From: Thermodesulfobacteriota bacterium
GTDB taxonomy: Bacteria; Desulfobacterota_D; UBA1144; Nemesobacterales; CSP1-2
Length of the DNA: 64,000 nucleotides
NCBI GenBank assembly: GCA_035559815.1
Contig: DATMAT010000052.1
Span: forward strand, 12,219 to 76,218
Direction of reading: 5' to 3'
Part shown: positions 1 to 64,000 of the stretch, piece after piece
Layout of the letters: each line of letters starts with the position of its first letter
Numbering within the stretch: the first letter of the stretch is position 1
Notes under the pieces: generated by a model
What the model was told of the DNA's origin: nothing
Seen by the model: only the letters and a program-made list of their open reading frames with translations
Database searches by the model: none
Made by a program: the position numbers and the translations under genes

Positions 1-474
1 ATCATAATTTTCCTGACGAACATAAAGCGTTAGATACTCATCTTCGATTTCAGGATCACAATAAACCTCTAGAGATAACTCAGGATATACTCCGAATCGT
101 TCTCGGGCTACTTTACAAACAAATGGTAATATGCTAGCTAAGTCAGGATAACGAATTAAATAATCACGTACTTCAGCTGGTTTTGGAATTTCAATCCAAT
201 CTTGATGGAGTTGATTTAGAGCCTCTTCAATTTGAGATGTTACATTAGCACTGCCCTCAGAGGTGAACACATACATAATAGAGCCTATCCAGTCCATATA
301 AGATAAAGTTGTTGCAGAAAAGGCTTCTGATTCAATTAACACATTAGAACCCTGTTTTAGAAAATAATAACAATATTCCTCTATCGGTTTGATAACACTC
401 TCCTGCCGACTTAGTCCCAAGTTCAAAACATATTTAACGTTCTCTGTAGAAGAAGTAGAAGTTACCGTATGCAT
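1..474 (-). CDS. Hypothetical protein, 3' portion only (gene continues beyond window start); ATG at 472-474 directly abuts the stop of the downstream TIGR04255-like gene
   Basis: Own translation of minus strand from 474: MHTVTSTSSTENVKYVLNLGLSRQESVIKPIEEYCYYFLKQGSNVLIE... open to position 1; not in ORF track because no stop codon lies inside the window. Confidence 0.4.
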   Translation of the reverse strand, partial: MHTVTSTSSTENVKYVLNLGLSRQESVIKPIEEYCYYFLKQGSNVLIESEAFSATTLSYMDWIGSIMYVFTSEGSANVTSQIEEALNQLHQDWIEIPKPAEVRDYLIRYPDLASILPFVCKVARERFGVYPELSLEVYCDPEIEDEYLTLYVRQENYD

Positions 475-1215
475 TTACTTATCCTCCTGAAAAATCTCTC
501 TCAAGGATTGAGTTATGCACCCTTCGAAAATTTCCTCTACTTTTTGGTGGGCGCCTTCTACCCATTCTATTGCCTCATCTACGGAAACTGTCTGCGGATG
601 AGCAAGAAAATAGTCCAAGTCTAAAAGAAAGCCAAGGTTCTCAGGCTTCTCTGGCAATGCATTAGTTAATTGTACCTTACAAGAGTCTCGTCCATCGAAA
701 AAAACTAACGAACATTGAACAATAAAACTCGCCATATCTTGCGGCAGGCTCTTGCCAAGGAAGGGCCTAAACTCAAAGTAATCATCTAAGTTAATCGAAG
801 GGCTAGAAATTTCGATTCGATTTATATATCTTAGACCAATTCTTTGTAATTTGTCGACATTTACGGTTTTAATCAATGCGTTAAAAGCCTTTTCAATCAA
901 GGGCTTAAATCCCTCCCAAGTTGGATAAGGTTTTAAACAGTTTATCGCCAAAAGTTGAGGGCCGACTTGGATAAAAGTCTTTCTATCATTTGTAAGGAAT
1001 AGGACCCGCTCACTTGAGCGTATTTGTTGCTGTACTCCCTGCGGTCCTTGTGTAATCTCTACTTCTTGTACTAGACGCTGCTCTTTGTTTGGAAACTCAT
1101 TACGAACTCTTTCATAAATTAAGCCAGGAATCGTAAGGTCCCATTTAGAATTAGACGATAAGCGAAACTCACAAACAGCTTCAATAATCGGTGGGTTGAG
1201 GTACTTTTTAGGCAT
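475..1215 (-). CDS. Conserved hypothetical protein, resembles TIGR04255 family (about 250 aa, N-terminal PPIxEAxCEFRF-type motif)
   Basis: 246-aa ORF; N-terminus MPKKYLNPPIIEAVCEFRL recalled as typical of TIGR04255-family proteins; operon-like abutment with upstream ORF. Confidence 0.4.
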   Translation of the reverse strand: MPKKYLNPPIIEAVCEFRLSSNSKWDLTIPGLIYERVRNEFPNKEQRLVQEVEITQGPQGVQQQIRSSERVLFLTNDRKTFIQVGPQLLAINCLKPYPTWEGFKPLIEKAFNALIKTVNVDKLQRIGLRYINRIEISSPSINLDDYFEFRPFLGKSLPQDMASFIVQCSLVFFDGRDSCKVQLTNALPEKPENLGFLLDLDYFLAHPQTVSVDEAIEWVEGAHQKVEEIFEGCITQSLREIFQEDK

Positions 1216-1255
1216 AACAAATTTTTCCTTTTATATCATAACTATAGTCCGATTG

Positions 1256-1666
1256 TCAATTAGGTCTTATTAACTCCACCACTACCTCGTCAATCGTCGG
1301 AACCCTTCCCATGCCAACAGGCTTGCCGTTTACAATCACCGCCGGCACGGGATACCAGAAGAACATCGTGCGGACGGCAGTGGTTACGGAGGGGTTAAAC
1401 CTAAGAACGTCTTTTAACAGCTTGGGCATCAGGTAGAAGTAGGCCCTGGGCTCGACCTGGATAATCTCAACCTCATCCTCATCAAATCTATCGGTGATTT
1501 CTCGGTGAAGCCTCCCGCACTCCTCGGCTATCTTTCTTATTCCTTCATAGGATGGGTCTTTATTGGCGAACTCTCCCATCCCCCCTGAGCAGCAAATGCA
1601 GCCGCCTGTTCCATCATTCTCCCTGACGATTATTACGGATGACTTTCTATTTTTCATCAATCTCAA
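1256..1666 (-). CDS. ArsD-like thioredoxin-fold protein (arsenical resistance operon repressor/metallochaperone family-like)
   Basis: 136 aa; CICCSGG cysteine cluster near N-terminus and C-terminal NGKPVGMGRVPTIDEVVVELI segment reminiscent of ArsD (MCCSTGVCG ... DGETVMAGRYP). Confidence 0.4.
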   Translation of the reverse strand: MRLMKNRKSSVIIVRENDGTGGCICCSGGMGEFANKDPSYEGIRKIAEECGRLHREITDRFDEDEVEIIQVEPRAYFYLMPKLLKDVLRFNPSVTTAVRTMFFWYPVPAVIVNGKPVGMGRVPTIDEVVVELIRPN

Positions 1667-1732
1667 ATTCCCCTAAAAACACTAATGTAGGGGCACGCTG
1701 CAGCGTGCCCCTACTATTCTATGTGAACATTT

Positions 1733-3562
1733 CTAATCGGATACCACTTCTTCTTTTGATATCCTGACCTCTTTTTTCCCTACAAATAAAACCTTATACC
1801 AGGTCTTGAAAGAGTCGATGAGGATTATTATTGCGCATATCATTATGACCGCGGTAAGAGCGGAGTTCACATATCCCTGGACCGCAAACCCTTCCTTCCT
1901 GGCCAGGGGAAGAAAATTCTGGGTGATGTTCAACCACCCCGCAGTAAGTGTCGTCGCCATGACAAAGGCCATCGGTATTAGCGTTACCCACGCGTATCGC
2001 ACCCTCCCCAGTTTTATGATATATGTCGTTCCCACGCAGAGCGCAATCCCAGCAAGGAGCTGGTTGGCCGTGCCAAACATGGGCCAGATCGTGCTGATGC
2101 TTCCAGTAAAAACAAAATATCCCCAGGCGCAGGAGATAAGGGCGCTGGAAATAATTGCCGAGGGCAGATGGTCAACCCTTTCAAAGGTCTTATGGAACTT
2201 CCCGCCGAATTCCTGAATCATAAACCGGGCCACCCGGGTGCCGGTGTCGATCGTGGTCAGGATAAACAGGGCCTCGAACATGATGGCAAAGTGATACCAG
2301 TAGTCCATGAGATGCCTCATTCCGGGAATGGAGGTAAAAATCTGGGCCATTCCAACGGCCAGGGAAACCGCACCCCCCGTTCTTCCCTCAAGGCTCTCTC
2401 CGACCTCCGCCGAAAGCTGCTGAAGATTCACGGTGCTGATTCCTAGCGTTTCAAACACCCCCGCCGGGACATTTATGGCAAAGTAATCGCCGGGGAAAAG
2501 TGCGCCGGCGGCAATGAGAGCGAGAATGGCGATGAAGCCTTCGATCAGCATGGCTACGAAGCCTATTGTCTTTATGTCCGACTCCTTGGAGACCATCTTG
2601 GGAGATGTGCCAGATGCTACCAATGCGTGAAACCCGGAGATCGCTCCACAGGCGATGGTTATGAACGTGAACGGAAAGAGCGTTCCCGGAATAATAGGCC
2701 CCCCGCCGTGGATAAAATCGGTAACAAGGGGCATCTTTAATTCCGGCTGGACTATTATTATCCCGACCGCCAGAAAAGCTATCGTCCCGATTTTCATGAA
2801 TGCGCTCAAATAATCCCTAGGGCACAGCAACAGCCAAACCGGGAGTATAGAAGCGACAAAACCGTAGATGAGAATAAATAGGGTTATCTTTGCCTTCGGA
2901 AGTGTGAAGTAAGGCGCAAAAGATGATTGAGCAACGTCTTTACCAAAATATACAGCAAGTATAAGAAATATAACCCCAATTAATGTTCCCTCAGCAATTC
3001 TCCCTATTCTCAATCTGTACATATAAAGGCCCATGAAGAAGGCGATGGGGATGGTGCAGCCTATGGTAAACATCCCCCAAGGGCTTTCGGCCAGGGCGTT
3101 GACCACGGCCAGGCCCAGCCCGGCGAGGGCGGCTACCAAGATAAATAAAATGGCGATAGAGGCTATGATTCCGGAGAGAGGGCTGATTTGGAGCCGGGCA
3201 ATCTCGGCCAGGGATTTACCGCCATGCCTCACCGAGGCGAAGAATATGATGAAATCATGCACTGCACCGGCAAGCACTACCCCAATCAATATCCATAGAA
3301 AGCCGGGAAGAACCCCGAATTGTGCGGCCAGCACCGGACCGATCAACGGACCGGCGCCGGTTATGGCGGCGAAATGATGGCCAAAAAGAACCCATTTATT
3401 AGTGGGATAGTAGTTCTGTCCGTCGTACATCGTATATGCTGGCGTCTTCCTGGAATCATCGAGAACGGCTACTTTTGAAGCGATGAAGCCATGATAATAT
3501 CTATAGAATATGGCCATCACGCACAGCGCACCGACTACAAGCGGCATGGCATTCACGGTCAT
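1733..3562 (-). CDS. cstA: Carbon starvation protein A (CstA family peptide/pyruvate transporter)
   Basis: 609-aa polytopic membrane protein; strong match to CstA N-terminal consensus ([19 protein letters not shown]...[23 protein letters not shown]). Confidence 0.9.
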
Positions 3563-3794
3563 GCGGTTAAATCCTCCGATTTTCTCCTTCTGTCATCTAT
3601 TCTCGGCAATTAAGCCTTGAATGCTGTGTAGCTAACTCCAATAAATATAACACTAGCGAACTGAGCCTATACGATAACATAATAATGGATAATTACTTAG
3701 ATGAAAGTGTAAAATTGGGGTTTCTCTTTAGCTCGGATTTGTGAAGAACACTGCAGCAAATTACATGTATTATGGTATCAACGTGTAAACATAT

Positions 3795-4345
3795 GGTCTC
3801 CTCCGTCATTGCGAGGAGTCCATCGACTCGGCTGGACAGCCATTTCGATCCCCACTGTAATTTCGGCCCTGAGCACAGTCGAAGGGGAGAAATCTAAAGA
3901 AAGATTCCTCACATGCGTTCGGAATGACAAGAAAGTGAGAACCCTTGGAACTTAACTGAATTCTTCACAAGCTCCCTCACATTAGTTTGGGACAGGATTC
4001 GGAATTACGCATCTGCATCCTTGATCAGGGCATGTCCTGAGCACATTGTGATTACACTCAGTGTAAATTCCATGTAGGACTAGACTCTGCCAGGAGTTTA
4101 TGCACGTTTTTCCCGTCATCCTGGGCGATAGCGAAGGATCAAGATTCTTCGCCTGAGCGTGTCCTGAGCAAAACCGTAGGGTTCAGAATGGGCATTTTTA
4201 TTTCTCTTTACCAGCGGATAAACCACCGCTCATGCTTGTCGAAGCATCATACTGAGCCCGGTCGAAGTATGAATTTAGAGCGTAAGGAATTCGTCCTTTC
4301 CCCCGGTTTAACCGGAGGACCTGGCTCAGGACGAACGGGATTGTC
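3795..4345. repeat. Mosaic array of short hairpin-forming interspersed repeats (modules GTCATTGCGAGGAG, CCCTGAGCACAGTCGAAGGGG, GTCATCCTGrGCGnnAGCGAAGGATCnAGATTCTTCGCC, TTCCCCCGGTTTAACCGGAGGACCTGGCTCAGGACGAACGGG)
   Basis: Same modules recur, partly reshuffled and in both orientations, at 10640-10795, 39375-39485, 40170-40480, 43125-43175 (e.g. 4292-4340 vs 10647-10695 about 90% identical). Confidence 0.8.
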
Positions 4346-4454
4346 GACAAGCTCACCACTCAGAACGAAGGGTGTATTATTGACAAGTCATGGTATCCAG
4401 AATGACAGCGTTGAAAGTCACCTCGAGACACAACCTATGAACTCTCAAAATAAG

Positions 4455-7400
4455 TCATTTGCCAGGGGTGGATTCACCTTTACCATATTTGACTGATCGT
4501 TCTCTCAATCGCTCGATAACCAGGTAAAACACCGGCACGACGATAAGGCTCAAGAAGGTGGCGACGATCATCCCGCCAAACACCGCCGTTCCCAGGGAAT
4601 GACGGCTGTTTGAACCGGCACCGCTGGCTACAACCAGTGGAAAGACACCAAGGATAAAGGCAAAGGCGGTCATAAGTATGGGGCGTAGCCGGATTCTGGC
4701 CGCCTCCAGTGCTGAATCCTGAATAGATAGACCTTCTTCACGGCGCCTTTTAGCAAACTCCACGATGAGAATGGCGTTCTTGCTGGCTAGACCAATGAGC
4801 ATCACCAATCCGATCTGGCAGTAGACATCGTTGTTAAGCCCCCTCAGCCATTGCGCTATCATCGCCCCTAGTATGGCTAACGGCACGGCCAACATCACCA
4901 TGAAGGGCATCGACCAGCTCTCATACAACGCTGCCAGAAAAAGAAAAACAAACACAAGGGCTAAACCGAATATGATAGGAGCCAGGTTGCCCGCCTGGAT
5001 CTCCTGATAGGCGATACCGGTCCAATCGTAGCCCATACCTGCCGGAAGTATTTCCTTGGCCAACTCCTCCATTGCCTCGATGGCCTGCCCGGAGCTGAAC
5101 CCCGGAGCGGCCGCCCCGTCGATCTCCGCCGAGCGATAGAGGTTGTAATGGGTTATGGTTTCGGCCCCCACCACCGGGGTAACCTTAACCAGGGTGCTGA
5201 GAGGCACCATCTCACCGCTTTCCGTGCGGACGTAAAGACGGGTTATATCGTCGGCTTTGGTACGATAACCATCCTCTGCCTGCAAGAACACACGATAGAC
5301 GCGGCCGTACTTGTTAAAGTCGTTGACGTAAAGAGAACCAAGATACGTCTGCAGGGTATCGAATACGTCGGATATGGATATGCCCATGGTCTTGGCTTTT
5401 GTGCGGTCGAGGTCAACATACAGTCCCGGTATATTAGCCTCAAACGAGCTGAATAACGTTTGTAGCTCCGGCCTCTGATTCCCTTTGACCACCATCTCCT
5501 GCGCCAGCTCTGCCAGCCCCTGAAGGCCGGCCGTGTTGCCCAGGTCCTGAAGCTCAAATTGAAATCCACCTGTCTCGCTTATCCCGCGAATGGGAGGGGG
5601 GTTAAAGGCCACCACAACCGCCTCCGATATTCCGGCAAACTCCCGGAGTACATTGGCCAGTATGGCATTCACCTGAAGCTCTGGGGATTTGCGTTTAGAC
5701 CAGGGAGAGAGGACTGGAAACATGGCCGCTGCATTGGAGTCAGTTGTCTGAGTAAGTATGTTCAAACCGCTAACGGCTACGACATGGTCTATACCCGGCG
5801 TAGAGCTTAAAATCTTTTCCACCTGATTGACCACCCTGGTCGTTCGCTCCAGAGAGGAGCCCTCCGGCCCCTGTATGCTTACTATGAAATAACCCTGGTC
5901 CTCGTCTGGAATGAACCCGCCAGGGACTATACGGAACAAATAGTAGGTCACGCCGAGAAGCGCTAGGAACACGGCAAGTACGACCTTCCATCTCTTCGTA
6001 ACCTCCTTCAACCAACTCTCGTATTTATCTCTAAACCGGTTGAAGCCTTGGTTGAACTTGGTGAAAAACCAGCCATGCCGCTCCGATCCCCGGCGCAGGA
6101 AAATAGCGCAGAGGGCAGGGCTAAGTGTAAGAGCGTTTATGGCCGATATCCCCACAGAACAGGCAATGGTAAGGGCGAACTGCCTGTACAACTGACCGGT
6201 GATCCCCGGCATGAAGGAGACCGGGACGAATACGGCCATGAGCACGAGGGAAGTAGCCACAATCGGCCCGGTTACCTCCTGCATCGCCCGTCGTGCCGCC
6301 TCTTTAGGTTCTAAGTTTTTCTCCTCGATAAAGCGCGAGACGTTTTCGACCACTACTATTGCATCGTCTACTACTAGACCTATTGCCAAAACCAGACCAA
6401 AAAGGGTGAGCGTATTTATGGAGAAGCCAAGCGCGCCTATCAGAGCAAAGGTCCCAATCAATGAGACCGGGATGGTAATTGCCGGGATCAAAGTGGCCCG
6501 CCAGTTCTGGAGAAATACAAACACCACTATGAATACCAGGACGAATGCCTGGAAAAGGGTTTTAAGGACCTCCCTTATGGATTCGGTTATGAACTGGGTA
6601 GGGTCATAGATGACCTCATACTCTACCCCGTCCGGGAAATTTTGAGAGAGTTTAGCCATCGCCGCCCTGACCTTTTTAGCCAGGTCAAGAGCGTTAGCTC
6701 CGGGAAGCTGAAATATGCCGATCCCAATGGCTTCCTTCCCATCCAAGAAGCTGTCGGTCCCATAATCCTCGGCCCCAAGTTCAACGCGAGCCACATCCTT
6801 GACCCTGACTACCGAACCATCCGGGCGGGTTCGCACGATGATATTCTCAAAATCCGAGATGTCCGAGAGGCGGCCAAGGGCATTGATCGTGTATTGAAAC
6901 TGCTGTCCGGGAGGGATCGGGCGCTGACCAATGGCCCCGGCAGCAACCTGCTGGTTCTGGTCGCTTACTGCATTGGCCACATCCGTGGCCGTCAAACCCA
7001 AGCTAGCCAGCTTGTCCGGGTCAAGCCATATCCGCATGGAATAGAGGCGCTCCCCCCAGATAGTGAGATTGCCCACACCGGGGATACGCTTGAGCACATC
7101 GCTTATATGTATATCAATATAGTTACTGAGGAAGAGACTGTCCCGGCTCCCGTCGGGAGAAACAATGTGTACAGCCAGCGTCAGGTCCGGGGACTGTTTA
7201 GTGACGGAGATGCCATACTGGCTTACCTCCTGGGGCAGACGAGGCTTGGCCAGCTCCACCCGGTTCTGGACATCGACAGCGGCGATGTCCAGGTTATAGC
7301 CAATGTCAAAAGTCACATTTAGGGACATACTTCCGTCATTCGAGCTGGTCGAGGACATATAGATCATCCCTTCGACGCCGTTTACCTGCTCCTCTATAGG

Positions 7401-7589
7401 GATGGTGACTGTATCCTCGACCACCTCCGCACTGGCCCCAATGTAAGAAGCGCTGACATTGACGGTAGGAGGCGTGATCTCCGGATAAAGAGCGATGGGC
7501 AATATGGGGATAGTAATGCCACCGGACAGCGTAATGAGAATAGCCAGGACCGAGGCCAACACGGGCCGTTCGATGAAAAAATTAACCAA
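4455..7589 (-). CDS. RND family multidrug efflux transporter permease (HAE1/AcrB-like)
   Basis: 1044 aa, 12-TM architecture with two large periplasmic loops; MVNFFIERPVLASVLAI... start typical of AcrB family. Confidence 0.92.
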   Translation of the reverse strand: MVNFFIERPVLASVLAILITLSGGITIPILPIALYPEITPPTVNVSASYIGASAEVVEDTVTIPIEEQVNGVEGMIYMSSTSSNDGSMSLNVTFDIGYNLDIAAVDVQNRVELAKPRLPQEVSQYGISVTKQSPDLTLAVHIVSPDGSRDSLFLSNYIDIHISDVLKRIPGVGNLTIWGERLYSMRIWLDPDKLASLGLTATDVANAVSDQNQQVAAGAIGQRPIPPGQQFQYTINALGRLSDISDFENIIVRTRPDGSVVRVKDVARVELGAEDYGTDSFLDGKEAIGIGIFQLPGANALDLAKKVRAAMAKLSQNFPDGVEYEVIYDPTQFITESIREVLKTLFQAFVLVFIVVFVFLQNWRATLIPAITIPVSLIGTFALIGALGFSINTLTLFGLVLAIGLVVDDAIVVVENVSRFIEEKNLEPKEAARRAMQEVTGPIVATSLVLMAVFVPVSFMPGITGQLYRQFALTIACSVGISAINALTLSPALCAIFLRRGSERHGWFFTKFNQGFNRFRDKYESWLKEVTKRWKVVLAVFLALLGVTYYLFRIVPGGFIPDEDQGYFIVSIQGPEGSSLERTTRVVNQVEKILSSTPGIDHVVAVSGLNILTQTTDSNAAAMFPVLSPWSKRKSPELQVNAILANVLREFAGISEAVVVAFNPPPIRGISETGGFQFELQDLGNTAGLQGLAELAQEMVVKGNQRPELQTLFSSFEANIPGLYVDLDRTKAKTMGISISDVFDTLQTYLGSLYVNDFNKYGRVYRVFLQAEDGYRTKADDITRLYVRTESGEMVPLSTLVKVTPVVGAETITHYNLYRSAEIDGAAAPGFSSGQAIEAMEELAKEILPAGMGYDWTGIAYQEIQAGNLAPIIFGLALVFVFLFLAALYESWSMPFMVMLAVPLAILGAMIAQWLRGLNNDVYCQIGLVMLIGLASKNAILIVEFAKRRREEGLSIQDSALEAARIRLRPILMTAFAFILGVFPLVVASGAGSNSRHSLGTAVFGGMIVATFLSLIVVPVFYLVIERLRERSVKYGKGESTPGK

Positions 7590-7626
7590 AGGTATATCTC
7601 CTCATGGCAAGTGGATAAGGCGAAAA

Positions 7627-8811
7627 CTAATTGGGTGTCTCCTTTTTCGGTTGCGGAGACGATGCAGGGAGATTGGAATCACCTTTTGAGGAAACGAGCT
7701 TCGGCTGGACAGTAATACCCGGTTTCACCTTCTGCAAGCCCTCGATTATAACCCGCTCCCCCGGCTTTACACCCTTTTCGATTACCCGCATACCTTTATA
7801 GGTTGTTCCCGCTACCACATCCCGGTTCTCAACCCTGTCATCCCTATTCACTATGAGCAAATAAGCCCCACCCTGAGTCTCGCCCACCGCTTGCTCCGGA
7901 ACCAGGAGTGCGTCCGGCTTCATGGTCAGAAGAAGACGAACCTGAACATATTGCCCGGGCAGCAAGCTTTTATCCGGATTGGGGACAACCCCGCGCATAG
8001 ATATTGTGCTTGTGGTGCTTTCTACAGCGTTGTTGACGAAGTCTACGGCCCCTTGGTAAGGGTGGATGCTCTCGTCCGGAAGTACCAATCTGATGGTGAG
8101 CTTTTCCTTTTCCTGCTGCTTCAATATCTCCGGTAAATAGCGGGAGCTCGGGCTGAAATAGACATAAATGGGGTCAAGTTGTACAAGGGTGGCAAGTTCA
8201 GTGTTCTGGCCAGCTCCAACCAGGTTTCCAACATCTACGTATCTTCGTCCTATACGCCCGTCAAATGGGGCATACATCCGGCAGTAACTTAGATTCAACT
8301 CGGCTAGTTTGATAGCGGCGCGGTCAGCTTCTACCGCCGCCTGTAGTTCCTTCACTTGAGTGCTAAACTGGTCAAAGGCGTTACGGGCTATAAACTCTTT
8401 GTCTAAAAGGGGCTTGTATCGCTCTACCTGTTGCCGGGCGTAGGCCAGAGCGGCTTCATCCTTTGCCAACTGGGCCTGGGCATTTTCGAGCTGGGCCTCA
8501 AAGGGACGCGGGTCAATAACAAAGAGCAAATCGCCCTTCTTCACATCCGCCCCATCAACAAATGCACGCTCTTGAAGAAATCCTTCCACCCTGGCCACAA
8601 TATCTACCGTATTTACAGCTTGAAGGGTACCAACATAGTCCAGATAGACCGGAACCGTTTCCTTTACTACCTCAGCTACCGTCACGACGGGCGGAGGAGT
8701 AGTAACCTCCTTCTTACGGTCGCAACCGGAGAGTCCAATTAGCGCTAGGGTGAAAGCCAGAATCGCCAAAAACCGAGTTGTCAAATTTACTTCACTCTCA
8801 GTTCTCATCAT
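7627..8811 (-). CDS. RND efflux periplasmic adaptor (membrane fusion protein, HlyD/AcrA family) lipoprotein; track ORF extends to 8886 but the ATG at 8811 (MMRTESE...LIGLSGC lipobox) is the likely start
   Basis: HlyD-family motifs, signal peptide with LSGC lipobox; 4-bp overlap with upstream OMP gene stop at 8798 when started at 8811. Confidence 0.85.
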   Translation of the reverse strand: MMRTESEVNLTTRFLAILAFTLALIGLSGCDRKKEVTTPPPVVTVAEVVKETVPVYLDYVGTLQAVNTVDIVARVEGFLQERAFVDGADVKKGDLLFVIDPRPFEAQLENAQAQLAKDEAALAYARQQVERYKPLLDKEFIARNAFDQFSTQVKELQAAVEADRAAIKLAELNLSYCRMYAPFDGRIGRRYVDVGNLVGAGQNTELATLVQLDPIYVYFSPSSRYLPEILKQQEKEKLTIRLVLPDESIHPYQGAVDFVNNAVESTTSTISMRGVVPNPDKSLLPGQYVQVRLLLTMKPDALLVPEQAVGETQGGAYLLIVNRDDRVENRDVVAGTTYKGMRVIEKGVKPGERVIIEGLQKVKPGITVQPKLVSSKGDSNLPASSPQPKKETPN

Positions 8812-10294
8812 GCTGATATTTCTCTTCTGCCTCAATTTTTTTAAAAGAGTTGTTAATAGAAGAAGTGACCGGGAGCTCTTTCCCAATTGCGTGTATTAAC
8901 TCTGCGTAAGACCTATGGAGGCTCGTCCTGGCTTGAACCCGTTCTGCTCTGGCCTCGGTGAGCGTACTCTGAGCGTTGAGTAACTCCACTATGTCTCCCA
9001 CCCCGGAACGGTAACGGGCAAGCGAAGCTTCGTATGATTTCGTTGCGCTCTCCAGGAGCACCTCGCTTGCCTCCAGTTGCTCTACCGCAGTTCGGAAATT
9101 GTAATAACCGTTCCAGACCTCAGATATAACCCTTTCCTCTTGAATGGAAAGGGCTGCTTGAGCCGCTTCGAGATTCGCACGGGCCTGACGAACCTGATTA
9201 ATAAGCGAAAAACCCTGAAAAATCGGGAACTGGAGACCGACTAAGAACTGATAGCTAAAGCTATTGTCGTCAACACCGCCCCTTACCACTTCAGGCTCTA
9301 ACAACGCGCTCGCAACTAGCTGGGGCCATTGGGCAGATTCAGCCTGCCTTACTTCAGCCTCTTTTTGAAGCACAACCGACCGGGCAGCAGCAAGGTTCGG
9401 CCGATTTTTCTGAGCCTCTGCAATCAACTCTTCGACGTTTTCAGAGACGGAGTCAAGAGGAAACTCCTTCGGTTCATCCTCCACGTCAAAGGGGGTATTA
9501 GCCGGCCATCCGACTGCGGTTGCTAACTCTCCACGGGATATCTCAATAGCACCTCGGTCAGTCGCTATATCCAGTTGCACCTGGGCTACGGTTGATTTCG
9601 CCTGCAATACATCGACAACCGTTCCTAGCCCTACCTGTAGTCTTAATTCCGCCGCTTGGAGGCTTGTCTCCGCATCTTTCAAACTAGCCAGGTCAGCCTG
9701 TAACTGCGCCTTGTTTCCGATAAGGGTGTAATAAGCCTCCGCCACGTTGCGAAGTACATCCTGTATAGCCTGGTTATGGGTCCAGTTGGCATTATACAGC
9801 GCCTGCTTAGCCGCTTCCACGCCGGCGCTGCGGCCGCCGAAGTCAAGAAGGAGATAGTTAAGCGCTACGCTTGCTGTACCGATAGTCTCGGTAAAGGAGC
9901 TTGACCCTTCGTTCTGACCACCTTTTGCTTCTTCGACCGAGAGAACACCGCTAATATCCGGATAATAGCTACCACGTGCCACAGCCCAGGCTGCAGCAGC
10001 CGCACGCGCCTGTTCCCATGCTTGGCGAGTGGCCGGACTCTGACGTAGTGCCGCGTCAACGAGCTGTGATAGGCTTAACTTCTCTGCAGATGGCTTTAAA
10101 TCAGGCGGTATCGTTGGAAGCCTGTCTGATGACTGCACGCTAGGTAGGTGATTCGGTGGAGGTTGCCATTCTTCTCCCGGATCAGGAGCAGCATATTTCA
10201 TCGGATTTAGTTCTGGCAGATTTTGTACGCATGAAGTGGAAGTGATAATACATAGCAGTAGAGCCGGCGCAAAACAGAAAGAATGTCGCGACAT
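8798..10294 (-). CDS. TolC-family outer membrane efflux protein; likely start at internal ATG 10294 (MSRHSFCFAPALLLCIITSTSC signal peptide) rather than track start 10405
   Basis: Two TolC-like repeat halves, Ala/Gln-rich coiled-coil segments; first gene of OMP-MFP-RND operon. Confidence 0.85.
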   Translation of the reverse strand: MSRHSFCFAPALLLCIITSTSCVQNLPELNPMKYAAPDPGEEWQPPPNHLPSVQSSDRLPTIPPDLKPSAEKLSLSQLVDAALRQSPATRQAWEQARAAAAAWAVARGSYYPDISGVLSVEEAKGGQNEGSSSFTETIGTASVALNYLLLDFGGRSAGVEAAKQALYNANWTHNQAIQDVLRNVAEAYYTLIGNKAQLQADLASLKDAETSLQAAELRLQVGLGTVVDVLQAKSTVAQVQLDIATDRGAIEISRGELATAVGWPANTPFDVEDEPKEFPLDSVSENVEELIAEAQKNRPNLAAARSVVLQKEAEVRQAESAQWPQLVASALLEPEVVRGGVDDNSFSYQFLVGLQFPIFQGFSLINQVRQARANLEAAQAALSIQEERVISEVWNGYYNFRTAVEQLEASEVLLESATKSYEASLARYRSGVGDIVELLNAQSTLTEARAERVQARTSLHRSYAELIHAIGKELPVTSSINNSFKKIEAEEKYQHDEN

Positions 10295-10639
10295 AAAGGA
10301 CCTCGATTGAAATAAACACTTAACATTAGATGTCACACTGCGGGTAAGATAAGCAAAATCAAATTCGTCAGAACTGATACGCTTCAAATTTAAGTCCTTC
10401 CTCAATGCTAAACAGAAGGATCGCCGTCGATTCGATTATCGGATATGCTGACAAAGCTGTAGAGAGAAAATAAAGAACCCATCCTTCAGTTAAGTTATGA
10501 TTATCATTGATTCACATTTTTGTCAACGAAAAATATTGTTACTAAATATCTCCACAATTAAAATTAAATAATAAGCAAACTCAAACTTGTGCGAAATAAG
10601 AGATTGCTTCGCTGAAATTAGAAAGGGATAGAGTTTCTT

Positions 10640-10795
10640 GAGGTGTTCGCCCTTCCCCCGGTTAAACCGGGGGACCTGGCTCAGGGCGAACGGGTCTTTT
10701 ATTCCTGATTAACAGCGGATGCGTACATCCGCTCATCCTGAGCCCAGTCGAAGGATGCCGATGCAAGTATTCTGAACCCTATCCGGCGAGACTAA
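10640..10795. repeat. Copy of the hairpin repeat family (TTCCCCCGGTTAAACCGGGGGACCTGGCTCAGGGCGAACGGG + GCGGATGCGTACATCCGCTCATCCTGAGCCCAGTCGAAGG + ATTCTGAACCC)
   Basis: Direct sequence comparison with 4205-4340 and 4163-4178 (reverse orientation). Confidence 0.8.
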
Positions 10796-10879
10796 AGTTT
10801 TATTTTTTTTAACAAAATGCAATGTAGAAGAACTCATTCTTCTTGATATATCCATAAAAGTATTTAATCTTTTACCCCT

Positions 10880-12094
10880 ATGAAAATAGTGATACTGCAA
10901 GGCGATGGAATGCCCGATCATCCCGTCCCGGAACTAGGAAATAAAACTCCTCTCGAAGCGGCGAACACACCGAACATGGATGACCTGGCCAAAAGAAGCA
11001 TCTTTGGCCTGGTAAAAACTATCCCCGACGAACTTCCACCTGGAAGCGATGTGGGGAATCTGAGTGTATTAGGTTATAACCCTAAACTCTACTACACCGG
11101 CCGGTCTCCCCTCGAAGCAGCGAGCATAGGAGTGCGTGTAAACGAGTCGGATGTAACGTTCAGATGCAACCTGGTCACTCTCAAGGAGTCAAACGGAAAA
11201 ACGATCATGGAGGATTATAGCGCCGGGCACATCTCCACGGAGGAAGCTAGAGGTATCATCCTGGATATAAAAGACGAATTGGAGAAGGAAGGTGAAATCA
11301 ATTTTTATCCGGGCGTCAGCTATCGCCATCTCCTGGTATGGCACGGTGGGGTTGACCGAATGAAAACAACGCCCCCACACGATATTTCCGGGCAGGAAAT
11401 AACGGCATATCTGCCAAATGGTGAAGGGGCAGACAAGTTAAAAAAACTGATTGATAAATCAAAAGGGCTTTTAAAAAGCCATCCGATAAACCGCAAAAGA
11501 ATAGAACAAGGCAAAAATCCAGCCACAAGCATCTGGCTCTGGGGACAGGGACGTGCACCCAAGATGCCTCGCTTTAAAGAACTATACGGAATTGACGGTG
11601 CGGTCATATCGGCAGTGGATTTAGTGAAAGGGATTGGTATTTACGCCGGGCTCAGGGTCATAGACGTACCCGGCGCCACCGGTTATCTGGATACAAACTA
11701 CGAGGGCAAGGTTGAGTATGCGCTCCGTGCACTCAAAGAAGTTGATTTGGTGATGATCCACATCGAATCCACGGATGAAACGGGGCATGAGGGAAAAGCA
11801 GATTTAAAAATCCGGGCCATAGAGGACTTTGACCATCGGGTAGTGGGGCCTGTTCTTCAAGGCATGAAAAGATTCGACGATTACAAAGTGCTCGTGCTCT
11901 CCGACCATCCAACCCCTATCGATTTAAGAACTCACGTAAACGAGCCCGTGCCTTTTGCTCTCTTTAGTTCAAAAGACGGGGGCCTAAAGGATAGCAGCCG
12001 GGTGTATTCCGAGAAATCCGCCTCTCAAACCGGAGTATTTGTGGATGAGGGATGGAAACTTGTGGGGATGGTTTTGGGTAAAAATCAAATTTAA
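10880..12094 (+). CDS. apgM: Cofactor-independent phosphoglycerate mutase, archaeal type (ApgM family, metalloenzyme superfamily)
   Basis: 404 aa; N-terminal MKIVILQGDGMPDHPVPELGNKTPLEAANTPNMDDLA and C-terminal DHPTP motifs typical of 2,3-BPG-independent PGM ApgM. Confidence 0.75.
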   Translation: MKIVILQGDGMPDHPVPELGNKTPLEAANTPNMDDLAKRSIFGLVKTIPDELPPGSDVGNLSVLGYNPKLYYTGRSPLEAASIGVRVNESDVTFRCNLVTLKESNGKTIMEDYSAGHISTEEARGIILDIKDELEKEGEINFYPGVSYRHLLVWHGGVDRMKTTPPHDISGQEITAYLPNGEGADKLKKLIDKSKGLLKSHPINRKRIEQGKNPATSIWLWGQGRAPKMPRFKELYGIDGAVISAVDLVKGIGIYAGLRVIDVPGATGYLDTNYEGKVEYALRALKEVDLVMIHIESTDETGHEGKADLKIRAIEDFDHRVVGPVLQGMKRFDDYKVLVLSDHPTPIDLRTHVNEPVPFALFSSKDGGLKDSSRVYSEKSASQTGVFVDEGWKLVGMVLGKNQI

Positions 12095-12099
12095 CAAAA

Positions 12100-12233
12100 A
12101 ACTGATGTACACGAATAAAGATTATAATTGTTTGCTGGTTTACGTGTTTACTCGTTAACACGATAACTCGCTAACTCGACAACTGAATGTTTATTCGTGC
12201 GAATTGTGTACATTAGTGGCTAATATCTAGTAA
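12100..12233. repeat. Second interspersed repeat family (CACGAATAAA / TTTATTCGTG words, GTTAAC palindromes, terminal TTAGTGGCTAATATCTAGTAAT)
   Basis: Related copies at 14000-14110 (inverted), 25795-25832, 26852-26895, 35955-35985. Confidence 0.7.
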
Positions 12234-12997
12234 TCTTTCTTCACTTCTTCCCAAAGCTCGTCCATTTCTTTTAGATTTAATTCCGACAAGTCTCTTCCCT
12301 TTTCTCGCGCCTTCTCTTCAACCTTGCTGAATCTTTCTATGAACTGGTCCACTGCCCTATGCGCAGTGCTCTCCGAATCCAGCTTTAGATGCCTGGCCAG
12401 GTTTACCAAAGAAAAAATCAAATCTCCCCATTCTTTCTCTATCGAATTTTTCAGGTCAGATTGGATTGCGCTCTCAAGCTCGGCTAACTCCTCTTTTACC
12501 TTTTCAATTACATCCTCCGGCTTTGCCCAATCAAAACCAACCTGGGAGGCTTTCTCCCCAACACGTTGTGCGCGAAGAAGGGCTGGCATAGAGCGGGGTA
12601 TCTGAAGAAGCGTTCTCTTTCTCTCTTTTTCCTTCATCTTCTCCCCATGCCATCTCTTTACCGCCTCCTCCGCATCTTTAGCCTTTTCCTCGCCAAATAC
12701 GTGGGGATGACGCCTGACCAGCTTGTAGTACAGTTGGTCTACTACATCATCAATGTTGAATTTTCCTTCCTCGCTGGATATCTGGGAGGCAAATATAATT
12801 TCGTAAAGAAGGTCTCCAAGCTCTTCCTTAAGCTCTTGGGTGTCGTCTGCTTCAATAGCCTGGATTACCTCATATGCCTCCTCAATAATAAAGGACTTAA
12901 GTGTGTTGAGCGTTTGTTCCCTATCCCAGGGACAGCCCTCCGGGCTTCTTAAGTACTTGGATAACTCCACTACATCTTGAAAACTCCTCTTCTTCAT
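12227..12997 (-). CDS. mazG: Nucleoside triphosphate pyrophosphohydrolase MazG
   Basis: 256 aa, tandem MazG domains with EExxE/DLLY motifs (EEAYEVIQAIE, ELGDLLYEI, EELAELESAIQ). Confidence 0.9.
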   Translation of the reverse strand: MKKRSFQDVVELSKYLRSPEGCPWDREQTLNTLKSFIIEEAYEVIQAIEADDTQELKEELGDLLYEIIFASQISSEEGKFNIDDVVDQLYYKLVRRHPHVFGEEKAKDAEEAVKRWHGEKMKEKERKRTLLQIPRSMPALLRAQRVGEKASQVGFDWAKPEDVIEKVKEELAELESAIQSDLKNSIEKEWGDLIFSLVNLARHLKLDSESTAHRAVDQFIERFSKVEEKAREKGRDLSELNLKEMDELWEEVKKDY

Positions 12998-13036
12998 TTT
13001 CCTTTTCCTTTCATGAATAAAGTGAATATCATCAGT

Positions 13037-13990
13037 TTATAATCTCCCTCTTAGAGTCCTTCCGTTCAAAGAAATACTGACAATGGAATCGCTTCCGTCA
13101 AAGACTATTCTCAAGGGGAAGGGAATTTTATTGGGAATCACGCCGAACCTCAAATCATAAAACTCAACAACGTGCCTCCCACCTTCCTCTTTGTATTCAG
13201 CAACCGGATAGTCGGCAAACCAGAAATACAGTTTAGTCACCTCAAGATTCTTTGCCAATTCTACGAATTGATTATGGTTGGTCTTGGCTATACGCTCAAA
13301 CCCCTCAGGATTTTTTCCAAACATGGAGAGATTCACTTTATAGAAGGCATCTTCAGTCTCTATGACTCCCATCCAGAAAAGCGGCGCCAGAGGCCGGGGA
13401 TACACTGAGGACTTTACAACACTTAGAGATTTATCTTTGGCAAACTCATCTACTTTTCCCGAATTCAGCTCCCTGGAGTAAAAGCACAATATTAGATACA
13501 GGGCCAAATAAGCAAAAATGCCGAAAGAAAACCTATTTGCAAATTCTCTTTTCCTCCGGCACAGAATCAAGCCCAGAATGACCGGAAGGGTGATGAATGG
13601 ATCAAGAATAAATACCAGATTCCAGCTATACCGCTTCATGCTCAACGGGTCAAAGATAACTGTTCCGTAAGAAGTTATGAGGTCAAAGAATATGTGAGAG
13701 TATATTCCCAGGGCGATCATCGCAACTATAAACCAATATTTTTTATAAGAGGAAAAACGATAAATTACTAATGCCAGAATAAAAGCGAATAGCGGAGCAG
13801 CAATCAACGAATGGGTTAATCCTCTATGATAGCGTAGGGAAAACTCAGGGCCCAGGAAGGTAGTCACTATATCTATGTCCGGGAATATGGCGCCTACGGT
13901 GAACGCAATCGTAGCCACCCGCCCTGCTTTCTGATAAAAGCCAGTCTTAGATGATAGCGTCCCAATTAGTCCGTGAGTGATGGTATCCAC
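13037..13990 (-). CDS. Membrane-bound metal-dependent hydrolase (YdjM/DUF457-like) with C-terminal soluble domain; GTG start
   Basis: MDTITHGLIG...HRGLTHSL motif typical of YdjM family; 4-5 TM helices. Confidence 0.55.
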   Translation of the reverse strand: MDTITHGLIGTLSSKTGFYQKAGRVATIAFTVGAIFPDIDIVTTFLGPEFSLRYHRGLTHSLIAAPLFAFILALVIYRFSSYKKYWFIVAMIALGIYSHIFFDLITSYGTVIFDPLSMKRYSWNLVFILDPFITLPVILGLILCRRKREFANRFSFGIFAYLALYLILCFYSRELNSGKVDEFAKDKSLSVVKSSVYPRPLAPLFWMGVIETEDAFYKVNLSMFGKNPEGFERIAKTNHNQFVELAKNLEVTKLYFWFADYPVAEYKEEGGRHVVEFYDLRFGVIPNKIPFPLRIVFDGSDSIVSISLNGRTLRGRL

Positions 13991-13999
13991 TTTATAACT

Positions 14000-14110
14000 A
14001 TTTAGCCACTAATTAACACGAATTTACACGAATAAATATTCGGGTGTCGAGTTAACGTGTTATCGCGTTAACGAGTTAATACGTAAACCCGTTAACCAGG
14101 AAACAATTAT
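14000..14110. repeat. Inverted copy of repeat family 2 (TTAGCCACTAATTAACACGAATTTACACGAATAAATATTCGG...GTTAACG palindromes)
   Basis: Reverse complement matches 12196-12233 and 25803-25832 motifs. Confidence 0.7.
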
Positions 14111-14149
14111 AATCTTCATTTGTGTTCATCCGTGTCTACTCGTGGCAAA

Positions 14150-15295
14150 TTAAACTCTAAACTTCTTAGGAAACCTCGTCAGATTGAGGCATCCTTTCCT
14201 TTTTACGAGTACGACATCCTCTATCCTGATTCCACCCAATCTTTCGTAGTAGAGGCCAGGCTCGACCGTTACCACGTTTCCTTCTTCAAGCACATCGTCT
14301 CCAGGCCCTATCCTCGGAGGCTCGTGGATTTCGAGCCCCAGTCCGTGACCGGTAGAGTGAATAAATCCCTCTCTTTTCCCGTTATTCGTTCCTGTCTCAA
14401 ACCCACACTTTTTAAAAAACTCAACCACTGCCTCATGCACTTCCCTCGATTTCACCCCCGCTTTTATAAGGCTAATTGCCAGCTTTTGACCTTTGAGAAC
14501 GGTTTGATACATCCTGTTGAGTTCTTTGCTCGGTTCGCCTTTAACCACGGTCCTGGTCATATCCCCGAAGTATCCGTTTTTCTGCGAACGGGGGAATATA
14601 TCGATGACGATGGGCTTTCCGGCGAAAAGCGGTCCCTCGCCGGTATGGTGAGGCATCGAGGATTGAATGCCGGGGGCAACAATCGTATGTTCAGCACTAA
14701 ATCCTAACCTGGAAAGCCCGGCGTTTATTTCTCCCTTTACCCTCTCCGAAGTCAGTACATTGCCGTTAAGAAAAAGTTTATCTTTCTTTATTTCGGAAGA
14801 GGCAATCATTCGGATAGCCAGCCCCATGGCCATGGCGGTTTTTTTAAGTGAGTCCTTTATGTAATTCACTTCTTCCGGTTTCTTCTTCAATCTCTCTTTG
14901 AAGAAGGGCTCTTCTTTCCGGTAATCGATCCTATAACCGAGTTTTCTCAACCCGTCTGCGTATTTTATGGGAAACCTTCCCGGGACGACCGCGCTTCTTG
15001 TTCTAAGCTCTTTAAACACCAGGGCCACGATGTCGGTGAGGCCTGCCTTTTTTTGCTTCTTCGGTGGAAGTATCTTTCTGTATTCGGATAGCGAGAGAAC
15101 CAAATCTGCCCGTGCCTCCTTCTTTCCCCTATCCAACTCTAAGTCGCTCAGAATGAGTATCTTCTTCCCTTTATGCTCGATATAAATAGCCGGGTCGGGG
15201 ATGAAAAACCTGGTCTTGTAATAAAGGTCGGCATTATTCTCGCTTGAATCTATTATCAGCAGGGTATCCTCTTTCATGGGAAAAACTATACCCAA
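14150..15295 (-). CDS. M24 family Xaa-Pro aminopeptidase/dipeptidase (creatinase-N + pita-bread fold)
   Basis: 381 aa; metal ligand motifs HSTGHGLGLEIHE, VTVEPGLY, IRIEDVV; TTG start at 15295 with AGGAAAG RBS (alternative ATG at 15277). Confidence 0.85.
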   Translation of the reverse strand: MGIVFPMKEDTLLIIDSSENNADLYYKTRFFIPDPAIYIEHKGKKILILSDLELDRGKKEARADLVLSLSEYRKILPPKKQKKAGLTDIVALVFKELRTRSAVVPGRFPIKYADGLRKLGYRIDYRKEEPFFKERLKKKPEEVNYIKDSLKKTAMAMGLAIRMIASSEIKKDKLFLNGNVLTSERVKGEINAGLSRLGFSAEHTIVAPGIQSSMPHHTGEGPLFAGKPIVIDIFPRSQKNGYFGDMTRTVVKGEPSKELNRMYQTVLKGQKLAISLIKAGVKSREVHEAVVEFFKKCGFETGTNNGKREGFIHSTGHGLGLEIHEPPRIGPGDDVLEEGNVVTVEPGLYYERLGGIRIEDVVLVKRKGCLNLTRFPKKFRV

Positions 15296-15345
15296 GGGTT
15301 GGCTTTCCTACCAAGAAAATAAAATTAACGATAAGAAAAAATATC

Positions 15346-15375
15346 TTGACTTCATATTTTGACCTGATCTATAAT
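15346..15375 (+). promoter_or_regulatory. Sigma-70-like promoter TTGACT-N18-TATAAT
   Basis: TTGACT 15346-15351, TATAAT 15370-15375; would read toward the 15561 gene. Confidence 0.4.
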
Positions 15376-15560
15376 CACCCTCATGGGCAGTGGTATAGGG
15401 GAGATGTTGGAAGGGAGAGGTTAGTTTATTAAAATCCTGAAATATTTATTTCTACTTCTTCAAAAATCCTAATTCTTTTCTACCAATAGCTTCCCGCTAA
15501 CAGGAATTAAATATATATATATGCCATCAGTAGCTAAGCCCTACTGTTTAGCTAGGAAGG

Positions 15561-16391
15561 ATGGGAATGTTAACCTCCACTCAGGGTTGGTCTATTAGGG
15601 GTATTTCCTTTCAATCTCTACAGGATCTTATAACCAAAAATAAAGGCCGAATAAGAATAAATAGTCTGCCTATCTCTCTATTAGCTTTAGAGAGAAAGCC
15701 AATACCTTCAACAAGAAATGATCTCAGGAAAAAGATCGGGTTGTTTCATTGGTTAATAATTTTATTGATTCTCTTCGTATTTGTAACTCCTACCCGCGGG
15801 GACTGGGGTATCCCCGATTCAGTCGGGGATCGAGAGGGAGGGGAGTCAGGGAACTACCTAATTGGAGAAGAAGCCGATAAAGAATCAAGAGAGCACTCAA
15901 AGAGTAAGTCCAATTTTGTCCTCACCATAAAAGACAACCTTGTATCTTTAGATGCAAAAGATGCTTCGTTAGTAGAGATTGTAGAAGAGATAGGAAGCAG
16001 GATGAAAATTGAAGTGATTTCCGATATCTCTGAAGAAAAGAAGGTTACTGTGAAGTTTGTCGAGCTTCCCCTAAAAGCCGCCATAGAGAGGCTAAGGGAG
16101 TTTGCGGATATTGCTTATATAACAGTTCCCAAAAATCCTCCCTCTAAGATCACTACCTCAGATCCCAAGGATTCGGAGGGGGAGGAAGGGAAGATTACAA
16201 AAATACTGGTGTTTCCTAAGGGCAAAGGAGTTGAAGTATCTGAGCCTGATGTCAGTACTAAGAAAGAAGAAGCCGTAGAAGAGGATGTTCCGCAAATGGA
16301 AGCTGAAGAGGAAAAGGTTGGCGAAGAAGAGGCTTCACAACCGGAGCCCTTTAAATTCGAGTTCGATCCCTCGGAGTTTGAGGAGGAGTAA
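15561..16391 (+). CDS. Membrane-anchored hypothetical protein with secretin/TonB N-terminal (STN)-like domain and highly acidic C-terminal tail
   Basis: TM helix IGLFHWLIILLILFVFV; segment NFVLTIKDNLVSLDAKDASLVEIVEEIGSRMKIEVI...VTVKFVELPLKAAIERL resembles STN / FecR-C-terminal-type domains; E-rich tail. Confidence 0.4.
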   Translation: MGMLTSTQGWSIRGISFQSLQDLITKNKGRIRINSLPISLLALERKPIPSTRNDLRKKIGLFHWLIILLILFVFVTPTRGDWGIPDSVGDREGGESGNYLIGEEADKESREHSKSKSNFVLTIKDNLVSLDAKDASLVEIVEEIGSRMKIEVISDISEEKKVTVKFVELPLKAAIERLREFADIAYITVPKNPPSKITTSDPKDSEGEEGKITKILVFPKGKGVEVSEPDVSTKKEEAVEEDVPQMEAEEEKVGEEEASQPEPFKFEFDPSEFEEE

Positions 16392-16484
16392 TAGCAATAT
16401 TGAAGATTTATGAATAAGGATTAGGGGTTGAGAAAATAAAATATTCTAACGCACGTATTATGCAAAGCGAAGGAGGATGGGGTC

Positions 16485-19400
16485 ATGAACGAAGTAAGAA
16501 ATAAAACAAAGGGAGTAAGTAGAAGGATTACCATATTCCTCTTCGTAATTGCCAAAGCCGCCGCTTTATTCGTGGCTAGTTCTTCCTCAAGCTTTGCAAT
16601 AGAATGCCCGGCGACCTGTCCCGGAACGGGGGTTGCGTGCACTTTTCCCCCATGCTGCTTTGTTTCTCCAGACGGAGTAGCCGAATGTGTAGAGTGCCTA
16701 AGTGACGATGACTGCTCTGAGGGTAACCAGTGCAACGTCGAAGCGCATACATGCACGCGACCGCCCACGTGCAGCAGTAATAGCGACTGCGTAGACCCAG
16801 TCCGCCCAATCTGTGATTCGGGCAATTGCGTGCCGTGCACAAAGGATGCCCAATGCAGCCCGTCAGTCTGCAATGAATCGTCAGGCCAATGCGTACAGTG
16901 TACAGCCGATGCCGAGTGCCCATCAGGCTTAGTTTGTAATGACACATCAAATACATGCGTACAGTGCGAGACTAAGGACAACTGCGCTCCTGACGAATTC
17001 TGTAACCCTGAAAAATTCACATGCGAAAAGCTACCACCTCCGGTGGATTTAACTATTGCCAACATAGAAATCACTCAAGCGATTCAGGACTTCGATAATG
17101 TTGTGCCCCTCGTTCAAGACAAGACCACCTATGTGCGTGTGTACCCCAAAGTGGATATAGCCGAAAGGCGTGTCGAGGCGCAGCTCCGTGGGTTTCGCGA
17201 TGGTATGGAGATTTCCGAGCCCTTAAGGCCAGTTAACCGCTTTGTCACTGTTCATCCAACTGGCGCCAAGCGCGACACGTTGAACGACAGTTTCAACTTC
17301 TGGGTGCCTCCAGCCTGGCGCTCTGGCACCGTGACGTTTCAGGCTGAAATTAACCCTAGCGGGGCGATAATTCCTGTCCCTGAGACAAATACCAGCAACA
17401 ATATTTTTAGGCGCACCCGAACGTTTATAGCAAAACCACCCGTCTGCATAACTATGATCCCAGTGCGTACCCATGGGTCGCTCTACACCGTGAATAGTCC
17501 CGGATTCTGGGGTATAATCAAGCGCTTCGAGAGCCTCTGGCCGGTACCCAAAGTCAACGTCTTTTACCAATCCACCCCGATCTCGAAGCTTGAGCCACCC
17601 TTTTTTAAATTTGTTCCCTATGAACTGCCCAAAAATAGTGCGAGGGTTCTTAATGCCTTGATTCAGCGTCGTTTCTTCAGCAGCGGAGTTGTGTGTCCAT
17701 CGGGGTCCCCATTCCGCACTGTGGGAATGGTCAGTCCGGATACCATTACGGGAGGTGTTGCAGGTGCCGCCTACCATACACACACCGTAGCTTGGGTGCA
17801 GATGGAGCCGTTTGGGGTGTTGTTCAACACGCCTCCTGGTGGGGTGACCATGGCTCATGAACTAGCCCATAACTTCGGGGATAAAAACCGCTGGAGGCAT
17901 GTTCCTTGTCCGCCACCGGGTCAACCGGGCGCACCAGACGACATCAACCCGGACTATCCATATCCTACAGACCAGATTGGACCTGACCGTCCCGATGCCT
18001 TCTGGGGATTCGACCCGATTAGCAAGGCGATTATTTCGCCGAAGCTTGGGAAAGACTTCATGTCCTACTGTCCCCAGGAGTGGGTTTCGGACTACAGTTG
18101 GGAAAACATATTCTTCGAAATCAATCTGCGCACCGTAGCTGCCCGATCTCACGAAACGGGGAATGCGCTGGTAGACCCCCATCAAAATGCCGAAATCCTG
18201 GTGGTGGGCGGAGTCATTGCTCCAGCCACGAATGTTGCGACCTTCGACTACGGCTACCGGCTATCCCAAGACATGGTCAGCGCGGAAACGTTGGAGGAAG
18301 TGCAGCCCGACCAGGATACAACCTCTGACCCTGAGACTACTTACGGACTGGAGTTGTTGGATACCAGTGGTGCTGTGCTCTCCTCACTACCTTTCGAACC
18401 CATAAAGGACACGGCGACTGAAAATGCTGAGCAAGGTTTCTTTCTGACTGTACCCTTCGATTCTAGGACGGCACGGGTGCGTATCACCCGGAACGGCAAA
18501 GAGCTGGGAGGGTTAACTGTCAGCGCGAATGCACCACAGGTTAGACTTCTGCAACCCATCGGTGGCGAGGTGATCACCGATCGCTTGACTATCCGTTGGG
18601 AGGCCAGCGATCAGGATAACGATCCATTGTTCTATACCGTCCAGTACAGCCCGGATTCAGGCGCAAGCTGGCAAACACTGGTCACTCAGACTCCGGAAAC
18701 AACCTTGACCCTAGATGATACCCTTAGTCTACCGGGCAGCGATCAGGCCTTGATCCAAGTAATCGCCAGCGACGGCGTTAACACCGGCTCGGCCACTTCC
18801 GATTCTTTCACCGTCCAGTCCCATGCACCGGTGGTCCACATTGATACTCCAAGCAATCAGGCTATCTTCGCGTTTAACAGTCAAGTCATCTTCACAGGTG
18901 GCGCTAGGGACGCCGAGGACGGTCCACTTGGCGATGAATCGCTGAAATGGCTCTTGAATGGTCAGGTGCTAGGTATCGGTGAGGAAATTGCCTTGGACGA
19001 ATTGGCGCCGGGTGATTATGACATCATGCTAGAAGCAGAGGACAGTGATAATAACAAAGCTGTCGCCAGCGTGACAATTACTATCGTGGATGGCATGCCC
19101 GTCGCCAGTAACGACAGCTATAGCACCCCTGAGAATACTCCACTGACGGTGGACGCGCCGGGCGTTCTGGGCAACGACATTGATGCGGAAGGCGACCCGC
19201 TAAGTGCGATACTGGTCAGCGATGTGAGCAAAGGTACGCTAACGCTCAACGCCGACGGCTCCTTCACCTATACACCTAGTGCTGACTTCAACGGTACAGA
19301 TAGCTTCACATACAAAGCGAATGATAGCACGGCCGACTCCAACGTCGTTACCGTCAGCCTAACGATTGGAATCGTTTCCATCGTGTGTCCAGATTGTATA

Positions 19401-19769
19401 CCACAGATTGTTAACGACCTTGTTACATTTAATCCTATTAAATCAACTTTTAGGACCACCTCTGATACCTCTGGTTGTCCATCCGGGTTTGTTGGGAAAT
19501 TTAGCTTTGAGTCAAGACTTACAAACATAAGCGATAGCTCACTTTCTGACCTTACAGTTCAGGTTGCAGAATTGACGAATGAAAACCTGTTACAGAATGC
19601 CAATGGAGGGCCGGATGGAGTAGGAGCGATATTGACAGTTCCAAGTGTAAGTGCTTATTCAGATGGGATACTTAGCCCGGAAGAATCTGTAGATGTTCCT
19701 TTTGTAATATGTTTAAAGAATAAAAACCCATTCAGGTTCTTTGTGGATGTGTTGGGGATAGTGCAGTAG
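16485..19769 (+). CDS. Giant secreted protein with five CxxCxxDxxC-type Cys-rich repeats, an HExxH zinc-metallopeptidase-like domain, tandem-95/Big_9 (VCBS-like) Ig domains, and a conserved ~120-aa C-terminal module
   Basis: Signal peptide; repeats CVECLSDDDC...CTKDAQC...CETKDNC; HELAHNFG motif; ANDSYSTPENTPLTVDAPGVLGNDIDAEGDPL...FTYTPSADFNGTDSFTY; C-terminus ...FFVDVLGIVQ shared with 22312-24411 protein; RBS GAAGGAGG. Confidence 0.8.
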   Translation: MNEVRNKTKGVSRRITIFLFVIAKAAALFVASSSSSFAIECPATCPGTGVACTFPPCCFVSPDGVAECVECLSDDDCSEGNQCNVEAHTCTRPPTCSSNSDCVDPVRPICDSGNCVPCTKDAQCSPSVCNESSGQCVQCTADAECPSGLVCNDTSNTCVQCETKDNCAPDEFCNPEKFTCEKLPPPVDLTIANIEITQAIQDFDNVVPLVQDKTTYVRVYPKVDIAERRVEAQLRGFRDGMEISEPLRPVNRFVTVHPTGAKRDTLNDSFNFWVPPAWRSGTVTFQAEINPSGAIIPVPETNTSNNIFRRTRTFIAKPPVCITMIPVRTHGSLYTVNSPGFWGIIKRFESLWPVPKVNVFYQSTPISKLEPPFFKFVPYELPKNSARVLNALIQRRFFSSGVVCPSGSPFRTVGMVSPDTITGGVAGAAYHTHTVAWVQMEPFGVLFNTPPGGVTMAHELAHNFGDKNRWRHVPCPPPGQPGAPDDINPDYPYPTDQIGPDRPDAFWGFDPISKAIISPKLGKDFMSYCPQEWVSDYSWENIFFEINLRTVAARSHETGNALVDPHQNAEILVVGGVIAPATNVATFDYGYRLSQDMVSAETLEEVQPDQDTTSDPETTYGLELLDTSGAVLSSLPFEPIKDTATENAEQGFFLTVPFDSRTARVRITRNGKELGGLTVSANAPQVRLLQPIGGEVITDRLTIRWEASDQDNDPLFYTVQYSPDSGASWQTLVTQTPETTLTLDDTLSLPGSDQALIQVIASDGVNTGSATSDSFTVQSHAPVVHIDTPSNQAIFAFNSQVIFTGGARDAEDGPLGDESLKWLLNGQVLGIGEEIALDELAPGDYDIMLEAEDSDNNKAVASVTITIVDGMPVASNDSYSTPENTPLTVDAPGVLGNDIDAEGDPLSAILVSDVSKGTLTLNADGSFTYTPSADFNGTDSFTYKANDSTADSNVVTVSLTIGIVSIVCPDCIPQIVNDLVTFNPIKSTFRTTSDTSGCPSGFVGKFSFESRLTNISDSSLSDLTVQVAELTNENLLQNANGGPDGVGAILTVPSVSAYSDGILSPEESVDVPFVICLKNKNPFRFFVDVLGIVQ

Positions 19770-19861
19770 AGAGGAAGTAATGTGGATTGAATGTAGATTG
19801 AACATTAATAGTTTTTATTCAAAAAATGTTCTAACGCGTATAGCGTGTAGAGTCAAGGAGG

Positions 19862-22201
19862 GTGGGTATGGAGGGAGTAGAGAGTAAGATAACGGAAGTA
19901 AGTAGGAAAGGGAGAACAGAGAAAGAGCGCATATCTACAGTGCTGAGGACATATATCGCCCGACGGACGCTGTGGTTCAGCTTACTGCTGGCAACGGCAA
20001 TTCTGCTTGTGGCAGGTATCGCACCAGTTGGGCACGGACAGGCAGGCGGTCAAGTAGAAAGTTATGTGTTTGCCGAGGTTGAGAACCGGCAAATGCCTCT
20101 ATCTGGAGTCACGGTCTTCGTTGAGGATGTGTTTACCTCGACTCCGTCCAAGAAAGTCAAGACCGACCTCAATGGACGGTTCATAGTGCCTGAGCAACCA
20201 GCAGGGACCTACCAACTCTGCTGGGAGGCACCTGGTTTTGTAGAAGACTGCAGCCCAGACCTAATCGATATCGATAACAGTAGAGTGTTTTTATCGCCCA
20301 TTGAAATTAATCCTGAGGGCGGTGTAGTCTCGGGGCATGTCACCATGGCTGATGGGACCCCGTGCCATTACTTTGATCCTTTCTTTGAGATAGACGTTTC
20401 CGCGTCTGTAGCGCTCGTAGACGGCATGGGCATGGAGGTTGCTGGCCCTGTTCTTGCTAATGCGTCCGGTGATTATTTGCTGACCAGCGTTCCTTCAGGA
20501 ACCTTTAGGCTTAGAGCCACCTGCGAAGCCTCCATGACCGAAGAAACGCTTACGACGAGTGAGTCTGCGATTATTGTTAAGGATTTGACCTTCGAGAATC
20601 AGAAGCCTATTGTTTCAAATGTTGTTACGACTCTAAATGGTCAGACAGTCCAAGGGGTTCCGAGGAATACGACGGTCGAGGTCACCGTAAGTGCTACGGA
20701 CGCTGACGGCGACTCGCTTCATTACAAGTGGGCTACGCCAGTGCCCGGCTTGACTTCCGTAGATTCACCCACTATTCAGTGGACCCTGCCCAGGAGCCGC
20801 GGATTACACACGCTTTACGTTCTGGTTTCGGACGGCAGAGGAGGATACCAGATGGGCCGTGCGGAAGTCTCGACAGACGGAGGTGTCGTCTTCTCTAGTA
20901 CAGGGCAGTCCCGCACGGCATTGGCACTGAGTACCACATCTGCTTCGTCATCTCCGCCCTCCTCCGACAATTGTTGTACTGAGCAAAACCATTTCCTGAC
21001 CTTCAACGGCATAGACTTCAGGAGTAGCGCATGCGCATATTACGAAGCGATCGGGGCAATCACTAAAGGTGATAAAAAATGCGATCCGAATTCTATCTCA
21101 CAACCTAAGGGTATAACTTTTAATGAATGGAAAAGCAGGAGTGGCCTCGCCGTCAACCCTGATTTCAACCGAAACGGCAACCTGTTCGATGATGATAACT
21201 TCACAGGGGAGGCGAGTGCTCTTTATTTAAACGCGGTAGACCTAAATTTAGGCAGGTCTATGCACGGAAAAAGTGGTGGTGGCAAGGTAGCCTATTACGT
21301 CTGTAACTATCCAACGTTAAAAGATGCCAGGCGCAACAGAAACCGCATAGCCTGCGTTGCCATGGATCGTTCTGTGGTCCAGGGTGTTAATGGGGATAAC
21401 CCCTTCACTAGGTTTTACATATTTGGTCCCGGAGGAGATCTGCGTCTATCCGTCGACCTTGACGTTAGAGGCGAAAAGTTCATGCCGGGTGTTTGTACGG
21501 TCTGTCACGGGGCAAATGATGATCACGCACGTAAGAGATTTGCCAGTACAACAGAGGCCGGTAACCCAGACTTAGGCGGTCGCTTCCTGCCGTTCGATCT
21601 CGATAACTTCAGGTATTTGGTTAGTAGCCCGTCATTTAGCAGGGGAGCCCAGGAGGACAAATTCAGGCGGCTGAACCAAATGATTAAAGATACCAACATT
21701 GCACCGGTCGTCCGGCAACTTATAGACGGCGATATAAACGATCCCAACGACGGCTGGTATCCTGGCGGGACGGGCAAGCAACAAAGTGACTTTGTGCCAC
21801 CGGGGTGGGGGGACGATCCCAACACGCAATTAGACGAGAAGGAACTGTATCTGAACGTGGTAAAACCTTCGTGCCGAACCTGCCATGTCGTTATGCGCCC
21901 GCGGTTCAACTTTAACCGATTCGAAAACCTCGACATGAATGATCCCAACACTCCCCCGGACGACACAAGAGGAAGCTTTAAGGATCAGAATACTATTAAT
22001 GACAAAGTCAATGCGACCTTAATACGAGGTCATGTGTGTAGTGCTTATGACATGCCGAACTCCCTGGTTACGTTCGACCGGTTCTGGCTGAGTAGGGACA
22101 CGCAGCCCGAAATCCTCGCGCCGAAGGTTCTCGAGGAGTTCCTACAGGGTGCATTGAATAATTCGAATATTAAGTGTCCAGACCCTCGGACGGTGCCGTA
22201 G
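19862..22201 (+). CDS. Large secreted protein: carboxypeptidase-regulatory-like beta-sandwich domains, Ig-like domain, and C-terminal region with two CxxCH heme c motifs
   Basis: N-terminal TM/signal; LNGRFIVPEQPAGTYQLCWEAPGF; CTVCHG and CRTCH motifs at residues ~545 and ~673. Confidence 0.7.
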   Translation: MGMEGVESKITEVSRKGRTEKERISTVLRTYIARRTLWFSLLLATAILLVAGIAPVGHGQAGGQVESYVFAEVENRQMPLSGVTVFVEDVFTSTPSKKVKTDLNGRFIVPEQPAGTYQLCWEAPGFVEDCSPDLIDIDNSRVFLSPIEINPEGGVVSGHVTMADGTPCHYFDPFFEIDVSASVALVDGMGMEVAGPVLANASGDYLLTSVPSGTFRLRATCEASMTEETLTTSESAIIVKDLTFENQKPIVSNVVTTLNGQTVQGVPRNTTVEVTVSATDADGDSLHYKWATPVPGLTSVDSPTIQWTLPRSRGLHTLYVLVSDGRGGYQMGRAEVSTDGGVVFSSTGQSRTALALSTTSASSSPPSSDNCCTEQNHFLTFNGIDFRSSACAYYEAIGAITKGDKKCDPNSISQPKGITFNEWKSRSGLAVNPDFNRNGNLFDDDNFTGEASALYLNAVDLNLGRSMHGKSGGGKVAYYVCNYPTLKDARRNRNRIACVAMDRSVVQGVNGDNPFTRFYIFGPGGDLRLSVDLDVRGEKFMPGVCTVCHGANDDHARKRFASTTEAGNPDLGGRFLPFDLDNFRYLVSSPSFSRGAQEDKFRRLNQMIKDTNIAPVVRQLIDGDINDPNDGWYPGGTGKQQSDFVPPGWGDDPNTQLDEKELYLNVVKPSCRTCHVVMRPRFNFNRFENLDMNDPNTPPDDTRGSFKDQNTINDKVNATLIRGHVCSAYDMPNSLVTFDRFWLSRDTQPEILAPKVLEEFLQGALNNSNIKCPDPRTVP

Positions 22202-22311
22202 GATGAGCCCGCTATCCGTGTCCTCAAAAAAAGCGGTGCGGCTGAGCTTGGGCACCAGGTTGTAATTCATTAGTTTTTCAAATGTAGTATATGGAACAGG
22301 AGGATGAAGTT

Positions 22312-24411
22312 ATGGGAGCTTGCAAAAATGAAATTGTAAAGTTTTTCTTAGGTTTATTTTTGATTTTTTTTGGATTCGGCGGGCTCACCACAGGTTTTCT
22401 CTTGTCATCAAGTAGTTTTGCTGCCGTTTTTAATGTTATCACCGATGCCGATCTACACGATGCCCTTCTTAAAGCACGGAATAACGGTGAAGCAGATACC
22501 ATAGTTATAAGGGCAGGAGATAGGTTGAACAAGACCCCTTTTAGATACACCGCAGCATCAGGAGAAAATTTCGCTCTCACAATAATGGGAGAAGGTGTAG
22601 GACAAACCCTTGATGGAGAGAGAGCTAGAAAGGTGTTATTGATCGATACCTTTAGTAATCTTGAAGACGATTCTAATGCCCACATAACCATAAAAAATCT
22701 GAGTATAACGAATGGCAGGAGTACTGATGGATTTGGTGGCGGTCTTTTTGTCTGCACCGGTTCTGCAAATGTTACTATTGAGAACTCTACTTTCTTTAAT
22801 AACTCTGCTACTTTTCCAGGAAGCGCCTTTGGAGGGGGAGCCGAGATTGATACTCTTTCAGGGGATGTAACACTAACAAAAAACAGATTTTCAAGTAACT
22901 CTGTGATGTCTTCTTCAGAAAGCGCTTTTGGAGGTGGGATCGATATTCTCACTGAGTCAGGAGATGTAATATTAAAAGATAACACATTTACCGACAACTT
23001 TTCTGCTTCGTCTAACTCTTCCTTTGAATTCTTTACTTCCGGAGGCGGGGCTAATGTTTTTACTAGTCATGGAACTATAACACTAACAAATAACATATTT
23101 ACAAGGAACCGTGCTACTTCTTCTTTAGGAAGCACTTCTGGAGGCGGAGCTTCTGTTAGGACTGATGAAGGAACTATAACACTAACAGTTAACATATTTA
23201 CTAACAACTCTATTAATTCCTCTAAAGGATTCACTCAAGACGCTCAAGGAGGTGGAACCGATGTTTTCACAAATTCGGGGAATGTAACACTAACGAGTAA
23301 TATATTTGTCAGTAACTCCGTTCGTTCTTCTGATTCTTCTACTCCAGACGTTTTTGGAGGTGGGGCTGTGATTGGTGCTGGTTCAGGAACTATAAAACTA
23401 GCAGGAAACACATTTGGCATTAATACTGTTGATTCTTCTAATTCTTCTTCAGTAAACGCCTTTGCAGGCGGGGCTGAGGTTTTCACCGATTCGGGAGGTA
23501 TAACACTAACAAATAATATATTTCACAATAACTCTGCTACCTCTTCATTTATTGCTTTTGGAGGTGGAGCCGATGTCTCCACTGGTTCAGGAACTATAAC
23601 ATTAACAAATAACACTTTGACATTGAATTCTGCTACAGATGGAGGAGGTTTGAATGCAGGTGCCTTTAAGGATACCTCCACTATCAATATCTTTAACAAC
23701 ATCATCAGGGGTAACATAGCCAGAAATGACATCTTTCTAGATGAGGATGGAGACGGGAATGGTACTGCCTCGCCTGTAAATCTCTTTAATAATGATTTCT
23801 TTGCTTGCTTTAGCAGCTTTGCTGATGCAACACCATGCACAAACTTTCCACACATAAATAACGGGAATAATATAATGGCAGACCCTCTATTTGTAGATGC
23901 TGCAAATGGAGACATCCACCTTAAGTCAGGCTCCCTTGCCATAAACAGAGGAGACCCCCTTGCACCAGCTCTTCCTGACACAGACATTGATGGAAACCCC
24001 AGGATTATTGGACCTGCCCCAGACATGGGAGCCGATGAGTTTGTTCTTCCAGAGCTAGTGATTGTTAACAACCTTGTTACATTTGAACCTATCAAATCAA
24101 CATTCAAAACCACTTCTGATACCACTGATTGTCCACCTGGGTTCGTCGGGAAGTTTATGTTTGATGCAATGCTTACAAACACAAGCAGTGAACGACTCTC
24201 TGACCTTATGCTTGTCGAGGTCAAAATATTAACAAATGATAACCTACTACTGAATGCCGATGGAGGGCCTGGGGGAGTGGGAACAACATTAACAATTTTT
24301 TCAAGTGGAGTGTTTAGCCCTGGGGAATCTGTAAGAGTTCCATTCATTATATGCTTAAAAAACAAAAAGAGATTCGGTTTTTTTGTAGATGTATTGGGGA
24401 TAGTGCAGTAA
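22312..24411 (+). CDS. Secreted right-handed beta-helix protein with Chlamydial Pmp-like (GGA[ILV]/FxxN) repeats and the same conserved C-terminal module as the 16485 protein (track start 22291; ATG 22312 follows RBS AGGAGGA)
   Basis: Repeated FGGGA...NNIFT(R/S)N units about every 22 aa; DPLFVDAANGDIHLKSGSLAINRGD...DIDGNPR beta-helix terminal motif; C-term ...FFVDVLGIVQ. Confidence 0.8.
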   Translation: MGACKNEIVKFFLGLFLIFFGFGGLTTGFLLSSSSFAAVFNVITDADLHDALLKARNNGEADTIVIRAGDRLNKTPFRYTAASGENFALTIMGEGVGQTLDGERARKVLLIDTFSNLEDDSNAHITIKNLSITNGRSTDGFGGGLFVCTGSANVTIENSTFFNNSATFPGSAFGGGAEIDTLSGDVTLTKNRFSSNSVMSSSESAFGGGIDILTESGDVILKDNTFTDNFSASSNSSFEFFTSGGGANVFTSHGTITLTNNIFTRNRATSSLGSTSGGGASVRTDEGTITLTVNIFTNNSINSSKGFTQDAQGGGTDVFTNSGNVTLTSNIFVSNSVRSSDSSTPDVFGGGAVIGAGSGTIKLAGNTFGINTVDSSNSSSVNAFAGGAEVFTDSGGITLTNNIFHNNSATSSFIAFGGGADVSTGSGTITLTNNTLTLNSATDGGGLNAGAFKDTSTINIFNNIIRGNIARNDIFLDEDGDGNGTASPVNLFNNDFFACFSSFADATPCTNFPHINNGNNIMADPLFVDAANGDIHLKSGSLAINRGDPLAPALPDTDIDGNPRIIGPAPDMGADEFVLPELVIVNNLVTFEPIKSTFKTTSDTTDCPPGFVGKFMFDAMLTNTSSERLSDLMLVEVKILTNDNLLLNADGGPGGVGTTLTIFSSGVFSPGESVRVPFIICLKNKKRFGFFVDVLGIVQ

Positions 24412-24476
24412 ATGCAGGATACAAGATACAGGATGCAAGATAGTGCATTCATCATGTATCATGTATCAGGAATCAT
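24412..24476. repeat. Degenerate tandem heptanucleotide array (ATGCAGG ATACAAG ATACAGG ATGCAAG ... ATGTATC ATGTATC), about 9 units
   Basis: Read directly; a second array with the same words at 25715-25778. Confidence 0.7.
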
Positions 24477-24494
24477 TTGATTAAGGAGGTAAAA

Positions 24495-24698
24495 ATGTCA
24501 GAGAAAGTAGACGAAGAAAAGGAGCAGGAGGAGAAGTTAGATATTTCTCAAAACAAGAAGCCATTTGCAGAGCCGAAATTAACGTTCATCGAGCCGAAGC
24601 TTACAAAGCATGGGAATGTTACTAAGACCACTACTGGACCTGGTTTCTTTGGCGGGTTTACTCCCCCTCCGGAAGATCAAGAACCTCCTGTAGGATGA
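24495..24698 (+). CDS. Small Cys-free peptide (67 aa), candidate RiPP precursor: acidic/Lys-rich N-terminal part with FAEPKLT/FIEPKLT repeat, Gly/Phe/Pro/Thr-rich C-terminal part
   Basis: MSEKVDEEKEQEEKLDISQNKKPFAEPKLTFIEPKLTKHGNVTKTTTGPGFFGGFTPPPEDQEPPVG; perfect RBS AAGGAGG 5 nt upstream of ATG 24495 (track ORF begins at TTG 24477); immediately upstream of kinase-like and rSAM genes. Confidence 0.6.
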   Translation: MSEKVDEEKEQEEKLDISQNKKPFAEPKLTFIEPKLTKHGNVTKTTTGPGFFGGFTPPPEDQEPPVG

Positions 24699-24711
24699 AA
24701 AATTAACATAA

Positions 24712-25686
24712 ATGTCAATCATAGAGTTTTATTCCATCGTTGATTTAAATGTTCAGATCGAATATGAGAATCAGCAGCTTGCTGAGGAGATAACCAGGGC
24801 ATTTCATGATTACTTCTTCACGACAAAAAACGCTTCAGTTCTCGACTCCTACAATCTAACCTTGAGGTTTAAAAACAATGATTTTTATATTAAAGCACCC
24901 GAAGCGGCTCAGGAAATTTATGCCTCCTCTTGCCTACGTGTTTTTAAGGACGAGAATTTCTATTACTTAATAAGTGGGGATTCTCTATTCCAACTCGATC
25001 TTGGAACTAGCCTAGGAATCGGGTTACTAGATTCTGCTTTCTGGGAAAGACACCCAAGATCCAAACAGGACTTTCTTATGCTTTCCCTGCTCTGGCTCCT
25101 TCGCCAACACGGCGTATATGCGCTACATGCAAACGGTGTAGTGAAGAACGATGTCGGGATTCTTATCGTCGGAGACACTGGAAAGGGTAAGTCAACGACA
25201 GCGCTCAGCCTAATAAGGCAGGGCTGGGGGTATCTATCGGATGATGTCACCCTCATCAGACACACATTAGATGGTATCGAAGCTATAGCATTTTTAAAAG
25301 GGTTTTCATTTGATTCGAGTCTGGTCAATTGCTATCCGGAACTTAATAAACCTTCATCTTTTAATGAACAGAAGAGATTTTTGGATATTAAGCAGATATA
25401 CCCCGGAAGATTTCGACATAGTTGTTTTCCAAAAGCACTGATATTTCCAGAGATAGTATCTAATGACAAGAGTGAATTAATTCCGATTGATAGGACGAAG
25501 GCTCTGGTCCTTTTAGCTGAAAACAGCGGAGGGATAATGGTAGATAAGGAGATAGTAATTAAACAAATGGAGGTTCTTAAAAGACTTGCATATCAGACTT
25601 CGAGTTATAAACTCCTCGCAGGGCGTGATTTGTATGAGGAGTCGGAGAGGATTTCTGAAATTCTTTTAGATTTAGCCACAAATTGA
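24712..25686 (+). CDS. HPr kinase/phosphorylase C-terminal-domain-like P-loop protein (HprK-related kinase)
   Basis: 324 aa; ILIVGDTGKGKSTTALSLIRQGWGYLSDDVTLI matches the HprK Walker A / catalytic region (GDSGxGKSExALELIxRGHRLVADD). Confidence 0.7.
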   Translation: MSIIEFYSIVDLNVQIEYENQQLAEEITRAFHDYFFTTKNASVLDSYNLTLRFKNNDFYIKAPEAAQEIYASSCLRVFKDENFYYLISGDSLFQLDLGTSLGIGLLDSAFWERHPRSKQDFLMLSLLWLLRQHGVYALHANGVVKNDVGILIVGDTGKGKSTTALSLIRQGWGYLSDDVTLIRHTLDGIEAIAFLKGFSFDSSLVNCYPELNKPSSFNEQKRFLDIKQIYPGRFRHSCFPKALIFPEIVSNDKSELIPIDRTKALVLLAENSGGIMVDKEIVIKQMEVLKRLAYQTSSYKLLAGRDLYEESERISEILLDLATN

Positions 25687-25714
25687 CACAAATGAGCACG
25701 AATGGAAATAAATA

Positions 25715-25778
25715 GGATGCAAGATACAAGATGCATGATGCAGGATAAAAAGATCCATCATGTATCATGAATCGTGAG
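25715..25778. repeat. Second degenerate heptanucleotide array (ATGCAAG ATACAAG ATGCATG ATGCAGG ... ATGTATC ATGAATC)
   Basis: Shares words GGATGCAAGATA and CATCATGTATCATG with 24412-24476. Confidence 0.7.
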
Positions 25779-25833
25779 TTGTGCATAATTTATACTGTAA
25801 ATCCGTGTTTATTCGTGGCTACCTAGTAATAAA

Positions 25834-26871
25834 ATGGCAAGGATAGTAATAGAGCTTACAAATCGTTGTAACTTAAGCTGCACGCACTGCTTTGATGGAA
25901 GGCACAGCGCCGACGGTGACCTGAAGATAGAGATTATTGAAAAGATCCTCCTGAATGCTAAGGCTTACGGCTTTGATCATCTCTCATTCACCGGCGGAGA
26001 CCCGACAGTACATCCCAGATTTATAGAAATTCTTAAGATGGTATATGAAGCCGGATACAAATTCAGCTTTGTCACTAACGGTCAGAACTTCACGAAGATT
26101 TATAAAAATATACTCCCCTATCGTAATAAACTTGCAGGGATTACGTTTAGTCTTGATGGCGCCAAAGAAGATACACATGATAGGCTTCGTGGAAGAGGTT
26201 CATATCGCCGTGTAATGAAAGCTATAAGTATTTGTGTGGTGAAGAATATTCCATTCACCTTTAACATGGTAATTACATCCCACAACCGTGGTGAGGTAGA
26301 AGAGATGGCAGAGCTTGCTACAAAGCTAGGAAGCAGGGGTCTGAGGTTCAGCCATCTTCTGCCTACTCCTTTAACCACAGTTCAAAATCTCGGTCTCTCT
26401 CCCGAGGAGCAAAGGGAGGTAGAATCTACAATTTGGCAACTCCAGAAAAACTCTCCCATGCCAATTGTTATGGCGCCTGGGTACTATACTACTGATCTCT
26501 TTCCTTGTGCGCCCCTGCAGATGCAGGAATTTAACATAGACTGGCGGGGTAATGTCACAAAATGCTGTCATCTGTCCAGCCATGGTGGTGACGTGGGAAA
26601 TGAAGATATTATAGGCAGTTTAGCCGAAATGAGTTTCTCTGAGGCTTATGAACGTTTAGTTGAGGCTAACAGGAAGTTCCACAAGGAGAAGCTAGAGCGT
26701 CACGGTGGTGGTGATTTTAAGGACTTAGATTATTTCCCATGCTGGTACTGCGAGAATTATTTCAAGAAAGTAGATTGGCTTCGGAAGTTTCCTAAAAGCC
26801 CCTGGTCTGGAGAGGTTTGGAATAATTTAAAGCAAACTTTGCCGCGAATGGACACAGATAAACACGAATAA
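25834..26871 (+). CDS. Radical SAM enzyme with C-terminal SPASM/twitch-type auxiliary cluster domain; no N-terminal RRE/leader-binding extension
   Basis: CNLSCTHC (CxxxCxxC) at residues 11-18; C-terminal Cys set C..C.P....CC...C...C..C (CAPLQ...KCCHLSS...YFPCWYCENY); 345 aa. Confidence 0.85.
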   Translation: MARIVIELTNRCNLSCTHCFDGRHSADGDLKIEIIEKILLNAKAYGFDHLSFTGGDPTVHPRFIEILKMVYEAGYKFSFVTNGQNFTKIYKNILPYRNKLAGITFSLDGAKEDTHDRLRGRGSYRRVMKAISICVVKNIPFTFNMVITSHNRGEVEEMAELATKLGSRGLRFSHLLPTPLTTVQNLGLSPEEQREVESTIWQLQKNSPMPIVMAPGYYTTDLFPCAPLQMQEFNIDWRGNVTKCCHLSSHGGDVGNEDIIGSLAEMSFSEAYERLVEANRKFHKEKLERHGGGDFKDLDYFPCWYCENYFKKVDWLRKFPKSPWSGEVWNNLKQTLPRMDTDKHE

Positions 26872-26897
26872 GATTTGTGTAAATTCGTGTTGACTTG

Positions 26898-27617
26898 TCA
26901 TGCAAGAAAATTCACTATTCCATTATCCAATCCATAAGTTGCTCCTACAACCTTCAGCTTGCCCTCTTTTATGCGCTTAGCTAAAATAGGTTCGGAGTTT
27001 TTCAGTTGCCCCACCACCATCTCCACATTCGCTTTGATTGAATTATTCAAAATATCCCCGGGTAAATGTTTAACGCTTTCGACCGCCGGCTTTATTCTAT
27101 CGGCAATGGCCTCGATTTGCCCGGGCAGTTGGCCCCCTTTTTCTACGATTTCAACTGTCGCTTTTACCGCCCCGCATCTTTGATGACCTAGCACCACGAT
27201 AAGCGGGACGCCCAATTCTGCAACAGCGTACTCTATGCTGCCCTGAACCGCGCTGTCCACGATATTACCGGCCACGCGCACCACAAATAGGTCACCCAAC
27301 CCCTGGTCAAAAATAACCTCGGGCGGCACGCGCGAGTCCGAGCACCCCAGAACCACGGCGATGGGTTTCTGCCCTGAAGCTACTTCAATCCGCCGCTCTT
27401 CCGTCTGATGGGGATGGCCAGGTCTTCCAGACGCGTAAAGTTTATTCCCCTCGATCAATCTTTGGAGAGCTTCATCGCCGTTGATAGTAGGATTATTTTG
27501 GCTGGCTTTAGCAACAAACGCTAGAGTATGCATCAAATCAATGTATGCTACTCCTATAGCAGTTAGTCCAGATAACTTTAACAACTCTAGGCGTGTGAAT
27601 TTTGAATTAAATGGCAT
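26898..27617 (-). CDS. Beta-class carbonic anhydrase with N-terminal signal/Tat-like peptide (likely start at ATG 27617, RBS GGAGGT; track ORF to 27662)
   Basis: CSDSRV, HQRCGA zinc-ligand motifs (Cys-x-Asp-x-Arg ... His-x-x-Cys). Confidence 0.85.
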   Translation of the reverse strand: MPFNSKFTRLELLKLSGLTAIGVAYIDLMHTLAFVAKASQNNPTINGDEALQRLIEGNKLYASGRPGHPHQTEERRIEVASGQKPIAVVLGCSDSRVPPEVIFDQGLGDLFVVRVAGNIVDSAVQGSIEYAVAELGVPLIVVLGHQRCGAVKATVEIVEKGGQLPGQIEAIADRIKPAVESVKHLPGDILNNSIKANVEMVVGQLKNSEPILAKRIKEGKLKVVGATYGLDNGIVNFLA

Positions 27618-27724
27618 ATCGTTACCTCCACTGTTAATTACGATTAAACACAGTTTAGCCATTTTATCATAAACTTAATCCTTTTGTTCCAGAAGATTTC
27701 TTTTATTCCTCAACTGTGAGCATT

Positions 27725-27860
27725 GCGGTTCCTTGACTTCTTTCCATGTCATTGCGAGCGACAGCGAAGCAATCTTGCCTTTTCAAGGGATTGCTTCGTC
27801 GTTTCACTCCTCGCAATGACACCCAAAAGCACTCCTACTCTCAACTCCCACTACTCGCAA
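27725..27860. repeat. Long imperfect palindrome GTCATTGCGAGCGACAGCGAAGCAATC ... GATTGCTTCGTCGTTTCACTCCTCGCAATGAC plus extra CTCGCAATG copy
   Basis: Reverse-complement pairing checked by eye; GTCATTGCGAG word also at 3805-3815. Confidence 0.7.
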
Positions 27861-28300
27861 TGTCCTGCCCTCCTCGTAATTGCCGCCGTCTTTTGGTGGC
27901 GTGGCAACCTCTTATTTTGGTCACGTTTGCTATATAGAGCACGGAAGAATTCATCTCTCCTAACTTTAATAACCACTGAAGGCGTTTGATTTAAGGTGTA
28001 TCCTCTACTAACAAATTTTGGTACTTAGTTTTTATCTCCTAACCAGTTTTGGGATGAGCCATATTCAAGTTATCATCTGTCCCAAGAAAACTCAAATGAT
28101 TTAGATAGGTTAGCATGATAAATTATCACGGCATAATTCTTGCAAAATGTTGGCACATGTTGTTCAGTTTAAGATCGACAATTATGGCAGAAACGGGCAG
28201 CTCTAGTGAATTTAACGGATACAAATACGGGCTAAAGAGGGGAGCCGCCATATACGGTATAACGGACGTTTGAAAATAGGGAACGCACGAAAATCACTCA

Positions 28301-29062
28301 ATGATCAGACTGAACACCTGCTTATTGGCGATGACAATCATGTTCATTACATTCAACGGTCGAGCGGAAGAAAATCCGGATAGCCAGACAGAAAATTGGG
28401 CGTTAGCCTATGGCGGAGAGTTAGACTTCAACTCGCGCTATGTTTGGCGGGGAATTGCCCTGAGTGATGGACCGGTCATGCAGCCATCCGTCTGGGTATC
28501 GGCTTATGACCTTACATTAGAGGCATGGGGCAACTTCGTCCTCAACGACGAGCCCAACCAGGGTGAGTTTAACGAGATAAATTTGATTCTATATTACAGC
28601 CGGGAGTGGCAGGATATCACCATAGAACCGTCAGTCATAGTTTACCTCTACCCTAACCAGGAAGACGCCCCGGCCACGGCAGAAGCGTCGCTTACGTTTT
28701 CTTATCCCATCGGGTCTATTAACGTTTTCACCGACCAGATTTTTGATTTCGTTGAGTATGGAGGCTCTTACTTTGGCGACGCCGGGTTATCTTACCAGCA
28801 CGAATTCAAGCCGGAACTATTATTAGACTTTTCCGCCAGCCTGGGATGGGCCTCGGCGGAGTTTAATAAGGTGAACATAGGGTTATCCAAAAACGCCTTA
28901 AACGTTTTGGGGGGCGGGTTATCCCTTACCTATTATCCGAAGGAATTCCTCTATATTCGGCCTCACGCTGAGATTAGTGCTATTCTTGACGGCGACTTAC
29001 GTGACGAGCTGGACGACCCAACGATTTTAAATGTCGGTCTGGCTATAGGAATGGAGTTTTAG
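28301..29062 (+). CDS. Outer-membrane beta-barrel protein (signal peptide, alternating amphipathic strands, C-terminal Phe), possibly MipA/OmpV-like
   Basis: 253 aa; ends ...GLAIGMEF; 2-bp gap to the downstream sensor diguanylate cyclase gene. Confidence 0.5.
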   Translation: MIRLNTCLLAMTIMFITFNGRAEENPDSQTENWALAYGGELDFNSRYVWRGIALSDGPVMQPSVWVSAYDLTLEAWGNFVLNDEPNQGEFNEINLILYYSREWQDITIEPSVIVYLYPNQEDAPATAEASLTFSYPIGSINVFTDQIFDFVEYGGSYFGDAGLSYQHEFKPELLLDFSASLGWASAEFNKVNIGLSKNALNVLGGGLSLTYYPKEFLYIRPHAEISAILDGDLRDELDDPTILNVGLAIGMEF

Positions 29063-29064
29063 CC

Positions 29065-32000
29065 ATGAAAATTCAGACAAAAATCTTACTCTTACTATTC
29101 CTAGTCATAGGCGCTTTTGTGGCCGGACTCAGTTTCCTGAGGCTTTGGGAAGTAAAAGGGATTGAATCTCTATACTCGGTAGAAAAACAAGAAAGAAAAG
29201 AATCCTTTGATAAATTCCTGGAGCTCAAAGGGGAATCCCTGGAAACGCTAGCTTTTGATTACACTTACTGGGATGAAATGGTTGATTTTCTGAAAACTCG
29301 GGACAAAACCTGGGCGGCCGATATACTGGATACTAGTCTAACCAGTTATAAGGTAGATGCAATGTGGGTTTACAGGACTGACGGCACGCTTGTCTATTCC
29401 GTCACCAAATGGAAAGACCAACAGATAAAAGGTGAGAAGATACCATTGCCAGATGAATCGCTTGGCAAGGTGTTTGAGCAAAGGCGTTTCAATCATTTCT
29501 TTCTGAATACCCCGGAAGGTCTCATGGAAGTACGGGGGGCTACGATTCACCCATCTAACGACGTTGATAGAAAGACTCCACCCCAAGGCTATCTATTCGT
29601 TGGACGTTTATGGAACGAGGGCTACATGAATGAGCTCGCCGGATTAACCGAGAGCACTATAATCATAACACCCTTTGAAGAAACGAAAACATCCGGGGGG
29701 AGCCGAACCGAAGGTGTAATCTCATTTTCAAGAGTATTGACCGGCTGGGATGGCAAACCAGTGGCGCAGATTAATGTCAGGACTGAGTATCCGTTCATTA
29801 AGGAGCTAAACCGTGCATCGGATCGCTACTCCCTTCTATACACCCTCTTTTCGTTTGTCCTTTTCGTCCTTCTCTTTATTTTCATAATGCGCTGGGTAAG
29901 CATCCCTCTAAAATCTATATTCAGGAGTTTAGACCAGGAAGACTCCTCAATCATAAAGGACCTGCAAAAGGACAGAACGGAATTCGGCCAGTTAGCACAA
30001 TTAATAAACAGATTTTTTGAGCAAAGAGACGAACTCATAAAAGAAATCAGCGAACGCAGGCATACGGAAGAGGCGCTCAGCAAGGCTGAACTTCGATACC
30101 GCGAACTGGTTGAAACCGTCCAAGCTATCGTCTGGCGGGCGGACGCACAAACGTTCCAATTCACGTTCGTCAGCAAAGAAGCGGAAGCGCTCTTGGGATA
30201 TCCCACCGAGAGGTGGCTTAGCGAACCACACTTCTGGCAAGATCACATACATCCGGAGGACCGGGAATGGGCCTTATCCTTCTGCAAAGAGGCCACGAGA
30301 GAGAAGAAACCCCATGCTTTTGAGTACAGGATGATCGCCGCCGACGGCCGGGTGGTCTGGCTGAGAGACATAATACGGGTCCTGGTGGAGAACGATGAAC
30401 CCAGAGAACTCATCGGAATAATGGTTGACCTGACCGAGCGCAAGAAGTCGGAAGAGATACTAGAAACAGCTACTCGGGTGCTAGAAGAACATCAGAAAAA
30501 CCTGGAAGCAAAAAATATACATTTATCTATCCTAAGCAAGATCTCACAGGATGTACAGCAGTCTGTTGATTTAGATACAACTTACCGAACTGTACTAGAG
30601 AGAACCGCAGACCTGAGATTTATTGACCTTATGTCCCTTTATCTGGTGGAGGGAGAGGGAGACAAAAGGGAAGCGGTGCTACAGATCCAAAGAGGATATC
30701 CCGAGGACTACGTAAAGAAGGTTGGTAGAATCCCATACCCAACCGGCTACACCTGGAAGGTGATGGAGGGTGGCGAACTGGTTTTCCACGAAGACGCCTC
30801 AGACCCATCGAGTCCGGTCGGGCCCGCTGGTAAGGCTTTGGGACAACGTGCGCTCTTATCCATCCCTATAAAATCAGAACAGAACGAGGTTGTAGGGGTA
30901 ATACACTTTTCCAGCTCCGAGAGTACCTCTTTTGCCCAGTATGAATTTGATTTCCTTTCATCCCTGGGCAATCAAATTGGGACGGCCATAGTAAAGGCCA
31001 AGATGTTAAAGGAGATGAAAAAAAGAGAAGAGGAGCTCGAAGCTACCACCCGGGAGCTTAGAGAGTATCAACAAACCCTAGAAGAAAGAAATAGAGATTT
31101 ATCCATCTTGAGCAAGATTTCCCAGGAAATACATAAGTCCATCGAGCTAAATAATGCCTACAGAATCTTAACAGATTCAACCAAAAATTTGAAACTCTTC
31201 AACCTAATGGCCTTATATTTGGTGGAGGGAGAAGGGGATCGAAGGGAGGCAGTATTACAATTCCATCATGGCTATCCCGAGGATTACCTAAAAAGGGCTA
31301 GAAGAATAGCATACCCAAAGGGTAATACCTGGAGGGTAATTGAAAGCGGAGAGTTAAGTTACTTGGAAGATGCCTCAGACCCATCGAGTCCGGTCGGGCC
31401 CGCTGGTAAGGCCTTGGGACAACGTGCGCTCCTATCCATCCCTATAAAATCAGAACACAATGAGGTAATAGGAGTAATACATTTTTCCAGTTCAGAGAAG
31501 ACCTCCTTCACCAAACAAGAGTTTGATTTCCTCATAGCCCTGGGGACTCAGATTGGAACAGCCATAGCCAAGGCCAGGATGTTTGAGGAAATGAAAAAAC
31601 GAGAAGAGGAGTTAAGAGAAAGAGAAGAAAGACTGCGTAAGATCTTTGAAGATGGCCCCTTGGGCATGGCCATTGTCGGTTTGGATTATCGGTTCTCCAG
31701 GGTTAACCATACGCTCTGCCAGATGGTCGGATACACGGAAGAAGAACTTACCGCACTCACGTTCCCGGACATTACCTACCCAGAGGATATCGATACAGAT
31801 ATACGATACGCCGAGCAGTTGGCGCGAAAGGAGATAACCCGCTACAAAATGGATAAACGTTACATCAAGAAAAACAAAGAGGTTATTTGGGTTACTCTGA
31901 CCGCCTCTATCATACTTGACAGTGATGGAAACCCTCTCTATTACCTGGCCATGATTGAAGACATAACCGAGCGTAAACGGGCGGAGCAAGCAATACAGCA

Positions 32001-33090
32001 GTCTAACGAAAAACTCATGGCTTCGGTCAAAGAGCTTGAACACCGAAGCCACAACAGAACCCTGCTTAATGAGATGGGGGACCTGCTCCAAACCTGCCTT
32101 AATGTCGAAGAGGCTTACGATATTATCGCCAAGTTTGCCCAACAGCTATTCCCAGGAGAATCCGGCGCCCTGTGTATACTCGATGACTCGCAAAATAATG
32201 TAGAAACCGTTGCCGCATGGGGTGAATCTTCACCTACTGAATCCATCTTCGCACCAGAGGATTGTTGGGCACTAAGGCGTGGGAAAGCACATGCAGTGGG
32301 GAACTCCGGCTCCGAGCCCGTCTGCAGGCATATTACTCATCCTCCTTCCGATGGTTACCTATGTGTGCCCATGATGTCGCAGGGCAAGGCCCTGGGGACA
32401 TTGTGTCTGTTGAAAAGCCCTGACAACGTCCACCAGTCAAAGGAAATATTGCAACTATCCAAGGAACCCATTATGCAGCAATTGGCCATAGCTTTCGCCA
32501 GACAAGTCGAGCTGGCCCTAGCCAATTTAAAACTGCGGGAGACCCTGCATAACCAGGCCATCCGGGACCCGCTCACCGGTCTCTTCAATCGGCGTTACCT
32601 GGAAGAATCCCTGAAACGCGAGATATACCGTGCCGAACGCAAGGGGACTTCACTCGGAATAATAATGCTGGATATAGACCACTTTAAGAAGTTTAACGAT
32701 ACCCATGGTCATGCCGCGGGTGACGCCCTTCTTCATGAATTAGGAAAGTTCCTTAAAGCACATATACGCGGAGCAGATATAGCCTGCCGCTATGGCGGTG
32801 AAGAATTCACGCTCATTCTTCCGGACGTCTCGGTGGAAGACGCCCGGCAGCGAGCTGAGCAACTGCGAGAACGAGTAAGGTACCTTAAAGTGCAGGATAA
32901 CAACCAAACCCTGAACGGTGTGACCTTGTCTTTAGGGGTGGCGGTCTTTCCGTTAAACGGCTCAACAATGGAAACTGTCCTAAGGGCAGCCGACTTAGCT
33001 CTCTACCGGGCCAAACACGAGGGCCGCAACCGAGTGGTAGTCAGCCAAGAAGTTGCCGGGGAAACAACCCGTCGCTCCGCCATTGCCTGA
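29065..33090 (+). CDS. Multidomain sensor diguanylate cyclase: periplasmic CHASE4-like domain between two TM helices, PAS, two tandem near-duplicate GAF modules, PAS, GAF, GGDEF (intact GGEEF)
   Basis: DYTYWDEMVDFL CHASE4-like motif; RDPLTGLFNRRY ... RYGGEEF ... HEGRNRV GGDEF motifs; internal 190-aa tandem repeat. Confidence 0.9.
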   Translation: MKIQTKILLLLFLVIGAFVAGLSFLRLWEVKGIESLYSVEKQERKESFDKFLELKGESLETLAFDYTYWDEMVDFLKTRDKTWAADILDTSLTSYKVDAMWVYRTDGTLVYSVTKWKDQQIKGEKIPLPDESLGKVFEQRRFNHFFLNTPEGLMEVRGATIHPSNDVDRKTPPQGYLFVGRLWNEGYMNELAGLTESTIIITPFEETKTSGGSRTEGVISFSRVLTGWDGKPVAQINVRTEYPFIKELNRASDRYSLLYTLFSFVLFVLLFIFIMRWVSIPLKSIFRSLDQEDSSIIKDLQKDRTEFGQLAQLINRFFEQRDELIKEISERRHTEEALSKAELRYRELVETVQAIVWRADAQTFQFTFVSKEAEALLGYPTERWLSEPHFWQDHIHPEDREWALSFCKEATREKKPHAFEYRMIAADGRVVWLRDIIRVLVENDEPRELIGIMVDLTERKKSEEILETATRVLEEHQKNLEAKNIHLSILSKISQDVQQSVDLDTTYRTVLERTADLRFIDLMSLYLVEGEGDKREAVLQIQRGYPEDYVKKVGRIPYPTGYTWKVMEGGELVFHEDASDPSSPVGPAGKALGQRALLSIPIKSEQNEVVGVIHFSSSESTSFAQYEFDFLSSLGNQIGTAIVKAKMLKEMKKREEELEATTRELREYQQTLEERNRDLSILSKISQEIHKSIELNNAYRILTDSTKNLKLFNLMALYLVEGEGDRREAVLQFHHGYPEDYLKRARRIAYPKGNTWRVIESGELSYLEDASDPSSPVGPAGKALGQRALLSIPIKSEHNEVIGVIHFSSSEKTSFTKQEFDFLIALGTQIGTAIAKARMFEEMKKREEELREREERLRKIFEDGPLGMAIVGLDYRFSRVNHTLCQMVGYTEEELTALTFPDITYPEDIDTDIRYAEQLARKEITRYKMDKRYIKKNKEVIWVTLTASIILDSDGNPLYYLAMIEDITERKRAEQAIQQSNEKLMASVKELEHRSHNRTLLNEMGDLLQTCLNVEEAYDIIAKFAQQLFPGESGALCILDDSQNNVETVAAWGESSPTESIFAPEDCWALRRGKAHAVGNSGSEPVCRHITHPPSDGYLCVPMMSQGKALGTLCLLKSPDNVHQSKEILQLSKEPIMQQLAIAFARQVELALANLKLRETLHNQAIRDPLTGLFNRRYLEESLKREIYRAERKGTSLGIIMLDIDHFKKFNDTHGHAAGDALLHELGKFLKAHIRGADIACRYGGEEFTLILPDVSVEDARQRAEQLRERVRYLKVQDNNQTLNGVTLSLGVAVFPLNGSTMETVLRAADLALYRAKHEGRNRVVVSQEVAGETTRRSAIA

Positions 33091-33096
33091 CACAAG

Positions 33097-34002
33097 TCAA
33101 ATATCATGCTGTGGTCTTTTAATACCCAGCTTCTTCATCCTGGACCTCAGGGTGCCGGAATTCATCCCCAGTATGGATGCCGCCCCGCGTTTACCGTCTA
33201 TTACCCATTTGGTTTCCTCGAGTGTTTTTAATATATGAAAACGTTCTATATCCTCAAGCTTCTTGCTATTGGAATTACCCATATTCACATCAGGCATCAA
33301 GTCTAGACTGTCGTCAATCTTAAGTGCTGTTCCATGAGTGAGAATAACAGCCCGTTCGATTACGTTCTCAAGCTCCCTGATGTTCCCGGGCCAATGATAA
33401 GAAGTAAGTACGTCCATTGTCTTTTGAGGTATTGCTTCTATTCTCCTTCCCAGCTTCTTGGAGTACTTGTCCGTGAAATACCTTACCAAATGCTCAATAT
33501 CCTCAACCCTTTCCCTGAGCGGAGGTATAAAGATCGGAAAGACGTTGAGCCGGTAATAAAGGTCTTGTCTGAAGCCGCCCTCTTGAACGGCTTTCTTCAT
33601 ATCCCGATTAGTGGCGGCAATAACCCTCACATCCGCTTTTAAGGTTTGAGAAGAACCAACCCGCTCAAATTCTCCCTGCTGAAGCACTCGCAGAAGCTTG
33701 ACCTGAGTCTCTAGTGGAAGCTCACCAACTTCGTCTAAAAAGATAGTCCCGCCGTCGGCCAACTCGAATCGTCCCACTCTTCGCTGCACCGCCCCGGTAA
33801 ACGCCCCCTTCTCATGACCGAATAACTCACTCTCTACCAGCCCTGCCGAGATTGCCCCACAGTTAATTTTGACCAGCGGGCGATCCTTACGCTGGCTCAA
33901 AGAATGAATCGCATGCGCAATCAGTTCTTTTCCGGTGCCGGACTCCCCTTCTATTAAAACTGTAGCATCGGTAGGAGCTACCTGCTCCACCTTGCGAAGC
34001 AC
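33097..34002 (-). pseudogene. N-terminally truncated sigma-54-dependent activator (AAA+ sigma-54 interaction domain + Fis-type HTH only; no sensor/receiver domain); GTG start, upstream in-frame sequence reads ...[15 protein letters not shown] then a stop
   Basis: GESGTGKE Walker A, GAFTGA, ATNRD...[24 protein letters not shown]; manual translation upstream of 34002 shows the conserved linker but a TAA at 34063-34065. Confidence 0.6.
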
Positions 34003-34238
34003 CTTTTGAAGCGATTCAGCCTCACGCTTACCGGGTATAACCCAGTTTGTCGCTTCAGCATTTTAAGGGCAGGGAAACTCTCAATCCCGGTTCGATCATT
34101 CCAAACCGAGATATTTCACCACGGCCGTGATATTTCTCGACTATACACGAAAGAATAACGAACAAATAAAAAGAGAAATAAGCCAAAAATAGAGTGATTA
34201 AAATCAGTTAGAAAGAGTTAAAACAGGTTTTCTCGTTT

Positions 34239-34255
34239 TGGCATACCCTTTGCAT
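34239..34255 (+). promoter_or_regulatory. Sigma-54 (-24/-12) promoter TGGCATACCCTTTGCAT
   Basis: GG at 34240-41 and GC at 34252-53 with canonical 12-bp spacing; matches TGGCAC-N5-TTGCA consensus. Confidence 0.6.
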
Positions 34256-34307
34256 TCGTTTAAAAGATAAAAAGAAGAAGAAATTCAAACCATGAAGGGG
34301 AAACAAA

Positions 34308-34514
34308 ATGGCACTTTTAAGCTTCAAGAAATACACGGAATATTTGAATAACCTACTGGTCCTGCCAAACTCGGCTGAGTTCTTTGTGGGAAGGTCGACA
34401 CAAATAAACGCTTACCGAAGGGATTCAAACGTTATTTCCTTTCGCTCAACCGAGAATAAATCGCAGAGGAAACAACCGAAATTCAGCTCAAAGCGAATTC
34501 ACTTTTTAAAATAG
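34308..34514 (+). CDS. Small hypothetical ORF downstream of sigma-54 promoter; overlapping +1 frame (34460-34691) encodes a DUF2917-like segment, so the locus may be one frameshifted gene
   Basis: RBS GAAGGGGAAA; second frame reads ...EIQLKANSLFKIDVDGKEIRISRVTGTIWVTQEGDANDHILKSGEEFVITKKGIVLLQSLSD without ATG/GTG/TTG start. Confidence 0.3.
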   Translation: MALLSFKKYTEYLNNLLVLPNSAEFFVGRSTQINAYRRDSNVISFRSTENKSQRKQPKFSSKRIHFLK

Positions 34515-34763
34515 ACGTAGACGGAAAAGAAATAAGGATCTCGCGTGTGACCGGAACTATATGGGTTACACAAGAGGGTGATGCAAATGACCACATTCTA
34601 AAGTCGGGGGAGGAATTTGTTATCACTAAAAAAGGAATCGTCTTATTGCAAAGTCTTTCCGATGTAGCGATAGAGATCAAAAGCAAAAACTATGTAAAAA
34701 ATGACAAAGATTAAACGATAGCGTAATTCCAGTAAAAAAAATTCTAAAGGAGGAACTGATAAA

Positions 34764-35822
34764 ATGGCTATCAATGAAGAAACTCTTCATCAACTTTTAG
34801 GTAAGGCTATTGTTGACTTCGGGGCAACCTGGAATGCTCCTTTGGTGGTAATCGGTGACAAGCTCGGATTGTATAAGGCGCTGGCCAACTTCGGGCCGCT
34901 CACTTCTGGAGAGCTTGCTGAGCACACCGGCACCTCCGAGCGCTATGTACGCGAGTGGCTCCGGGCACAAGCCGCCGGAGGATATGTAACTTACCACCCG
35001 GAGACCGACCGCTATAGCCTATCGGAAGAACAAGCCTTAATGTTTGCCGACGAGAACAGCCCCGCATTTATAATTGGGGCATTTCAGTCCGCATTGGCCG
35101 GAACCAGGATCGAGCCCAAGCTAGCCAAGGCTTTTCGCACCGGAGAGGGTATCGGCTGGGATGAGCACGACGAGGGGCTCTTTGTTGGTACGGAGCGTTT
35201 TTTCAGGACCGGGTATGCCGCCAATCTGGTCAGTTCCTGGATCCCGGCACTGGACGGAGTCGAAGCTAAGCTAAAAGAAGGCGCTCGCGTAGCCGATGTC
35301 GGCTGTGGCCACGGTGCTTCCACTGTACTCATGGCTCAGGCCTACCCAAACTCTACCTTTATTGGCTTTGACTTTCATGATGAGTCGATCAAGGCGGCCC
35401 GGAAACGAGCCGAAGAGGCTGGGGTGTCAGACCGAGTCAATTTTGAGGTAGCTTCATCCAAATCCTACTTAGGGAGAAATTACGATTTAGTAACCTTCTT
35501 CGACTGCCTTCACGACCTCGGCGACCCTGTAGGCACTGCGGCGTACGTGCTCAAGACACTGAAGAAAAACGGTACCTGGATGATTGTGGAGCCCTATGCC
35601 GGGGACCGGGTAGAAGACAACCTGAACCCGGTCGGACGGGCCTATTATTCCGCATCTACACTTGTATGTACCCCTTGCTCACTGGACCAGGACGTGGGTC
35701 TTGCACTAGGCGCTCAAGCTGGAGAGGCCAGAATACGCGAAGTAGTAATGAAAGGAGGCTTCAGTAGATTCCGCCGCGCTACGGCTACCCCTTTTAATCT
35801 AGTGTTTGAAGCAAGATCATAG
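34764..35822 (+). CDS. Class I SAM-dependent methyltransferase with N-terminal winged-helix/dimerisation-like domain
   Basis: VADVGCGHG motif I, DLVTFFDCLHD motif; RBS AAAGGAGG. Confidence 0.8.
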   Translation: MAINEETLHQLLGKAIVDFGATWNAPLVVIGDKLGLYKALANFGPLTSGELAEHTGTSERYVREWLRAQAAGGYVTYHPETDRYSLSEEQALMFADENSPAFIIGAFQSALAGTRIEPKLAKAFRTGEGIGWDEHDEGLFVGTERFFRTGYAANLVSSWIPALDGVEAKLKEGARVADVGCGHGASTVLMAQAYPNSTFIGFDFHDESIKAARKRAEEAGVSDRVNFEVASSKSYLGRNYDLVTFFDCLHDLGDPVGTAAYVLKTLKKNGTWMIVEPYAGDRVEDNLNPVGRAYYSASTLVCTPCSLDQDVGLALGAQAGEARIREVVMKGGFSRFRRATATPFNLVFEARS

Positions 35823-35999
35823 ATGCCGAATAGGCAATAATTAACCAACCAAGCCGTTCATGGTTCGACTTACTCAGAACGAACGGCTTAATTAAAAGGC
35901 GTTCGCCCAGAGTGTGTTGAAGGGCGCACTTTATGGATTAATTCTATCATAATTTAATTAGTGGCTCGCTAATAGAAACAATTAGCAAAGGAGGTAATT

Positions 36000-37109
36000 A
36001 TGCACCAGAAGAAACAAACTTCGACCGAAGTAATAAATCAGGTACGAGACGCCTTTGTGGAGAGGTTACTAAAATCAGCCTCGGGTGTATTTGATATCTT
36101 TACCATTTACATCGGGGATATGCTGGGTTTTTATAAAGCCCTTGCAAAACATGGCCCCTTGACATCTAGTGAACTCGCTTCCAAGACTGACACCCACGAA
36201 CGCTACGTACGTGAATGGCTCGAGCAACAAACGGTGGCAGGAATCCTTCAGGTCCAGAACCCGGAAGCAGACGCCGAGCATCGCAAATTCAAAATTCACC
36301 CGGGGCATGCAGAGGTGTTGGTCGAGCGGGACAGCCTCAACTATCTCGCCCCTCTCGCTCAAATTACCATAGGAGCGGTGAAACCGCTTGAATCTTTATT
36401 GAATGCATACCGCACTGGCGGTGGCGTTCCCTACAATGAATATGGAGCAAACCTCTACGAGGGACAAGCCGGTATGAACCGGGCCATGTTCTTACAGCAA
36501 TTGGGAACGGAGTGGCTCCCGGCTATTCCCGGGCTCAAAACCCGTTTGGAGTCAGACCCACCCGCACGTATCGCAGATATCGGATGCGGCGCCGGTTGGT
36601 CGAGCATAGGTATTGCTAAGACTTATCCCAAAGTACTCGTAGACGGATTCGACCTCGACGAGCCCTCGGTACTCCTTGCACGCAAAAACGCCGAAGAAGC
36701 GGGTGTTTCGGACCGCGTGAAATTCCAGATACGCGACGCTGGAGACCCGACGGTTGCCGGAAACTATGACCTGGTTACTGCTTTTGAGTGTGTTCACGAT
36801 ATGTCCAATCCGGTCACTGCTTTGCGGGGAATGAGAAATCTCACCAATGAGAAAGGTGTAGTACTGGTCATGGATGAACGGGTCGAGGAACGCTTCACGC
36901 CCGAAGGCAATGACGTAGAATGGTTCTTCTACGGCTTTAGTGTCCTTCATTGTCTTCCGGTTGGAATGGCTGAGCAACCCTCCGCAGGAACAGGCGCTGT
37001 TATGCGGCCGGGCATCTTAAAGCGTTATGCGGAAGAGGCCGGGTTTAAAGGTGTGGAGATTTTGCCGATCGAAAACTTCTTTTTCCGGTTTTATCGCCTG
37101 ATAAAATAG
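36000..37109 (+). CDS. Class I SAM-dependent methyltransferase, paralog of 34764-35822
   Basis: IADIGCGAGW motif I, DLVTAFECVHD; conserved N-terminal LTSSELASKTDTHERYVREWLE helix as in paralog (LTSGELAEHTGTSERYVREWLR); RBS AAAGGAGG. Confidence 0.8.
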   Translation: MHQKKQTSTEVINQVRDAFVERLLKSASGVFDIFTIYIGDMLGFYKALAKHGPLTSSELASKTDTHERYVREWLEQQTVAGILQVQNPEADAEHRKFKIHPGHAEVLVERDSLNYLAPLAQITIGAVKPLESLLNAYRTGGGVPYNEYGANLYEGQAGMNRAMFLQQLGTEWLPAIPGLKTRLESDPPARIADIGCGAGWSSIGIAKTYPKVLVDGFDLDEPSVLLARKNAEEAGVSDRVKFQIRDAGDPTVAGNYDLVTAFECVHDMSNPVTALRGMRNLTNEKGVVLVMDERVEERFTPEGNDVEWFFYGFSVLHCLPVGMAEQPSAGTGAVMRPGILKRYAEEAGFKGVEILPIENFFFRFYRLIK

Positions 37110-37402
37110 CAAAAATACTTATGGAGCAAACCCACGAGCCCTTATTTATTTCTAGATCCTTCGCTCCTTCCTGATTCTAGAACGAAGGTATTGAAAATAC
37201 TCCAGGAAATATAACCTGACCCGATGTAATCAATCTTGATTCCGATAATAACCTATCGGATATCTCAATTATCTTCGTTGTAATATACAAATATTAACTT
37301 TATTATATTCCCTCAAAAACCGAGAATAAGACGTGCGTGTGATGACGGGTATAAAAGAAACCTCGTTCCACGCTTGATCCTCTTTGGTTCTATCTCAAGA
37401 GT

Positions 37403-39343
37403 ATGGTCAGGGGCAAAAAAATCAATCTAAGCGGATTTGACCAGGATGCGGCGACCCTTGGTTCCATTTTAGAGGGTACGGCTACCGAGACAGGAGAACG
37501 CTTTTTTTCCGCCCTAGTGGAAAACCTGGCCAAGGCATTAAGAGTGCACGGAGCCTGGGTTACAGAGTACTTAGAGGAATCTCGCCGATTACGTGCTCTG
37601 GCCTTCTGGCTCGATGGGCAATTTGTACCTGATTATGAATACGACATATCCGGAACGCCTTGCGAGCCGGTCGTCGAAAACACCTGCTTAATCCATATAC
37701 CGGAGAAGGTTGTGGAGCTTTATCCCAAAGACCCGGACCTTCCCAAAGCCGGAGCGGTCAGCTACATGGGTTTTCCGCTTTTGGACATTGACGAGCGCGT
37801 CCTCGGACATTTAGCGGTCATCGACACACAGCCCATGCCGGAGGACCCAAAGGCCCTGGCCCTATTCCGCATCTTTGCCGCCCGTGCCGCTGCGGAATTG
37901 CAACGCCTTCGTGCCGAAGCAGAGGTAAGAAAGCGAGAAGAGGAACTGAAACAGTTAGTGAACAGCGCCATGGATGCGATTATTCAACTCGACCAGGACC
38001 TCAGAGTAACACTGGTGAACCCGGCCGCAGAAAAGATATTCAAATGCCCAAAAGACGAAATCCTTGGCCTGTTTTTTAAACGGTTTCTCGGGGATAAAGA
38101 CGTTGAAAAACTGGATAAGCTCATCAAGGAACTTAATGACCTTCCCGAAGCCCGACGTTATCTGTGGATTGCCGGCGGCCTTCAGGTCATATGTGCGGAG
38201 GGCGAACAATTCCAAGCCGAGGCTACGATCTCACAATTTGAGATGCAGAAAAAAATTTACTACACGCTAATACTCCGTAACGTCAACGAACGTATCCAGG
38301 CCGAGGAGAAGATTCGCTCGCTGACCGTGGAAACCGAATACCTGAAAGAGGAACTAAAGGCACTTCTCAACCTTGATGAGATTATCGGTCAAAGCGAACC
38401 GATGCTCCGAGTATTACAGGATGTAGCGCAAGTAGCGGACACAGGCTCCACAGTGCTAATTCTAGGTGAAACCGGCACTGGGAAAGAGCTTATCGCTAGG
38501 GCAATTCATTTTGCAAGCAGACGACGCGATAAACCCTTCATCAAGGTGAACTGTGCCGCCATCCCGGCCACGCTTATGGAGAGTGAATTCTTCGGCCACG
38601 AGCAGGGTGCATTCACCGGGGCCACCAAGAAAAGAGAAGGACGTTTTTCACTGGCAGACGGGGGAACAATATTCCTCGATGAGGTCGGTGAGCTTCCGCT
38701 TGACCTCCAAGTTAAGCTCCTACGCGTTTTGCAAGAGGGAGAATTCGAACCGGTGGGCAGCTCTCACACCAAAAAGGTTGATGTTAGAGTAATAGCAGCA
38801 ACCAATCGTGATTTACATAAGGCGGTGCAGAACGGGGATTTTAGGAAGGACCTTTATTATCGGCTGAACGTATTCCCTGTCGAGGTGCCTCCTCTTCGGG
38901 AGCGCGAAGACGATATCGTCTTGATTGCTTCCACCTTTGCTCAAAGATTCGCACGGAGAATGGGACGCACCATCGAACCCCTTTCTGACCGGGACATCAA
39001 ACGCTTGAAATCCTATAATTGGCCCGGAAATGTGCGTGAGCTGCAAAACGTAGTCGAGCGGGCAGTAATAACTTCCCAAGGCGGTCGGCTAAATCTAGAC
39101 CGTGCCCTGCCGGAAATAGATAAAGTTATTTCAACAACAACGACCGCTCTAGCGGAAGAGCAAACCGAACGAATTCGTACTATTCATGAAATCGAAGAAC
39201 TGGAAAGGCAGAACCTGATTCGTGCTCTGGAGGCAACCAATTGGCGTGTTTCCGGCGAGAACGGTGCAGCCAGATTGCTTGGCATGAATTCATCTACCCT
39301 AAGCTCGCGCATGAAGGCTCTTGGAATAAAACGGCCTAGATAG
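37403..39343 (+). CDS. Sigma-54-dependent Fis-family transcriptional activator with N-terminal GAF and PAS sensor domains
   Basis: 646 aa; [18 protein letters not shown]-terminus; full-length paralog of truncated gene at 33097-34002. Confidence 0.9.
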
Positions 39344-39374
39344 TCACAAGCTTTTAATCGCTTATATAAAATCT

Positions 39375-39485
39375 CGTGCTTCGAGAGGCCTGTCCTGAGT
39401 CTATCGAAGGGCTCAGCACGAACGGCTGTTTACTCAAGGTACACACAATTACCGATCACCCTGAGCCCGTCGAAGGGTGTAATTC
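39375..39485. repeat. Hairpin repeat family copies (CCTGAGTCTATCGAAGGGCTCAG; CACCCTGAGCCCGTCGAAGGGTG)
   Basis: Stem-loop complementarity checked by eye; family shared with 3795-4345 etc. Confidence 0.75.
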
Positions 39486-39587
39486 AAAATCCGATATCTT
39501 CCTTTTCACTCATTCTGTTTACCCCTCATTCTATTATTACTAACGGAGTTGTAAAATCCCGCAAATTCCCTCACGAAATCCCATGAT

Positions 39588-39603
39588 TTGCGAAATCTCG
39601 CAA
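39588..39603. promoter_or_regulatory. Near-palindromic operator/UAS TTGCGAAATCTCGCAA, about 70 bp upstream of a sigma-54 promoter
   Basis: One mismatch from perfect palindrome; perfect version TTGCGAGATCTCGCAA at 40596-40611. Confidence 0.5.
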
Positions 39604-39669
39604 TTTGCATCCAGCTATCATAAGTACCGTAACTCATCATATTCGTTAAATAAACTGTCTCGGTGGAAT

Positions 39670-39686
39670 TGGCATGATCTCTGCAA
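39670..39686 (+). promoter_or_regulatory. Sigma-54 promoter TGGCATGATCTCTGCAA
   Basis: GG 39671-72, GC 39683-84, 12-bp spacing; about 80 bp upstream of ATG 39764. Confidence 0.55.
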
Positions 39687-39763
39687 TTACCTTGTTGTAG
39701 CTGATGAGAACCGATTTAACTGAAGTTTTGTAAGGAGAGTTGGAAGGCTTTCAGGATTGAGCA

Positions 39764-40162
39764 ATGGAACCGGGAATGATAGCAGGCACAATCTCGACGA
39801 CCGTTTTTACCTTAAGCAACATCCCCATGTTGCTTAAAGCAGCAAGGACCCATAATCTGCGGTCCTACAGCTATACATATATCATCATGAATAACTTGGC
39901 CAACCTGATACATTGGCTTTATATATCAGCGATGCCTTTCGGGCCCATTTGGATTCTCCACGGGTTTTATACCGTATCGAGCGTATTGATTTTACTCTGG
40001 TATCTCCGCTATGAGAAAGGATATCAGGGCTTTTCCCTGGACATTAGAAAGGCGCTCGCCCTCCCTCATTTAAGAAGAACCAGTCGAGTTTCTTATATAA
40101 AATTTAAATTGCAAGGGTTTAATCTAATCAAAACGGACACGGCATCAGCAGGTCACCTCTAA
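39764..40162 (+). CDS. SemiSWEET-like (PQ-loop/MtN3 family) small 3-TM membrane protein; C-terminal about 45 aa of the track ORF runs into the repeat region and may not be real
   Basis: IAGTISTTVFTLSNIPMLLKAARTHNLRSYSYTYIIMNNLANLIHWLYI aligns with SemiSWEET TM1-TM3 (PQ replaced by PM). Confidence 0.45.
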   Translation: MEPGMIAGTISTTVFTLSNIPMLLKAARTHNLRSYSYTYIIMNNLANLIHWLYISAMPFGPIWILHGFYTVSSVLILLWYLRYEKGYQGFSLDIRKALALPHLRRTSRVSYIKFKLQGFNLIKTDTASAGHL

Positions 40163-40169
40163 CAAGACG

Positions 40170-40480
40170 ATTTCACTTTTCCAAATGCCCAGTCGAAGGA
40201 CAACCTATCTCATCCTTCGACCCTGCTCAGAGCCTGTCCTGAGTACAACGAAGGAATGAGCGGATTCACATCCGATATAATAAAACCGCTAAAAAATATA
40301 AAAAAACGTTCACCCTGAGCCTTTCATTACATTCAGAGCTTGTCCTGAATAGAGCGAAGAAATAGACTCTGCGAAGAGTCAATGCACGTTTTTCTGTCAT
40401 CCTGAGCGGCAGTGAAGGATCTAGATTCTTCGCCGCTTAGTACACCCTGAGCCAGCCGAAGGGCGGCTCAGAATGACAAA
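40170..40480. repeat. Dense array of hairpin repeat-family modules (GTCCTGAGTACAACGAAGG, GTCATCCTGAGCGGCAGTGAAGGATCTAGATTCTTCGCC, CACCCTGAGCCAGCCGAAGGGCGGCTCAGAATG)
   Basis: 40375-40445 about 85% identical to 4095-4165. Confidence 0.8.
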
Positions 40481-40574
40481 TGACAGTGGCAGATATTCAC
40501 TGGTGAACAGAAAAAAGTCATGTGAAGGATTCAATTACATCTCAGACTGTTCGCGTGTCTTATTATCCCCATTT

Positions 40575-40628
40575 ATGAAATCTCGATAATTTAATTTGCG
40601 AGATCTCGCAAATTGCGAAATCTCACAA
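40575..40628. promoter_or_regulatory. Perfect 16-bp palindrome TTGCGAGATCTCGCAA (40596-40611) flanked by partial copies (GAAATCTCGATAAT; ATTGCGAAATCTCACAA): candidate enhancer/UAS
   Basis: Read directly; about 90 bp upstream of sigma-54 promoter at 40697. Confidence 0.55.
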
Positions 40629-40696
40629 ATCTTTCCTGCACCCTAAATTTGACGTAATCATTTACAATCATTAAATATTTATGAATAAGGTAAACA

Positions 40697-40712
40697 TGGC
40701 ACGCAACATGCA
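40697..40712 (+). promoter_or_regulatory. Sigma-54 promoter TGGCACGCAACATGCA
   Basis: GG 40698-99, GC 40710-11, 12-bp spacing; 55 bp upstream of osmC-like ATG. Confidence 0.55.
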
Positions 40713-40767
40713 CTTATATATCAATAGTTCTTGACAACAAAAAATTCAAAAAAGGAGGTAAAGTAAA

Positions 40768-41355
40768 ATGTCAGAACAAGCAACAGCAAGCAAGGTGGAA
40801 GAAGTTGTTTTAAATGGTGTTAACGTCAGTAAGCTCGTAGACACCATAGAGCTAATCAAGGAGAATGCGGAGGTGGCCAAGTTTAAATTCCGCGCCTCCA
40901 ATAAATGGCTAATCGGAGGACACAACCGGTCGACCATTAAAGATTTTTACGGCGCTGGCCAGGAGGATACCTCAAGAGAGAAACCATTCGTTTTTGACAA
41001 CGATGAGCCTCCCGTCCTTCTGGGAGAGAATAACGGAGCAAACCCGGTGGAGTTTATACTTCATGCTATGGCCGGCTGCATAACCACCACTTTTGTGTAC
41101 TACGCTGCGGTTCATGGTGTTAAGATAGACGAGATCGAATCCTCCTATGAAGGCGACCTCGACCTCCGTGGAATGCTCGGGCTGCCTGGTCGGACAGAGG
41201 TTGGCTATGAGCGAATCCGGGTGAAATTCAAAGTTAAATCGGATGCGCCGAGGGAGAAGCTGGAAGAACTTATCGACCTGGCCCAGAAGAGATCGCCGGC
41301 TGCAAATAGCGTGATGAATCCCGTCCCCGTCTCGATTAGCCTAGAGACATCGTAA
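40768..41355 (+). CDS. OsmC/Ohr family peroxiredoxin-like protein
   Basis: 195 aa; GANPVEFILHAMAGCITTTF and second conserved Cys context typical of OsmC; RBS AAGGAGG. Confidence 0.75.
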   Translation: MSEQATASKVEEVVLNGVNVSKLVDTIELIKENAEVAKFKFRASNKWLIGGHNRSTIKDFYGAGQEDTSREKPFVFDNDEPPVLLGENNGANPVEFILHAMAGCITTTFVYYAAVHGVKIDEIESSYEGDLDLRGMLGLPGRTEVGYERIRVKFKVKSDAPREKLEELIDLAQKRSPAANSVMNPVPVSISLETS

Positions 41356-41448
41356 AATAAAAACGGCATGCTATATAAGGGCTAACACCCGACCTACAGC
41401 ATGCCTTTATCATAGCCCATAATTTGTATATTAAGGAGGATTAGAAAG

Positions 41449-42234
41449 ATGGCAGTCAAATGTCCTGTAGGATTTGATGTAATCCGCTTACGTGAGTTGG
41501 TACATGAAACATATGACCGGGTAGCCCACGAGCCCCAGGGCGACTTTCACTTTCACCGTGGTCTGGATTATGCCGTCGAGTTCCTTAATTACGATAGAAA
41601 GGAACTTGAATCGTTACCCGTAGAGTGTACAGCCCGCTTTGCCGGTGTTGGCAACCCGCATCGCATTGGCAGGATCCAGCCCGGAGAGACCGTCCTTGAC
41701 CACGCCTGTGGCGCCGGTATGGACCTACTTCTTGCAGCAAAAAAGGTAGGGCCCAATGGCAAGGCTATCGGTGTAGATATGACCAAGGCTATGCGTGACT
41801 ATGCCAAAGCTTCCGCCGAGAAAGCAGGGCTTTCACACATTGTGGATATACGTGAGGGATTCATGGAGGAATTGCCGGTCGAAGATGAAAGTGTTGACGT
41901 AGTCATCTCTAACGGAGTCGTCAACCTCTCACCGGATAAGGAAAAGGTGTTCAAAGAAATCGTCCGTGTGCTCAAACCCGGAGGGCGCTTATTCCTGGCA
42001 GACGTGGTGGTGCAGAGGGAGCTAAAGCTCGATGCACGCAGCAGCCCTGAGTTATGGGCAGCATGTATTGGGGGTTCACTCCCGGAACCGGAACTATTCG
42101 AAATAAGCTCGGCTGTCGGTTTGTCTGATGGAAAGATTCTGGAACGTTTTGATTGCTTCAAAAATACCTCTGCCGAGGTTAAGGTGTCTAAGGACCTGTA
42201 TGTTCAGGCAGTTAACTTCTTTGCCAGGAAGTGA
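41449..42234 (+). CDS. ArsM/UbiE-like class I SAM-dependent methyltransferase (two of the three ArsM catalytic cysteines not conserved)
   Basis: VLDHACGAGMD, VISNGVVNLSPDKEKVFKEIVRVLKPGG, AACIGGS align to ArsM (SNCVINL, GECLGG) but YYGCG becomes RFAGVG and NCV becomes NGV. Confidence 0.65.
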   Translation: MAVKCPVGFDVIRLRELVHETYDRVAHEPQGDFHFHRGLDYAVEFLNYDRKELESLPVECTARFAGVGNPHRIGRIQPGETVLDHACGAGMDLLLAAKKVGPNGKAIGVDMTKAMRDYAKASAEKAGLSHIVDIREGFMEELPVEDESVDVVISNGVVNLSPDKEKVFKEIVRVLKPGGRLFLADVVVQRELKLDARSSPELWAACIGGSLPEPELFEISSAVGLSDGKILERFDCFKNTSAEVKVSKDLYVQAVNFFARK

Positions 42235-42287
42235 AGCGGGAATCCACAAGAAAAAATAAGGCTTAGAAGCAGTTAACAAAATTATTA

Positions 42288-43058
42288 TTAGGTTAGACCT
42301 AATAGTAAGACACCCAAACCGATCAAAATAATGCCAAGCGGTTTACTGAACCGACGGCCCCATGATGTGTTCTTCTCTATTGCCATTACTATAGCCAATA
42401 TAAACATCCAGCCGAGACTGCCGAAACCTACGACAAACATGAGGAGCATGAGGGCCCAACAGCAACCAACGCAGAAAACACCGTGATCCACACCTAGACG
42501 AAACGAATTCCATTTTTCGTTGCGTCCCTGCCAATGCTCTATAACAAAGCTGAAAGGAGACCTGCACTTGTCGAGACATCTATATTTTAGTGACGTAAAC
42601 TGAAAAGCACCGGCGAGAATCAGCAGGAAGGGAGCGCCAGCCAGTTCTTGATGTCCGAGCCATGGTATATTACCCAATACCCAGTGCAATAACTGATATC
42701 CGAGGTAGATCAATATGCCAAAGAGAACCCAGATTATTAAGTAGCCAATTATTACCAGTGCCACTAATAGCAGGCGGTCAGGCCTACTACCCGCAAGTGT
42801 ATGGAATGTGGCAATTACCGGAAGACTCGTGGGCAGCATCATGGCTACTGTCATAACCGTCCAGCCTAATACGAACAGCAGGATAAATGAGCTCGATGAG
42901 TGGATATGATGACCTAAATTATGGGTATGAAATAAGCTGTTAACCGAGTCCTCGGTGAGCCAAAGAGCTATCCAAGCACCCAAAACGAGTATTAAAATCG
43001 AAAAAAACAATGCCGTGCGCTCGACAGCAGGAGGGACCGAGCTTCTGAACATTGACAT
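42288..43058 (-). CDS. DUF2182-family predicted metal-binding integral membrane protein
   Basis: 256 aa, about 6 TM, His-rich loop HTHNLGHHIH, CVGCC motif; classic partner of DUF1326. Confidence 0.55.
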   Translation of the reverse strand: MSMFRSSVPPAVERTALFFSILILVLGAWIALWLTEDSVNSLFHTHNLGHHIHSSSSFILLFVLGWTVMTVAMMLPTSLPVIATFHTLAGSRPDRLLLVALVIIGYLIIWVLFGILIYLGYQLLHWVLGNIPWLGHQELAGAPFLLILAGAFQFTSLKYRCLDKCRSPFSFVIEHWQGRNEKWNSFRLGVDHGVFCVGCCWALMLLMFVVGFGSLGWMFILAIVMAIEKNTSWGRRFSKPLGIILIGLGVLLLGLT

Positions 43059-43124
43059 TTAATATTAACCCCACAAGATATGATCAGCAGTGTATTTCAT
43101 TTACACATGCTAGCTTAGGAACGC

Positions 43125-43175
43125 ATATGCTTCGACCGAGTCTATCCTGGGGAAGTCGAAGGGCTCAGTACAAGT
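43125..43175. repeat. Hairpin repeat-family copy (CTATCCTGGGGAAGTCGAAGGGCTCAG)
   Basis: Matches 39390-39415 module. Confidence 0.6.
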
Positions 43176-43268
43176 ATGAGTTCCCTACAATTTCATGGTG
43201 TTTATTACCTGATTAGACGCCTAAGCCATCAGGAAGATTTGAGTATCTCCAGATGACTGTAAGCTCGG

Positions 43269-43880
43269 TTAAGCTTTAAAACGAAAAGAACCGGATACTG
43301 CGTTGTGGCCTTTTAGGTCAATATCGAATCCAGGGACTTTGGCTCTATAATTCGATGCCTTGCCCACATATGCAGGAGAACCAGGAATTGTGGTAAAAAT
43401 GGTATCGTGAATCGCCGACTCTTTTCCCGTTAAGCCTTTAAACGGAGCTAGCGAGGCTTCAATTCCATCCCCAACTTTAATAGTTCCGCTAGCACCCTTG
43501 ATATCAAATGTTATCGGGACCTTTTCCACCGATACAATTTCTCCCACGAGCTTAGCCATATCGGCAATAGGTCCACCAAGCTTTCCAGACCAAACGTTCA
43601 AGAGCGCTTCTTTCTGTTTATCCGTCGCATTCTGGTCAATATAGACACGTACAGACCAATTCCCTTTAAGGATGTTACCGGGAATGTGGCATAGCATTAC
43701 AATGGAACGTCCCGAGACGTCCACCCCTTCAACATTTCCTTTATCCACATGCCATCCCAGCAAACCGTCACAGTAATCTAGGTCCGGGTCTTCTCCTACC
43801 CAGCATGGGCAGAGGATATTGCAGGTACATACTTCTAAAAGCCGACCTTCAACTTCATACGCCATTTCAGCCCTCCTCAT
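43269..43880 (-). CDS. DUF1326-family protein (CxCxxxCPC N-terminal motif)
   Basis: 203 aa; EVCTCNILCPCW motif typical of DUF1326; adjacent DUF2182 gene. Confidence 0.6.
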   Translation of the reverse strand: MRRAEMAYEVEGRLLEVCTCNILCPCWVGEDPDLDYCDGLLGWHVDKGNVEGVDVSGRSIVMLCHIPGNILKGNWSVRVYIDQNATDKQKEALLNVWSGKLGGPIADMAKLVGEIVSVEKVPITFDIKGASGTIKVGDGIEASLAPFKGLTGKESAIHDTIFTTIPGSPAYVGKASNYRAKVPGFDIDLKGHNAVSGSFRFKA

Positions 43881-44075
43881 TAGTTAGATTGAGTCAACTT
43901 TCGGCTCTACTGCAAAAGGGTGAGTTTACTACCGATAATCCTTATAGCAAAATTGCCTATTTTTGTCAATAAGAGTTAAATATACCTAAAAGGTATCGAT
44001 TAAATCTTGGGGGCAATTAATTTATTCACTATAAACTGGTATAATGACCATAAACCCAAATAACCGTGATAGGTA

Positions 44076-44555
44076 ATGCAAGTCACGCTTAAATTTCTCT
44101 ACCTTCTCTCCCTAATCTTCTGGATAGGGAGCATATTTTTCTTTTCGCTGATTACTGCGCCCAGCATTTTCAAAGTCCTACCCCGTAACTTAGCCGGAGA
44201 CCTAGTTTCGGATATCTTCCCCAAATACTATCTCATAGCCTACATATGCGGCGGAATCGCTCTTATCACCTCGTGCATCTTATGGTTTAAAGAAAAACCT
44301 GGGGTTTCACCGTTGTTAAAAATCGTTATTCTTCTCATAATGCTCGGTCTGGCCGTTTATGCCGGTGGAGTAATAAGACCACAGGCACTGGAAGCCCGCA
44401 CGGAGATGAAAAGCTTGGCTGAAGATTCCCCGAGGTACTTGGAAGTGCATGACCGGTTTCAAAAGCTCCATAAACGATCGGTCATTATGAACTCGGCCGT
44501 ATTCTTGATGGGAATTGCTATTGTTCTTATTACCGCATATACTTATAGGGAATAA
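44076..44555 (+). CDS. DUF4149 (TMEM205-like) 4-TM membrane protein
   Basis: 159 aa, 4 predicted TM helices, IFWIGSIFFFSLITAP motif; TGgTATAAT extended -10 at 44038-44046. Confidence 0.45.
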   Translation: MQVTLKFLYLLSLIFWIGSIFFFSLITAPSIFKVLPRNLAGDLVSDIFPKYYLIAYICGGIALITSCILWFKEKPGVSPLLKIVILLIMLGLAVYAGGVIRPQALEARTEMKSLAEDSPRYLEVHDRFQKLHKRSVIMNSAVFLMGIAIVLITAYTYRE

Positions 44556-44589
44556 AAAAGCTTTCGTAGAGAAGGAGGTAGTCAAAAAT

Positions 44590-44913
44590 ATGTTTGAGGT
44601 TACTACAAAAGCTGCCGGTGAGATCAAGAGGCTATTACAGGGTGAAGACATACCCAATGCCGTGCTTAGAGTTCGGGTTGTCCCCGGTGGATGCTCCGGA
44701 TTTTCATATGAGATGGGCTTTGACGATATGACAGAAGACACGGATAAGGTTTTCGAAGTAGATGGTATAAAGGTGGCAATAGATGAATTTAGTTTTCCTT
44801 ACCTCCAGGGAGCCAGGCTTGATTACTCCGACGGTCTTAGCGGCACCGGTTTTAAAATTGACAACCCTAATGCCAAGGGTTCCTGCGGCTGCGGCTCATC
44901 GTTTACGGTTTAA
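44590..44913 (+). CDS. erpA: Iron-sulfur cluster insertion protein (HesB/IscA/ErpA family)
   Basis: 108 aa from ATG 44590 (RBS GAAGGAGG); C-terminal GSCGCGSSF motif. Confidence 0.85.
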   Translation: MFEVTTKAAGEIKRLLQGEDIPNAVLRVRVVPGGCSGFSYEMGFDDMTEDTDKVFEVDGIKVAIDEFSFPYLQGARLDYSDGLSGTGFKIDNPNAKGSCGCGSSFTV

Positions 44914-44936
44914 AAACAACCCTCCAAAATACAAAA

Positions 44937-44970
44937 GGGCTGGCTAACAGAGTAACGCCAGCCCTTTAAA
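44937..44970 (+). terminator. Stem-loop GGGCTGGC-N12-GCCAGCCC followed by T/A tract (possibly bidirectional)
   Basis: Complementarity checked by eye; 24 bp after erpA stop. Confidence 0.4.
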
Positions 44971-45125
44971 AATCAAAAATAAATCTCATTTATTTAGCCC
45001 CGTTAACAGAGTTCTCCACCTATTTCTTCTGCCCTTCAATACACCGCTAAAATCAATTAAAATCATAACTTTATTTGGCGCTATTCGATTTTATTTACTC
45101 AACCATCTAAAAGCATAAGGAGGTT

Positions 45126-46160
45126 ATGAATATGAAATTCGGAATAGGATACTACAGCTTGCAGTCACCGCCGCATGCCCCTAAAGAACATCGGCAATTG
45201 TATTCAGAGATGTTGGAAGAGATAAGTATTGCCGAAGAACTGGGATTTGACTCCGCCTGGCTTACCGAGCACCATTTCCTCGCCGATGGGTATTGCCCTT
45301 CCCTCATGGTAACGGCTGCGGCCATTGCCGCCCGTACCAAGAAAATTCGCATTGGTACGGGGGTATTGCTTCTGCCCCTGTACAATCCGGTTAAAGTAGC
45401 AGAAGATGCAGCGGTAGTGGACATTATATCAAACGGACGTTTGATTCTCGGCCTAGGACTGGGATACAGACAGGAGGAGTTTGATGCATTCGAAATCTCC
45501 CTGAAGCATCGTAAAGGACGGATGGAGGAAGGCATCGAGATACTAAGGAAAAGCTGGGCCGATGGAGGATTTAGCCACACAGGGAAACACTTTAAGATTA
45601 ATAACGTAAATGTGACTCCTAAGCCTGTTCAAAACCCGATTCCCATTTGGATAGGGGCTTATCAAGAACCGGCTATAAGGCGTGTTGCCCGCCTGGGTGT
45701 TCCACTTTACTTAGCCAGCGTCGGCACGATACCGTTTCTTCGAAGAGAACTGGACATGTTTCACAAAGCACTCAGAGAATTCGGACACGATCCGCAAAAA
45801 ATCGAACAGCCTCTCGTACGCGATGTCTATATTAGCACTAAGGGGGAAGAAAAAGCCTGGGAAGAGGTCAAAGAGCACGTTGCCTATATCTATAAAGGCT
45901 ATGCCGAGTGGGGGTCTATGGTGGACGCTAATGGAAATGCCCTTACCGATCCAAATGACCCTAAATTAGAGGAGGCGGTGAAGGAACAAGGAATATTCGG
46001 TACACCGGAAGAATGTGTCGATAAGATCAGGGCTTTTCAAAAGGCACTACCGACATTCAATCATCTGATATGCCGTTTTGAGTTTCCCGGAATAAGCCAT
46101 GAGCAGGTTATGACTTCCATGAAGCTTTTCACAGAACAGGTAATGCCCTATATAAAATAA
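45126..46160 (+). CDS. LLM-class (luciferase-like) flavin-dependent oxidoreductase
   Basis: 344 aa; TIM-barrel LLM motifs (FDSAWLTEHHF, RIGTGVLLLPLYNPVKVAEDAAVVD, GRLILGLGLGY). Confidence 0.85.
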   Translation: MNMKFGIGYYSLQSPPHAPKEHRQLYSEMLEEISIAEELGFDSAWLTEHHFLADGYCPSLMVTAAAIAARTKKIRIGTGVLLLPLYNPVKVAEDAAVVDIISNGRLILGLGLGYRQEEFDAFEISLKHRKGRMEEGIEILRKSWADGGFSHTGKHFKINNVNVTPKPVQNPIPIWIGAYQEPAIRRVARLGVPLYLASVGTIPFLRRELDMFHKALREFGHDPQKIEQPLVRDVYISTKGEEKAWEEVKEHVAYIYKGYAEWGSMVDANGNALTDPNDPKLEEAVKEQGIFGTPEECVDKIRAFQKALPTFNHLICRFEFPGISHEQVMTSMKLFTEQVMPYIK

Positions 46161-46208
46161 GCAATGTTATTTATTCACATACTGACGGGCCAAGATTATT
46201 ATGTCTTT

Positions 46209-46240
46209 CCCGCATGTTTTAAGCGGGAATCCATTTTTTA
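46209..46240 (+). terminator. Rho-independent terminator CCCGC-ATGTTTTAA-GCGGG + TTTTTT
   Basis: Stem 46209-13 / 46223-27, T-run 46234-39. Confidence 0.55.
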
Positions 46241-46349
46241 GGCTACTCGTGGATGCCCGACTAATACATTCGGGCATGACAAACAGGCAGAAGGGCTATC
46301 AAATCTTGAATAAAAGATGATTGATACGATCTAATTAACCTTTCTAAAA

Positions 46350-47270
46350 TTGAAATACCGAAAACTGGGAAGAACACATCTTTTAGTCTCTGAAATCGGC
46401 TTTGGCTCCTGGGGAATAAGCGGGCGGGGCTACGGGCAGACCGATGACACGGAATCTATCCGCACCCTACATAAAGCCTTAGACTTAGGAGTCAACTTTA
46501 TAGACACTGCCGATTCTTACGGTGACGGGCATAGCGAGGAGCTTATCGGTAAGGTTTTAAAGGAAAGGGGTGATAGGGAGACCATAATTGCCACCAAATT
46601 TGGATGGGATTTCTATGGAAGAGGCGGGATAAATAGCAATTTAAAAAGGGACTACATATTCTTCGCCGTAGAAGGGAGCTTGAAAAGACTGGGTAGAGAT
46701 TGGATAGACCTTTATCAGGTACATAATTCAAGGCCAGATGCAATAAAAGAGCATGATGTCTATGAAACACTAGAGAAGCTTAAAAAACAAGGGAAAATCA
46801 GGTTTTATGGAGTTTCCGCTTTTTACTTAAATGACGGTATCGAAGCGATAAAAACAGGGAACCCGGATACCATCCAGGTTGTTTACAACATCCTCAACCG
46901 GGAGGCGCGGCAAGAATTATTTCCGCTGGCCTTAAACTACAATATAGGAATCATCGCCCGGGAGCCTCTTGCCTCCGGGATCTTATCCGGCAAACACGAC
47001 GAGCATTCAGAGTTTCCCAAAAGCGACCATAGACGGGGGTGGAGTAAGAGCTTCTTAGAAGAAAGAGCCAGAAAAGTCAGTAAGTTAAAATTCCTTGAAA
47101 AAGAAGGGCGGTCATTAACCCAAGCCGCCATAAGGTTTACCCTTTACAATGAAGCGGTATCGGTTGTCATTCCCGGGGCAAAAACGGAAAGACAGGTAGA
47201 GGAGAACGTAAAAGCGGGGGAGGTTGAGCTTGAGGCGAGTGAACTAAAAAGGCTTGAGGAGCTTATCTAA
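46350..47270 (+). CDS. Aldo/keto reductase family oxidoreductase (TTG start)
   Basis: KYRKLGRTHLLVSEIGFGSW, DTADSYG, IIATKFG AKR signature motifs. Confidence 0.85.
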   Translation: MKYRKLGRTHLLVSEIGFGSWGISGRGYGQTDDTESIRTLHKALDLGVNFIDTADSYGDGHSEELIGKVLKERGDRETIIATKFGWDFYGRGGINSNLKRDYIFFAVEGSLKRLGRDWIDLYQVHNSRPDAIKEHDVYETLEKLKKQGKIRFYGVSAFYLNDGIEAIKTGNPDTIQVVYNILNREARQELFPLALNYNIGIIAREPLASGILSGKHDEHSEFPKSDHRRGWSKSFLEERARKVSKLKFLEKEGRSLTQAAIRFTLYNEAVSVVIPGAKTERQVEENVKAGEVELEASELKRLEELI

Positions 47271-47496
47271 AGTAATTTATCATGCCTGAATGCTAAGCGC
47301 CAAAAATTGATATCTGGACACGGTATTTTCCCCCGTACGGTAACCCATATATTTTATGTTATAATATCCACCCGCTAATGAACTAAATCCCTATTTCGAA
47401 CAACCCTTTTCTTTTTTCAGAGGAAAATACGATTATCATGACACCATTCATCTTGATCGCATCAGGCAAGACAAAAGCAGAAAGACGGAGGAGTGA

Positions 47497-49323
47497 ATGG
47501 CCCGCATTTCACAAATGATGGAGATACACGAACAGGCAAGGTCCTATAATCGGGTAAAGTCAAAGCATATAATAGATTCCCTATATTCCGATTTTACACC
47601 CTGGTACGAGCTTCCTGGTTTCTCTAATAAAATAAAATCACCCGCCGGAAAGATAATAGAATTCGTCGATGATCCTACGGTAATTATTGGAACGGCAAGG
47701 CTCAAGAGCAGGAATAAAGAGGTAGCAATCATCGCCCAGCAGACCCCTTCAAACGATGTAGAGCGGGCTAAGTTCAACTACGGGCTGGTAAAAGCAGACG
47801 GATACGGACTATCCTACAACATGATGCAATATGCGGAGAAGAAAGGCTTGATGCTGCACACATTTGTCGATACCATCGGCGGCGATCCTTTCGAATACTC
47901 CGCAGAAAAACTCCAGTCCTGGCTGATATCGTATTGCCAGGCTAAAATGATTACCCTCAACACCAAGTCCATTTCCACTATTATCGGGAGCGGGGGGAGC
48001 GGAGGGGCAATCGCAATCCAGCTAGCCCATAGACGCTTCATGCTCAGCCGTGCCGAGTATTCGGTTATTACTGCAGAGGGATGCTCGGCGATACTTTTTC
48101 GAAGCCCTTACAACATAGAGGAAGCACTCAAGGTTTTGCAGCCCACTTCCGATTACATGCTTAAATACGGCATAGTCGATAAGGTGATCAAAGAGCCCTC
48201 ACTAGACAGTTCCGACTATTTAACCACCGTGCTCGAAAATATTCAGAAATCCTTGACTCAAGCCACCGATGAACTAGAACGAGCAGACACCAACTATCTC
48301 CAGAAGAGCTTAAGAGACCGGATAGAAGAGTGCGGACAGTTGGAGAAACGGCCTCGAAAATATCAAGCTTTTGCCAGGAAATTAAAATTATGGCTTTTGC
48401 CCTCCCACACCTTTAACAAGTCCGTTACTCCGGAAATTTCTCACATGCAGATAGCATTATATGGTGCAGAGCCTTACGTGTGCAATGATGAAAAAGACCT
48501 GGAAGGAAAGGTAAGCCGGTACGGATGCCGAAACCATTCTACGCAGAAAGAGTTTCAAGAAAATTTTTATGCCTGTCCGTATTGTCAAAAACCCGGTTCG
48601 TTAGGGTCGGATCACTATATCGATTTGCTGCTGGATTCCGGCTCGTTTCATGAGTTACATCCTGATTTAAGCGCAGGAAACGTTGATGGACGGTTCAGTT
48701 TTTATGACTATTCGGAAAGTCTAAGCAAGATGTCCGGACGTACCGACTCCAAGGAAGCATTGGTTATTGGATACGGAACTATTTCCGAATTGCCCGTTGC
48801 CGTCGCGGTCTGCGATTTTCGCTTCATGGGGGGGTCGATGGGAGCCATATTTGGCGAGAAAATGAAGCTCGTTGTAGATTACGCCATTCGCAAAAAGATC
48901 CCTTTGATTTCTATATCCGCAACCGGGGGAGCCAGGATGCAGGAGGGAACGGTAGCTTTATACCAGATGGCCAAAACCATCTCCGCAATCCTAAAACTGA
49001 AAGATGCCGGACTACCCTTTATTTCCATCCTCGGGCACCCCACCACCGGGGGAGCACTGGCCAGCTATACCGTTTTAGGCGATTTCATCATTGCCGAGAA
49101 AAAAGCAACTATTGCTTTTGCCGGAGACCGCGTAGTCAAATTGACCAGCGGGGGGAGGGGGGTGGACCCGAATGTGATGACGGCGGAATTTTTTGCAGAG
49201 CACGGGGGTATGCATCTCGTCACAGAACGGCGTCAGTTAAAATCAATTATAACTGGTTTGCTCTTATTTCCACCATGGAATAAGAGGTTTAAAAAACAAG
49301 CCGAGTCCGATAATGGATACTAA
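47497..49323 (+). CDS. Fused acetyl-CoA carboxylase carboxyltransferase, AccA-like (alpha) N-terminal half and AccD-like (beta, with CxxC-N-CxxC zinc finger) C-terminal half
   Basis: HTFVDTIGGDP...IIGSGGSGGAIAI...SVITAEGCSAILF (AccA); CPYCQK...FMGGSMG...ALYQMAKT...GHPTTGGALASY (AccD). Confidence 0.7.
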   Translation: MARISQMMEIHEQARSYNRVKSKHIIDSLYSDFTPWYELPGFSNKIKSPAGKIIEFVDDPTVIIGTARLKSRNKEVAIIAQQTPSNDVERAKFNYGLVKADGYGLSYNMMQYAEKKGLMLHTFVDTIGGDPFEYSAEKLQSWLISYCQAKMITLNTKSISTIIGSGGSGGAIAIQLAHRRFMLSRAEYSVITAEGCSAILFRSPYNIEEALKVLQPTSDYMLKYGIVDKVIKEPSLDSSDYLTTVLENIQKSLTQATDELERADTNYLQKSLRDRIEECGQLEKRPRKYQAFARKLKLWLLPSHTFNKSVTPEISHMQIALYGAEPYVCNDEKDLEGKVSRYGCRNHSTQKEFQENFYACPYCQKPGSLGSDHYIDLLLDSGSFHELHPDLSAGNVDGRFSFYDYSESLSKMSGRTDSKEALVIGYGTISELPVAVAVCDFRFMGGSMGAIFGEKMKLVVDYAIRKKIPLISISATGGARMQEGTVALYQMAKTISAILKLKDAGLPFISILGHPTTGGALASYTVLGDFIIAEKKATIAFAGDRVVKLTSGGRGVDPNVMTAEFFAEHGGMHLVTERRQLKSIITGLLLFPPWNKRFKKQAESDNGY

Positions 49324-49727
49324 TATAAAAATAAACCTAAGGTTATAGTCAGATTGAATACCAGATTATTAATTATAGTTCTATGAGATGCTTAGGCGCA
49401 CGCAAATTTCAAACTTATGCAGATAGTTGCAAACTTACCTAACAAAAGTTTTAAGCTCAGAACCACAGTATTACCTTTCCGAATCAAAAATTAGGACAAA
49501 AGTCCGATTAATAATACCGTAGACGTAAATTAAAATGGTACAAAAGTATTAGTATTAATACACGGTTATTGTATCCTATTCTTCCTACCGATGTAGCCGA
49601 GAGGCGGAGCTATATGATAATTTCTGCTAATCATCCAAAACACATTTGAGGGGCACAACTAAACAAATTCAAATAAACGAAATACACCAAGCGTTTAAAC
49701 CGTTATTATCGATTCGGAGGTCCCCTT

Positions 49728-50606
49728 TTGTATAAATTAGAACTGCCCGAGAACAAAGACATTCCAGGACTGAGCATACCGAAGACGCTTCCGCATTTTA
49801 ATATTCGTCCTTCACATGGCTGGGTTTCTCTCAAGCTCAAAGACATTTGGGAATACCGAGAGCTTCTATACTTTTTAGTCTGGCGAGATATCAAAGTACG
49901 TTATAAGCAAACCGTACTAGGCGTAGCATGGGCCATATTACAACCTATTTTGACTATGGTGGTATTCAGTATCTTCTTTGGACGACTGGCTAAAGTGCCG
50001 TCTGACGGAATACCTTATCCGCTGTTTGCCTATAGCGCACTAGTACCTTGGCAGCTATTTGCAAACGCCCTGACGGCCTCCGGTAACAGCCTGGTGGCAA
50101 ACCAACAACTTTTAACAAAGGTCTATTTTCCACGCCTGGTCATCCCCATGTCAGCGGTGCTGGCCGGGCTAATCGATTTCGGAGTTTCCTTCCTGGTACT
50201 GATTGGAATGATGTTCTATTTCGGCGTTGTCCCAACTGTAGCAGTTTTAACCTTGCCCCTGCTAATCATGTTAGCTATAGCCAGTGCCCTAGCGGTAGGA
50301 TTATGGTTATCAGCCCTAAACGTCCAATATCGTGATGTGCAATATACAATACCTTTCTTGATGCAATTTTGGCTCTTCCTAACTCCCATTGCCTACCCAA
50401 GTAGCCTGGTACCAGAGAAATGGCGTATATTGTACGGCCTGAATCCAATGGCCGGAGTGGTAGAAGGGTTTCGCTGGGCACTCCTGGGTAAAACCAACGG
50501 AATAGGATCGCTAATATTCGTTTCCGCGTTAGTGGTTGCTATACTCCTTTTTGGAGGTCTGGTGTATTTTAGGCGTATGGAAAGAACATTCGCCGATGTA
50601 GTGTAA
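49728..50606 (+). CDS. wzm: ABC-2 type polysaccharide export permease (Wzm/TagG family)
   Basis: WRDIKVRYKQTVLGVAWAILQPILTM ABC-2 signature; 6 TM. Confidence 0.85.
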   Translation: MYKLELPENKDIPGLSIPKTLPHFNIRPSHGWVSLKLKDIWEYRELLYFLVWRDIKVRYKQTVLGVAWAILQPILTMVVFSIFFGRLAKVPSDGIPYPLFAYSALVPWQLFANALTASGNSLVANQQLLTKVYFPRLVIPMSAVLAGLIDFGVSFLVLIGMMFYFGVVPTVAVLTLPLLIMLAIASALAVGLWLSALNVQYRDVQYTIPFLMQFWLFLTPIAYPSSLVPEKWRILYGLNPMAGVVEGFRWALLGKTNGIGSLIFVSALVVAILLFGGLVYFRRMERTFADVV

Positions 50607-50609
50607 ATT

Positions 50610-51932
50610 ATGAGTGAAGTCGCTATCAGTGTTAAAAACCTTAGCAAGAAGTACCATATTGGGCAGCGCCAGCGCCATAATGCCCTTCGTGACAAAATCA
50701 CCGACGCTATGTACACAAGTCTCCGCCGCCTTTCGCGATTTGTGAATGGACAACCGGCAGCTTATAAAGAAGATAACATTATTTGGGCTCTAAAAGATGT
50801 CTCTCTCCAGGTGAAACGAGGCGAGGCTGTTGGCATCACTGGTCCCAACGGTGCCGGTAAGAGCACGCTACTAAAGATTCTCACTCGGATCACCGAGCCG
50901 ACGGAGGGCTATGCCGACATCTACGGTCGAGTGGGCTCACTACTGGAGATCGGTACTGGATTCCATTCAGAATTGACCGGACGAGAGAACATATATCTGA
51001 ACGGAGCTATCCTGGGCATGAAGAAAACAGAGATCGACCGAAAATTTGACGAGATTGTTGCATTTTCGGAGATCGAGAGGTTTCTGGACACTCCGGTGAA
51101 GCGCTATTCCAGTGGCATGTATATGCGCCTGGCATTTTCCGTAGCTGCTCATCTTGAACCGGAGATTTTATTAATCGATGAGGTCTTGTCCGTAGGTGAC
51201 GCTTCCTTCCAGAAAAAGTGCTTTGCTAAAATGGAAGAAATAAGACACGAAGGTCGTACAATACTTTTTGTCTCACATAATTTAGGCGCTATTACCCGTC
51301 TTTGTCAAAGAACTATTCTCTTCGAAGAAGGACGAATTTCAGCGGACGGGCCATCTCATCAAGTTATCAGTGCTTACTTAACACCAGGAACTGGTACAAC
51401 CGCCGAGAGAATATGGACTGACCCGGAAAAGGCTCCCCAGGGTGATATCACTCGCCTCCGTGCTGTACGGGTAAGGTCAGTAGAGGGCCATCTGATTGAT
51501 AAAATCGACATCAGACAACCTTTAAGGGTGGAGATGGAATACGAGGTTCTCAAACCAGACCATATAATCATGCCCCATTTTGCCTTTTACAACGAGGAAG
51601 GCGTTTTGGCTTTTTCAGCCCATGACCTCGATCCGGCCTGGCGGAAGCGCCCCCGTCCGGTTGGCTCATATGTAAGCACGGCATGGATTCCTGGCAATCT
51701 CCTAGCAGATGGTACTTTTTCGGTAGGAGCAGGGATTGATACGATTGACCCTATTATCTTCCAGTTTTATGAATACGACGTAGTAGCATTCCATGTGATA
51801 GACAATCTTGAAGGAGACACCGCTCGGGGTGATTTCACCGGGGACATGGGCGGTGTTCTTAGACCAATGCTTAAGTGGAGTACACAATTCAATGGCGACG
51901 AATCCTATACTAAACAGCGCTCAAAATCATAA
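50610..51932 (+). CDS. wzt: ABC transporter ATP-binding protein Wzt with about 150-aa C-terminal extension (probable glycan-terminus binding domain)
   Basis: Walker A GPNGAGKST, signature YSSGMYMRLAF, Walker B ILLIDE; extra C-terminal beta-rich domain. Confidence 0.85.
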   Translation: MSEVAISVKNLSKKYHIGQRQRHNALRDKITDAMYTSLRRLSRFVNGQPAAYKEDNIIWALKDVSLQVKRGEAVGITGPNGAGKSTLLKILTRITEPTEGYADIYGRVGSLLEIGTGFHSELTGRENIYLNGAILGMKKTEIDRKFDEIVAFSEIERFLDTPVKRYSSGMYMRLAFSVAAHLEPEILLIDEVLSVGDASFQKKCFAKMEEIRHEGRTILFVSHNLGAITRLCQRTILFEEGRISADGPSHQVISAYLTPGTGTTAERIWTDPEKAPQGDITRLRAVRVRSVEGHLIDKIDIRQPLRVEMEYEVLKPDHIIMPHFAFYNEEGVLAFSAHDLDPAWRKRPRPVGSYVSTAWIPGNLLADGTFSVGAGIDTIDPIIFQFYEYDVVAFHVIDNLEGDTARGDFTGDMGGVLRPMLKWSTQFNGDESYTKQRSKS

Positions 51933-51963
51933 TTAACGCCATTGCTGGATCCCGTAAAAGAAA

Positions 51964-52965
51964 ATGCGTAGCCAGCCCCTGGTATCTGCCATCATTATCT
52001 TTTTCAATGCCGAGAAATTCCTAGAGGAAGCCATAGAGAGCATTTTTGCCCAGACCTATGACAACTGGGAATTGTTACTCGTGGATGACGGTTCGACCGA
52101 CGGAAGCAGCAGAATCGCCTTAAATTATGCCGAGCAACACCCCGATAAGGTGTTCTATCTTGAACATGAAGGGCATCAAAACCGAGGAATGAGTACTTCC
52201 CGCAATCTAGGAATAAGACACGCCAGAGGTGAGTATATAGCTTTCCTGGATGCAGATGATGTATGGTTCCCTGAAAAACTAGAAGAGCAAGTAGCCATCC
52301 TCAACTCTAACCGAAGGGCGGCAATGGTTTATGGGCGCACCCTGATTTGGCGTACCTGGATGAAAGACCCCGCAAACAAACAACGTGATTTCATGTTTGA
52401 CCTAGGGCTGCAGCCAAATACTTTAGTCAAGCCACCTATACTGGTCCTTCTTTTGCTGCAAGGTAAATATCAAACACCAACCACCTGCAACGCCATGATA
52501 AGACGAGAAGTATTCGAGGAGATAGGGGGATTCATAGAGGACTTTCGGGGCATGCATGAGGACCAGGTCTTTTTTGTAAAACTTGGCCTGAAGCTTCCTG
52601 CATTTGTAGCAAATGAATGCTGGGCTAAGTACAGACAGCACCCGGATAGCTGTTGTGCCATTGCCGAGAAAAATGGAGAATCTGATTCCGCCTGGTTGAA
52701 TTTTTTAGACTGGATAAGAGGCCACTTAATCGAGCAGGGCGTGACCGACAGAAGAGTATGGAGTGCTTTAAAGAAGGCGTGGCGGCCGGTCCCATACCAG
52801 GCTTCTCACGGCATTTTAGGCCTCTTTCAGAATCTTAAATGGCACACAGAAAGAAAGCTGATATGGATAGCCCTGGGAGTAGCTAAATGGACATTGCCCG
52901 CTCCTGCCTACCGCTGGATTCAGATGAAACGGGGGATCATTTTGCCAGATACCATAAAAAACTAA
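51964..52965 (+). CDS. GT2 family glycosyltransferase (paralog group with 58509 and 60741 genes)
   Basis: PLVSAIIIFFNAEKFLEEAIESIFAQTYDNWELLLVDDGSTDGS ... DADD GT-A motifs. Confidence 0.85.
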   Translation: MRSQPLVSAIIIFFNAEKFLEEAIESIFAQTYDNWELLLVDDGSTDGSSRIALNYAEQHPDKVFYLEHEGHQNRGMSTSRNLGIRHARGEYIAFLDADDVWFPEKLEEQVAILNSNRRAAMVYGRTLIWRTWMKDPANKQRDFMFDLGLQPNTLVKPPILVLLLLQGKYQTPTTCNAMIRREVFEEIGGFIEDFRGMHEDQVFFVKLGLKLPAFVANECWAKYRQHPDSCCAIAEKNGESDSAWLNFLDWIRGHLIEQGVTDRRVWSALKKAWRPVPYQASHGILGLFQNLKWHTERKLIWIALGVAKWTLPAPAYRWIQMKRGIILPDTIKN

Positions 52966-53019
52966 CAAACTTTACGTAGACATCTTTAAGATTTACTAAT
53001 CATAAGGTTATTTCCCACG

Positions 53020-54291
53020 ATGAAAATCGCCTTTATTAGCTATGAATATCCTCCAGACGCCGCCTATGGCGGTATTGGAACTTATGTGTACCAAGCAGCC
53101 AGAATGTTGAAGGAGCGAGGCCATCATGTAGAGGTATTTACCAGCAGCCCGTACCGCTCCGGAAGCGAGACTGAGGATGGTGTAATAGTTCACCGAGTCT
53201 TGGAAAAGGAACAACAAAACTTCTCTACACCGATCGGTCAAATCTTCGCAAACCGTAACGCCGCTGTGCAATTTGACGTGCTTGAAGGGCCGGACTACGC
53301 TGCCGATGCCAGAGAAGCCGTTCGGCTCGTTCCTGAGATACCGTTAGTGATTAAGCTGCACACTCCCTCCATTGTGCTATTCAGGCTCAACTTCTACAAA
53401 CCAGAATCCTCTTTTCTGAGAAAGTCTCGGCTCTACGTAAAATCAATACTTAAAGGTGTAAAACATTCTTGGGGGTATGATCCAGACATTGAGGCTTACC
53501 GTTTATACACCTTGAAGGCTGATGAGATAGAGCGCTCGCATGCGCTTGATGCGGATGAGATTGCTACGCCCTCCAGAGCATTGGGAAACATAATGATTAA
53601 AGAATGGGGTATCGATGAGACAAAAGTCTCCCACGTCCCTTATCCTTATATTCCTACAGACAAGTTGCTTAATATACCAGTGGATACAAATACAAATGTT
53701 GTTACTTTCTTAGGTAGGCTTGAAATACGTAAAGGAGTACTTGACTTGGCAAAGGCTATTCCAATCATTTTACAACGTTACCCTCGGGTCAAGTTTCGTT
53801 TTGTTGGCTCATCCGAGCCTTCACCTAAACCAAATGTACCTATGCAACAATACTTGGAACATGCGTTACAGCGTTACAATAAATCGGTCGAGTTTACCGG
53901 CTTTGTACCGCCTGAAAGTGTTCTTGACATCTTAGCCGACACAGATATATGCGTTTTTCCCAGCATTTGGGAGAACTTCCCCTGCGTGTGCTTAGAAGCA
54001 ATGGCCGCGGCCCGTGGAATTGTTGGAAGTCAGGCGGGAGGTATGGTTGATATGTTAGACGCTGGCCGGGTAGGCAAACTTATTCCCCCTCTCAGCCCCG
54101 AAAGAATTGCGGAAGCGGTAATAGAGTTATTAGAAGACCCGAGCTTGCGTATGGCACTGGGACAGGCCGCTCGTGAACGCCTGCTTTCCGAGTACAATAT
54201 TAATCGTATAAGTACACTTCAGGAAGCCAGTTACACGCGTGCTATTATCCGAAGACGAAGCATGGGAACCCGCTTTAGGAAAGTCTCCTAA
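53020..54291 (+). CDS. GT4 family glycosyltransferase (GT-B fold)
   Basis: EYPPDAAYGGIGTY N-terminus; FPSIWENFPCVCLEAMAAARGIV E-x7-E motif region. Confidence 0.85.
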   Translation: MKIAFISYEYPPDAAYGGIGTYVYQAARMLKERGHHVEVFTSSPYRSGSETEDGVIVHRVLEKEQQNFSTPIGQIFANRNAAVQFDVLEGPDYAADAREAVRLVPEIPLVIKLHTPSIVLFRLNFYKPESSFLRKSRLYVKSILKGVKHSWGYDPDIEAYRLYTLKADEIERSHALDADEIATPSRALGNIMIKEWGIDETKVSHVPYPYIPTDKLLNIPVDTNTNVVTFLGRLEIRKGVLDLAKAIPIILQRYPRVKFRFVGSSEPSPKPNVPMQQYLEHALQRYNKSVEFTGFVPPESVLDILADTDICVFPSIWENFPCVCLEAMAAARGIVGSQAGGMVDMLDAGRVGKLIPPLSPERIAEAVIELLEDPSLRMALGQAARERLLSEYNINRISTLQEASYTRAIIRRRSMGTRFRKVS

Positions 54292-54500
54292 TGAGGGTTT
54301 GTAGTTCGGTTATCGTGAAACTAAATAGAAAGCACATTAAATGAACAAAATCATATTAAATAATCGTCTCTGGTGCCTACACCTTACCACTTGGGTTATG
54401 TTCTAAATTTTTGTTCCGTCTTTGTTGAGTTTACTTTGCACACCATAATTAATTCGCTGATTATAAATTTCCGTTTCAGCATATAATCGAAGTTTCAAGA

Positions 54501-57197
54501 ATGAACGTATCAGTTATCATCGCCGCCCACAACGCTGAGGACACTATAGCAGAGACCCTTCAGTCTCTACTCAACCAGAGCTTTCCGCACTGGGAGGCAA
54601 TAGTGGTCGACGACGGGTCGAGTGATGGCACCGAAAATGTTGTGAAAGGCTTTGTGGAGCGAGATGCTCGCTTTCGGCTTTTAAAACAACAGCAGATGGG
54701 GGTGAGCATAGCCAGAAATAACGGTATCAAACTGGCCCGTTCTGACTGGCTAGTTTTCTTAGATTCCGATGACTGGATTTTCCCCAGTCATTTAGAACGC
54801 TTGACCGGGCTAATCGAGGCTGACCCGACCCTGGACGTTGCCTATTGCGGCTGGGCCTATTTCACACCCGATGGTGAGCGAGTATTTGAAGAGTTTTATG
54901 GTAAAACCGGAGACTTGTTTGCTGACTACACCGCCTCTTGCGTCTCCGTATTACACACCTACATCGTTAGACGCTCTCTAGTCATAGCCGTTGGAGGCTT
55001 TGACCCCACTTACCGCACTTGTGAGGATTGGGATCTCTTCCAGCGAATTGCCCGAACTGGAGCACGTTTTGGGGGAATTGGAGAAACCCTAGCAGCTTAC
55101 CGAATGCGGCCCGGATCTGCTACATGTAACAGTCTACAATTACTCAAAGATGGTATACGGGTCTTGAATCAGGGGCACGCACCGGACCCTCGCCTCGCCC
55201 AGCTCCATATTCCTTACCCTGAGGGTTTACCCAAGGAACAACTGATAAAAAACAAGTTTGACTTACTCTCCGCCTGTGCTGGATATGCAATTGGAAGCGG
55301 GTATGATGCAAGGCCATTACTCGAAGAGCTAAAAGGTGAGAAATGTTTAACGCTTAACCCCAATGAAGCAGCTAACTGCATCTTCCGACATGCCATGGTA
55401 TCTGCATCCAGGCCTAGAAGCGAGTGGTACAAGCTTTGGACGGGCTTTGAAGATAAAGTAAAAGATTTTCTAGACGCGTTAGAAGCTCATACCGGTACTC
55501 CGGGGCTGGCTGGTCATGCACTCTGGTTTAGCAAAAATCTGGTGATGAGATATGCAAAAGACCCTGGGCTCGGGCGGCGCCTCGGATCCTTACAAGCACA
55601 TTTGATTCTGTGTATATCAAGTTCGATCAAAGAAACAGCTCGGAGACTCCATAAAGCCAAACAAATTTTGAAACGCTCCTCCCGGGTGGCTCTGCTGATG
55701 ATTCCTGAACTGAAACACATTTCCAAGAATATGAGGGGCCTCCTCAAACCAAGGAAAAAGGAAAACCCAGCTCTATCCAGGGAAAAGAGCAACCCCAAAG
55801 CTCACTTTGAGGAACTCTTTTCAAAAAGTCCCGACCCCTGGAATTATACAAATCCTTATGAGCAAACCAAGTATGAACAAACATTGAGTTTGATCCCGGA
55901 TGAGCCGATCGAAAAAGCCCTAGAGCTAGCCTGCGCAGAGGGGCACTTCACCGTACAGCTTGCACCCCGCGTCAAACATCTGCTGGCCGCTGACATATCA
56001 CAAATCGCTCTTCGCCGTGCCGCCGATCGTTGTAATAACCTTAAAAACGTGGCTTTCCAGTGTCTTGATATCACAAAGGACCCAATTCCCGGACAATTTG
56101 ACCTGATAGTTTGCAGTGAAGTCCTATATTTCGTCGGTGATCAAAAGAAACTAAGGACCACAGCAGAGAAGCTGGCAAACTGCTTAAATCCTGGAGGATA
56201 CCTACTGATGGCCCATGCAAATCTAATCGTGGATGAGCCCAATCAACCCGGATTTAATTGGGACCATGCATTCGGAGGAAAGGTTATCGGCGAGACATTC
56301 GCCCGTCACCATAATCTGGAATTTAGAAAAGAACTGCGTACGCCCCTCTATCGTATCCAACTCTTTCAGCGTAAGGACCACATTAACTTTTTTTCACGCA
56401 ACTGTGCCCCAAAGGCCATTGAACTCGCCCAGCACGGACCACTGCCGTCTAAGGTAGCCACGCAGGTTTTGTGGAACACGGATAAACTCCCGATTCTCAT
56501 ATATCGACGCGTGGGACCGATTAAGTCAGATACTCAGAATTACTCCACAGTCACGCCCGAGGCGTTTGAGGAACAACTGTGTTACTTACGTGACACTGAC
56601 CACGAGAGTATCAGTTTATATGAATGGCTTTATGCCGTGCATAGCAAAACCCCGCTAACAGGTCGAAAGGTAGTGATAACTTTTGACGAAGGTTGTCAAG
56701 ATTTCCTAACCTATGCCTGGCCTTTGTTGAAAAGATATGGTTTCTCGGCTGTTGTCTTCCTCATCACAGGCCAAATTGTAAGATCTAATAGCCAACATCA
56801 AAATCACCAAAAAGAAGTTACGCCACTTTCTTGGAAAGAAATCCGTCAACTCCAGTCCGAGGGTATCACTTTTGGCTCCTATTCCGTCAGCCATCCTGAT
56901 CTTACCTCAATATCCCTGAAAAAGGCACTCTGGGAAATTAGGAGATCCCGAGCCACACTTGAGAGGGAATTAGGCACATATATATCCTACTTCGCTTATC
57001 CCTATGGCAAATTCAACCGGTTGATTGAATACTTAGTCGGAATCAGCGGCTACGATTTTGGCCTATCCTCGGAACCAGGTCTATGCACGATGAGTCATTC
57101 CTTGCTGGCATTACCCCGCATCGAGGTTAAGGGCTCGGATAGTATAGAGGATTTTGCGGCAAAGCTCTGGGATATTTCTCCAGATAAAAAAGCTTAG
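54501..57197 (+). CDS. Trifunctional protein: N-terminal GT2 glycosyltransferase, central class I SAM methyltransferase, C-terminal CE4 (NodB-type) polysaccharide deacetylase
   Basis: VSVIIAAHNAEDTI...VVDDGSSDGT...DSDD (GT2); LACAEGHFTVQLAPRVKHLLAADIS...DLIVCSEVLYF (MTase); VVITFDEGCQDF...SHPDL...AYPYG (CE4). Confidence 0.8.
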   Translation: MNVSVIIAAHNAEDTIAETLQSLLNQSFPHWEAIVVDDGSSDGTENVVKGFVERDARFRLLKQQQMGVSIARNNGIKLARSDWLVFLDSDDWIFPSHLERLTGLIEADPTLDVAYCGWAYFTPDGERVFEEFYGKTGDLFADYTASCVSVLHTYIVRRSLVIAVGGFDPTYRTCEDWDLFQRIARTGARFGGIGETLAAYRMRPGSATCNSLQLLKDGIRVLNQGHAPDPRLAQLHIPYPEGLPKEQLIKNKFDLLSACAGYAIGSGYDARPLLEELKGEKCLTLNPNEAANCIFRHAMVSASRPRSEWYKLWTGFEDKVKDFLDALEAHTGTPGLAGHALWFSKNLVMRYAKDPGLGRRLGSLQAHLILCISSSIKETARRLHKAKQILKRSSRVALLMIPELKHISKNMRGLLKPRKKENPALSREKSNPKAHFEELFSKSPDPWNYTNPYEQTKYEQTLSLIPDEPIEKALELACAEGHFTVQLAPRVKHLLAADISQIALRRAADRCNNLKNVAFQCLDITKDPIPGQFDLIVCSEVLYFVGDQKKLRTTAEKLANCLNPGGYLLMAHANLIVDEPNQPGFNWDHAFGGKVIGETFARHHNLEFRKELRTPLYRIQLFQRKDHINFFSRNCAPKAIELAQHGPLPSKVATQVLWNTDKLPILIYRRVGPIKSDTQNYSTVTPEAFEEQLCYLRDTDHESISLYEWLYAVHSKTPLTGRKVVITFDEGCQDFLTYAWPLLKRYGFSAVVFLITGQIVRSNSQHQNHQKEVTPLSWKEIRQLQSEGITFGSYSVSHPDLTSISLKKALWEIRRSRATLERELGTYISYFAYPYGKFNRLIEYLVGISGYDFGLSSEPGLCTMSHSLLALPRIEVKGSDSIEDFAAKLWDISPDKKA

Positions 57198-57417
57198 ATA
57201 TTTTAGCACCAGCAGATTTAGTTGATTCAAGTCTAAAAGTCATTTCGAACAAATATCGTGATCTTATTTCAAAATATTCACCGTTTATTTTTATAATGGG
57301 GAACACACTGTAAAACATTGCTAAAAGCAAGATTTATTCATGGAGATCGCTGTCAATTTTTAAGATGCACCGTATCTTTAGAATTTAATTAAATTTTCGT
57401 GTCAGTTTCTTGAATAA

Positions 57418-58512
57418 ATGGAAAAGTTACTCCAAAAATCCTTATTATCAAGCTACTCTCTGTTTGGATTGGCATTGGCGTCAATATTGGGCTCATTATA
57501 TTCAGATCCGATTTTTTTGCGAAACCTTTTCTTGGCATTGGGTAGCCTTTTATTCTTAATTGCCATACTAAGACTCAACTCACAAAACCGAGAACAAGAG
57601 CCAAACACCAGATTCACAACATCAACAGACTGGGGCATAATTGACTTATCAGTTGAAGAGACCAATAAACGAACCATATTATCTTTAACCGTTAAGGAAT
57701 TAATTCTGTGGCTTCTTCTCTTAGCTTCTTTTTTTTCTCTGTTCCTTCTTGTTTTCTACCCACGCCGCTACGACCTATTAAGTAGAGAGGATTATATCGT
57801 AGAAACGGTTACAGCTACCCTTTTATTCATTAGCTGTGGGATTTTTATACGGATAATGGCCAAGCTGATGCATTTTTATAAACCTAGTAACATTTTCGTC
57901 ATCACCACATTGGTTTTGGCACTAATTCTATTTTTGGATGGAATGGAGGAAGTTTCTTGGTTTCAACGGGTTTTCAATATTAAAACCCCTCAAGAATTCT
58001 CCGGTAATGTGCAGGGAGAATTAAATATCCACAATTTTGCGACTGGCTTTTCTCATAAGGCCTATTTTTTTGGTGCATTCTGCCTTTTTATTTTCCTGCC
58101 TTTTTTGAAAGCTGAGACATCATTACTAGGAAAAAAGATATTTTCATTCTTTTTACCCAGTCGATTCTTGATATTTACAGGTACTCTATTCATGGCTTAT
58201 GATTTCGATGCTTATTTTTCCAATCCGTTACCACAATTCACATACCTAGTTACACTGTTTATTCTTATTTATTACACATGGCGTCTGCGCTCTGTAGACA
58301 TGACTTTTTTGCTGCCTATCCTCGTTATATACTATTTACTAGCTCCTTTTGTATTCTCCAATTTCGCGTTTCAACTTGGCGTGAATGCCTGGAGGATAGG
58401 TGAATACAAAGAACTTTCCATCAGTGTCTGTTTTCTACTATATTCTTTAGAAATACTTTCTAAAGGTAAACCACTTGAATCTATAGATTTACCAAAGTCT
58501 ACCTGGTCATGA
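57418..58512 (+). CDS. Polytopic integral membrane protein of unknown function inside the glycan cluster (about 9-10 TM)
   Basis: Hydrophobic helices throughout; 4-bp start/stop overlap with downstream GT2 gene. Confidence 0.5.
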   Translation: MEKLLQKSLLSSYSLFGLALASILGSLYSDPIFLRNLFLALGSLLFLIAILRLNSQNREQEPNTRFTTSTDWGIIDLSVEETNKRTILSLTVKELILWLLLLASFFSLFLLVFYPRRYDLLSREDYIVETVTATLLFISCGIFIRIMAKLMHFYKPSNIFVITTLVLALILFLDGMEEVSWFQRVFNIKTPQEFSGNVQGELNIHNFATGFSHKAYFFGAFCLFIFLPFLKAETSLLGKKIFSFFLPSRFLIFTGTLFMAYDFDAYFSNPLPQFTYLVTLFILIYYTWRLRSVDMTFLLPILVIYYLLAPFVFSNFAFQLGVNAWRIGEYKELSISVCFLLYSLEILSKGKPLESIDLPKSTWS

Positions 58513-59474
58513 AAGATAAACCGCTTGTGTCTGTTATTATGATTTTTTTAAACGCCGAGAAGTTTATGGAGGAGGCTATAAAAAGCGTATTCGCTCAGAC
58601 CTATGACAACTGGGAGCTGCTGCTAGTAGACGACGGGTCAACCGACGGCAGCTCTGCCATTGCTCAGCGGTATTCAGAAAAATATCCGAAAAAGGTGCGC
58701 TATCTGGAACATGACGGGCATCAAAACAGGGGCAAGAGCATATCTCGCAACCTAGGCATTAGCAATTCCAGGGGTGATTATATCGCTCTCCTGGACGCTG
58801 ACGATGTATTCTTACCACAAAAACTGGAGCAACAGGTCGAAATATTGGAATCCATGCCCGAAGCGGCTATGCTATATGGGCGTACCCATCATTGGTATAG
58901 CTGGACAGACAACCCGGGAGATGCAAGGCTTGATTACCTCCAGAAACTCGCTGTTCCTCCCGACACATTAGCTATGCCGCCGACTCTTCTCATTCGTTAT
59001 TTGGAAGACCCTCATAAGTATCCATGCACCTGTAGCGTTTTGATAAGAAAAGATGTGTTCAAAGATGTGGGAGGATTTGAAGAAACCTTCCGAGATTTAT
59101 ATGATGACGTAGTTTTTTTCGTCAAGGTTTTCCTGAAAGCACCAGTGTTTGTTGCAGACGCATGCTGGAGTAGGTATCGATTGCACTCATCCGAGCGCTT
59201 TTCTTCCAGCTACTACCGGGCAATAAAGGCTGGACAATGGCACCCTTTTCTGCCAAATCCGTCAAGATTGACTCTATTGAATTGGTTAGAAGGGTATTTA
59301 TTAGAACAAGAAATAAAAGACATCAGAGTCTGGAATGCTCTTCGGAGAGTTCAAAGGCCTTATCGCTATCCCCATTTCTATCGAATGCTGGGCCTCCTCA
59401 GGAACCTGATAAGACAGATGAAAGTCCGTTACTTGAAACTAAGAGGGCAAGACATCTTACCCATAAAATTATAG
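58509..59474 (+). CDS. GT2 family glycosyltransferase (paralog)
   Basis: [44 protein letters not shown]. Confidence 0.85.
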   Translation: [321 protein letters not shown]

Positions 59475-59704
59475 TTTTCTATTTTGGAAGTTTTTGCCAC
59501 TTAAAAAAATAGTAAATTAATATGTCCAGATTGTGTATTGCACACAAGAGTCCAGTTAATAAGTAGTAAGTTTTTTCTTTTCCGCCCGTATTATTGTAAG
59601 ATCGAGTTAAGGCACTAAAACCCGCAATTGCACACCACTTAATCGAAAATATTTGCATCAGGTGATAAAAATTATCATGCTGGCCACAAATCAGAGGAGA
59701 TAGG

Positions 59705-60739
59705 ATGAAAAAGACTGAAACCAGACGGGTGCAGCGAGCTATCGAGTGGTTCAGTGATAGGTTTACGGTAAAAGGGCTTATTTTGATGTACCACAGTATA
59801 AACGAGTGGGGCTCAGACCCATGGTCGCTATCCGTGACCCCTGATCACTTTGCCGAACATCTTGAAGTTTTACAAAAGTACGGCCGCCCGATGCAACTTA
59901 GGCAATTTATACGAAAGTATAGATTTGGAATTGCTCCTCGAAACGTTATCGTTATAACCTTTGACGACGGTTATGCCGATAACCTAATCAATGCCAAACC
60001 GTTGCTGGAGCTCTATAATATCCCCGCAACGGTCTTTCTCACTACCGGCTATATTGGAAGCGAATACGAATTCTGGTGGGACGAACTAGATGGGTTATTT
60101 TTGCAACCCGGCAAATTGCCAGAGGTACTTTGTTTAAATATTGATGGAAAAAGCTATGAGTGGAAATTAAACAACGGAGGCTACTACAGTGAGGAAGAGT
60201 ATCATAACAGCCGAAACCTAAAACCCTGGGATGGAAACCCTGGCTCCCGACACCATCTCTATTACTCAATTTGGCAACTATTAAGGTCTTTACCACATGA
60301 CGAGCAAAGAAGGACAATGGATGAAATACTGAATTGGGCTTCTATCGAACCAACAGTTCGCCCAACCCATCGTCCTCTCAATCTAGAGGAAGTTTTTGAT
60401 TTATCGCAGGGAGAGCTTATCGAAATCGGCTCACATACCGTAACCCACCCGTTTCTGTCCTTGCACACTTTAGCTTCTCAGCAAAATGAAATAAAGAAGG
60501 GCAAGGATAAACTGGAACACATATTGGGCCGCCCGGTAACCAGTTTTGCATATCCACACGGAGATTACACGGAAGAGGCAATCGCTCTTGTTCGTCAGGC
60601 CGGGTTTGCCTGTGCCTGTTCCACAATCGCCGATGTGGTATGGTGGCATACAGACCGTTTTCAATTGCCTCGTGTTCAAGTAGAGGACTGCGACGGCGAA
60701 GAATTTGAAAATAAGCTCTATGAATGGTTCAACGGCTGA
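59705..60739 (+). CDS. Polysaccharide deacetylase (CE4/NodB homology domain)
   Basis: VIVITFDDGYADN, IGSHTVTHP, FAYPHGDY CE4 motifs. Confidence 0.85.
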   Translation: MKKTETRRVQRAIEWFSDRFTVKGLILMYHSINEWGSDPWSLSVTPDHFAEHLEVLQKYGRPMQLRQFIRKYRFGIAPRNVIVITFDDGYADNLINAKPLLELYNIPATVFLTTGYIGSEYEFWWDELDGLFLQPGKLPEVLCLNIDGKSYEWKLNNGGYYSEEEYHNSRNLKPWDGNPGSRHHLYYSIWQLLRSLPHDEQRRTMDEILNWASIEPTVRPTHRPLNLEEVFDLSQGELIEIGSHTVTHPFLSLHTLASQQNEIKKGKDKLEHILGRPVTSFAYPHGDYTEEAIALVRQAGFACACSTIADVVWWHTDRFQLPRVQVEDCDGEEFENKLYEWFNG

Positions 60740-60740
60740 A

Positions 60741-61658
60741 ATGATGAATACCAAGCCATTAGTTTCTGTCATCACCATATTTTACAACGCAGAAAAATTC
60801 ATCGATCAGGCAATTAAAAGCGTTTTTTTCCAGACCTATGATAACTGGGAGCTCTTGCTGGTAGACGACGGCTCGTCCGACAGCAGCAGTGAAATTGCCA
60901 AGAGCTATGCAGAGAGCTACCCAGAAAAGGTACATTGCTTGGAGCATCAAGACCGTCAGAACAAGGGCATGAGCACTTCCCGCAATCTCGGCGTCAGCAA
61001 GTCTCATGGTGATTATATTGCTTTCCTTGACGCCGACGACATATTCCTGCCACAGAAACTGGAGCGACAGTTAGAGATCCTCATCTCACATCCCGAAGCC
61101 GAGATGGTCTGCGGGCCTACGGAATGGTGGTACAGCTGGACCGGAGACCCCCAGGATGCCAAGCTTGATTATAAAAGGGGAATTAGCCCCCAGTATAACG
61201 TATTATTCAAACCACCGGCATTTCTTAAGCTCCTACTCAGGACTAAAGCTAGAACACCAGCCACCTGCGCCATCCTGGCACGTCGCCGTCTCTTCGATAT
61301 TACCGGAGGCTTCGAGGATAGCTTCCATAGCATGTACGAAGACCAGGCCTTTTTTTTCAAGGTTTTTCTTAAGACCCCTGTGTTCGTGGCCAGTGAATGT
61401 TGGGACAGGTATCGCCAGCATTCTGATTCCTCTTGTTCCGTGGCATTGAATTCGGGACTATATCACCCGGATATGCCCAATGTCGCTCATTTAAATTTCC
61501 TGAACTGGTTTAAAGAATATCTATCGGAGCAAGGAATAGATGACCGAGAAATCGCGATTCTGCTGAGAAAAAAATTTCTGAGATATCGTTATCCAAATCT
61601 ATTCAGATTGCTGAACTACTCGTTAAGATTATTGCCCAAGAATTGGTTTAGTTTGTGA
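60741..61658 (+). CDS. GT2 family glycosyltransferase (paralog; ATG 60741 directly after upstream stop, track ORF from 60705)
   Basis: [44 protein letters not shown]. Confidence 0.85.
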   Translation: [305 protein letters not shown]

Positions 61659-61755
61659 ATCCGGGTAGAGCATCGGTCTGAACTGAGGTAATTTTAATGA
61701 TAACTCTATCCATTTTCTAATACCAAACATAATACTTCCGCAAAAGGGTATTGAC

Positions 61756-62781
61756 TTGGCCACTCAACCTCTTATATCTGTCATCATCTTGACATCTAGA
61801 TGGGAAGAAAAAGAAAATGTGTTAGACCGATGTCTTGAAGGGCTATATGGCCAGACCTTCAGAGAATTCGAAATTATTTTGGTATGCAACGGTCTAAAAA
61901 AGAGCCAGACAAGTGAAATTAGGAACAAACACCCGAAGGTGAAGATAATAGAAAATGAAAAAAACAACGGTTGTGCCGGTGGGAGAAACCAAGGAATCAA
62001 GGAATCTATGGGTGATTACATAGTTACGCTCGACGATGACATGGTTCCGGATAGGCATTGGCTAGAAGAACTCATGAGATGTGTATTGGTAGACGGAAAA
62101 ATAGGGATGCTGGCTTCCAAAGTATTATTCAGCTCTGACCCAGACATCATAGATTGCGCGGGGGTAGAAATTAGCAAGGATGGTAACGTGTACGGCAGAA
62201 AGGGCATGACCAGAGATGCTGGGGATTCTGAGCAATTTGAAGAGGTCTTCTGTCCTTCTGGCGGTGCCGCCTTTTATAAAAGGGAGATCTTCGAAGAAGT
62301 AGGGTTATTCGATGAGGATTTCTTTATCTATTACGAGGAAGTCGACTTGGCATTTCGGGCGCGACTGGCCGGCTGGAGATGTTTATACGTTCCAAAAGCA
62401 ATTCTATTTCACCAACATGGCTGGTCGTTAGGCCATGAATCGAGCGGCAAGATCTTTCTTCTTGAAAGGAACAAAATTCTAACCATATTAAAGAATTGGC
62501 CCCTAAAGCAGATGATTTATTATGCTCCTCTAATCGTTACTTATGACTTACTGGCAGATGGCTACTATATATTAAAAAAGAACGACCTATCCAGGCTAAA
62601 AGCCAAGGTCAGCGCATTAAAACAACTGCCGCGGGTCTTAAAGGAGCGGGACAAAATCCAGAGTAGCAGGAAGATTTCTTCCGTGGAGATGGATAAACTC
62701 TGGGGGCCTTACTATTCCCCTTGGTTTATATATCAGCGCCGCCGCCGATTGAACCGCATTTTGCAGGGGAAAAATAGCTGA
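61756..62781 (+). CDS. GT2 family glycosyltransferase (rhamnosyltransferase-like); TTG start
   Basis: PLISVIILTSRWEEKE...YGQTFREFEIILVCNG ... DDDM motif. Confidence 0.8.
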   Translation: MATQPLISVIILTSRWEEKENVLDRCLEGLYGQTFREFEIILVCNGLKKSQTSEIRNKHPKVKIIENEKNNGCAGGRNQGIKESMGDYIVTLDDDMVPDRHWLEELMRCVLVDGKIGMLASKVLFSSDPDIIDCAGVEISKDGNVYGRKGMTRDAGDSEQFEEVFCPSGGAAFYKREIFEEVGLFDEDFFIYYEEVDLAFRARLAGWRCLYVPKAILFHQHGWSLGHESSGKIFLLERNKILTILKNWPLKQMIYYAPLIVTYDLLADGYYILKKNDLSRLKAKVSALKQLPRVLKERDKIQSSRKISSVEMDKLWGPYYSPWFIYQRRRRLNRILQGKNS

Positions 62782-62806
62782 TTGCTCATATCATTCACCA
62801 AAAAGC

Positions 62807-63808
62807 ATGAAAATTCTCTATTTTACCCATAGAGGCCAGTTGCTGACGGGCTCTGGAACATACCGTGACATCCTGCTGCATGAGATGGGTAAGAGACATG
62901 ACATTGGGATTTATTCAACACCTGAGGATTTAAAGGAGGAATGGGACATTGGCCACGTATTGGACCTGAAGCACGCAAACCCGAAATGCTGGCAAGATGT
63001 AAGCTTTCCGGTTCTTGTGGATATACATGATTACTATTGGACTAAGTTTCATTACTTTCCCTGCCCCGATCTTCCGCTCAGATTTGTGCTTCAAAAAATA
63101 AGAAAGTGGCGCTATACCAAAATTCTAAGCAGGGCTCAGGCAATCATTGTTCATTCCGAATACGTGAAGAACACAATTTGCCATCCAAACATATTCGTGG
63201 TCAGACTAGCCATTGACCCGAACAACTATACCAGACCTTCTAATCAGCAGGATAAGAACTTAATTTTATTCGTCGGACGGGACTATTTTAGAAAAGGCCT
63301 ACCCACCTTAATAAAGGCTTTGCCCTTGGTGCTAAAAGAGATTCCGGACGTCAGAGTGGTAGTAATCGGCCCGGAATATCTTCATTCGAGATTAGCGGCT
63401 AAATTCATCACCGGAAATCTACCCGTAAAGTTTATCAACGGTCTTCCTCCGGAGGAGATTAAAAAATATTTTTATCAAGCCAACTTACTTGTCCTCCCTT
63501 CCGAGATCGAAGCCTCCGGTATAGTGCTGCTTGAGGCTATGGCCGCAGGACTACCCATCGTCGCCACCAGAGTCGGGGGTATTCCGGAGATTATCCAGGA
63601 CGGTATAAATGGCATACTGGTGGAGAGAGGAGATAATCGACAACTTGCCAGGAGTATAATCGAAGTCCTCCGAAATAAGATAATCCGGGACCAGAGAAAC
63701 CACCCAAACTGGGAAGACATGTTTAATCCTGCCAAGATGGTGGAATCTATAGAATCGGTTTATCAACAAATCAGGGAGAGTCTAAACGCTGTAAAAAATA
63801 AGCACTAA
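62807..63808 (+). CDS. GT4 family glycosyltransferase
   Basis: C-terminal LVLPSEIEASGIVLLEAMAAGLPIVATRVGGIPEII GT4 motif. Confidence 0.85.
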   Translation: MKILYFTHRGQLLTGSGTYRDILLHEMGKRHDIGIYSTPEDLKEEWDIGHVLDLKHANPKCWQDVSFPVLVDIHDYYWTKFHYFPCPDLPLRFVLQKIRKWRYTKILSRAQAIIVHSEYVKNTICHPNIFVVRLAIDPNNYTRPSNQQDKNLILFVGRDYFRKGLPTLIKALPLVLKEIPDVRVVVIGPEYLHSRLAAKFITGNLPVKFINGLPPEEIKKYFYQANLLVLPSEIEASGIVLLEAMAAGLPIVATRVGGIPEIIQDGINGILVERGDNRQLARSIIEVLRNKIIRDQRNHPNWEDMFNPAKMVESIESVYQQIRESLNAVKNKH

Positions 63809-64000
63809 CTCACCCGGTAACAGAATACGATCCGTTCTGGTAGTCCTTTGAGTCTAAAGCCGGTTTGAATATCCGATTTATGATAGTATATATAGGTCAA
63901 AAGGCTTATCTTGTCGTTAACATAAACCCATTTCTCCTTAAAAAACTGACAAAAGTCCAATATTCTCTCTTCAGTTTTATCCAGATAATTTTCACAGATG

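Follow-up and report, generated by a model that had tools for sequence, protein, structure and literature searches.

A C-terminal beta-sandwich module on exported proteins and its conserved operon point to an undescribed system of protein sorting or surface attachment

Described systems closest to the locus

Among the described systems, the CTD of the T9SS resembles the module reported here in being a folded beta-sandwich of about 80–120 aa that forms the very C-terminal end of many Sec-exported proteins with no other relation to one another, several paralogous cargo genes being present per genome. However, the module has no sequence match to PF18962/TIGR04183 (Por_Secre_tail) or TIGR04131 and no close structural match to these CTDs, and it is sometimes internal. 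Its hosts belong to Thermodesulfobacteriota, Nitrospirota, anammox Planctomycetota and others, T9SS genes are absent from both the window and the conserved neighborhood, and the genes linked to it are instead that of a protein with a putative N0/STN fold and a cassette for the maturation of a peptide. The signals of the PEP-CTERM/exosortase, LPXTG/sortase, GlyGly-CTERM/rhombosortase and MYXO-CTERM systems occupy the same slot as the module, after choice-of-anchor domains, and signals of the PEP-CTERM/LPXTG type also mark many surface proteins and have dedicated genes beside their targets. These signals are composed of a motif, a transmembrane helix and a basic tail, whereas the module is a globular domain of 120 aa with no hydrophobic anchor behind it and no sortase-like protease in its gene set. 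The fold that appears closest to the module is that of CBM2 (3ndy_E, 6qfs, 2rtt), whose members are about as large, mostly sit at one end of secreted enzymes, and are stabilized by disulfides.

The partner genes recall other systems. The partner protein, P180, appears to share its fold with the N0 domains of GspD, PilQ and EscC, with DotD, with the Xanthomonas VirB7, with the signaling domain of FecA and with the C-terminal domain of PupR, which are exported as P180 is. Elsewhere, domains with the secretin-N0/STN fold work in the periplasm as adaptors to outer-membrane channels, and they contact other proteins there at the machines of the outer membrane, often via strand augmentation. Unlike these adaptors, P180 is a stand-alone protein of about 180 aa with its own invariant tail, PFxFxFDPS. 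Darobactin and dynobactin are aromatic peptides made by radical SAM/SPASM enzymes, and they act as rigid beta-strand mimics on BamA. The peptide of the operon likewise has a short core rich in aromatic residues and a radical SAM/SPASM enzyme encoded alongside it, but it shows no sequence relation to them, carries a lasso-type leader, is accompanied by a kinase, and does not belong to an antibiotic locus. By analogy, it may possibly act as a pre-organized strand ligand, as darobactin does.

The phosphorylated lasso clusters (paeninodin, Bradymonadales bsf) comprise A, B1 (PqqD), B2 (Transglut_core3), K (HPr-kinase-like) and N (nucleotidyltransferase). The lasso leader motif is YxxPxL at positions −17 to −12 with a Thr at −2 (PMC10368454). 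The operon shares with these clusters a peptide bearing such a leader (aromatic-xxPxL at −17 to −12, Thr at −2) and, in its fuller loci, homologs of B1, B2, K and N. In contrast to the lasso clusters, it encodes a radical SAM/SPASM enzyme in place of a lasso cyclase and usually lacks an exporter, the Phe-rich octapeptide core is without the acidic residue that closes the lasso ring, and the cassette is tied to genes for secreted proteins.

Two copies of the module and their family

The window, that is the whole 64-kb stretch of DNA that was analyzed, encodes two cargo proteins, both on the forward strand as are all the genes described below. Cargo protein 1 (ORF1094, 1094 aa, 16485–19769, HWP93164.1) is annotated by PGAP as an Ig-like domain-containing protein, and it consists of a signal peptide, Cys-rich repeats, an HEXXH region, Big_7, a cadherin-like/Big_9 region and the module. 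In cargo protein 2 (ORF706, 706 aa, 22291–24411, HWP93166.1), a signal peptide is followed by a right-handed beta-helix, DUF5123, choice-of-anchor Q (aa 537–584) and the module. The BLASTP comparison of the two proteins gave a single significant segment (aa 961–1094 and 579–706, 61% identity over 135 columns, E = 2e-42), every remaining segment having an E value above 0.7, and identity reached 67% in a trimmed alignment. Thus, the sequence-only reading was right that about the last 120 aa are common to two proteins whose N-terminal parts are unrelated. Its description of these proteins as giant was exaggerated, since at 1094 and 706 aa they are large rather than giant, and the HEXXH region behind the metalloprotease label of ORF1094 matches no known peptidase family.

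Copy 1 of the module, with its conserved Cys pair, corresponds to aa 975–1094 of ORF1094 (19407–19766), and copy 2 to the C-terminal aa 591–706 of ORF706 (24061–24408). Their conserved core reads IVN(D/N)LVTF...FFVDVLGIVQ. The likeness is also visible in the DNA, as had been noticed from the sequence: it begins at nt 19407 and 24061, ends precisely at both stop codons, and amounts to 74% similarity over 122 aligned codons. A tblastn search of the 64-kb window detected these two copies only. Each copy has relatives in other organisms, 71–75% identical for one copy and 69% for the other, and the copies are 63–67% identical to each other. These relatives, as close or closer, together with a dS of 0.71 and a dN/dS of 0.33, show that the two copies are old paralogs under purifying selection, which argues against the spread by cassette recombination that had first been proposed.

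The AF2 prediction of copy 1 is an autonomous beta-sandwich (pLDDT 96.4). The Cys pair covaries across the family alignment, and it is on this covariation that the predicted disulfide is based. Phe accounts for every conserved aromatic residue of the family, neither Trp nor Tyr being conserved, and the last strand reads PFxF(F/V/L)VD.

The family comprises 1,536 protein-cluster representatives from Thermodesulfobacteriota, Nitrospirota, anammox Planctomycetota (Brocadia), Acidobacteriota and others, Bacteroidota not being among the hosts. The module lies at most 20 aa from the C-terminus in 99 of the 130 members examined and is internal in about 9%. It is followed by 0–15 residues, the longer tails being polar or basic and devoid of a hydrophobic helix; most members, including both window proteins, terminate 0–5 residues past it. 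The cargo ahead of the module is diverse and exported (beta-helix, propellers, FG-GAP, RHS, cadherin), which bears out the view of a conserved end on divergent cargo, and choice-of-anchor Q directly precedes the module in 24 of 96 members.

No Pfam or NCBIfam model matches either window copy at E ≤ 1, and none covers the module across the 96 family members, in keeping with the earlier impression that it corresponds to none of the familiar sorting signals. NCBIfam sorting-signal models were found neither on the window proteins nor among the 25 most frequent families of the 96 members. A profile search of PDB sequences gave no match, no sequence relation to CBM models was found, and the literature searched contained no description of the module, the peptide or the operon. 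The module is thus neither a match to a known Pfam domain nor restricted to two proteins, as a simple recent partial duplication would be; these were the two outcomes against which the sequence-only reading had set its proposal.

The conserved operon and its peptide cassette

The operon begins with one or more module genes, followed in order by P180, a peptide of about 60 aa, an HprK-like kinase and finally a radical SAM/SPASM enzyme. It occurs in Thermodesulfobacteriota, Nitrospirota, anammox Planctomycetota and others, and fuller versions contain in addition a PqqD, a B2-like protease and a nucleotidyltransferase. The order of the partner genes is fixed across phyla, with gaps of 4 nt in places, and the pairing of the module gene with the P180 gene is tight and frequently translationally coupled. 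This conserved set of dedicated partners matches what is predicted for a sorting or anchoring system. The sequence-only reading had suggested looking for transport or sortase-like genes: no sortase-like enzyme, exosortase, rhombosortase, membrane anchor or outer-membrane channel was found among the conserved neighbors, the conserved set has no translocon or PorU-like peptidase, and the window genes that were scanned include no secretin, T2SS, sortase, exosortase or rhombosortase.

In the window, P180 is encoded at 15561–16391, with 15567 or 15741 as other possible starts. A hydrophobic segment at its N-terminus, a signal or an anchor, precedes a predicted N0/STN-fold domain, and an acidic linker then leads to the invariant C-terminal motif PEPFKFEFDPSEF. 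The family as a whole is exported and is characterized by about 180 aa, an N0/STN-fold domain of about 100 aa and the tail PFxFxFDPS, which resembles the module's own final strand. No Pfam or NCBIfam family covers P180, and neither a secretin nor a TonB-dependent receptor is found in the neighboring genes. Between the two cargo genes lies a module-less exported protein of 779 aa (19862–22201) with CarboxypepD_reg, Big_9 and two C-terminal CXXCH, which is part of the same gene string yet is not kept in related loci. Upstream of the first gene, a near-consensus promoter-like site (15346–15375) is suggestive at most; the promoter and terminator scan gave a result at chance level, and Rfam detected no RNA family in the whole window.

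The small peptide gene (67 aa, 24495–24698) is preceded by AAGGAGG 6 nt upstream of the ATG. The leader is FIEPKLTKHGNVTKTTT, in line with the lasso-type pattern [FY]xxPxL...T(-2), and the core is GPGFFGGFTPPPEDQEPPVG. The peptide of the operon, of about 60 aa with a lasso-type leader and an xFFGxFxP core, belongs to a family of 1,129 clusters. Among 120 peptides retrieved, the leader motif was present in 119, including that of the window, and FF[GNA]xFxP in 113. Typical cores such as QFFGAFSPGRG and AFFGSFRP contain no Asp or Glu at positions 7–9. No Pfam or NCBIfam family covers the peptide.

The HprK-like P-loop protein (24712–25686, motif GDTGKGKST) is related to ScmC and to HprK-related kinases but stays under every family cut-off, and homologs are present in 17 of 33 loci. 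The radical SAM enzyme (25834–26871) carries the CX3CX2C motif as CNLSCTHC and matches Radical_SAM at E = 7e-25; SPASM is weak, at 18.3 bits for a cut-off of 21.5, and no NCBIfam equivalog is reached (best 95 bits, cut-off 380). The gene is found in 15 of the 33 loci, and orthologs that are 67–70% identical adjoin module genes in Thermodesulfovibrionia and Brocadia loci. The leader-processing pair B1 (PqqD) and B2 (Transglut_core3) is present in related loci and absent from the 64-kb window, and no locus table contains an Asn-synthetase-like lasso cyclase. A family of this size (1,129 clusters) that couples a lasso-type leader to a radical SAM enzyme and lacks the cyclase probably represents a new class of modified peptide.

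Anammox members of the module family carry the peptide core, in tails such as GFFGRFRP, fused straight behind the module, and they keep a portion of the leader as well (Pro at −14 and Thr at −2). When module proteins were searched with the peptide HMM, the anammox tails were top-ranked, yet with an E value of just 0.023; for this reason, the argument for a fusion rests on the exact FFGxFxP found at the extreme C-terminus of 12 representatives.

Proposed function and alternatives

We hypothesize that the module, as an autonomous extracytoplasmic beta-sandwich domain of about 116–120 aa with a predicted disulfide closure, is a docking or sorting handle that marks cargo for a dedicated and so far undescribed envelope system. 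We give this reading as a whole, domain and role together, a probability of about 0.5. An N-terminal signal peptide would direct the export of the cargo, and the module would fold outside the cytoplasm; the signal segments, the covariation of the Cys pair and the confidently predicted fold support this step. The co-encoded N0/STN-fold P180 would then recognize the module, acting as an adaptor which either holds cargo on the envelope or passes it across; this step is drawn from the tight and often translationally coupled pairing of the two genes. Finally, the Phe-rich tails of P180 (PFxFxFDPS) and of the peptide (xFFGxFxP) may join the same interaction, probably as strand-like ligands, and the lasso-leader peptide would be matured by the HprK-like kinase and the radical SAM/SPASM enzyme of the operon. 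The conservation of the operon, the fusion of the core in cis in anammox proteins and the likeness of the P180 tail to the last strand of the module are consistent with such a step. The module would thus be a tag on cargo, separate from the activity of the cargo. That the ribosomal-peptide pathway is physically coupled to sorting, the matured Phe-rich peptide being the ligand, anchor or export ticket of the module together with its N0-fold adaptor, is a speculative extension that we hold to be doubtful.

The alternative that survives best, although unlikely, is that the module is an ordinary accessory domain, CBM2-like, which binds carbohydrate or matrix and has been shuffled among proteins, its neighbors being matrix or biofilm genes that only share its regulation and are not physically connected to it. 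CBM2 appears to be the closest fold, but the structural scores sit in the generic beta-sandwich range, no sequence relation to a CBM model was found, and the conserved aromatics are Phe rather than Trp or Tyr. Also, mere co-regulation accounts poorly for partner genes kept in a fixed order across phyla, some with 4-nt gaps, and for the peptide core that anammox proteins carry in cis.

A signal for export across the outer membrane that a translocon recognizes and that is cleaved off after transport, as for the T9SS CTD, would agree with a C-terminal beta-sandwich on diverse Sec-exported cargo, with the slot behind choice-of-anchor Q, and with a paired protein whose predicted fold occurs at secretin and T4SS outer-membrane complexes. 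We consider it improbable, as the Por_Secre_tail and type B CTD models are unmatched, T9SS CTDs are absent among the top structural hits, the host phyla are other than Bacteroidota, and the conserved set comprises no translocon or PorU-like peptidase. Still less probable is the possibility that module proteins are substrates or giant leaders (cf. Nif11/NHLP) of the radical SAM/kinase machinery, in which the module would be the recognition element for modification of the tail. The anammox members, with a peptide core and partial leader behind the module, speak in its favor; however, most members, both window proteins included, end 0–5 residues past the module and have no tail to be modified, the Cys pair and signal peptides indicate folding after export, away from cytoplasmic enzymes, and the operon encodes a separate peptide with a complete leader. 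As to a recent partial duplication or gene conversion confined to this genome, which two copies 4.6 kb apart with visible DNA similarity might evoke, it is ruled out by the dS of 0.71, the equally close or closer relatives of each copy elsewhere, and the 1,536 representatives across several phyla.

Taken together, the module and its operon point to a system, so far undescribed, that sorts proteins or attaches them to the surface, a docking or sorting role of the module being our preferred reading. Biofilms and granules are home to Nitrospira, anammox bacteria, Thermodesulfovibrionia and related uncultured diderms, which are drivers of the nitrogen and sulfur cycles, and the sorting and retention of their many large surface proteins has been little understood so far. 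As the module, P180 and the peptide are in neither Pfam nor NCBIfam, they are now annotated as hypothetical or by the cargo domain only. The module HMM offers a sequence handle on a class of cargo of more than 1,500 protein clusters, along with candidate machinery, and the peptide adds a large, previously unannotated family of 1,129 clusters, whose fixed tie to exported proteins and fusion in cis in anammox bacteria are unusual among peptide-modifying pathways. If the peptide is indeed coupled to sorting, dozens of different exported proteins in each organism would owe their display or release to a peptide-natural-product handle, and anammox bacteria would have that handle fused into the cargo itself.

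The shared C-terminus and its gene string

ORF1094 (window 16485-19769, +) and ORF706 (22291-24411, +) are cargo proteins ending in a common module of about 120 residues. BLASTP gave a single significant segment between them, aligning aa 961-1094 of the former with aa 579-706 of the latter at 61% identity over 135 columns (E 2e-42), or 67% after trimming, and the DNA similarity extends from IVN(D/N)LVTF to precisely both stop codons. The sequence-only reading, which had described a conserved C-terminus, evident also in the nucleotides, on two otherwise unrelated proteins, was therefore right on these points. Outside the module, ORF1094 contains Cys-rich repeats, a HEXXH region, Big_7 and cadherin-like/Big_9 domains, and ORF706 a beta-helix, DUF5123 and the NCBIfam choice-of-anchor Q domain (aa 537-584), which adjoins the module; PGAP named both after their cargo domains only. 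The metalloprotease label attached earlier to ORF1094 found no support: its central HEXXH region (about 500 aa, aa ~190-700, window 17055-18584, MAHELAHNFG) has no Pfam, NCBIfam or PDB-sequence match. Both proteins carry signal peptides, each terminating in SSSSFA, a hexapeptide common to two otherwise different signals (window 16485-16620 and 22291-22440).

No third copy of the module was found in the window by tblastn. The module is under purifying selection (dS 0.71, dN 0.24, dN/dS 0.33 between the two copies). A local duplication is excluded by this dS and by equally close or closer relatives in other organisms (71-75% identity for copy 1, 69% for copy 2). Long antisense ORFs overlie the modules at 23523-24455 (-) and 19268-19528 (-); they were rejected as genes, since their apparent homologs elsewhere are a mere antisense shadow of the conserved module.

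Both genes lie in a string of seven genes (15561-26871), all on the same strand and terminated by a convergent carbonic anhydrase gene; the window stems from a Thermodesulfobacteriota MAG, with proteins HWP93164-HWP93169. The string starts with the 276-aa exported protein P180 (15561-16391, +) and ORF1094, continues with ORF779 (19862-22201, +), a 779-aa exported protein without the module, and ORF706, and ends with a 67-aa small peptide (24495-24698, +), an HprK-like protein (24712-25686, +) and a radical SAM enzyme (25834-26871, +). Besides CarboxypepD_reg and Big_9 domains, ORF779 contains two CXXCH motifs (CTVCH, CRTCH) in its C-terminal region, possible c-type haem sites, and none of the related loci encodes a counterpart. 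In the divergent intergenic region that precedes the P180 gene, a sigma-70-like site close to consensus (TTGACT-18-TATAAT, 11/12) was observed at 15346-15375 (+); the promoter scan overall was not above chance. Elsewhere, the window contains an RND efflux operon with TolC (4455-10405, -), a 1341-aa PAS/GGDEF protein (29065-33090), a sigma-54 activator (37403-39343) and a polysaccharide cluster (49728-63808) with a Wzt-like ABC ATPase, GT2/GT4 glycosyltransferases and a PgaB-like deacetylase fusion. Secretin or T2SS genes are not present in the 64 kb.

A large C-terminal domain family on diverse cargo

The module constitutes a new, large and mostly C-terminal domain family carried by diverse cargo. 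A word-indexed search retrieved 106 clusters in which the module ended 0-15 aa short of the C-terminus. When 1.84 billion representatives were searched exhaustively with HMMER, 1,536 proteins passed E<=1e-3, and 1,173 passed E<=1e-10; hence, the module is not confined to the two proteins in which it was first noticed. No model of it was found in Pfam-A (2025) or in NCBIfam 20.0 (June 2026), as judged from the two window copies (E<=1) and 96 full-length members; the sequence-only reading had likewise seen no match to sorting signals such as T9SS CTD, PEP-CTERM and LPXTG. Profile comparison with the whole set of PDB sequences also gave nothing at E<=1.

Among the top 130 representatives, the module lies at most 20 aa from the end in 99 and at most 60 aa in 118. 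It is internal or N-terminal in 12, followed by the apparent start of a second cargo, which suggests tandem gene fusions. In such proteins (P0213, P0129, P0231, P0167 and P0218, the last with two modules in tandem), a CSLREA or beta-helix start comes after the module, and tandem cargo genes may have been joined by read-through or assembly error. Upstream cargo includes beta-helix, SBBP, NHL, PD40, FG-GAP, DUF5122 propellers, RHS, HYR, laminin-G, papain, CBM9, CLIPPER and DUF7948. Choice-of-anchor domains owe their NCBIfam name to the alternative C-terminal sorting signals that they precede. Choice-of-anchor Q stands directly before the module in 24 of 96 members and choice-of-anchor I in 2, and the module thus occupies the "anchor" slot. 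Among the members examined, the module is followed neither by a hydrophobic helix nor by any known sorting motif. Many module proteins (metagenomic members P0008-P0065; L010:5422-5460) extend 12-15 aa past ...VDVLG and end in hydrophobic-x-Arg (SADAQAKAQLVR, GTVDSGPVASVR, DEGQEQRADNVR), with Lys replacing the terminal Arg in L010; these extensions may represent a second class of C-terminal motif. The only module sequence in the Ca. Anammoxibacter locus (L013:9980-10204) is a degenerate fragment interrupted by an in-frame stop, probably a pseudogene remnant.

AlphaFold2, run on a 54-sequence alignment, predicted a beta-sandwich (mean pLDDT 96.4). Foldseek found no match to this model at E<=1e-3, and the best TM scores, about 0.5, were obtained with CBM2 cellulose- and chitin-binding domains; the predicted fold is a generic sandwich, nearest to CBM2, without demonstrable homolog. 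Conservation is highest in the loop LTNGNLLQNADGGPGGVGA and in the final strand PFxF(F/V/L)VDVLG. Cysteines at module positions 33 and 111 covary (both in 199 sequences, neither in 9, one in 6), which indicates a putative disulfide and, thereby, folding outside the cytoplasm. Export is supported by an N-terminal hydrophobic segment in 47/64 complete members, against 1/64 in a control stretch.

The conserved operon and its peptide cassette

Thirteen loci were taken from one-genome-per-species contigs and 53 metagenome loci were added. The hosts of the 13 are Thermodesulfovibrionia, Nitrospira, Brocadia, Ca. Anammoxibacter, Pyrinomonadaceae, a deltaproteobacterial MAG and a betaproteobacterial MAG. 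Related loci contain tandem module arrays, with up to 5 module matches per locus, and four further families accompany the module genes on the same strand and in fixed order. In the 33 loci that are 4.5 kb or longer, some of them near-duplicates, we counted a P180 homolog in 23, the HprK-like gene in 17, the radical SAM gene in 15 and the small peptide in 12 at the first threshold, additional Nitrospira cases being recognized by eye. At least one partner was present in 28 of the 33, the others being mostly truncated contigs, and the shortest gaps between module gene and P180 are 4 nt. Fuller loci also encode a Transglut_core3 protein (lasso B2-like protease, about 19 loci), PqqD (10 loci) and NTP_transf_5 (10 loci); these three are not in the 64-kb window, whose cassette of peptide and maturation genes is a reduced version.

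The association was also examined from either side. Three peptides on long contigs led to four loci, all with 3-5 module matches and P180, and of four further loci chosen by the module only (contigs 42-330 kb), three contained the cassette, the fourth having IS elements on its flanks and no cassette. As both tests agree, the linkage holds in both directions and extends over at least four phyla. What accompanies the module genes across phyla is an exported protein with a putative N0 fold (P180), together with the lasso-leader/radical SAM peptide cassette.

P180 consists of a signal or anchor helix, a beta-alpha domain of about 100 aa (pLDDT >90 in the AF2 model), a charged linker and a C-terminal PF(Q/K)F(T/E)FDPS, present in 112/120 members. 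The family comprises at least 200 clusters, many labelled "GspD/PulD (secretin)" by the JGI pipeline, and has no significant Pfam match (STN E 0.16, FecR_C E 0.088). Its tail (P-F-x-F-x-F-D) resembles the last strand of the module (P-F-x-F-[FVL]-V-D), a likeness to be taken as a lead only.

The small-peptide family counts 1,129 clusters, every one annotated as hypothetical, and the peptide has no signal peptide. A lasso-type leader (aromatic-xxPxL at -17 to -12, Thr at -2; motif as defined in PMC10368454) was recognized in 119/120 peptides retrieved, and a core xFFGxFxP plus 0-9 residues follows it in 113/120; Nitrospira peptides stop precisely at ...AFFGSFRP. The radical SAM enzyme presents CX3CX2C and a weak SPASM match and reached no NCBIfam equivalog (W_rSAM_matur 95 bits for a cut-off of 380, ScmF 87 for 400), and the HprK-like protein fell below every family cut-off. 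The likeness of the cassette to phosphorylated-lasso clusters extends to leader, B1, B2, kinase and nucleotidyltransferase; a radical SAM enzyme stands in place of the lasso cyclase, which was found in no locus examined, and the ring-closing residue is absent. With this gene content, its lasso-type leader and the xFFGxFxP core, it looks like an undescribed modified-peptide class in its own right, observed at window 24495-26871 and in L023, L035, L041, L048, L055, L073 and L075. The only candidate peptide exporter among all loci is an ABC transporter (ABC_membrane + ABC_tran) at L072:13718-15439, where PqqD and NTP_transf_5 flank it.

One lineage carries the peptide core as an in-cis fusion to the module. 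Anammox-type module proteins (12/236 examined, with diverse cargo) continue for 33-48 aa past ...VDVLG and end in ...(S/T)RVTGKGFFGRFRP(K), which is the core motif of the small peptide after leader remnants (Pro at -14, Thr at -2). Basic tails ...KFRKGSRVTGKGFFGRFRP(K) occur at L006:7549-7698, L007:9388-9519 and L008:10385-10528 and in P0135-P0225. The peptide HMM matched these tails weakly (E 0.023); an exact FFGxFxP at the extreme C-terminus is unlikely by chance, about 1e-6 per protein by our own rough estimate. As the peptide gene lies directly downstream of the module gene in anammox loci, the fusion is mechanistically simple, and it has since been retained on many paralogs.

A proposed docking handle, or possibly a binding module

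We give about even odds (0.5) to the module being a docking or sorting handle that marks cargo. In the periplasm, N0-type domains act as adaptors for secretins, for T4SS outer-membrane complexes and for TonB-dependent transducers. P180, with its putative N0 fold, would similarly serve as adaptor for the module, and the Phe-rich motifs would act as strand-like ligands. That the matured peptide is itself the physical ligand or anchor is a stronger claim, which we consider possible but rather unlikely. The handle reading has weak points: the enzymes that mature the peptide belong to the cytoplasm, a single locus showed an exporter, and the cassette of the window is a reduced one. The module could instead be a plain binding module, as its nearest fold is CBM2-like; we consider this possible but unlikely.

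The module is similar in architecture to the T9SS CTD, but it matches no such model, its hosts belong to the wrong phyla and the machinery is missing. It is likewise similar to choice-of-anchor sorting signals, but again model match and machinery are lacking, as is a transmembrane anchor. Neither an outer-membrane component nor a sortase was found among the window genes or the conserved neighbours, and no description of module, peptide or operon was found in the literature searched. The shared C-terminus is real and more interesting than the sequence-only reading had stated. Behind this visible marker stands a multi-gene system, conserved and so far undescribed, in which exported proteins are coupled to a pathway of peptide modification.

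Follow-up and report, generated by a model that had tools for sequence, protein, structure and literature searches.

Three genes lie in one direction on the plus strand of the window, the 64-kb stretch of DNA that was analysed, and all three are conserved. They encode a short peptide, an HPr-kinase-like P-loop protein and a radical-SAM (rSAM) enzyme. The gap between the peptide gene and the kinase-like gene is 13 nt, and that between the kinase-like gene and the rSAM gene is 147 nt. A first-pass annotation described a compact three-gene cassette here, and all of its described features are present in the sequence, apart from two corrections to the rSAM cysteines. Two secreted proteins that share a C-terminal domain (CTD) are encoded upstream. 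The features are as follows.

16485-19769, plus strand: second secreted protein, with cadherin/Big domains (1094 aa; same CTD, residues about 978-1094)
22291-24411, plus strand: secreted beta-helix/choice-of-anchor-Q protein HWP93166 (706 aa; Pfam and NCBIfam; CTD residues about 578-706)
24412-24470, plus strand: imperfect palindrome with a stable hairpin (repeat D1/D2), directly upstream of the peptide gene (dG -23.4 kcal/mol, z -4.3)
24495-24698, plus strand: putative precursor peptide gene VNN20_13320 (NCBI; ORF and RBS; 67 aa)
24564-24605, plus strand: tandem FxEPKLT heptads (FAEPKLT, FIEPKLT)
24645-24665, plus strand: core motif FFGGF-T-P (residues 51-57; conservation in alignment A5)
24712-25686, plus strand: HPr-kinase/PEPCK-fold P-loop protein HWP93168, Pfam ScmC family (324 aa; H139, K160, D177-D178)
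25713-25775, plus strand: second hairpin copy (repeat D1/D2), in the kinase-rSAM spacer (dG -25.4 kcal/mol, z -3.9)
25834-26871, plus strand: radical-SAM peptide-maturase-like enzyme HWP93169 (345 aa; C12xxxC16xxC19 and five invariant C-terminal Cys)
26836-26898, no strand: probable deletion or rearrangement breakpoint, from alignment with two related loci (L162 and L163) that continue into PqqD
26898-27662, minus strand: convergent carbonic anhydrase gene (Pro_CA; Pfam), its 3' end abutting the breakpoint

The HWP93166 gene ends 83 nt upstream of the peptide start codon. The 14-mer at the core of the hairpins was found at only these two sites in 64 kb, where 0.32 are expected. Scans of the cassette for sigma-70 promoters and intrinsic terminators gave sites no commoner than in shuffled sequences.

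The peptide and its two enzymes

The peptide ORF runs from the ATG at 24495 to the TGA at 24698. Its ribosome-binding site, AAGGAGG at 24483-24489, lies 5 nt ahead of the ATG and is as perfect as had been claimed. The duplicated heptapeptide is also there, as FAEPKLT (residues 24-30) and FIEPKLT (residues 31-37), and the C-terminal half, TTTGPGFFGGFTPPPEDQEPPVG, is free of Cys and Trp, as described. A peptide ORF that was not conserved had been named as grounds for dropping the reading; the homologue search returned 268 clusters, none of them named. Among the 120 homologues that were examined, the duplicated PxL unit is present in all 120 and the lasso leader motif [FWY]xxPxLx3Gx5Tx in 118. 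This textbook motif, which was overlooked in the first reading, begins in the window peptide with the second heptad (F31xxP34xL36xxxG40x5T46, then T47). Invariant positions in the peptide alignment (A5) are P27, L29, F31, P34, L36, T37, K38, G40 and T46. The NCBIfam lasso leader models score 16-23 bits on the peptides, below their cutoffs of 19-33, and there is a weak lasso_cyano match to residues 30-46. From the lasso motif, the leader is predicted to be residues 1-47, with cleavage after Thr46-Thr47, and the predicted core is residues 48-67, GPGFFGGFTPPPEDQEPPVG.

In the core, F51, F52 and F55 are invariant in the same alignment, and G53 and P57 are conserved at 90% or more. FFGxF is present in 107 of the 118 cores that fit the leader motif, mostly with S/T-P behind it. 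Next to the third Phe stands T in 58 cores, S in 38, V in 8, P in 4 and D in 3, and Pro comes next in 102/118. Cores of the family are typically 8-10 aa and are almost invariant across phyla. The FFGGF-T-P segment is the presumed site of modification by the rSAM enzyme, and the hydroxyl of Thr56 is a candidate target of the kinase. The kinase target is uncertain, since the residue that follows the third Phe can be other than Ser/Thr and one core (P0176) has no Ser or Thr anywhere in the motif. As a short ORF with a conserved leader and core that is syntenic with modifying enzymes across taxa, the peptide appears to be a RiPP precursor.

The HprK signature that had been reported, GDTGKGKST and LSDD, was found in the kinase-like protein, and both its fold and its profile match HprK. 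Its catalytic set, H139, K160 (in GDTGKGKST) and D177 and D178 (in LSDD), is invariant. The precomputed annotation places it in the Pfam ScmC family (PF27840), and the NCBIfam matches are weak: HprK_rel_A at 43 (cutoff 200), ScmC at 23.9 (cutoff 125), and HprK_rel_B. It matches the His-Lys-Asp-Asp set that mutagenesis has shown to be essential in lasso kinases with linear precursors as substrates (PMC9266682 section 3; PMC6993621). With an HprK-like fold and this conserved set, the protein resembles the lasso tailoring kinases of the PadeK/ThcoK/PsmK type. It differs from them in the other mark of the type, a precursor with a conserved C-terminal Ser: the window peptide ends in ...PPVG and the family mostly in ...F(S/T)P, with no C-terminal Ser.

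The rSAM enzyme has the CxxxCxxC motif and TIM-barrel core of radical SAM peptide maturases. The motif had been placed at residues 11-18; it is present, at residues 12-19 (C12, C16 and C19). The C-terminal cysteines had been called SPASM-type. A set of cysteines is indeed there, but it is not the canonical one, since only five are invariant (C225, C244, C245, C303 and C306, in the pattern Cx13Gx4CC...Cx2C) and the full SPASM motif of 7 Cys and two auxiliary clusters was not found in the protein. Pfam SPASM (PF13186) scores 18.3 bits, under the cutoff of 21.5. All eight functional Cys are invariant. We take the C-terminal set to resemble a single-auxiliary-cluster Twitch-like or partial SPASM domain of the kind in BtrN and SkfB, and the enzyme looks to carry one putative Twitch-like domain. 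An RRE fused to the enzyme was considered and rejected, since CxxxCxxC begins as early as residue 12 and the fold consists only of the core and the Twitch-like domain. The nearest folds are the peptide maturases SuiB, SkfB, PqqE, ChlB and CteB. The enzyme scores above no curated NCBIfam family threshold, and its reaction can therefore not be transferred by homology. Grouping with the anaerobic sulfatase maturases (anSME) had been raised as a possible objection to the cassette. The enzyme is below every anSME and other equivalog threshold, anSME is absent from its top NCBIfam matches, and the PDB anSME match (E 3e-5) covers the rSAM core only. No sulfatase was found among the conserved neighbours or the neighbours of the cassette.

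The operon in related genomes

A total of 79 kinase loci were retrieved, and 30 of the related loci bear the peptide. The three genes are found together across many genomes, as expected of the RiPP-like cassette that had been claimed. The trio is collinear in 28 of the 30 peptide-bearing loci, in Planctomycetota, Nitrospirota, Chloroflexota, Acidobacteriota, Thermodesulfobacteriota and others. With the number of peptide homologues and the universal heptad duplication, this excludes a chance arrangement. Carriers include the anammox genera Kuenenia, Brocadia and Scalindua, as well as Nitrospira, Thermodesulfovibrionia and Chloroflexota, lineages that are environmentally important and mostly uncultured. 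The usual gene order in the 30 loci is peptide, kinase, rSAM, PqqD, lasso-B2 protease and NTP_transf_5. The kinase is present in all 30, rSAM in 28, PqqD in 25, the CTD in 20, B2 in 19 and the nucleotidyltransferase (NTase) in 17. The lack of an RRE/PqqD domain and of a lasso protease, which the first-pass annotation took as a hallmark of the system, is not supported as one by these counts. Domain scores of the partner genes are 66 bits for PqqD, 43 bits for Transglut_core3 and 205 bits for NTP_transf_5; the B2 protease reaches 50.4 bits with lasso_biosyn_B2, above the NCBIfam cutoff of 33. The best matches of the partner PqqD are lasso PqqD models, with weak matches to ScmD, geo_PqqD and PqqD_rel_X. 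Variant loci were also found: one has only a remnant of the rSAM gene (L083), one is without it (L014) and two have split kinases (L022 and L015). No description of the peptide or operon family was found in the full-text literature that was searched, for the peptide motifs as well, or in Pfam or NCBIfam, and the same literature yielded no experiment on any member. Judging from its genes, the cassette belongs to a widespread, uncharacterised, putative peptide-modification operon made up of lasso-peptide parts and a radical-SAM enzyme.

Lasso clusters of the paeninodin/pseudomycoidin type contain A, C, B1, B2 and D together with a kinase K and a nucleotidyltransferase-like N (PMC6993621; PMC9266682). 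The family is like them in its leader motif (YxxPxLx3Gx5Tx, with Thr at -2), in having a discrete PqqD-type B1 and a transglutaminase-like B2 above the lasso_biosyn_B2 cutoff, and in pairing an HprK-family kinase with His-Lys-Asp-Asp and an uncharacterised nucleotidyltransferase-like gene (PMC6993621; PMC9266682). Unlike them, it has neither a cyclase nor an ABC exporter, whether in the window or in the conserved neighbourhood, and the rSAM gene replaces the cyclase. No Asn-synthetase-like cyclase was found in the conserved neighbour clusters of the 79 loci, the 10 large ORFs of the window or the neighbours of the cassette. The core also does not end in Ser, and Asp/Glu occurs at core positions 7-9 in only 7/118 cores, with no acidic residue at all in 92/118; these positions are G, F and T in the window core (GPGFFGGFT...). 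The window copy, moreover, is without B1, B2 and N. The family appears to be lasso-derived yet unable to make a lasso, and a true lasso peptide was rejected, because it has neither a cyclase nor a ring-forming acid. The earlier observation that the locus does not fit the sacti-, ranthi-, streptide or true lasso classes is thus borne out. For genome mining, lasso-type B1 and B2 genes that lack a cyclase partner are not necessarily false positives.

The SynChlorMet (ScmC/ScmD/ScmE/ScmF), GeoRSP and HPr-rel-A systems, defined in silico in NCBIfam/TIGRFAM, likewise combine an HprK-related protein, a PqqD-like chaperone and rSAM/SPASM parts. The family nevertheless appears distinct from them, since all scores fall far short of the curated cutoffs: the rSAM enzyme reaches 87.1 with ScmF and 70.1 with ScmE (cutoff 400 for each), and its GeoRSP_rSAM match is weak. 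To our knowledge, these systems have not been characterised either, nor are they known to have a lasso-type leader, a B2 protease or a link to the CTD. Membership in any of the three, or in the PQQ, mycofactocin or anSME families, was rejected on the same scores.

The pairing of an rSAM enzyme with PqqD could also indicate an intracellular product, a cofactor or small effector derived from a peptide and made as PQQ and mycofactocin are. PqqE is the best PDB sequence match of the rSAM enzyme, whose top NCBIfam matches include the mycofactocin and PqqE models. The PqqD chaperone is a separate protein, and no conserved exporter or immunity gene was found among the neighbours of the retrieved loci, which is unusual for a secreted RiPP. 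The short aromatic core is nearly invariant, as it would be for a molecule with a fixed partner. We consider such a product unlikely, however. Scores for the cofactor families are all far below cutoff (PqqE 68 against 381, mycofactocin 87 against 265), and no conserved oxidoreductase partner was found in the loci. Compared with PqqE/PqqD and MftC/MftB, there are five auxiliary Cys instead of seven or more, the precursor is unrelated, and the family has a kinase, a B2 protease and an NTase in addition. Elsewhere, that set of three is known only from lasso peptides that are secreted (PMC6993621, PMC10885120), and the tight linkage of the cassette is to secreted proteins.

Truncation of the window copy

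The nearest relatives of the window cassette, including those in the same 90% rSAM cluster, all carry PqqD directly after the rSAM gene, and it is next in all relatives at 76-90% rSAM identity. DNA homology with two of them (L162 and L163) stops about 35 nt before the rSAM stop codon (about 26836). The last 12 or so rSAM codons are lineage-specific. The breakpoint stretch holds the inverted repeat ACACGAAT (26854-26869 / 26883-26898), and inverted repeats I2-I4 lie here. Searches with all family members (tblastn) found no PqqD, B2 or NTase below E 0.01 in the 64-kb window, and none were found in the sampled flanks beyond it in other assemblies. Since the closest relatives all keep PqqD and homology ends just before the rSAM stop, the distal genes were lost from this locus by deletion in this lineage. 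The trio thus probably represents the proximal genes of a conserved RiPP-type operon, truncated here.

A different reading is that the trio is by design self-sufficient and independent of an RRE: it would be a new system for peptide modification or small-protein phosphorylation, working without PqqD or protease. This seems very unlikely. All three genes are intact, catalytic residues included, a Brocadia locus (L008) is likewise without PqqD directly after the rSAM gene, and lasso kinases are active on precursors in vitro without B1 (PMC9266682). However, the window and L008 are the only complete exceptions to the presence of PqqD, L008 has a second cassette downstream, and the homology breakpoint falls inside the 3' end of the rSAM gene. 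No part of the trio is expected to recognise the conserved leader, since the N-domain of the kinase is PEPCK-like and not an RRE, and the rSAM enzyme is without an N-terminal RRE. Apart from the intact kinase residues, the suggestion of small-protein phosphorylation found no specific support.

It is also possible, though doubtful, that the window copy is a non-functional remnant that has been decaying since the loss of PqqD, B2 and NTase; as regards ancestry, this agrees with a truncated operon. The breakpoint, the unique and disordered rSAM tail beyond it, the missing partner genes and the decay states of the variant loci are in keeping with it. Against it, the three ORFs have kept their full length and all of their invariant residues, and the peptide keeps its strong RBS and complete motif. 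The lost parts could come from another cassette in the same genome, such as L008 has, and the source MAG is incomplete. Because the trio is intact while the distal genes are gone from the locus, the truncated cassette either depends on copies elsewhere in the genome or is heading for decay. A 'minimal' cassette of this kind may thus be a deletion product and not a new architecture, which is of consequence for genome mining.

Proposed pathway and the linked secreted proteins

In relatives, the complete operon comprises at least one secreted CTD protein, the precursor, an HprK/PEPCK-fold kinase, the rSAM enzyme, PqqD, a lasso-B2-type Cys protease and NTP_transf_5. The precursor has a lasso-type leader, with two tandem FxEPKLT units, a Gly and then the Thr at -2, ahead of a short x(1-6)-GFFGxF(S/T)P core. 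Gene content, synteny, motifs, folds, intact catalytic residues and the deletion in the window are observed directly, and from them we infer each chemical step and the dependence on PqqD. The PqqD-type RRE chaperone would bind the FxxPxL leader and present the peptide. The rSAM enzyme may then take an H atom within FFGxF, giving a Phe-involving cross-link or another radical modification. The kinase could phosphorylate the linear precursor at a Ser/Thr hydroxyl of the core, in the way of the lasso kinases PadeK, ThcoK and PsmK. The NTP_transf_5 protein might elaborate the phosphate by analogy with PsmN, a possible member of the same family. Finally, PqqD and B2 would cleave after Thr(-2)-x, freeing a modified peptide some 8-10 residues long. 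Lasso kinases act on a C-terminal Ser, which is absent from these peptides, and this speaks against the pathway. If the mechanism is true, the leader/B1/B2 recognition and cleavage module of lasso peptides and the kinase/nucleotidyltransferase pair have been recombined with an rSAM enzyme in place of the cyclase, and the product is a short Phe-rich peptide.

The CTD, of about 125 aa, is a new, undescribed C-terminal domain of secreted proteins that is tightly linked to the cassette. It has no Pfam or NCBIfam match at E up to 10. It was found in 20/28 loci with the peptide, no kinase locus that was without the peptide carried it, and a reciprocal test also links the CTD to the cassette, so that the linkage holds in both directions. 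The metagenome scan for the CTD used alignment A4. The CTD occupies the place in which 'choice-of-anchor' proteins bear an anchor or sorting module. A likeness of 'FSSGVFSPGES' in the window CTD to the peptide core was dismissed as coincidence, as it is not conserved in other CTDs.

Given this linkage, the neighbouring secreted proteins could be the true or additional substrates, modified through the CTD in the cytoplasm, ahead of export, as sulfatases are by anSME, with the peptide as accessory or regulator. The reciprocal linkage, the CTD gene that lies between rSAM and PqqD in two loci (L024 and L025) and a faint likeness of DatKiT..GFFGxF in the peptide to Dtt.cp.GfvGkF in the CTD are in its favour. 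It is nonetheless improbable. The likeness is not significant and homology of peptide and CTD was rejected (hhalign probability 1%, E 0.056), and GFVGKF lacks conservation among the CTDs. Everything expected of a RiPP precursor is present in the peptide (leader, Thr at -2, cognate B1/B2 pair), and the rSAM enzyme is far below the anSME threshold.

More tentatively, the cassette and the secreted CTD proteins might form one previously unrecognised system, in which lasso-derived RiPP machinery has been repurposed for a conserved cell-surface function; we regard this as conceivable rather than probable. The GFFGxF(S/T)P peptide, modified by the rSAM enzyme and kinase, would then be a ligand, anchor/adaptor or maturation factor for the CTD. 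The near-invariance of the core across phyla, together with the reciprocal link to a new secreted-protein CTD, points to a conserved role in physiology and away from an arms-race antibiotic. In its near-invariance the core is unlike antimicrobial RiPPs.

The precursor peptide and its operon

The cassette at 24412-26871 is a real, conserved RiPP type that combines a lasso-type leader, B1 (the RRE chaperone PqqD), B2 (a lasso-type protease), a kinase and an NTase (NTP_transf_5 protein) with a radical-SAM (rSAM) enzyme, and has no cyclase. Its parts, their order, motifs and folds, and its intact catalytic residues are directly observed. The peptide, kinase-like and rSAM ORFs are present as the first-pass annotation had described them:

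24495-24698, plus strand: precursor peptide gene, 67 aa, ATG to TGA
24712-25686: kinase-like gene, 324 aa, 13 nt after the peptide gene, encoding GDTGKGKST and LSDD
25834-26871: radical-SAM gene, 345 aa, 147 nt after the kinase-like gene
Proteins of the source MAG (Thermodesulfobacteriota): HWP93166, HWP93168, HWP93169

The peptide's ATG at 24495 is preceded by AAGGAGG at 24483-24489. A longer TTG start at 24477 is unused, since homologues start with MSEK... and the 67-aa form is the one annotated at NCBI. The peptide contains tandem FAEPKLT and FIEPKLT units and a Gly/Phe/Pro/Thr-rich C-terminal half, and lacks both Cys and Trp. Its sole NCBIfam match is a weak one to the lasso_cyano model (residues 30-46). 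A search of 5.8 billion proteins gave 268 peptide clusters, none with a Pfam domain or a name other than 'hypothetical'. Motifs were counted on the best 120 of the 268. Among these, the lasso leader motif [FWY]xxPxLx3Gx5Tx, with Thr at -2, was found in 118/120, the PxL unit was duplicated in 120/120, and the predicted core (the part after leader cleavage) was mostly 8-10 residues long. Of 118 cores, 107 contain FFGxF. The residue after it is T in 58, S in 38 and V in 8, and Pro comes next in 102 of the 118. Exactly at the end of this Pro-bearing motif, 66 of 117 peptides stop; the 10-residue Pro/acid-rich extension of the window peptide belongs to the longest class. In Pyrinomonadaceae loci (L048, L049 and L054-L057; such handles denote cassette- or CTD-bearing loci from other genomes or metagenomes), the place immediately before the kinase gene is taken by a sister precursor family, ...KKAFVEPAISVPVDVLEATTFFQAATSGATN. 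It keeps the FxEP and FF of the window family, with a single recognition unit only.

Scanning one genome from each species yielded 79 kinase loci. In tblastn searches, the three genes for peptide, kinase and rSAM proved collinear in Scalindua, Kuenenia, Brocadia, Loosdrechtia, Nitrospira and Thermodesulfovibrionia, as well as in Ignavibacteriales, Chloroflexia, Dehalococcoidia, Bryobacteraceae, Acidimicrobiia and Novipirellula. Clustering of neighbouring ORFs identified three more conserved genes downstream: PqqD (PF05402, 66 bits), a Transglut_core3 protein scoring above the NCBIfam cutoff for lasso_biosyn_B2 (50.4 vs 33), and the NTase of about 430 aa. In the 30 peptide-bearing loci, there are 30 kinases, 28 rSAMs, 25 PqqDs, 19 B2s and 17 NTases, usually in the order peptide, kinase, rSAM, PqqD, B2, NTase. 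Damaged copies were also found: L083 has an rSAM remnant only, L014 has no rSAM, and L015 and L022 have split kinases. Toxin-antitoxin modules lie between kinase and rSAM in L080, L081, L088, L089 and L090, and this spacer seems especially prone to insertions. The modules are MNT/HepT or PhdYeFM/ParE (L080 3976-4787, L081 3044-3648, L088 557-1161, and those of L089 and L090).

The kinase-like and radical-SAM proteins

The kinase-like protein is borderline for Hpr_kinase_C (32.9 bits; cutoff 33.3) and matches HprK_rel_A, HprK_rel_B and ScmC of NCBIfam weakly. By precomputed annotation, it belongs to the Pfam family PF27840, named ScmC. There are 77 full-length homologues. H139, G154, G159, K160, D177 and D178 are invariant in 22 kinase homologues and, in the family profile, the invariant residues align with catalytic-core positions in solved structures of HprK/P. 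L012 encodes a further kinase-like paralogue (12482-13444, minus strand), which has diverged and whose P-loop is degenerate (SASDADKS). It adjoins an inverted NTase gene and may be an inactive scaffold.

The rSAM enzyme matches PF04055 at 88.5 bits and falls short of every NCBIfam equivalog. PqqE is its best sequence match among solved structures, and its AF2 model (pLDDT 87) is closest to SuiB, BlsE, anSME, SkfB, PqqE, ChlB and CteB. The CxxxCxxC motif reported in the first-pass annotation is present, at residues 12-19 rather than 11-18. The C-terminal cluster had been called SPASM-type; it consists of five invariant Cys and is not a canonical SPASM. C12, C16 and C19, together with C225, C244, C245, C303 and C306, are invariant (39 and 30 homologues). 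From sequence, the Cx13Gx4CC...Cx2C pattern would fit one Twitch-type auxiliary cluster, an assignment for which we take BtrN and SkfB to be the models.

The truncated copy in the window

The window carries a truncated copy of this operon. PqqD, B2 and NTase genes were found neither in the 64-kb window nor in the sampled flanks. The closest rSAM relatives are in L162 and L163 (same 90% cluster as the window rSAM) and in L087, L088 and L089 (76-83% identity). In all of them, PqqD starts no more than about 150 nt from the rSAM stop, and B2 and NTase usually come after it. At the DNA level, the window is homologous to L162/L163 through ...GGTTTGGAATAA.., and this homology ends about 35 nt before the window's rSAM stop. 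The structure model shows the tail that is specific to the window, QTLPRMDTDKHE, as disordered; this tail bears a ACACGAAT-type inverted repeat that is also found upstream of the rSAM gene. A convergent carbonic anhydrase gene ends 26 nt past the rSAM stop. The repeats and two other elements are as follows:

25801-25817, 26853-26869, 26883-26898 and also 25689-25707: ACACGAAT-type inverted repeats flanking the rSAM gene
24412-24470: imperfect palindrome of about 60 nt, before the peptide gene
25713-25775: related imperfect palindrome of about 60 nt, before the rSAM gene

The ACACGAAT-type repeats overlap the lineage-specific 3' end of the rSAM gene, at the inferred deletion breakpoint. We infer that PqqD, B2 and NTase were removed from the window copy by deletion or rearrangement. 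The missing RRE, which had been read as a hallmark of the system, is a lineage-specific loss; PqqD is present in 25/30 peptide loci. Two precursor genes or two tandem cassettes occur in some loci (L008 from Brocadia, 1958-4702 and 10287-11264; L001, 6225-6709; L006, 7564-7962); therefore, a cassette without PqqD could be served in trans.

When folded, each palindrome gives a stable hairpin (z -4.3 and -3.9). Their core 14-mer occurs at those two sites only in the 64 kb, and no such element was found in the closest relative, L001. They could possibly act in RNA stability or regulation, or represent a REP/MITE-like element.

Product class, possible maturation and associated secreted proteins

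Among characterised systems, the paeninodin/pseudomycoidin-type lasso clusters and the PqqE/PqqD or MftC/MftB pairs come nearest; among the in-silico sets of NCBIfam, SynChlorMet, GeoRSP and HPr-rel-A do. Every membership threshold failed. A lasso product is excluded because a ring acid is rare (Asp/Glu at core positions 7-9 in just 7/118 cores) and no Asn-synthetase-like gene is present among the conserved neighbours or the large window ORFs. Discrete lasso-type RREs beside radical-SAM enzymes without a cyclase were noted, and left unassigned, in the RRE-Finder paper (PMC7470986). No description of this peptide family or operon was found in a search of the non-subscription literature.

The lasso kinases PadeK, ThcoK and PsmK are homologous to HprK, and their His-Lys-Asp-Asp set is essential; they phosphorylate the C-terminal Ser of the linear precursor. 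The uncharacterised nucleotidyltransferase-like PsmN is needed for adding hexose to the phosphate (PMC9266682; PMC6993621). Lasso B2 requires a leader-bound RRE and Thr at -2 (PMC10885120). By analogy, the FxxPxL leader would be read by PqqD and the FFGxF segment would be modified in some way by the rSAM enzyme. A core Ser/Thr could then be phosphorylated by the kinase and the phosphate elaborated by the NTase, and B1 and B2 together would free a short modified peptide. Three features weaken this scheme: a C-terminal Ser is absent from the peptides, the third Phe is not always followed by Ser/Thr (some Ser/Thr lies within the motif in all cores but one), and no exporter is conserved in the loci. 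A putative efflux operon with confirmed HlyD and OEP domains lies some 14 kb before the cassette (4455-10405, minus strand); its adjoining 1044-aa ORF (4455-7589) is a putative RND pump. It is probably unrelated to the cassette, since it is not conserved with it elsewhere.

The proteins encoded upstream of the cassette vary in type (beta-helix/choice-of-anchor Q, cadherin/Big) and in length (123 to 1460 aa). They are alike only in their last ~125 residues, the CTD, which has two conserved Cys and ends in ...F.F.VDVLG. The window encodes two such secreted proteins:

16485-19769: CTD protein, CTD at 19365-19766
22291-24411: CTD protein, CTD at 23998-24408

The CTD matches nothing in Pfam or NCBIfam, and its 973 representative homologues carry it almost always at the C-terminus. 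By HMM, it was found in 20/28 peptide loci, and neither in kinase loci without the peptide nor elsewhere in the window (CTD loci: L002-L025, L080-L081 and L091-L161). Reciprocally, 71 metagenome loci were fetched with the CTD as query, and the 26 with at least 1.5 kb past the last CTD gene were scored. The peptide gene and its enzymes are present in 16 of these 26, and an NTase in 2 more. The link between CTD and peptide cassette holds whichever of the two serves as the starting point. A profile comparison of peptide and CTD was not significant. In L024 and L025, a CTD gene lies between rSAM and PqqD. A CTD protein, peptide and kinase are also encoded on L009, a 2-kb contig placed in the MAG of a Methanophagaceae archaeon, an assignment that reflects either horizontal transfer or a binning error.

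Follow-up and report, generated by a model that had tools for sequence, protein, structure and literature searches.

In the window (the whole stretch of 64,000 nt that was analysed), a gene for a single-component sigma-54 activator, hereafter EBP, is followed by two units in which an enhancer array (UAS1 or UAS2) precedes a sigma-54 promoter (P1 or P2) and its predicted target genes. The features of the locus are listed below, with dyads left unstranded.

33097-34002, minus strand: 5'-truncated paralogous EBP, 3.4 kb upstream of the full-length EBP gene
37403..39343, plus strand: EBP, 646 aa, with GAF-like domain, PAS, AAA+ carrying GAFTGA, and Fis-type HTH
39383..39477, plus strand: a pair of REP-like hairpins (repeat YCCTGAG..GAAGGR) separating the EBP stop codon from UAS1
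39549..39564: UAS1 dyad A, degenerate, TTGTAAAATCCCGCAA, PWM 6.2 bits, 22 bp before dyad B
39571..39586: UAS1 dyad B, TCACGAAATCCCATGA, PWM 15.7 bits, 17 bp before dyad C
39588..39603: UAS1 dyad C, TTGCGAAATCTCGCAA, PWM 20.0 bits
39670..39685, plus strand: sigma-54 promoter P1, TGGCATGATCTCTGCA, GG-N10-GC, exact consensus, inferred start near 39696
39764..40162, plus strand: P1 target, membrane protein of 132 aa (three TM helices; SemiSWEET-like by AF2 fold match)
40227..40463, plus strand: clustered REP-like hairpins, after the P1 operon and before UAS2
40573..40588: UAS2 dyad A, TTATGAAATCTCGATA, PWM 12.3 bits, 23 bp before dyad B
40596..40611: UAS2 dyad B, TTGCGAGATCTCGCAA, perfect 16-bp palindrome, PWM 20.2 bits
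40613..40628: UAS2 dyad C, TTGCGAAATCTCACAA, PWM 17.5 bits, 17 bp after dyad B
40697..40712, plus strand: sigma-54 promoter P2, TGGCACGCAACATGCA, GG-N10-GC, exact consensus, inferred start near 40723
40768..41355, plus strand: first P2 target, OsmC-like protein of 195 aa, one-Cys subfamily (PF02566, 73.7 bits)
41449..42234, plus strand: second P2 target, UbiE/ArsM-like SAM-dependent methyltransferase of 261 aa (NCBIfam arsenite-MT subfamily model, 208.7)

Judged by its sequence, the activator is a genuine sigma-54 EBP with all the features for sigma-54 activation. Pfam matches comprise Sigma54_activat (PF00158, E 2.1e-75, residues 327-493), AAA_lid_14, PAS_9, HTH_8 (residues 597-639) and, weakly, GAF_2 (E 0.007). 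The protein carries the Walker A (GETGTGKE) and Walker B (IFLDEVGE) motifs, and the GAFTGA loop that contacts sigma-54 is exact (nt 38606). A GAF fold followed by a PAS fold is confirmed by the AF2 model of residues 1-300 (pLDDT 84), whose best PDB match is the GAF-PAS module of DhaR(N) (Foldseek E 9e-11), a weak match at the sequence level with an identity of only 13-15%; phytochrome GAF modules and the FixL PAS are matched as well. PF00158, HTH_8, the intact GAFTGA and this model thus bear out the first-pass annotation, which had called the protein a GAF-PAS sigma-54 activator. The PAS sequence matches FixL and DosP (E 6e-7), whose heme-PAS type has a conserved proximal histidine in the F-helix, and the invariant columns of alignment A1 contain no His in the PAS region (residues about 180-300). 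In the sensor module as a whole, C87 (in GTPCE) is the one invariant cysteine, and H136 is invariant too. Among the best 120 relatives listed, nearly all are full-length, with 65-73% identity, and at 65-70% the relatives span Thermodesulfobacteriota, Nitrospirota, Acidobacteriota, Binatia and Gammaproteobacteria. The protein falls below every named NCBIfam equivalog cutoff tested (NifA, FhlA, NorR and DhaR). No rpoN gene was found within the 64-kb window, and we therefore only infer one for the genome.

The two -24/-12 promoters previously proposed downstream of the activator, at 39670 and 40697, are indeed located there and both read GG-N10-GC. For their exact pattern, TGGCAYNNNNNNTGCW, 0.42 matches would be expected and 3 are present, a number reached by 1 of 100 shuffles; the third match, at 34239, has no three-dyad UAS in a whole-window scan for triples. 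The palindromes reported at 39588-39603 and 40596-40611 were likewise placed correctly, and their number is well above chance: TTGCGA-N4-TCGCAA (exact pattern TTGCGANNNNTCGCAA) is found twice against 0.02 expected, and none of 100 shuffles reaches 2. The first of them, UAS1 dyad C, has perfect 6-bp arms around a centre, AATC, that is not self-complementary. Each UAS had been described as one palindrome, the second with flanking half-sites. The strongest dyad had thereby been located in both, but further full dyads, among them those half-sites, accompany it, so that each enhancer is an array of three dyads spaced by 22/23 and then 17 bp. Measured from its start, the last dyad lies 82 bp (P1) or 84 bp (P2) ahead of the TGG in the -24 element, and the dyad centres precede each inferred start site by ~100, 117-120 and 140-143 bp. 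The triple scan finds just these two arrays in the window (summed scores of 50.1 and 41.9 bits; next best -6.8). Because UAS1 dyad A is degenerate (6.2 bits), P1 may be weaker than P2.

How general is this arrangement? Through the EBP, 91 loci were gathered, 63 of them non-redundant and with usable sequence 3' of the gene. An array with the core CGA-N-AT-N-TCG lies just 3' of the EBP gene in 50 of the 63, from several phyla and from low to very high G+C, and after 2 of 67 paralogous EBP genes; by the architecture count, the site is absent in 12 of the 63 related loci. In the 350 bp after the EBP gene the PWM matches 6.2 times per kb, compared with 0.13 per kb elsewhere in the same loci and 0.09 per kb after the paralogous genes. 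For the strict core CGA.AT.TCG, the EBP-related loci (650 kb) yield 82 matches, nearly all of them 10-220 bp 3' of the EBP stop codon, and the paralog-EBP loci (755 kb) yield 11. Exactly three dyads are present in 32 of the 63 loci, dyads are spaced by 17 bp in 39 cases and by 22/23 bp in another 39, and the last dyad precedes the promoter by 80-87 bp in 31 of 41 cases. Both modules of the window fit this pattern of count and spacing, P1 falling within the 80-87 bp mode, and the 23+17+84 geometry of the P2 module recurs in two independently sampled loci (L161 and L165). The enhancer-binding-protein UAS geometry proposed for the two promoters is therefore upheld by a dyad-to-promoter spacing that is fixed family-wide. 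The palindrome beginning TTGCGA is present at both promoters, as had been noted; its conserved determinant, however, is CGA-N-AT-N-TCG, the TTG/CAA flanks being lineage-specific.

These comparisons bear on whether the palindromes might be structural repeats, REP or terminator-like, or chance products beside coincidental promoter-like strings. Genuine REP-like hairpins are abundant in the same intergenic regions and no sigma-70-type promoter is prominent there, which would suit such an origin. Yet the shuffles do not reproduce the palindrome count, GG-N10-GC stands at a fixed distance, the dyad sites show neither T-tract terminators nor Rfam matches, and what is conserved across phyla of low to very high G+C is the sequence itself, beyond its pairing. 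The downstream regions on which the PWM was trained were also the first that it scored, a circularity that controls and held-out loci lessen: across 742 kb of control DNA no three-dyad score exceeds 0.1 bits, compared with 42-53 bits for the arrays, and five loci outside the training set have identical geometry with triple scores of 37-53 bits. The PWM footprint, the fixed spacing and the control triple scores effectively refute a structural-repeat or chance origin, which we regard as hardly credible.

Which protein recognises the dyads? The truncated paralog is 57% identical to the EBP over AAA+ and HTH, has GAFTGA and an almost identical recognition helix, and with this HTH it could in principle occupy the same dyads. 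The sites would then be bound by this or an unrelated regulator, and the full-length EBP would act elsewhere. We consider this quite unlikely: upstream of the conserved N-terminal AAA+ motif the paralog's frame has no start codon, and the paralog lacks a sensor domain, the array goes with the full-length GAF-PAS EBP in 50 of 63 loci, and no other regulator gene was found to recur in the EBP loci. Loci sampled through other genes point the same way. The module is present at OsmC-like loci with the EBP within about 3 kb (L161, L165), absent at those without it within 5 kb (L162-L164), and found at 3 of 6 mddA loci sampled independently of the EBP. Within the family the HTH recognition helix is strongly conserved, in keeping with the conserved motif core. 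Assignment of the palindrome to the EBP of the window is thus supported, although by comparison of sequences.

It could also be imagined that the module is a decaying or silent remnant, its sites still recognisable yet no longer driving regulated expression, for instance after disturbance by REP-like insertions. Such hairpins have entered the stretch from the EBP gene to UAS1 as well as the DNA that separates the two modules; one of the UAS1 dyads is degenerate, and the neighbouring EBP paralog is truncated. Nevertheless, the insertions lie outside the UAS-promoter units, P1 and P2 both keep the exact consensus, the dyad-to-promoter distances of 82 and 84 bp are still canonical, and the target ORFs are all intact and belong to conserved families. 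In the closest relative (L095, ~92% identical), both modules are kept, including UAS1 dyad C and P1, and the intergenic DNA around them has changed, the REP-like stretch at 39383..39477 not being alignable; UAS2 dyad B has two substitutions there, which indicates that single dyads tolerate decay. Decay of the whole module seems improbable to us, and we favour a functional switch.

The predicted targets belong mostly to little-characterised families. The P1 target, with 483 representative relatives, is conserved over residues 1-88 and has a variable C-terminal tail. It has no Pfam match, PQ-loop and MtN3 (PF04193, PF03083) included; among 34 family members, 17 and 16 match these two weakly (best E 1e-3 and 2e-4), and the family motif is an invariant P21-M22, not P-Q. 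The top PDB matches of its AF2 model are all SemiSWEETs (target-normalised TM 0.72-0.82, rmsd 2.1-2.5 A, Foldseek E 0.08-0.6), so that the earlier label "SemiSWEET-like" stands for the fold and does not extend beyond it. PDB entry 2OPL, named a "hypothetical protein", aligns with the OsmC-like protein along the length of the latter (E 1.5e-62, identity about 60%), which scores 79.8 against a cutoff of 95 with NCBIfam OsmC_like_Se. Its first Cys is kept (AGCITT) and the second position is Ser (KRSPAAN), as in 2OPL. By its residues it belongs to an atypical one-Cys subfamily and falls outside the OsmC/Ohr thiol peroxidases with two catalytic cysteines. An OsmC-like gene is the commonest target of related EBPs (24 of 52 loci). 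The methyltransferase is 72-77% identical to those beside OsmC-like genes (L161, L165) and beside mddA (L167). Comparison with solved ArsM structures shows FWGCGNP replaced by FAGVGNP and ISNCVINL by ISNGVVNL, the third Cys (AACIGG) being kept; with two of three As(III)-binding Cys replaced and a score of 208.7 below the cutoff of 263, an ArsM arsenite S-methyltransferase is ruled out. Of the pair proposed at first as OsmC-like and ArsM-like targets, the OsmC-like assignment and UbiE/ArsM-like relatedness hold, but the enzyme is not an ArsM.

Taken together, the EBP and the two array-promoter units very probably constitute a complete single-component sigma-54 switch. The domains, motifs, sites and geometry, and their family-wide link to the EBP and to sigma-54 promoters, are established at the sequence level, where the system is real and canonical and its module is conserved across many bacterial phyla. 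In the model that we propose, the 646-aa EBP would bind as dimers, through its C-terminal Fis-type HTH, to the three tandem 16-bp dyads (core CGA-N-AT-N-TCG). A signal perceived by the N-terminal GAF-PAS module would free the AAA+ domain, and the three enhancer-bound dimers would form an active hexamer on the three sites. Through the GAFTGA loop, the hexamer would touch the promoter-bound sigma-54 holoenzyme, and ATP hydrolysis would open P1 and P2 in an RpoN-dependent manner, with two predicted outputs: i) from P1 (39670), the SemiSWEET-fold membrane protein and ii) from P2 (40697), the OsmC-like protein and the UbiE/ArsM-like methyltransferase, which would be co-transcribed. A widespread, strongly conserved and unnamed family of sigma-54 activators would thereby acquire a defined motif for its binding sites, enhancers of fixed architecture and an initial list of targets. 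Most of these are of unknown role, such as the 2OPL-type OsmC-like protein, and the common regulator would tie them into one inducible response that can be studied. The module may switch on poorly understood detoxification genes, in other genomes including that of the enzyme making the climate gas dimethylsulfide (DMS).

What might the sensor perceive? In other genomes the EBP targets include MddA (methanethiol S-methyltransferase) and an SBP56 protein, besides an AurF-like di-iron protein with a BBE-type FAD oxidase and several methyltransferases. Four MddA proteins pass the equivalog NF045656 (cutoff 270 bits), with 352 (L159), 348 (L106), 374 (L131) and 281 bits (L084), and canonical modules lie directly upstream of mddA in several genomes; no mddA gene was found in the part of the window examined. 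The MddA and SBP56 targets hint at a thiol-responsive regulon. H2S and MeSH have been reported to induce mdd genes, and none of those reports names the regulator; together with the modules upstream of mddA, this makes the EBP a testable candidate for the control of DMS production from methanethiol. It is possible, but for now a tentative idea, that the family is a transcriptional sensor for volatile thiols (methanethiol, H2S or their persulfides) through its GAF-PAS module with C87 and H136. If so, S-methylation would be carried out by MddA and by the window's UbiE/ArsM-like methyltransferase, the latter as a new Mdd-type enzyme, and oxidation by the SBP56 protein; the one-Cys OsmC-like protein would deal with the peroxide or persulfide that results, and the SemiSWEET-like protein would serve transport. 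In soils and sediments, DMS production that depends on MeSH would then have the EBP as a major regulator.

Among known systems, the NO sensor NorR of E. coli (GAF-AAA+-HTH) resembles the EBP in being a single-component activator with an N-terminal GAF sensor, in having three tandem dyad enhancer sites close to a sigma-54 promoter, at norVW, and in controlling detoxification genes that adjoin the regulator gene. The EBP differs in its score (378 against an equivalog cutoff of 476, matching AAA+ and HTH only), in its extra PAS domain and in targets unrelated to norVW. The NorR motif is GT-N7-AC, from which CGA-N-AT-N-TCG is distinct. DhaR, the regulator of the E. coli dihydroxyacetone kinase operon, shares the order GAF-PAS-AAA+-HTH and is the closest structural match of the sensor, and its model extends into that region (residues 125-643), but the EBP scores 239 against a cutoff of 551. 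DhaR acts together with sigma-70, under the control of its protein partners DhaK and DhaL; in contrast, the EBP keeps GAFTGA and adjoins -24/-12 promoters. NifA and FhlA follow the same design of a GAF-modulated sigma-54 activator and are top NCBIfam matches through AAA+ and HTH, yet the scores (392 against 529 and 390 against 830) stay below their cutoffs, the sensor is not covered, and UAS motifs and regulons differ. For the array, NorR is instructive, since all three of its sites are required for full ATPase activity and open-complex formation (PMC2831303). Should the thiol hypothesis be right, the nearest functional precedent would be FisR of Cupriavidus and Acinetobacter, also a single-component sigma-54 EBP, which responds to sulfide by activating a neighbouring operon for sulfur detoxification (PMC7315123). 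This likeness is one of function, and the sqr/pdo-type sulfide oxidation genes that FisR controls are absent at the EBP locus, where the SemiSWEET-fold, OsmC-like and methyltransferase genes take their place as predicted targets.

The DNA downstream of the EBP gene (37403-39343, +), which encodes a GAF-PAS sigma-54 activator, contains two predicted sigma-54 promoters, P1 and P2, each preceded by an enhancer array, UAS1 and UAS2 respectively. The first-pass annotation had read this region as an activator with palindromic enhancers and sigma-54 promoters, and this reading is essentially right, since the array recurs across the EBP family and in held-out loci. The window sequence agrees exactly with the palindromes and both -24/-12 elements where they had been placed:

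39588-39603: UAS1 palindrome, TTGCGAAATCTCGCAA, read from the sequence
39670-39685: P1 -24/-12 element, TGGCATGATCTCTGCA, with GG-N10-GC spacing
40596-40611: UAS2 palindrome, TTGCGAGATCTCGCAA, read from the sequence
40697-40712: P2 -24/-12 element, TGGCACGCAACATGCA, with GG-N10-GC spacing

The sigma-54 promoter consensus is TGGCAC-N5-TTGCW. The exact palindrome pattern is found twice in the window, where 0.02 copies are expected (none of 100 shuffles reached two), and the exact promoter pattern three times against 0.42 expected, the third copy being at 34239. The elements earlier described as flanking half-sites are in fact complete dyads. Both by repeat search and with a position weight matrix (PWM), we identified five to six copies of the 16-bp dyad (core CGA-N-AT-N-TCG), starting at 39549 (weak), 39571 and 39588 in UAS1 and at 40573, 40596 and 40613 in UAS2, so that each enhancer consists of three 16-bp dyads spaced by 22/23 and then 17 bp. 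The start of the last dyad is 82 bp (P1) or 84 bp (P2) from the TGG of the -24 element. We infer transcription start sites near 39696 (P1) and 40723 (P2), which would put the centres of the dyads at about -100, -118 and -141. A triple-pattern scan of the whole window returned UAS1 and UAS2 only (summed scores of 50.1 and 41.9 bits), the runner-up scoring -6.8. Sigma-70 promoter and terminator scans did not distinguish the real sequence from shuffles, and an Rfam search of 33900-42400 gave zero RNA families.

Does the array belong to EBP? We gathered a total of 91 loci with a close EBP relative, about 11 from a genome scan and 80 from a metagenome scan seeded with an alignment of the sensor domain. 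In the genome scan, made with full-length EBP, AAA+ paralogs dominated and only about 11 of 80 loci carried close full-length relatives; 68 paralogous-EBP loci from this same scan served as controls. In the EBP-related loci there are 82 matches to the strict core CGA.AT.TCG, nearly always 10-220 bp past the EBP stop codon; the control DNA, although there was more of it, has 11. With an iterated and symmetrised PWM, at least one site was present within 350 bp after the EBP gene in 50 of 63 non-redundant loci (6.2 sites per kb), compared with 0.13 per kb elsewhere in the same loci and 0.09 per kb after paralogous EBP genes (2 of 67 loci). The architecture is stereotyped: exactly three dyads are present in 32 loci, spacings peak at 17 and 22/23 bp, and in 31 of 41 cases a GG-N10-GC element stands 80-87 bp away from the last dyad. 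Sequence outside the dyads, whether between or beside them, is unconserved, and the G+C range of the loci is wide; the pattern is a footprint, not leftover synteny. Conservation in the family covers the dyad core and also the recognition helix of the HTH. The dyad flanks are lineage-dependent (TTGCGA in the window, CACGA or TACCGA elsewhere); co-variation between HTH residues and flanks gave no usable signal, as the flanks already vary inside single loci. Both modules are kept in L095, the closest relative of the window (about 92% nucleotide identity).

The held-out loci were reached from homologs of the OsmC-like protein encoded after P2 and from MddA homologs. In two of the former (L161 and L165), EBP is not adjacent but lies within about 3 kb, and three dyads spaced 23+17, with a promoter 84 bp further, are located upstream of the OsmC-like gene. 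L165 has a single three-dyad array between divergent sigma-54 promoters at 4719 (-) and 4930 (+), one for the OsmC-like gene and the other for a methyltransferase and MBL-fold operon. Three other OsmC-like loci, in which EBP is absent within 5 kb, had neither sites nor promoter. Among the six MddA-homolog loci, three (L166, L168 and L171) carry a canonical 22+17 array immediately upstream of mddA with a promoter 82-84 bp downstream of the array; EBP was found within 4.5 kb in none of the six. Triple scores were 37-53 bits in these five array-bearing loci and at most 0.1 bits across 742 kb of control DNA. Of the three OsmC-like loci lacking EBP, the Blastocatellia loci L163/L164 (3889-5585) have adjacent AurF-like and OsmC-like genes, beside which lie an ECF sigma factor and a Ser/Thr kinase; UAS and sigma-54 promoter are absent, and the pair may be regulated in another way there.

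EBP itself (646 aa) comprises a sigma-54 interaction domain (E 2e-75) with an intact GAFTGA motif, an AAA lid, a PAS domain and a Fis-type HTH. The AF2 model of residues 1-300 (pLDDT 84) shows GAF followed by PAS, and among solved structures it is matched best by the N-terminal GAF-PAS domain of DhaR from E. coli. The PAS sequence is nearest to FixL and DosP; despite this resemblance, a heme-PAS is not supported, because the region has no invariant His. EBP scored below every cutoff of the NCBIfam equivalog models. An exact-match query of the assembly index with EBP gave no record. EBP is a member of a large family: nearly all of the best 120 relatives listed are full-length, with about 65-73% identity, and the named ones span several phyla.

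The product of the gene after P1 (39764-40162) has 132 aa and three TM helices. It has zero Pfam matches itself, half of its family (483 representative relatives, conserved in residues 1-88) gives weak PQ-loop or MtN3 matches, and every top PDB match of its model is a SemiSWEET. Two genes follow P2. The first (40768-41355) is OsmC-like, aligns over its length with the uncharacterised PDB 2OPL (E 1.5e-62), which we take to be the product of locus tag GSU2788, and has Ser at the position of the second catalytic Cys. The second (41449-42234) is a methyltransferase related to ArsM. Its identity as ArsM was rejected, given a score under cutoff and the presence of just one of the three cysteines that bind As(III); it is 72.5% identical to the methyltransferase encoded directly downstream of mddA in another locus (L167). 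The gap between both genes (41356-41448) contains a long-loop hairpin, GGCATGCT...AGCATGCC, then TTTATCAT, which could attenuate read-through and was not flagged by the terminator scan.

What might such a regulon respond to? For the 52 non-redundant loci that extend 1 kb or more downstream, the operons after the promoter were counted by the proteins they encode:

OsmC-like protein, sometimes an apparent fusion to a membrane domain: 24 of 52 loci
AurF-like di-iron protein: 16 of 52 loci
BBE-type FAD oxidase: 12 of 52 loci
TPR protein: 6 of 52 loci

We know of no thiol link for these commonest targets. Further targets include UbiE-type methyltransferases, MddA above the equivalog cutoff in four loci (L084, L106, L131 and L159), one SBP56 protein (methanethiol-oxidase family, far under the MtoX cutoff) and one sulfite-dehydrogenase-like protein, and in L106 and L131 the OsmC-like and mddA genes share one predicted operon. 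H2S and MeSH induce transcription of mddA, mddH and mddM, and H2O2 also that of mddM, in studies that name no mdd regulator (PMC11445057, PMC12904073). Methanethiol oxidase yields H2O2 (PMC5739008), and FisR is a sigma-54 EBP responding to sulfide (PMC7315123). The MddA and SBP56 targets, the shared operons and the reported induction hint at a possible thiol-responsive detoxification regulon; if this were true, the interest of the EBP system would be greater. Two further observations concern target genes. In a soil clade (L154, 7114-8163; L113, L129, L133 and L137), the gene directly after the promoter seems to encode a membrane domain (motif WWYW) that is fused with the OsmC-like domain or overlaps it in another frame, and a TPR protein of 550-580 aa comes next. 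In L126, a remnant of ~30 codons resembling an MddA-like N-terminus (about 4120-4220, about 175-270 bp past the EBP stop) separates the sigma-54 promoter from a BBE-type FAD oxidase gene, which suggests target replacement inside the module.

Other elements surround the system in the window:

34239-34254 (+): third exact sigma-54 promoter, TGGCATACCCTTTGCA
34308-34514, 34547-34714, 34764-35822 and 36000-37109 (strand of the EBP gene, and closely upstream of it): ORFs after this promoter, comprising a 68-aa ORF, then a DUF2917-like ORF of 55 aa, and two Rv2258c-like methyltransferases (HTH_65 + SAM)
34108-34139: inverted repeat, CGAGATATTTCAC-N6-GTGATATTTCTCG
33097-34002 (-): second EBP gene, with AAA+ and HTH only
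3867, 10736, 39393, 39459, 40237, 40400 and 40445 (all +): REP/MITE-like hairpins, YCCTGAG-N5-14-GAAGGR
42288-43058 (-) and 43269-43880 (-): PpoB2/DUF2182 ('copper chaperone') membrane protein and DUF1326 protein

Read-through from the 34239 promoter into the EBP gene is possible. A canonical UAS was rejected there, as the degenerate array seen by eye scores just 3.7 and 5.2 by PWM and its spacing is wrong. The inverted repeat, about 100-130 bp upstream of this promoter, resembles at its outer ends the two halves of the UAS core, CGAGAT/ATCTCG, but their spacing differs. The second EBP is 57% identical to the main one, with GAFTGA present and a nearly identical HTH recognition helix; its gene looks 5'-truncated, because a conserved N-terminal AAA+ motif is encoded upstream of the first possible start, right after a stop. 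The hairpins (seven against 0.02 in shuffles) fall, in five of seven cases, in two intergenic regions either side of the P1 module; for those past the EBP stop codon, L095 has no equivalent, and its REP-like insertion there differs. The PpoB2/DUF2182 and DUF1326 pair is convergent with the methyltransferase gene and conserved in L095.

The system in the window is real and canonical, and hence not categorically new. In the literature searched, we found no link between OsmC and a sigma-54 EBP, no GSU2788 report and no motif match, and neither an OsmC nor a methyltransferase regulon is in a paper on the Desulfovibrio sigma-54 regulome; within this literature the EBP family appears undescribed, as do its motif and regulon. 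We propose, as the most probable explanation, that EBP would follow the standard bEBP mechanism. Three HTH-bound dimers would nucleate a hexamer, whose GAFTGA would contact the promoter-bound holoenzyme, ATP hydrolysis then leading to promoter opening, and the GAF-PAS module would gate activation. [quoted passage not shown]

Follow-up and report, generated by a model that had tools for sequence, protein, structure and literature searches.

The DNA analyzed here (the window) is a stretch of 64,000 nucleotides from a Thermodesulfobacteriota bacterium, the last part of which, from position 49324 onwards, had been interpreted in a previous, sequence-only reading as an ABC-transporter-dependent glycan cluster. 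The complete set of genes listed in that reading is present at the positions it gave, and all the genes, domains and the leader described below for the window lie on the forward strand. Family assignments for all the genes supported the overall interpretation: the region is a real and fairly ordinary surface-glycan cluster, whose polymer is exported via an ABC transporter. The cluster does not stop at position 64000: the genes continue on the Logan contig L001, of identical sequence, where L001:11325-12506 encodes a third GT4 and L001:12854-14299, ending at the contig edge, a FAD amine-oxidase-like protein. The operon-like cluster thus covers at least 17 kb and runs about 3 kb beyond the window, with eight glycosyltransferase (GT) modules inside the window and a ninth just past its end. 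An initiating phosphoglycosyltransferase was not found in a scan of every plausible window ORF from 150 aa upwards, nor were wzx, wzy or wzz found in the cluster. The window sequence also contains OEP/RND efflux genes, indicating a diderm host.

The cluster is preceded by an AT-rich leader, as had been noticed earlier (49324..49727; 404 bp, with 33.9% GC versus 46.3% for the window). It contains a short island, CGGAGCT(A/G)TAT, common to the window and its closest relative, locus L002, and a single weak sigma-70-like match (49508-49536), although shuffled sequence gives as many; no terminator-like site was found in positions 49324-49727. The wzm gene starts at a TTG codon with GGAGG 7 nt upstream and encodes the ABC-2 permease (49728..50606; PF01061, E = 1.6e-19), which yields weak NCBIfam matches to KpsM and galactan-Wzm, far under the cut-offs. 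The following gene, wzt (50610-51932), encodes a 440-aa protein with an N-terminal nucleotide-binding domain (NBD; aa 1-257, 50610..51380; ABC_tran at residues 61-192, E = 5.8e-21). The nearest PDB sequence to this NBD is Aquifex aeolicus Wzt (6amx/8dku, E = 1e-69), and it also matches NodI (E = 5e-26).

The sequence-only reading attributed to Wzt an extra C-terminal domain of about 150 aa. Such a domain exists, but it is longer, of approximately 180 aa (aa 258-440, 51381..51932). Pfam Wzt_C scored it at 19.6 bits, under the 30.4 cut-off; the domain has 216 homologues, many of them with PF14524. An AlphaFold2 model of the region (pLDDT 88.7) is a beta-sandwich, and the best 17 matches in a Foldseek comparison with the PDB were all Wzt carbohydrate-binding domains (CBDs), from Aquifex (6o14/8dky, E = 4e-7), E. 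coli O9a (2r5o, E = 2e-6) and Raoultella O12 (with 5hnp at E = 1e-4). The fold is therefore shared with the O9a domain, the comparison that had been suggested, and the extension, as judged from the model, is a genuine Wzt CBD. Aquifex WzmWzt (6amx, 7k2t, 8dku, 6o14, 8dky) is the closest solved relative of the window NBD, and its CBD provides the best structural match (TM-score 0.73, normalised to target), albeit with a sequence identity of only about 15%; the ligand of the Aquifex CBD is 3-O-methyl-mannose. The identity of the locus as an ABC-dependent glycan cluster with a genuine Wzt CBD is virtually certain.

Four GT2 and two GT4 enzymes are encoded as separate proteins in the window, as anticipated: GT2a (51964..52965; PF00535, E = 6e-39), GT4a (53020..54291; PF00534, E = 2e-31), GT2b (58509..59474; PF00535, E = 1e-36), GT2c (60720..61658), the more distant GT2d (61756..62781; PF00535, E = 4e-24) and GT4b (62807..63808). 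The start of GT2c is uncertain, the candidates being 60705 (TTG), 60720 (the call on L001) and 60741 (ATG). GT2a, GT2b and GT2c are indeed paralogs, but their N-termini are not nearly identical, as previously described: identity is 68-75% across the first 100 residues and 51-54% overall. GT2a is found directly 3' of wzt also in L002, L003 and L015, and a GT2c-type enzyme is encoded downstream of a stand-alone deacetylase (see below) in most relatives. The predicted polytopic membrane protein was also confirmed (57418..58512; 364 aa, 36% GC). It has no match in Pfam or NCBIfam, 1858 representative clusters were retrieved for it, and its AlphaFold2 model (pLDDT 90.1, pTM 0.90) does not match any PDB fold (best E = 0.19). 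The gene was found only in the window (L001 being the same sequence) and L002, and can be considered a lineage-specific accessory gene. Two of the three distant homologues examined are outside glycan clusters; GT-C-type genes occur a few kb from the third.

The most complex gene of the cluster (54501-57197) encodes an 898-aa protein with the order GT2, middle region, methyltransferase and CE4, and the fusion of three domains proposed earlier was substantiated by matches to PF00535, PF05401 and PF01522. An identical (100%) record, P0001, is named [quoted passage not shown]. The family is therefore already known and named by NCBI, and the window protein shares its domain order with hundreds of homologues (at least 587 stretches confirmed in species-representative genomes); no characterised or biochemically studied member was found in the literature searched. 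The GT2 domain (aa 1-230, 54501..55190; PF00535 at residues 4-190, E = 1e-34) keeps the DSDD and ED motifs, with D88, D91, E175 and D176 invariant in 30 homologues. The middle region (aa 231-440, 55191..55820) is conserved and gave no family match; its C-terminal end is basic and helix-like, and by eye it is not a long coiled coil. Neither a kinase domain nor, by eye, a coiled-coil ruler was seen in the protein. A membrane-spanning segment was not evident by eye in any of the three domains, which appear to be cytoplasmic.

The third segment is a NodS-type class I SAM methyltransferase (aa 441-645, 55821..56435), scoring 76.7 bits against PF05401 at residues 444-598 (cut-off 24). Its best PDB match is NodS (3ofj, E = 1e-20), in an alignment that takes in the N-terminal DPW..NP(Y/F)E segment, followed by phosphoethanolamine N-methyltransferases (8e-17). 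Its NodS equivalog score is 94, for a cut-off of 300. The SAM motif ELACAEG is invariant among homologues, including those of the two CE4 clades, intact and degenerate, described below. The domain thus groups with NodS and not with non-glycan methyltransferases, since NodS itself acts on a glycan. The expected likeness to WbdD was not found: this protein is absent from the 75 PDB matches at E <= 10, although the methyltransferase of WbdD has been reported to be structurally nearest to NodS (PMC3482155). Sequence alone does not distinguish N- from O-methylation in this case. One could still envisage a classical mechanism in the style of WbdD, in which the terminal sugar is O-methylated or phospho-methylated while the CE4 domains work separately on in-chain HexNAc. 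The E. coli O9a/O8 (Klebsiella O3/O5) system also combines a Wzm/Wzt ABC-2 exporter with a SAM methyltransferase encoded in the cluster, and the 3-O-methyl-mannose ligand of the Aquifex CBD would fit. Such a mechanism appears improbable, considering that no kinase or coiled coil was seen in the trifunctional protein, and that its methyltransferase lacks any detectable sequence similarity to WbdD and has N-methyltransferases as its top PDB matches. Unlike WbdD, the enzyme shares its polypeptide with a GT2 and a CE4-fold domain. Moreover, hundreds of species genomes encode the methyltransferase-CE4 fusion, an argument for action of both domains on one and the same residue.

The sequence-only reading recognized two CE4 deacetylase domains. 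Both are present, but a full catalytic pentad is found only in the stand-alone copy. The CE4-fold domain of the trifunctional protein (56463..57197; PF01522 at residues 719-847, E = 1.6e-22; best PDB match 6dq3, E = 5e-22) presents R669, D729, E730, Y794 and H798 instead of the expected H,D,D,H,H, that is, three of the five catalytic or metal-binding residues are lost. This pentad is retained in 58 of the 66 genomic copies of the fused protein that were scored, so that the three activities implied by the NCBI name contrast with the degenerate CE4 of the window clade, which is monophyletic on a tree made without the CE4 columns. Within the clade the lost positions vary further (Q/N/R, P/K/C/R and D/A/N/R/R), and such free drift suggests relaxed selection. 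The stand-alone CE4 (59705..60739; PF01522, E = 2.4e-23), separated from GT2b by a gap of 230 bp with 34% GC (59475..59704), conserves H30, D87, D88, H244 and H248. Both domains share PF01522 with the PgaB/IcaB/PplD-type enzymes, which act outside the cytoplasm. In contrast to these, no signal peptide was evident by eye in the stand-alone copy or export signal in the fused one, itself joined to a SAM-dependent enzyme, and both are presumably cytoplasmic, like NodB.

An orthologue of the stand-alone CE4, with a complete H,D,D,H,H set, is present in all seven degenerate-clade loci with enough flank to be testable (window, L003, L004, L006, L015, L090 and L091). Where the fused CE4 is intact, the loci showed no stand-alone CE4 of the window type (above 300 bits). 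The intact stand-alone enzyme is therefore co-inherited with the degenerate fused domain. We propose that the latter is likely a pseudo-deacetylase, probably retained as a glycan-binding or scaffolding module, and that the stand-alone CE4 would act in trans. A fused CE4 still active through an altered E/Y/H metal site, with the stand-alone enzyme serving a separate purpose such as partial deacetylation of the backbone, is quite unlikely. The fold is conserved, the catalytic base D729 and the metal ligand H798 are kept, and metal binding by E730/Y794/H798 is conceivable, since Glu and Tyr can be metal ligands. Against this, Arg669 replaces the conserved His of the YH motif of intact members, presumed to be the catalytic acid, as in PgaB-type enzymes, and both the drift and the co-occurrence just described also argue for loss of function. 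An additional stand-alone methyltransferase of 250 aa (MT2) is encoded in seven related loci, mostly directly upstream of the stand-alone CE4 (it is located elsewhere in L006), and the deacetylase might actually work together with this enzyme; MT2 is missing in the window, where tblastn detected no remnant of it.

These observations could be integrated in a model in which a lipid-linked heteroglycan is, very likely, built on the cytoplasmic side of the inner membrane and exported by Wzm/Wzt. The GT2 domain of the trifunctional protein would add a HexNAc, which in the window lineage would be de-N-acetylated in trans by the stand-alone CE4, and the freed amine would then be N-methylated by the NodS-type domain, yielding a cationic N-methyl-hexosamine. 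This chemistry, assumed by analogy, is plausible but tentative. To our knowledge, NodB followed by NodS is the only characterised pathway coupling a CE4 to a NodS-family enzyme. The rhizobial NodC/NodB/NodS set shares with the window the GT2, CE4 and NodS-family classes, and NodIJ shares ABC-2 export. In contrast to the Nod system, there is no NodA acyltransferase in the window cluster, the fused CE4 is degenerate, the trifunctional GT2 differs from the NodC membrane synthase (a NodC match, at only 9e-6, falls on another GT2 of the cluster), and seven additional GTs in the window plus another just past it imply a larger lipid-linked glycan than the Nod product.

The sequence-only reading raised the possibility of a chain-terminating cap. 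NodB and NodS are specific for the GlcNAc at the non-reducing end of chito-oligosaccharides, the trifunctional protein contains the only methyltransferase of the window cluster, and 24 of the 26 Wzt proteins encoded beside a trifunctional gene have a C-terminal extension of CBD size (at least 156 aa), which weakly favors the idea. In the characterised terminated systems reviewed, Wzt recognizes the terminal residue through a carbohydrate-binding module (PMC11231755), and a terminal alpha-GlcNMe is found in a bacterial LPS, in the core of Bradyrhizobium ORS285 (PMC5542761), although this is a lead only. In contrast, neither the CBD nor the trifunctional gene follows the other across loci, a further difference from WbdD. 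The closest syntenic clusters fall into three CBD types that cannot be aligned with each other (window/L002, L003/L004/L015 and L006), and six loci whose CBD is 54-60% identical to that of the window lack a trifunctional gene at distances of up to 10 kb. Furthermore, 43 of the 67 loci of the family lack Wzm/Wzt in the flanks examined, 15 being beside a type-I half-transporter and 28 without any transporter. That the methylated residue is a non-reducing cap recognized by the Wzt CBD is therefore rather doubtful.

The same lack of co-variation and of Wzm/Wzt would fit a trifunctional protein that builds or decorates a portion inside the glycan, for example a side residue of the repeat unit or an adaptor near the reducing end, any terminator being another GT and the CBD ligand being unrelated to the methyltransferase. 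This is conceivable, though still short of convincing given the CBD-sized extensions, the NodB/NodS specificity and the lack of a second methyltransferase. The seven further GT modules of the window, and the eighth just outside, offer candidates, and in most syntenic relatives examined the gene just upstream of the trifunctional one is GT4a (L006 has a gap between them), an adjacency that suggests a shared step. Geobacillus WsaE is a multi-module terminator/polymerase protein of an ABC-dependent pathway. Klebsiella O7 ORF6 and O12 WbbB likewise join GT and methyltransferase modules in one polypeptide in a Wzm/Wzt cluster, but they have a coiled-coil ruler, plus a kinase in O7, and the window protein has neither of these and an extra CE4-fold domain (PMC11231755). 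In the resolved O4 and O7 complexes, the terminator-bearing protein also has such a ruler, and a plain GT can be the terminator, as for Kdo in O12 and O4 (PMC11231755).

Altogether, an ABC-exported heteroglycan with a pseudo-CE4 assisted in trans by an intact CE4 and an N-methyl-hexosamine module, the cap being left as a possibility, represents the best explanation for the whole cluster, one that we hold with moderate confidence. Its notable parts are the three-domain enzyme with a predicted-inactive deacetylase, the intact separate CE4 nearby and the membrane protein without a fold match. The new result for the trifunctional family is the existence of a clade with a degenerate CE4 paired with an intact stand-alone CE4.

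All the genes that the sequence-only reading had named in the region spanning positions 49324 to 64000 proved to be genuine open reading frames on the plus strand, with strong family support. The cluster begins with the genes for the permease Wzm (49728-50606; PF01061, E = 1.6e-19) and for Wzt, a 440-residue ATPase of the Wzt/TagH/KpsT type (50610-51932; ABC_tran, E = 5.8e-21), which are separated by 3 nt and place the system among the ABC-2 polysaccharide exporters. They are followed, on the same strand, by GT2a (51964-52965), GT4a (53020-54291), the 898-residue trifunctional protein (54501-57197), a 364-residue membrane protein without a family match (57418-58512), GT2b (58509-59474), a stand-alone CE4 deacetylase (59705-60739; PF01522, E = 2.4e-23), GT2c (about 60720-61658), GT2d (61756-62781) and GT4b (62807-63808). 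The trifunctional protein carries a GT2 domain at residues 4-190, a NodS-type methyltransferase at 444-598 and a CE4 domain at 719-847. Five cluster proteins, including GT2a, GT2b, GT2c and GT2d, match PF00535 (GT2, GT-A domain), and GT4a and GT4b match PF00534. The existence of three GT2 paralogs was borne out, but not the description of their N-termini as near-identical, since identity amounts to 68-75% in the first 100 residues and to 51-54% along the whole length. OEP efflux (outer-membrane) and RND genes indicate that the host is diderm. The cluster is a variant of the familiar ABC-transporter-dependent pathway, and at its centre stands an enzyme family that is catalogued but uncharacterised.

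The 404-bp leader preceding the cluster (49324-49727) has a GC content of 33.9%, versus 46.3% for the window. Neither a promoter nor a terminator nor a riboswitch-like element could be recognised in it with conviction, and promoter-like matches were no more numerous than in shuffled sequence. Similarly, an Rfam scan of the whole window at gathering thresholds returned nothing. A short island at about 49616-49630, CGGAGCT(A/G)TAT, and a few adjoining blocks are conserved with the otherwise diverged leader of L002, the closest relative, and could represent a promoter or regulatory site. An apparent resemblance of GGCGGAGC in the leader to the enterobacterial ops element, GGCGGTAG, was dismissed as too weak. 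The genes upstream are unrelated to the cluster: they encode an aldo-keto reductase, a luciferase-like oxidoreductase and, at 47497-49323 (+), a 608-residue protein in which an alpha-like domain (ACCA) and a beta-like one (Carboxyl_trans) of the acetyl-CoA carboxylase carboxyltransferase are fused in a single chain. At the other end, the cluster extends beyond the window edge, as the identical Logan contig L001 carries a third GT4 gene and an FAD amine-oxidase-like gene of the PRK07208 type, with weak similarity to UDP-galactopyranose mutase, which is a conserved member of the cluster in the relatives too. A scan of the large open reading frames in the window did not reveal an initiating phosphoglycosyltransferase. 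In the syntenic metagenomic contig L091, a WecG/TagA-like transferase and a small Bac_transf phosphoglycosyltransferase are encoded immediately before the corresponding cluster, at the 5' end of the latter (loci for these transferases and for the conserved FAD gene: L091:1131-2698, L090:1419-2921 and L001:12854-14299).

Elsewhere in the window, three consecutive large predicted surface proteins are encoded at 16485-24411 (+), namely a cadherin-like/Big_9 protein, a CarboxypepD_reg/Big_9 protein and a beta-helix protein with DUF5123, and a 1341-residue CHASE4-PAS-GAF-GGDEF signalling protein lies downstream of them (29065-33090). Two genes at 24712-26871 (+) may form a small peptide-modification pair: the product of the first contains an HPr-kinase C-terminal-like domain (32.9 bits, slightly short of the cut-off of 33.3), and the second encodes a radical SAM enzyme. 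In the segment 33097-39343, two sigma-54 activator genes, one on the minus strand (33097-34002) and one on the plus strand (37403-39343), enclose a pair of paralogous Rv2258c-like winged-HTH methyltransferases (34764-35822 and 36000-37109).

The proposal that Wzt bears a C-terminal carbohydrate-binding domain (CBD) was upheld. The extension scored 19.6 bits (E = 1e-3) against Pfam Wzt_C (PF14524), under the gathering cut-off of 30.4, and a phmmer search of the PDB aligned the nucleotide-binding part of Wzt alone (Aquifex Wzt, E = 1e-69). The C-terminal 186 residues have 216 homologues, and PF14524 is recognised in many of those that are 50-60% identical. AlphaFold2, supplied with 60 of these 216 homologues, gave a confident model (pLDDT 88.7, pTM 0.83), and when this was compared with the PDB by Foldseek, the best 17 matches were all Wzt CBDs: Aquifex 6o14 and 8dky (E = 4e-7), the latter with bound 3-O-methyl-mannose, E. 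coli O9a 2r5o (E = 2e-6) and the Kdo-cap-binding O12 domain 5hnp (E = 1e-4). The extension is therefore present, C-terminal to the nucleotide-binding domain, and, as judged from its modelled fold, the beta-sandwich of the solved Wzt CBDs, it is a real CBD.

The trifunctional protein belongs to a large family. A record 100% identical to it carries the NCBI name 'trifunctional glycosyltransferase/class I SAM-dependent methyltransferase/polysaccharide deacetylase', 1541 homologues were found in the protein collection, and the family was confirmed in at least 587 stretches of species-representative genomes, its members combining in one chain GT2, a conserved middle region, a NodS-type methyltransferase and CE4. 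Among the best loci, the hosts include cyanobacteria, Brocadia, Scalindua, Acidobacteriota, Gemmatimonadota, Actinomycetota, Bacteroidota, Bradyrhizobium and Mesorhizobium. A search of the literature yielded no characterised member. The DSDD (DxD) motif at residues 88-91 of the GT2 domain is invariant. Two size forms exist, of about 900 and about 1200 residues, the longer one having an insert of about 340 residues that follows the middle region and precedes the methyltransferase (Nostoc, Brocadia; L011:9959-13471 and L023:9962-13708). This insert has no Pfam match. A motif of the type G..LG.I.LP is repeated inside it, and it may correspond to a pair of beta-rich modules; a coiled coil was discarded, as the extra residues resemble beta-rich repeats and not heptads. 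In Bradyrhizobium, the gene lies in an apparent operon GT2-trifunctional-GT2, followed by a 610-residue type-I ABC exporter instead of Wzm/Wzt (L078:8823-15743 in Bradyrhizobium genosp. P; also L019, L030 and L070).

The earlier proposal took as its paradigm WbdD, the enzyme that adds the terminal cap in E. coli O8/O9a, and called for a comparison of the methyltransferase with it. The domain matched PF05401 with 76.7 bits (cut-off 24) and, when searched alone against the PDB, its top match was NodS (3ofj, E = 1e-20), in an alignment that takes in the N-terminal DPW..NP(F/Y)E segment of NodS, followed by plant phosphoethanolamine N-methyltransferases (8e-17), while WbdD was missing from the 75 matches at E ≤ 10. 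At the level of sequence, the domain is thus allied to an N-methyltransferase of glycans rather than to WbdD, so that the glycan type stood and the WbdD type did not. It is a family relative of NodS and not an orthologue, its score against the NodS equivalog NF041650 being 94 bits versus a cut-off of 300. In the paper on the structure of WbdD, NodS is reported to be its closest structural neighbour (PMC3482155). The fold alone is unable to tell N- from O-methylation. Terminators of the O9a WbdD type have a kinase domain, and no kinase family appeared among the Pfam or NCBIfam matches of any cluster protein. When residues 231-440 of the trifunctional protein were inspected by eye for a coiled-coil ruler, just a short basic helix-like stretch broken by Pro was seen. 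Considering the fusion to CE4 and the N-methyltransferases among the top matches, the domain may N-methylate a de-N-acetylated terminal hexosamine.

The combination of a pseudo-CE4 domain with a second CE4 that would act in trans is the most solid new point of the analysis. CE4 enzymes employ a catalytic acid His, a catalytic base Asp and an Asp-His-His metal triad. The fused domain has the CE4 (NodB homology) fold (PF01522, E = 1.6e-22), and in the window protein the corresponding positions are R669, D729, E730, Y794 and H798, so the catalytic and metal-binding set is not retained. In its nearest relatives these positions drift to Q/N/R, P/K/C/R, D/A/N/R/R, etc. Of 66 fused proteins from genome loci that were scored, 58 retain H, D, D, H and H (YH, TFDD and HxxxH motifs). 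When 30 trifunctional sequences were placed in a neighbour-joining tree, using the GT2, middle and methyltransferase columns only, the 17 with a degenerate CE4 all fell into a single clade, and the 13 with an intact CE4 were its sister group, a pattern that fits a single ancestral loss of the CE4 residues, followed by relaxed selection. The motif residues of GT2 and of the methyltransferase are invariant in both clades. The stand-alone CE4 has H30, D87, D88, H244 and H248, and these five residues are conserved in ten out of ten orthologues. Such an orthologue occurs in all seven degenerate-clade loci with enough flank (the window, L003, L004, L006, L015, L090 and L091), and no CE4 of this type (above 300 bits) was found in the loci with an intact fused CE4. 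The likeliest explanation is that the fused CE4 is dead and has been retained for binding or scaffolding, and that the separate CE4 carries out the deacetylation. The 'polysaccharide deacetylase' in the name of the family overstates the activity of a whole clade that has lost the CE4 catalytic pentad. As an intact stand-alone CE4 accompanies this clade throughout, nature offers here a clear case of a pseudoenzyme domain with a backup in trans.

The order Wzm, Wzt, (GT2a), GT4a, trifunctional gene, GT2a/b-type paralogs, stand-alone CE4 and GT2c is common to several distant lineages: L002, a groundwater 'Deltaproteobacteria' MAG whose trifunctional protein is 81% identical, L003 from an uncultured bacterium, the three cyanobacteria L004, L006 and L015, and the two metagenomic contigs L090 and L091. 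Seven relatives also possess MT2, a stand-alone methyltransferase of 250 residues (57-81% mutual identity) that is not NodS-like and is mostly encoded directly upstream of the stand-alone CE4 (L003:18290-18988, L004:14718-15380, L015:11834-12583, L090:14654-15412, L091:15634-16392, L084:15050-15733), although L006 has it at another place in its locus. At this position the window has merely a 230-bp gap (59475-59704; GC 34%), and tblastn with the relatives' MT2 detected no remnant in window 57000-64000, L001 or L002; MT2 is also absent from L002 as far as this contig goes, as it stops right after GT2b. Instead of MT2, the window and L002 carry the AT-rich membrane-protein gene (36% GC versus 45% for the cluster), which is outside the conserved cluster core. 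Its product matched no Pfam or NCBIfam family, and neither did Pfam identify one on 60 homologues, two of which are long fusions with DUF6798 elsewhere in the chain. The AlphaFold2 model (pLDDT 90.1, pTM 0.90) is mostly helical, with one beta-hairpin, and found no relative among PDB folds (best E = 0.19, TM-score ≤ 0.3). The protein matches 1858 representative clusters, with conserved EE-SW-Q and E-N-HN motifs, and of three distant homologues examined, two lie outside glycan clusters and one has GT-C-type genes a few kb away, so that their context gave no information on function. An identity as GT-C, WaaL or Wzy is not supported. The protein is a member of a large uncharacterised family with a confident predicted structure and without a solved structural relative.

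The question of whether the cluster includes a chain-terminating cap, as had been suggested, received a mixed answer. In favour of a cap, the terminal residue is read by a carbohydrate-binding module on Wzt in those characterised systems with chain termination that are covered in PMC11231755. A C-terminal extension of at least 156 residues is present in 24 of the 26 Wzt proteins encoded within 10 kb of a trifunctional gene, the remaining two being incomplete or truncated, and the trifunctional protein bears the only methyltransferase of the window cluster. In the Nod pathway, both NodB and NodS work on the non-reducing terminal residue. The LPS core of Bradyrhizobium ORS285 contains a terminal alpha-GlcNMe (PMC5542761); inspection of the Bradyrhizobium trifunctional locus revealed no core-LPS genes among the neighbours scanned, so this link is taken only as a lead. 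The lack of a kinase and of a coiled-coil ruler evident by eye counted against a cap. So did the distribution of transporters, for across 67 family loci, Wzm/Wzt occurred in 24, a type-I half-transporter within 3 kb in 15, and neither in the flanks examined in 28. It was also considered that the CBD clade of the window might be specific for the product of the trifunctional protein. However, the CBDs of syntenic clusters fall into mutually unalignable sequence types (window and L002 versus L003, L004 and L015 versus L006), and six loci with a CBD 54-60% identical to that of the window lack the trifunctional gene within 10 kb; both findings also speak against a cap. One of the six has MT2 and an orthologue of the stand-alone CE4 along with genes similar to GT2b. 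As CBD and trifunctional protein do not co-vary, this idea was dropped. In another of the six, L087, the CBD of Wzt is 57% identical to that of the window and the cluster contains sulfotransferase and ATP-sulfurylase/APS-kinase (PAPS-synthesis) genes (L087:3776-4789 and 12630-14432), a hint that glycans of different chemistry are served by CBDs of similar sequence. In sum, the earlier interpretation is supported in part: the CBD is real, the methyltransferase is of the NodS and not the WbdD type, and the comparative evidence is divided, so that the notion that the residue made by the trifunctional protein is a cap read by the Wzt CBD is kept as a possible but rather doubtful reading of these sequences. 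Higher confidence is placed in the general reading, in which a HexNAc would be added and then deacetylated and N-methylated.

A more specific model is advanced speculatively and considered improbable. In this model, a HexNAc would be added, de-N-acetylated and N-methylated, in the NodB/NodS order, yielding a cationic N-methyl-hexosamine cap, which would act as a widespread and hitherto undescribed signal of chain termination and export for CBD-bearing Wzm/Wzt systems in environmental bacteria, namely cyanobacteria, anammox planctomycetes, Acidobacteriota and Thermodesulfobacteriota; in one clade, the fused deacetylase would be a pseudoenzyme serving to bind or measure the glycan, with catalysis left to the separate CE4. 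Chain terminators of the methyl, methyl-phosphate and Kdo types are known. If the trifunctional protein does make a terminal N-methyl-hexosamine, the chain terminators and export signals of ABC-transporter-dependent glycans would gain a type with a new chemistry. A function would also be given to a protein family that occurs in hundreds of species of bacteria, among them cyanobacteria and anammox bacteria, about whose surface glycans little is known.
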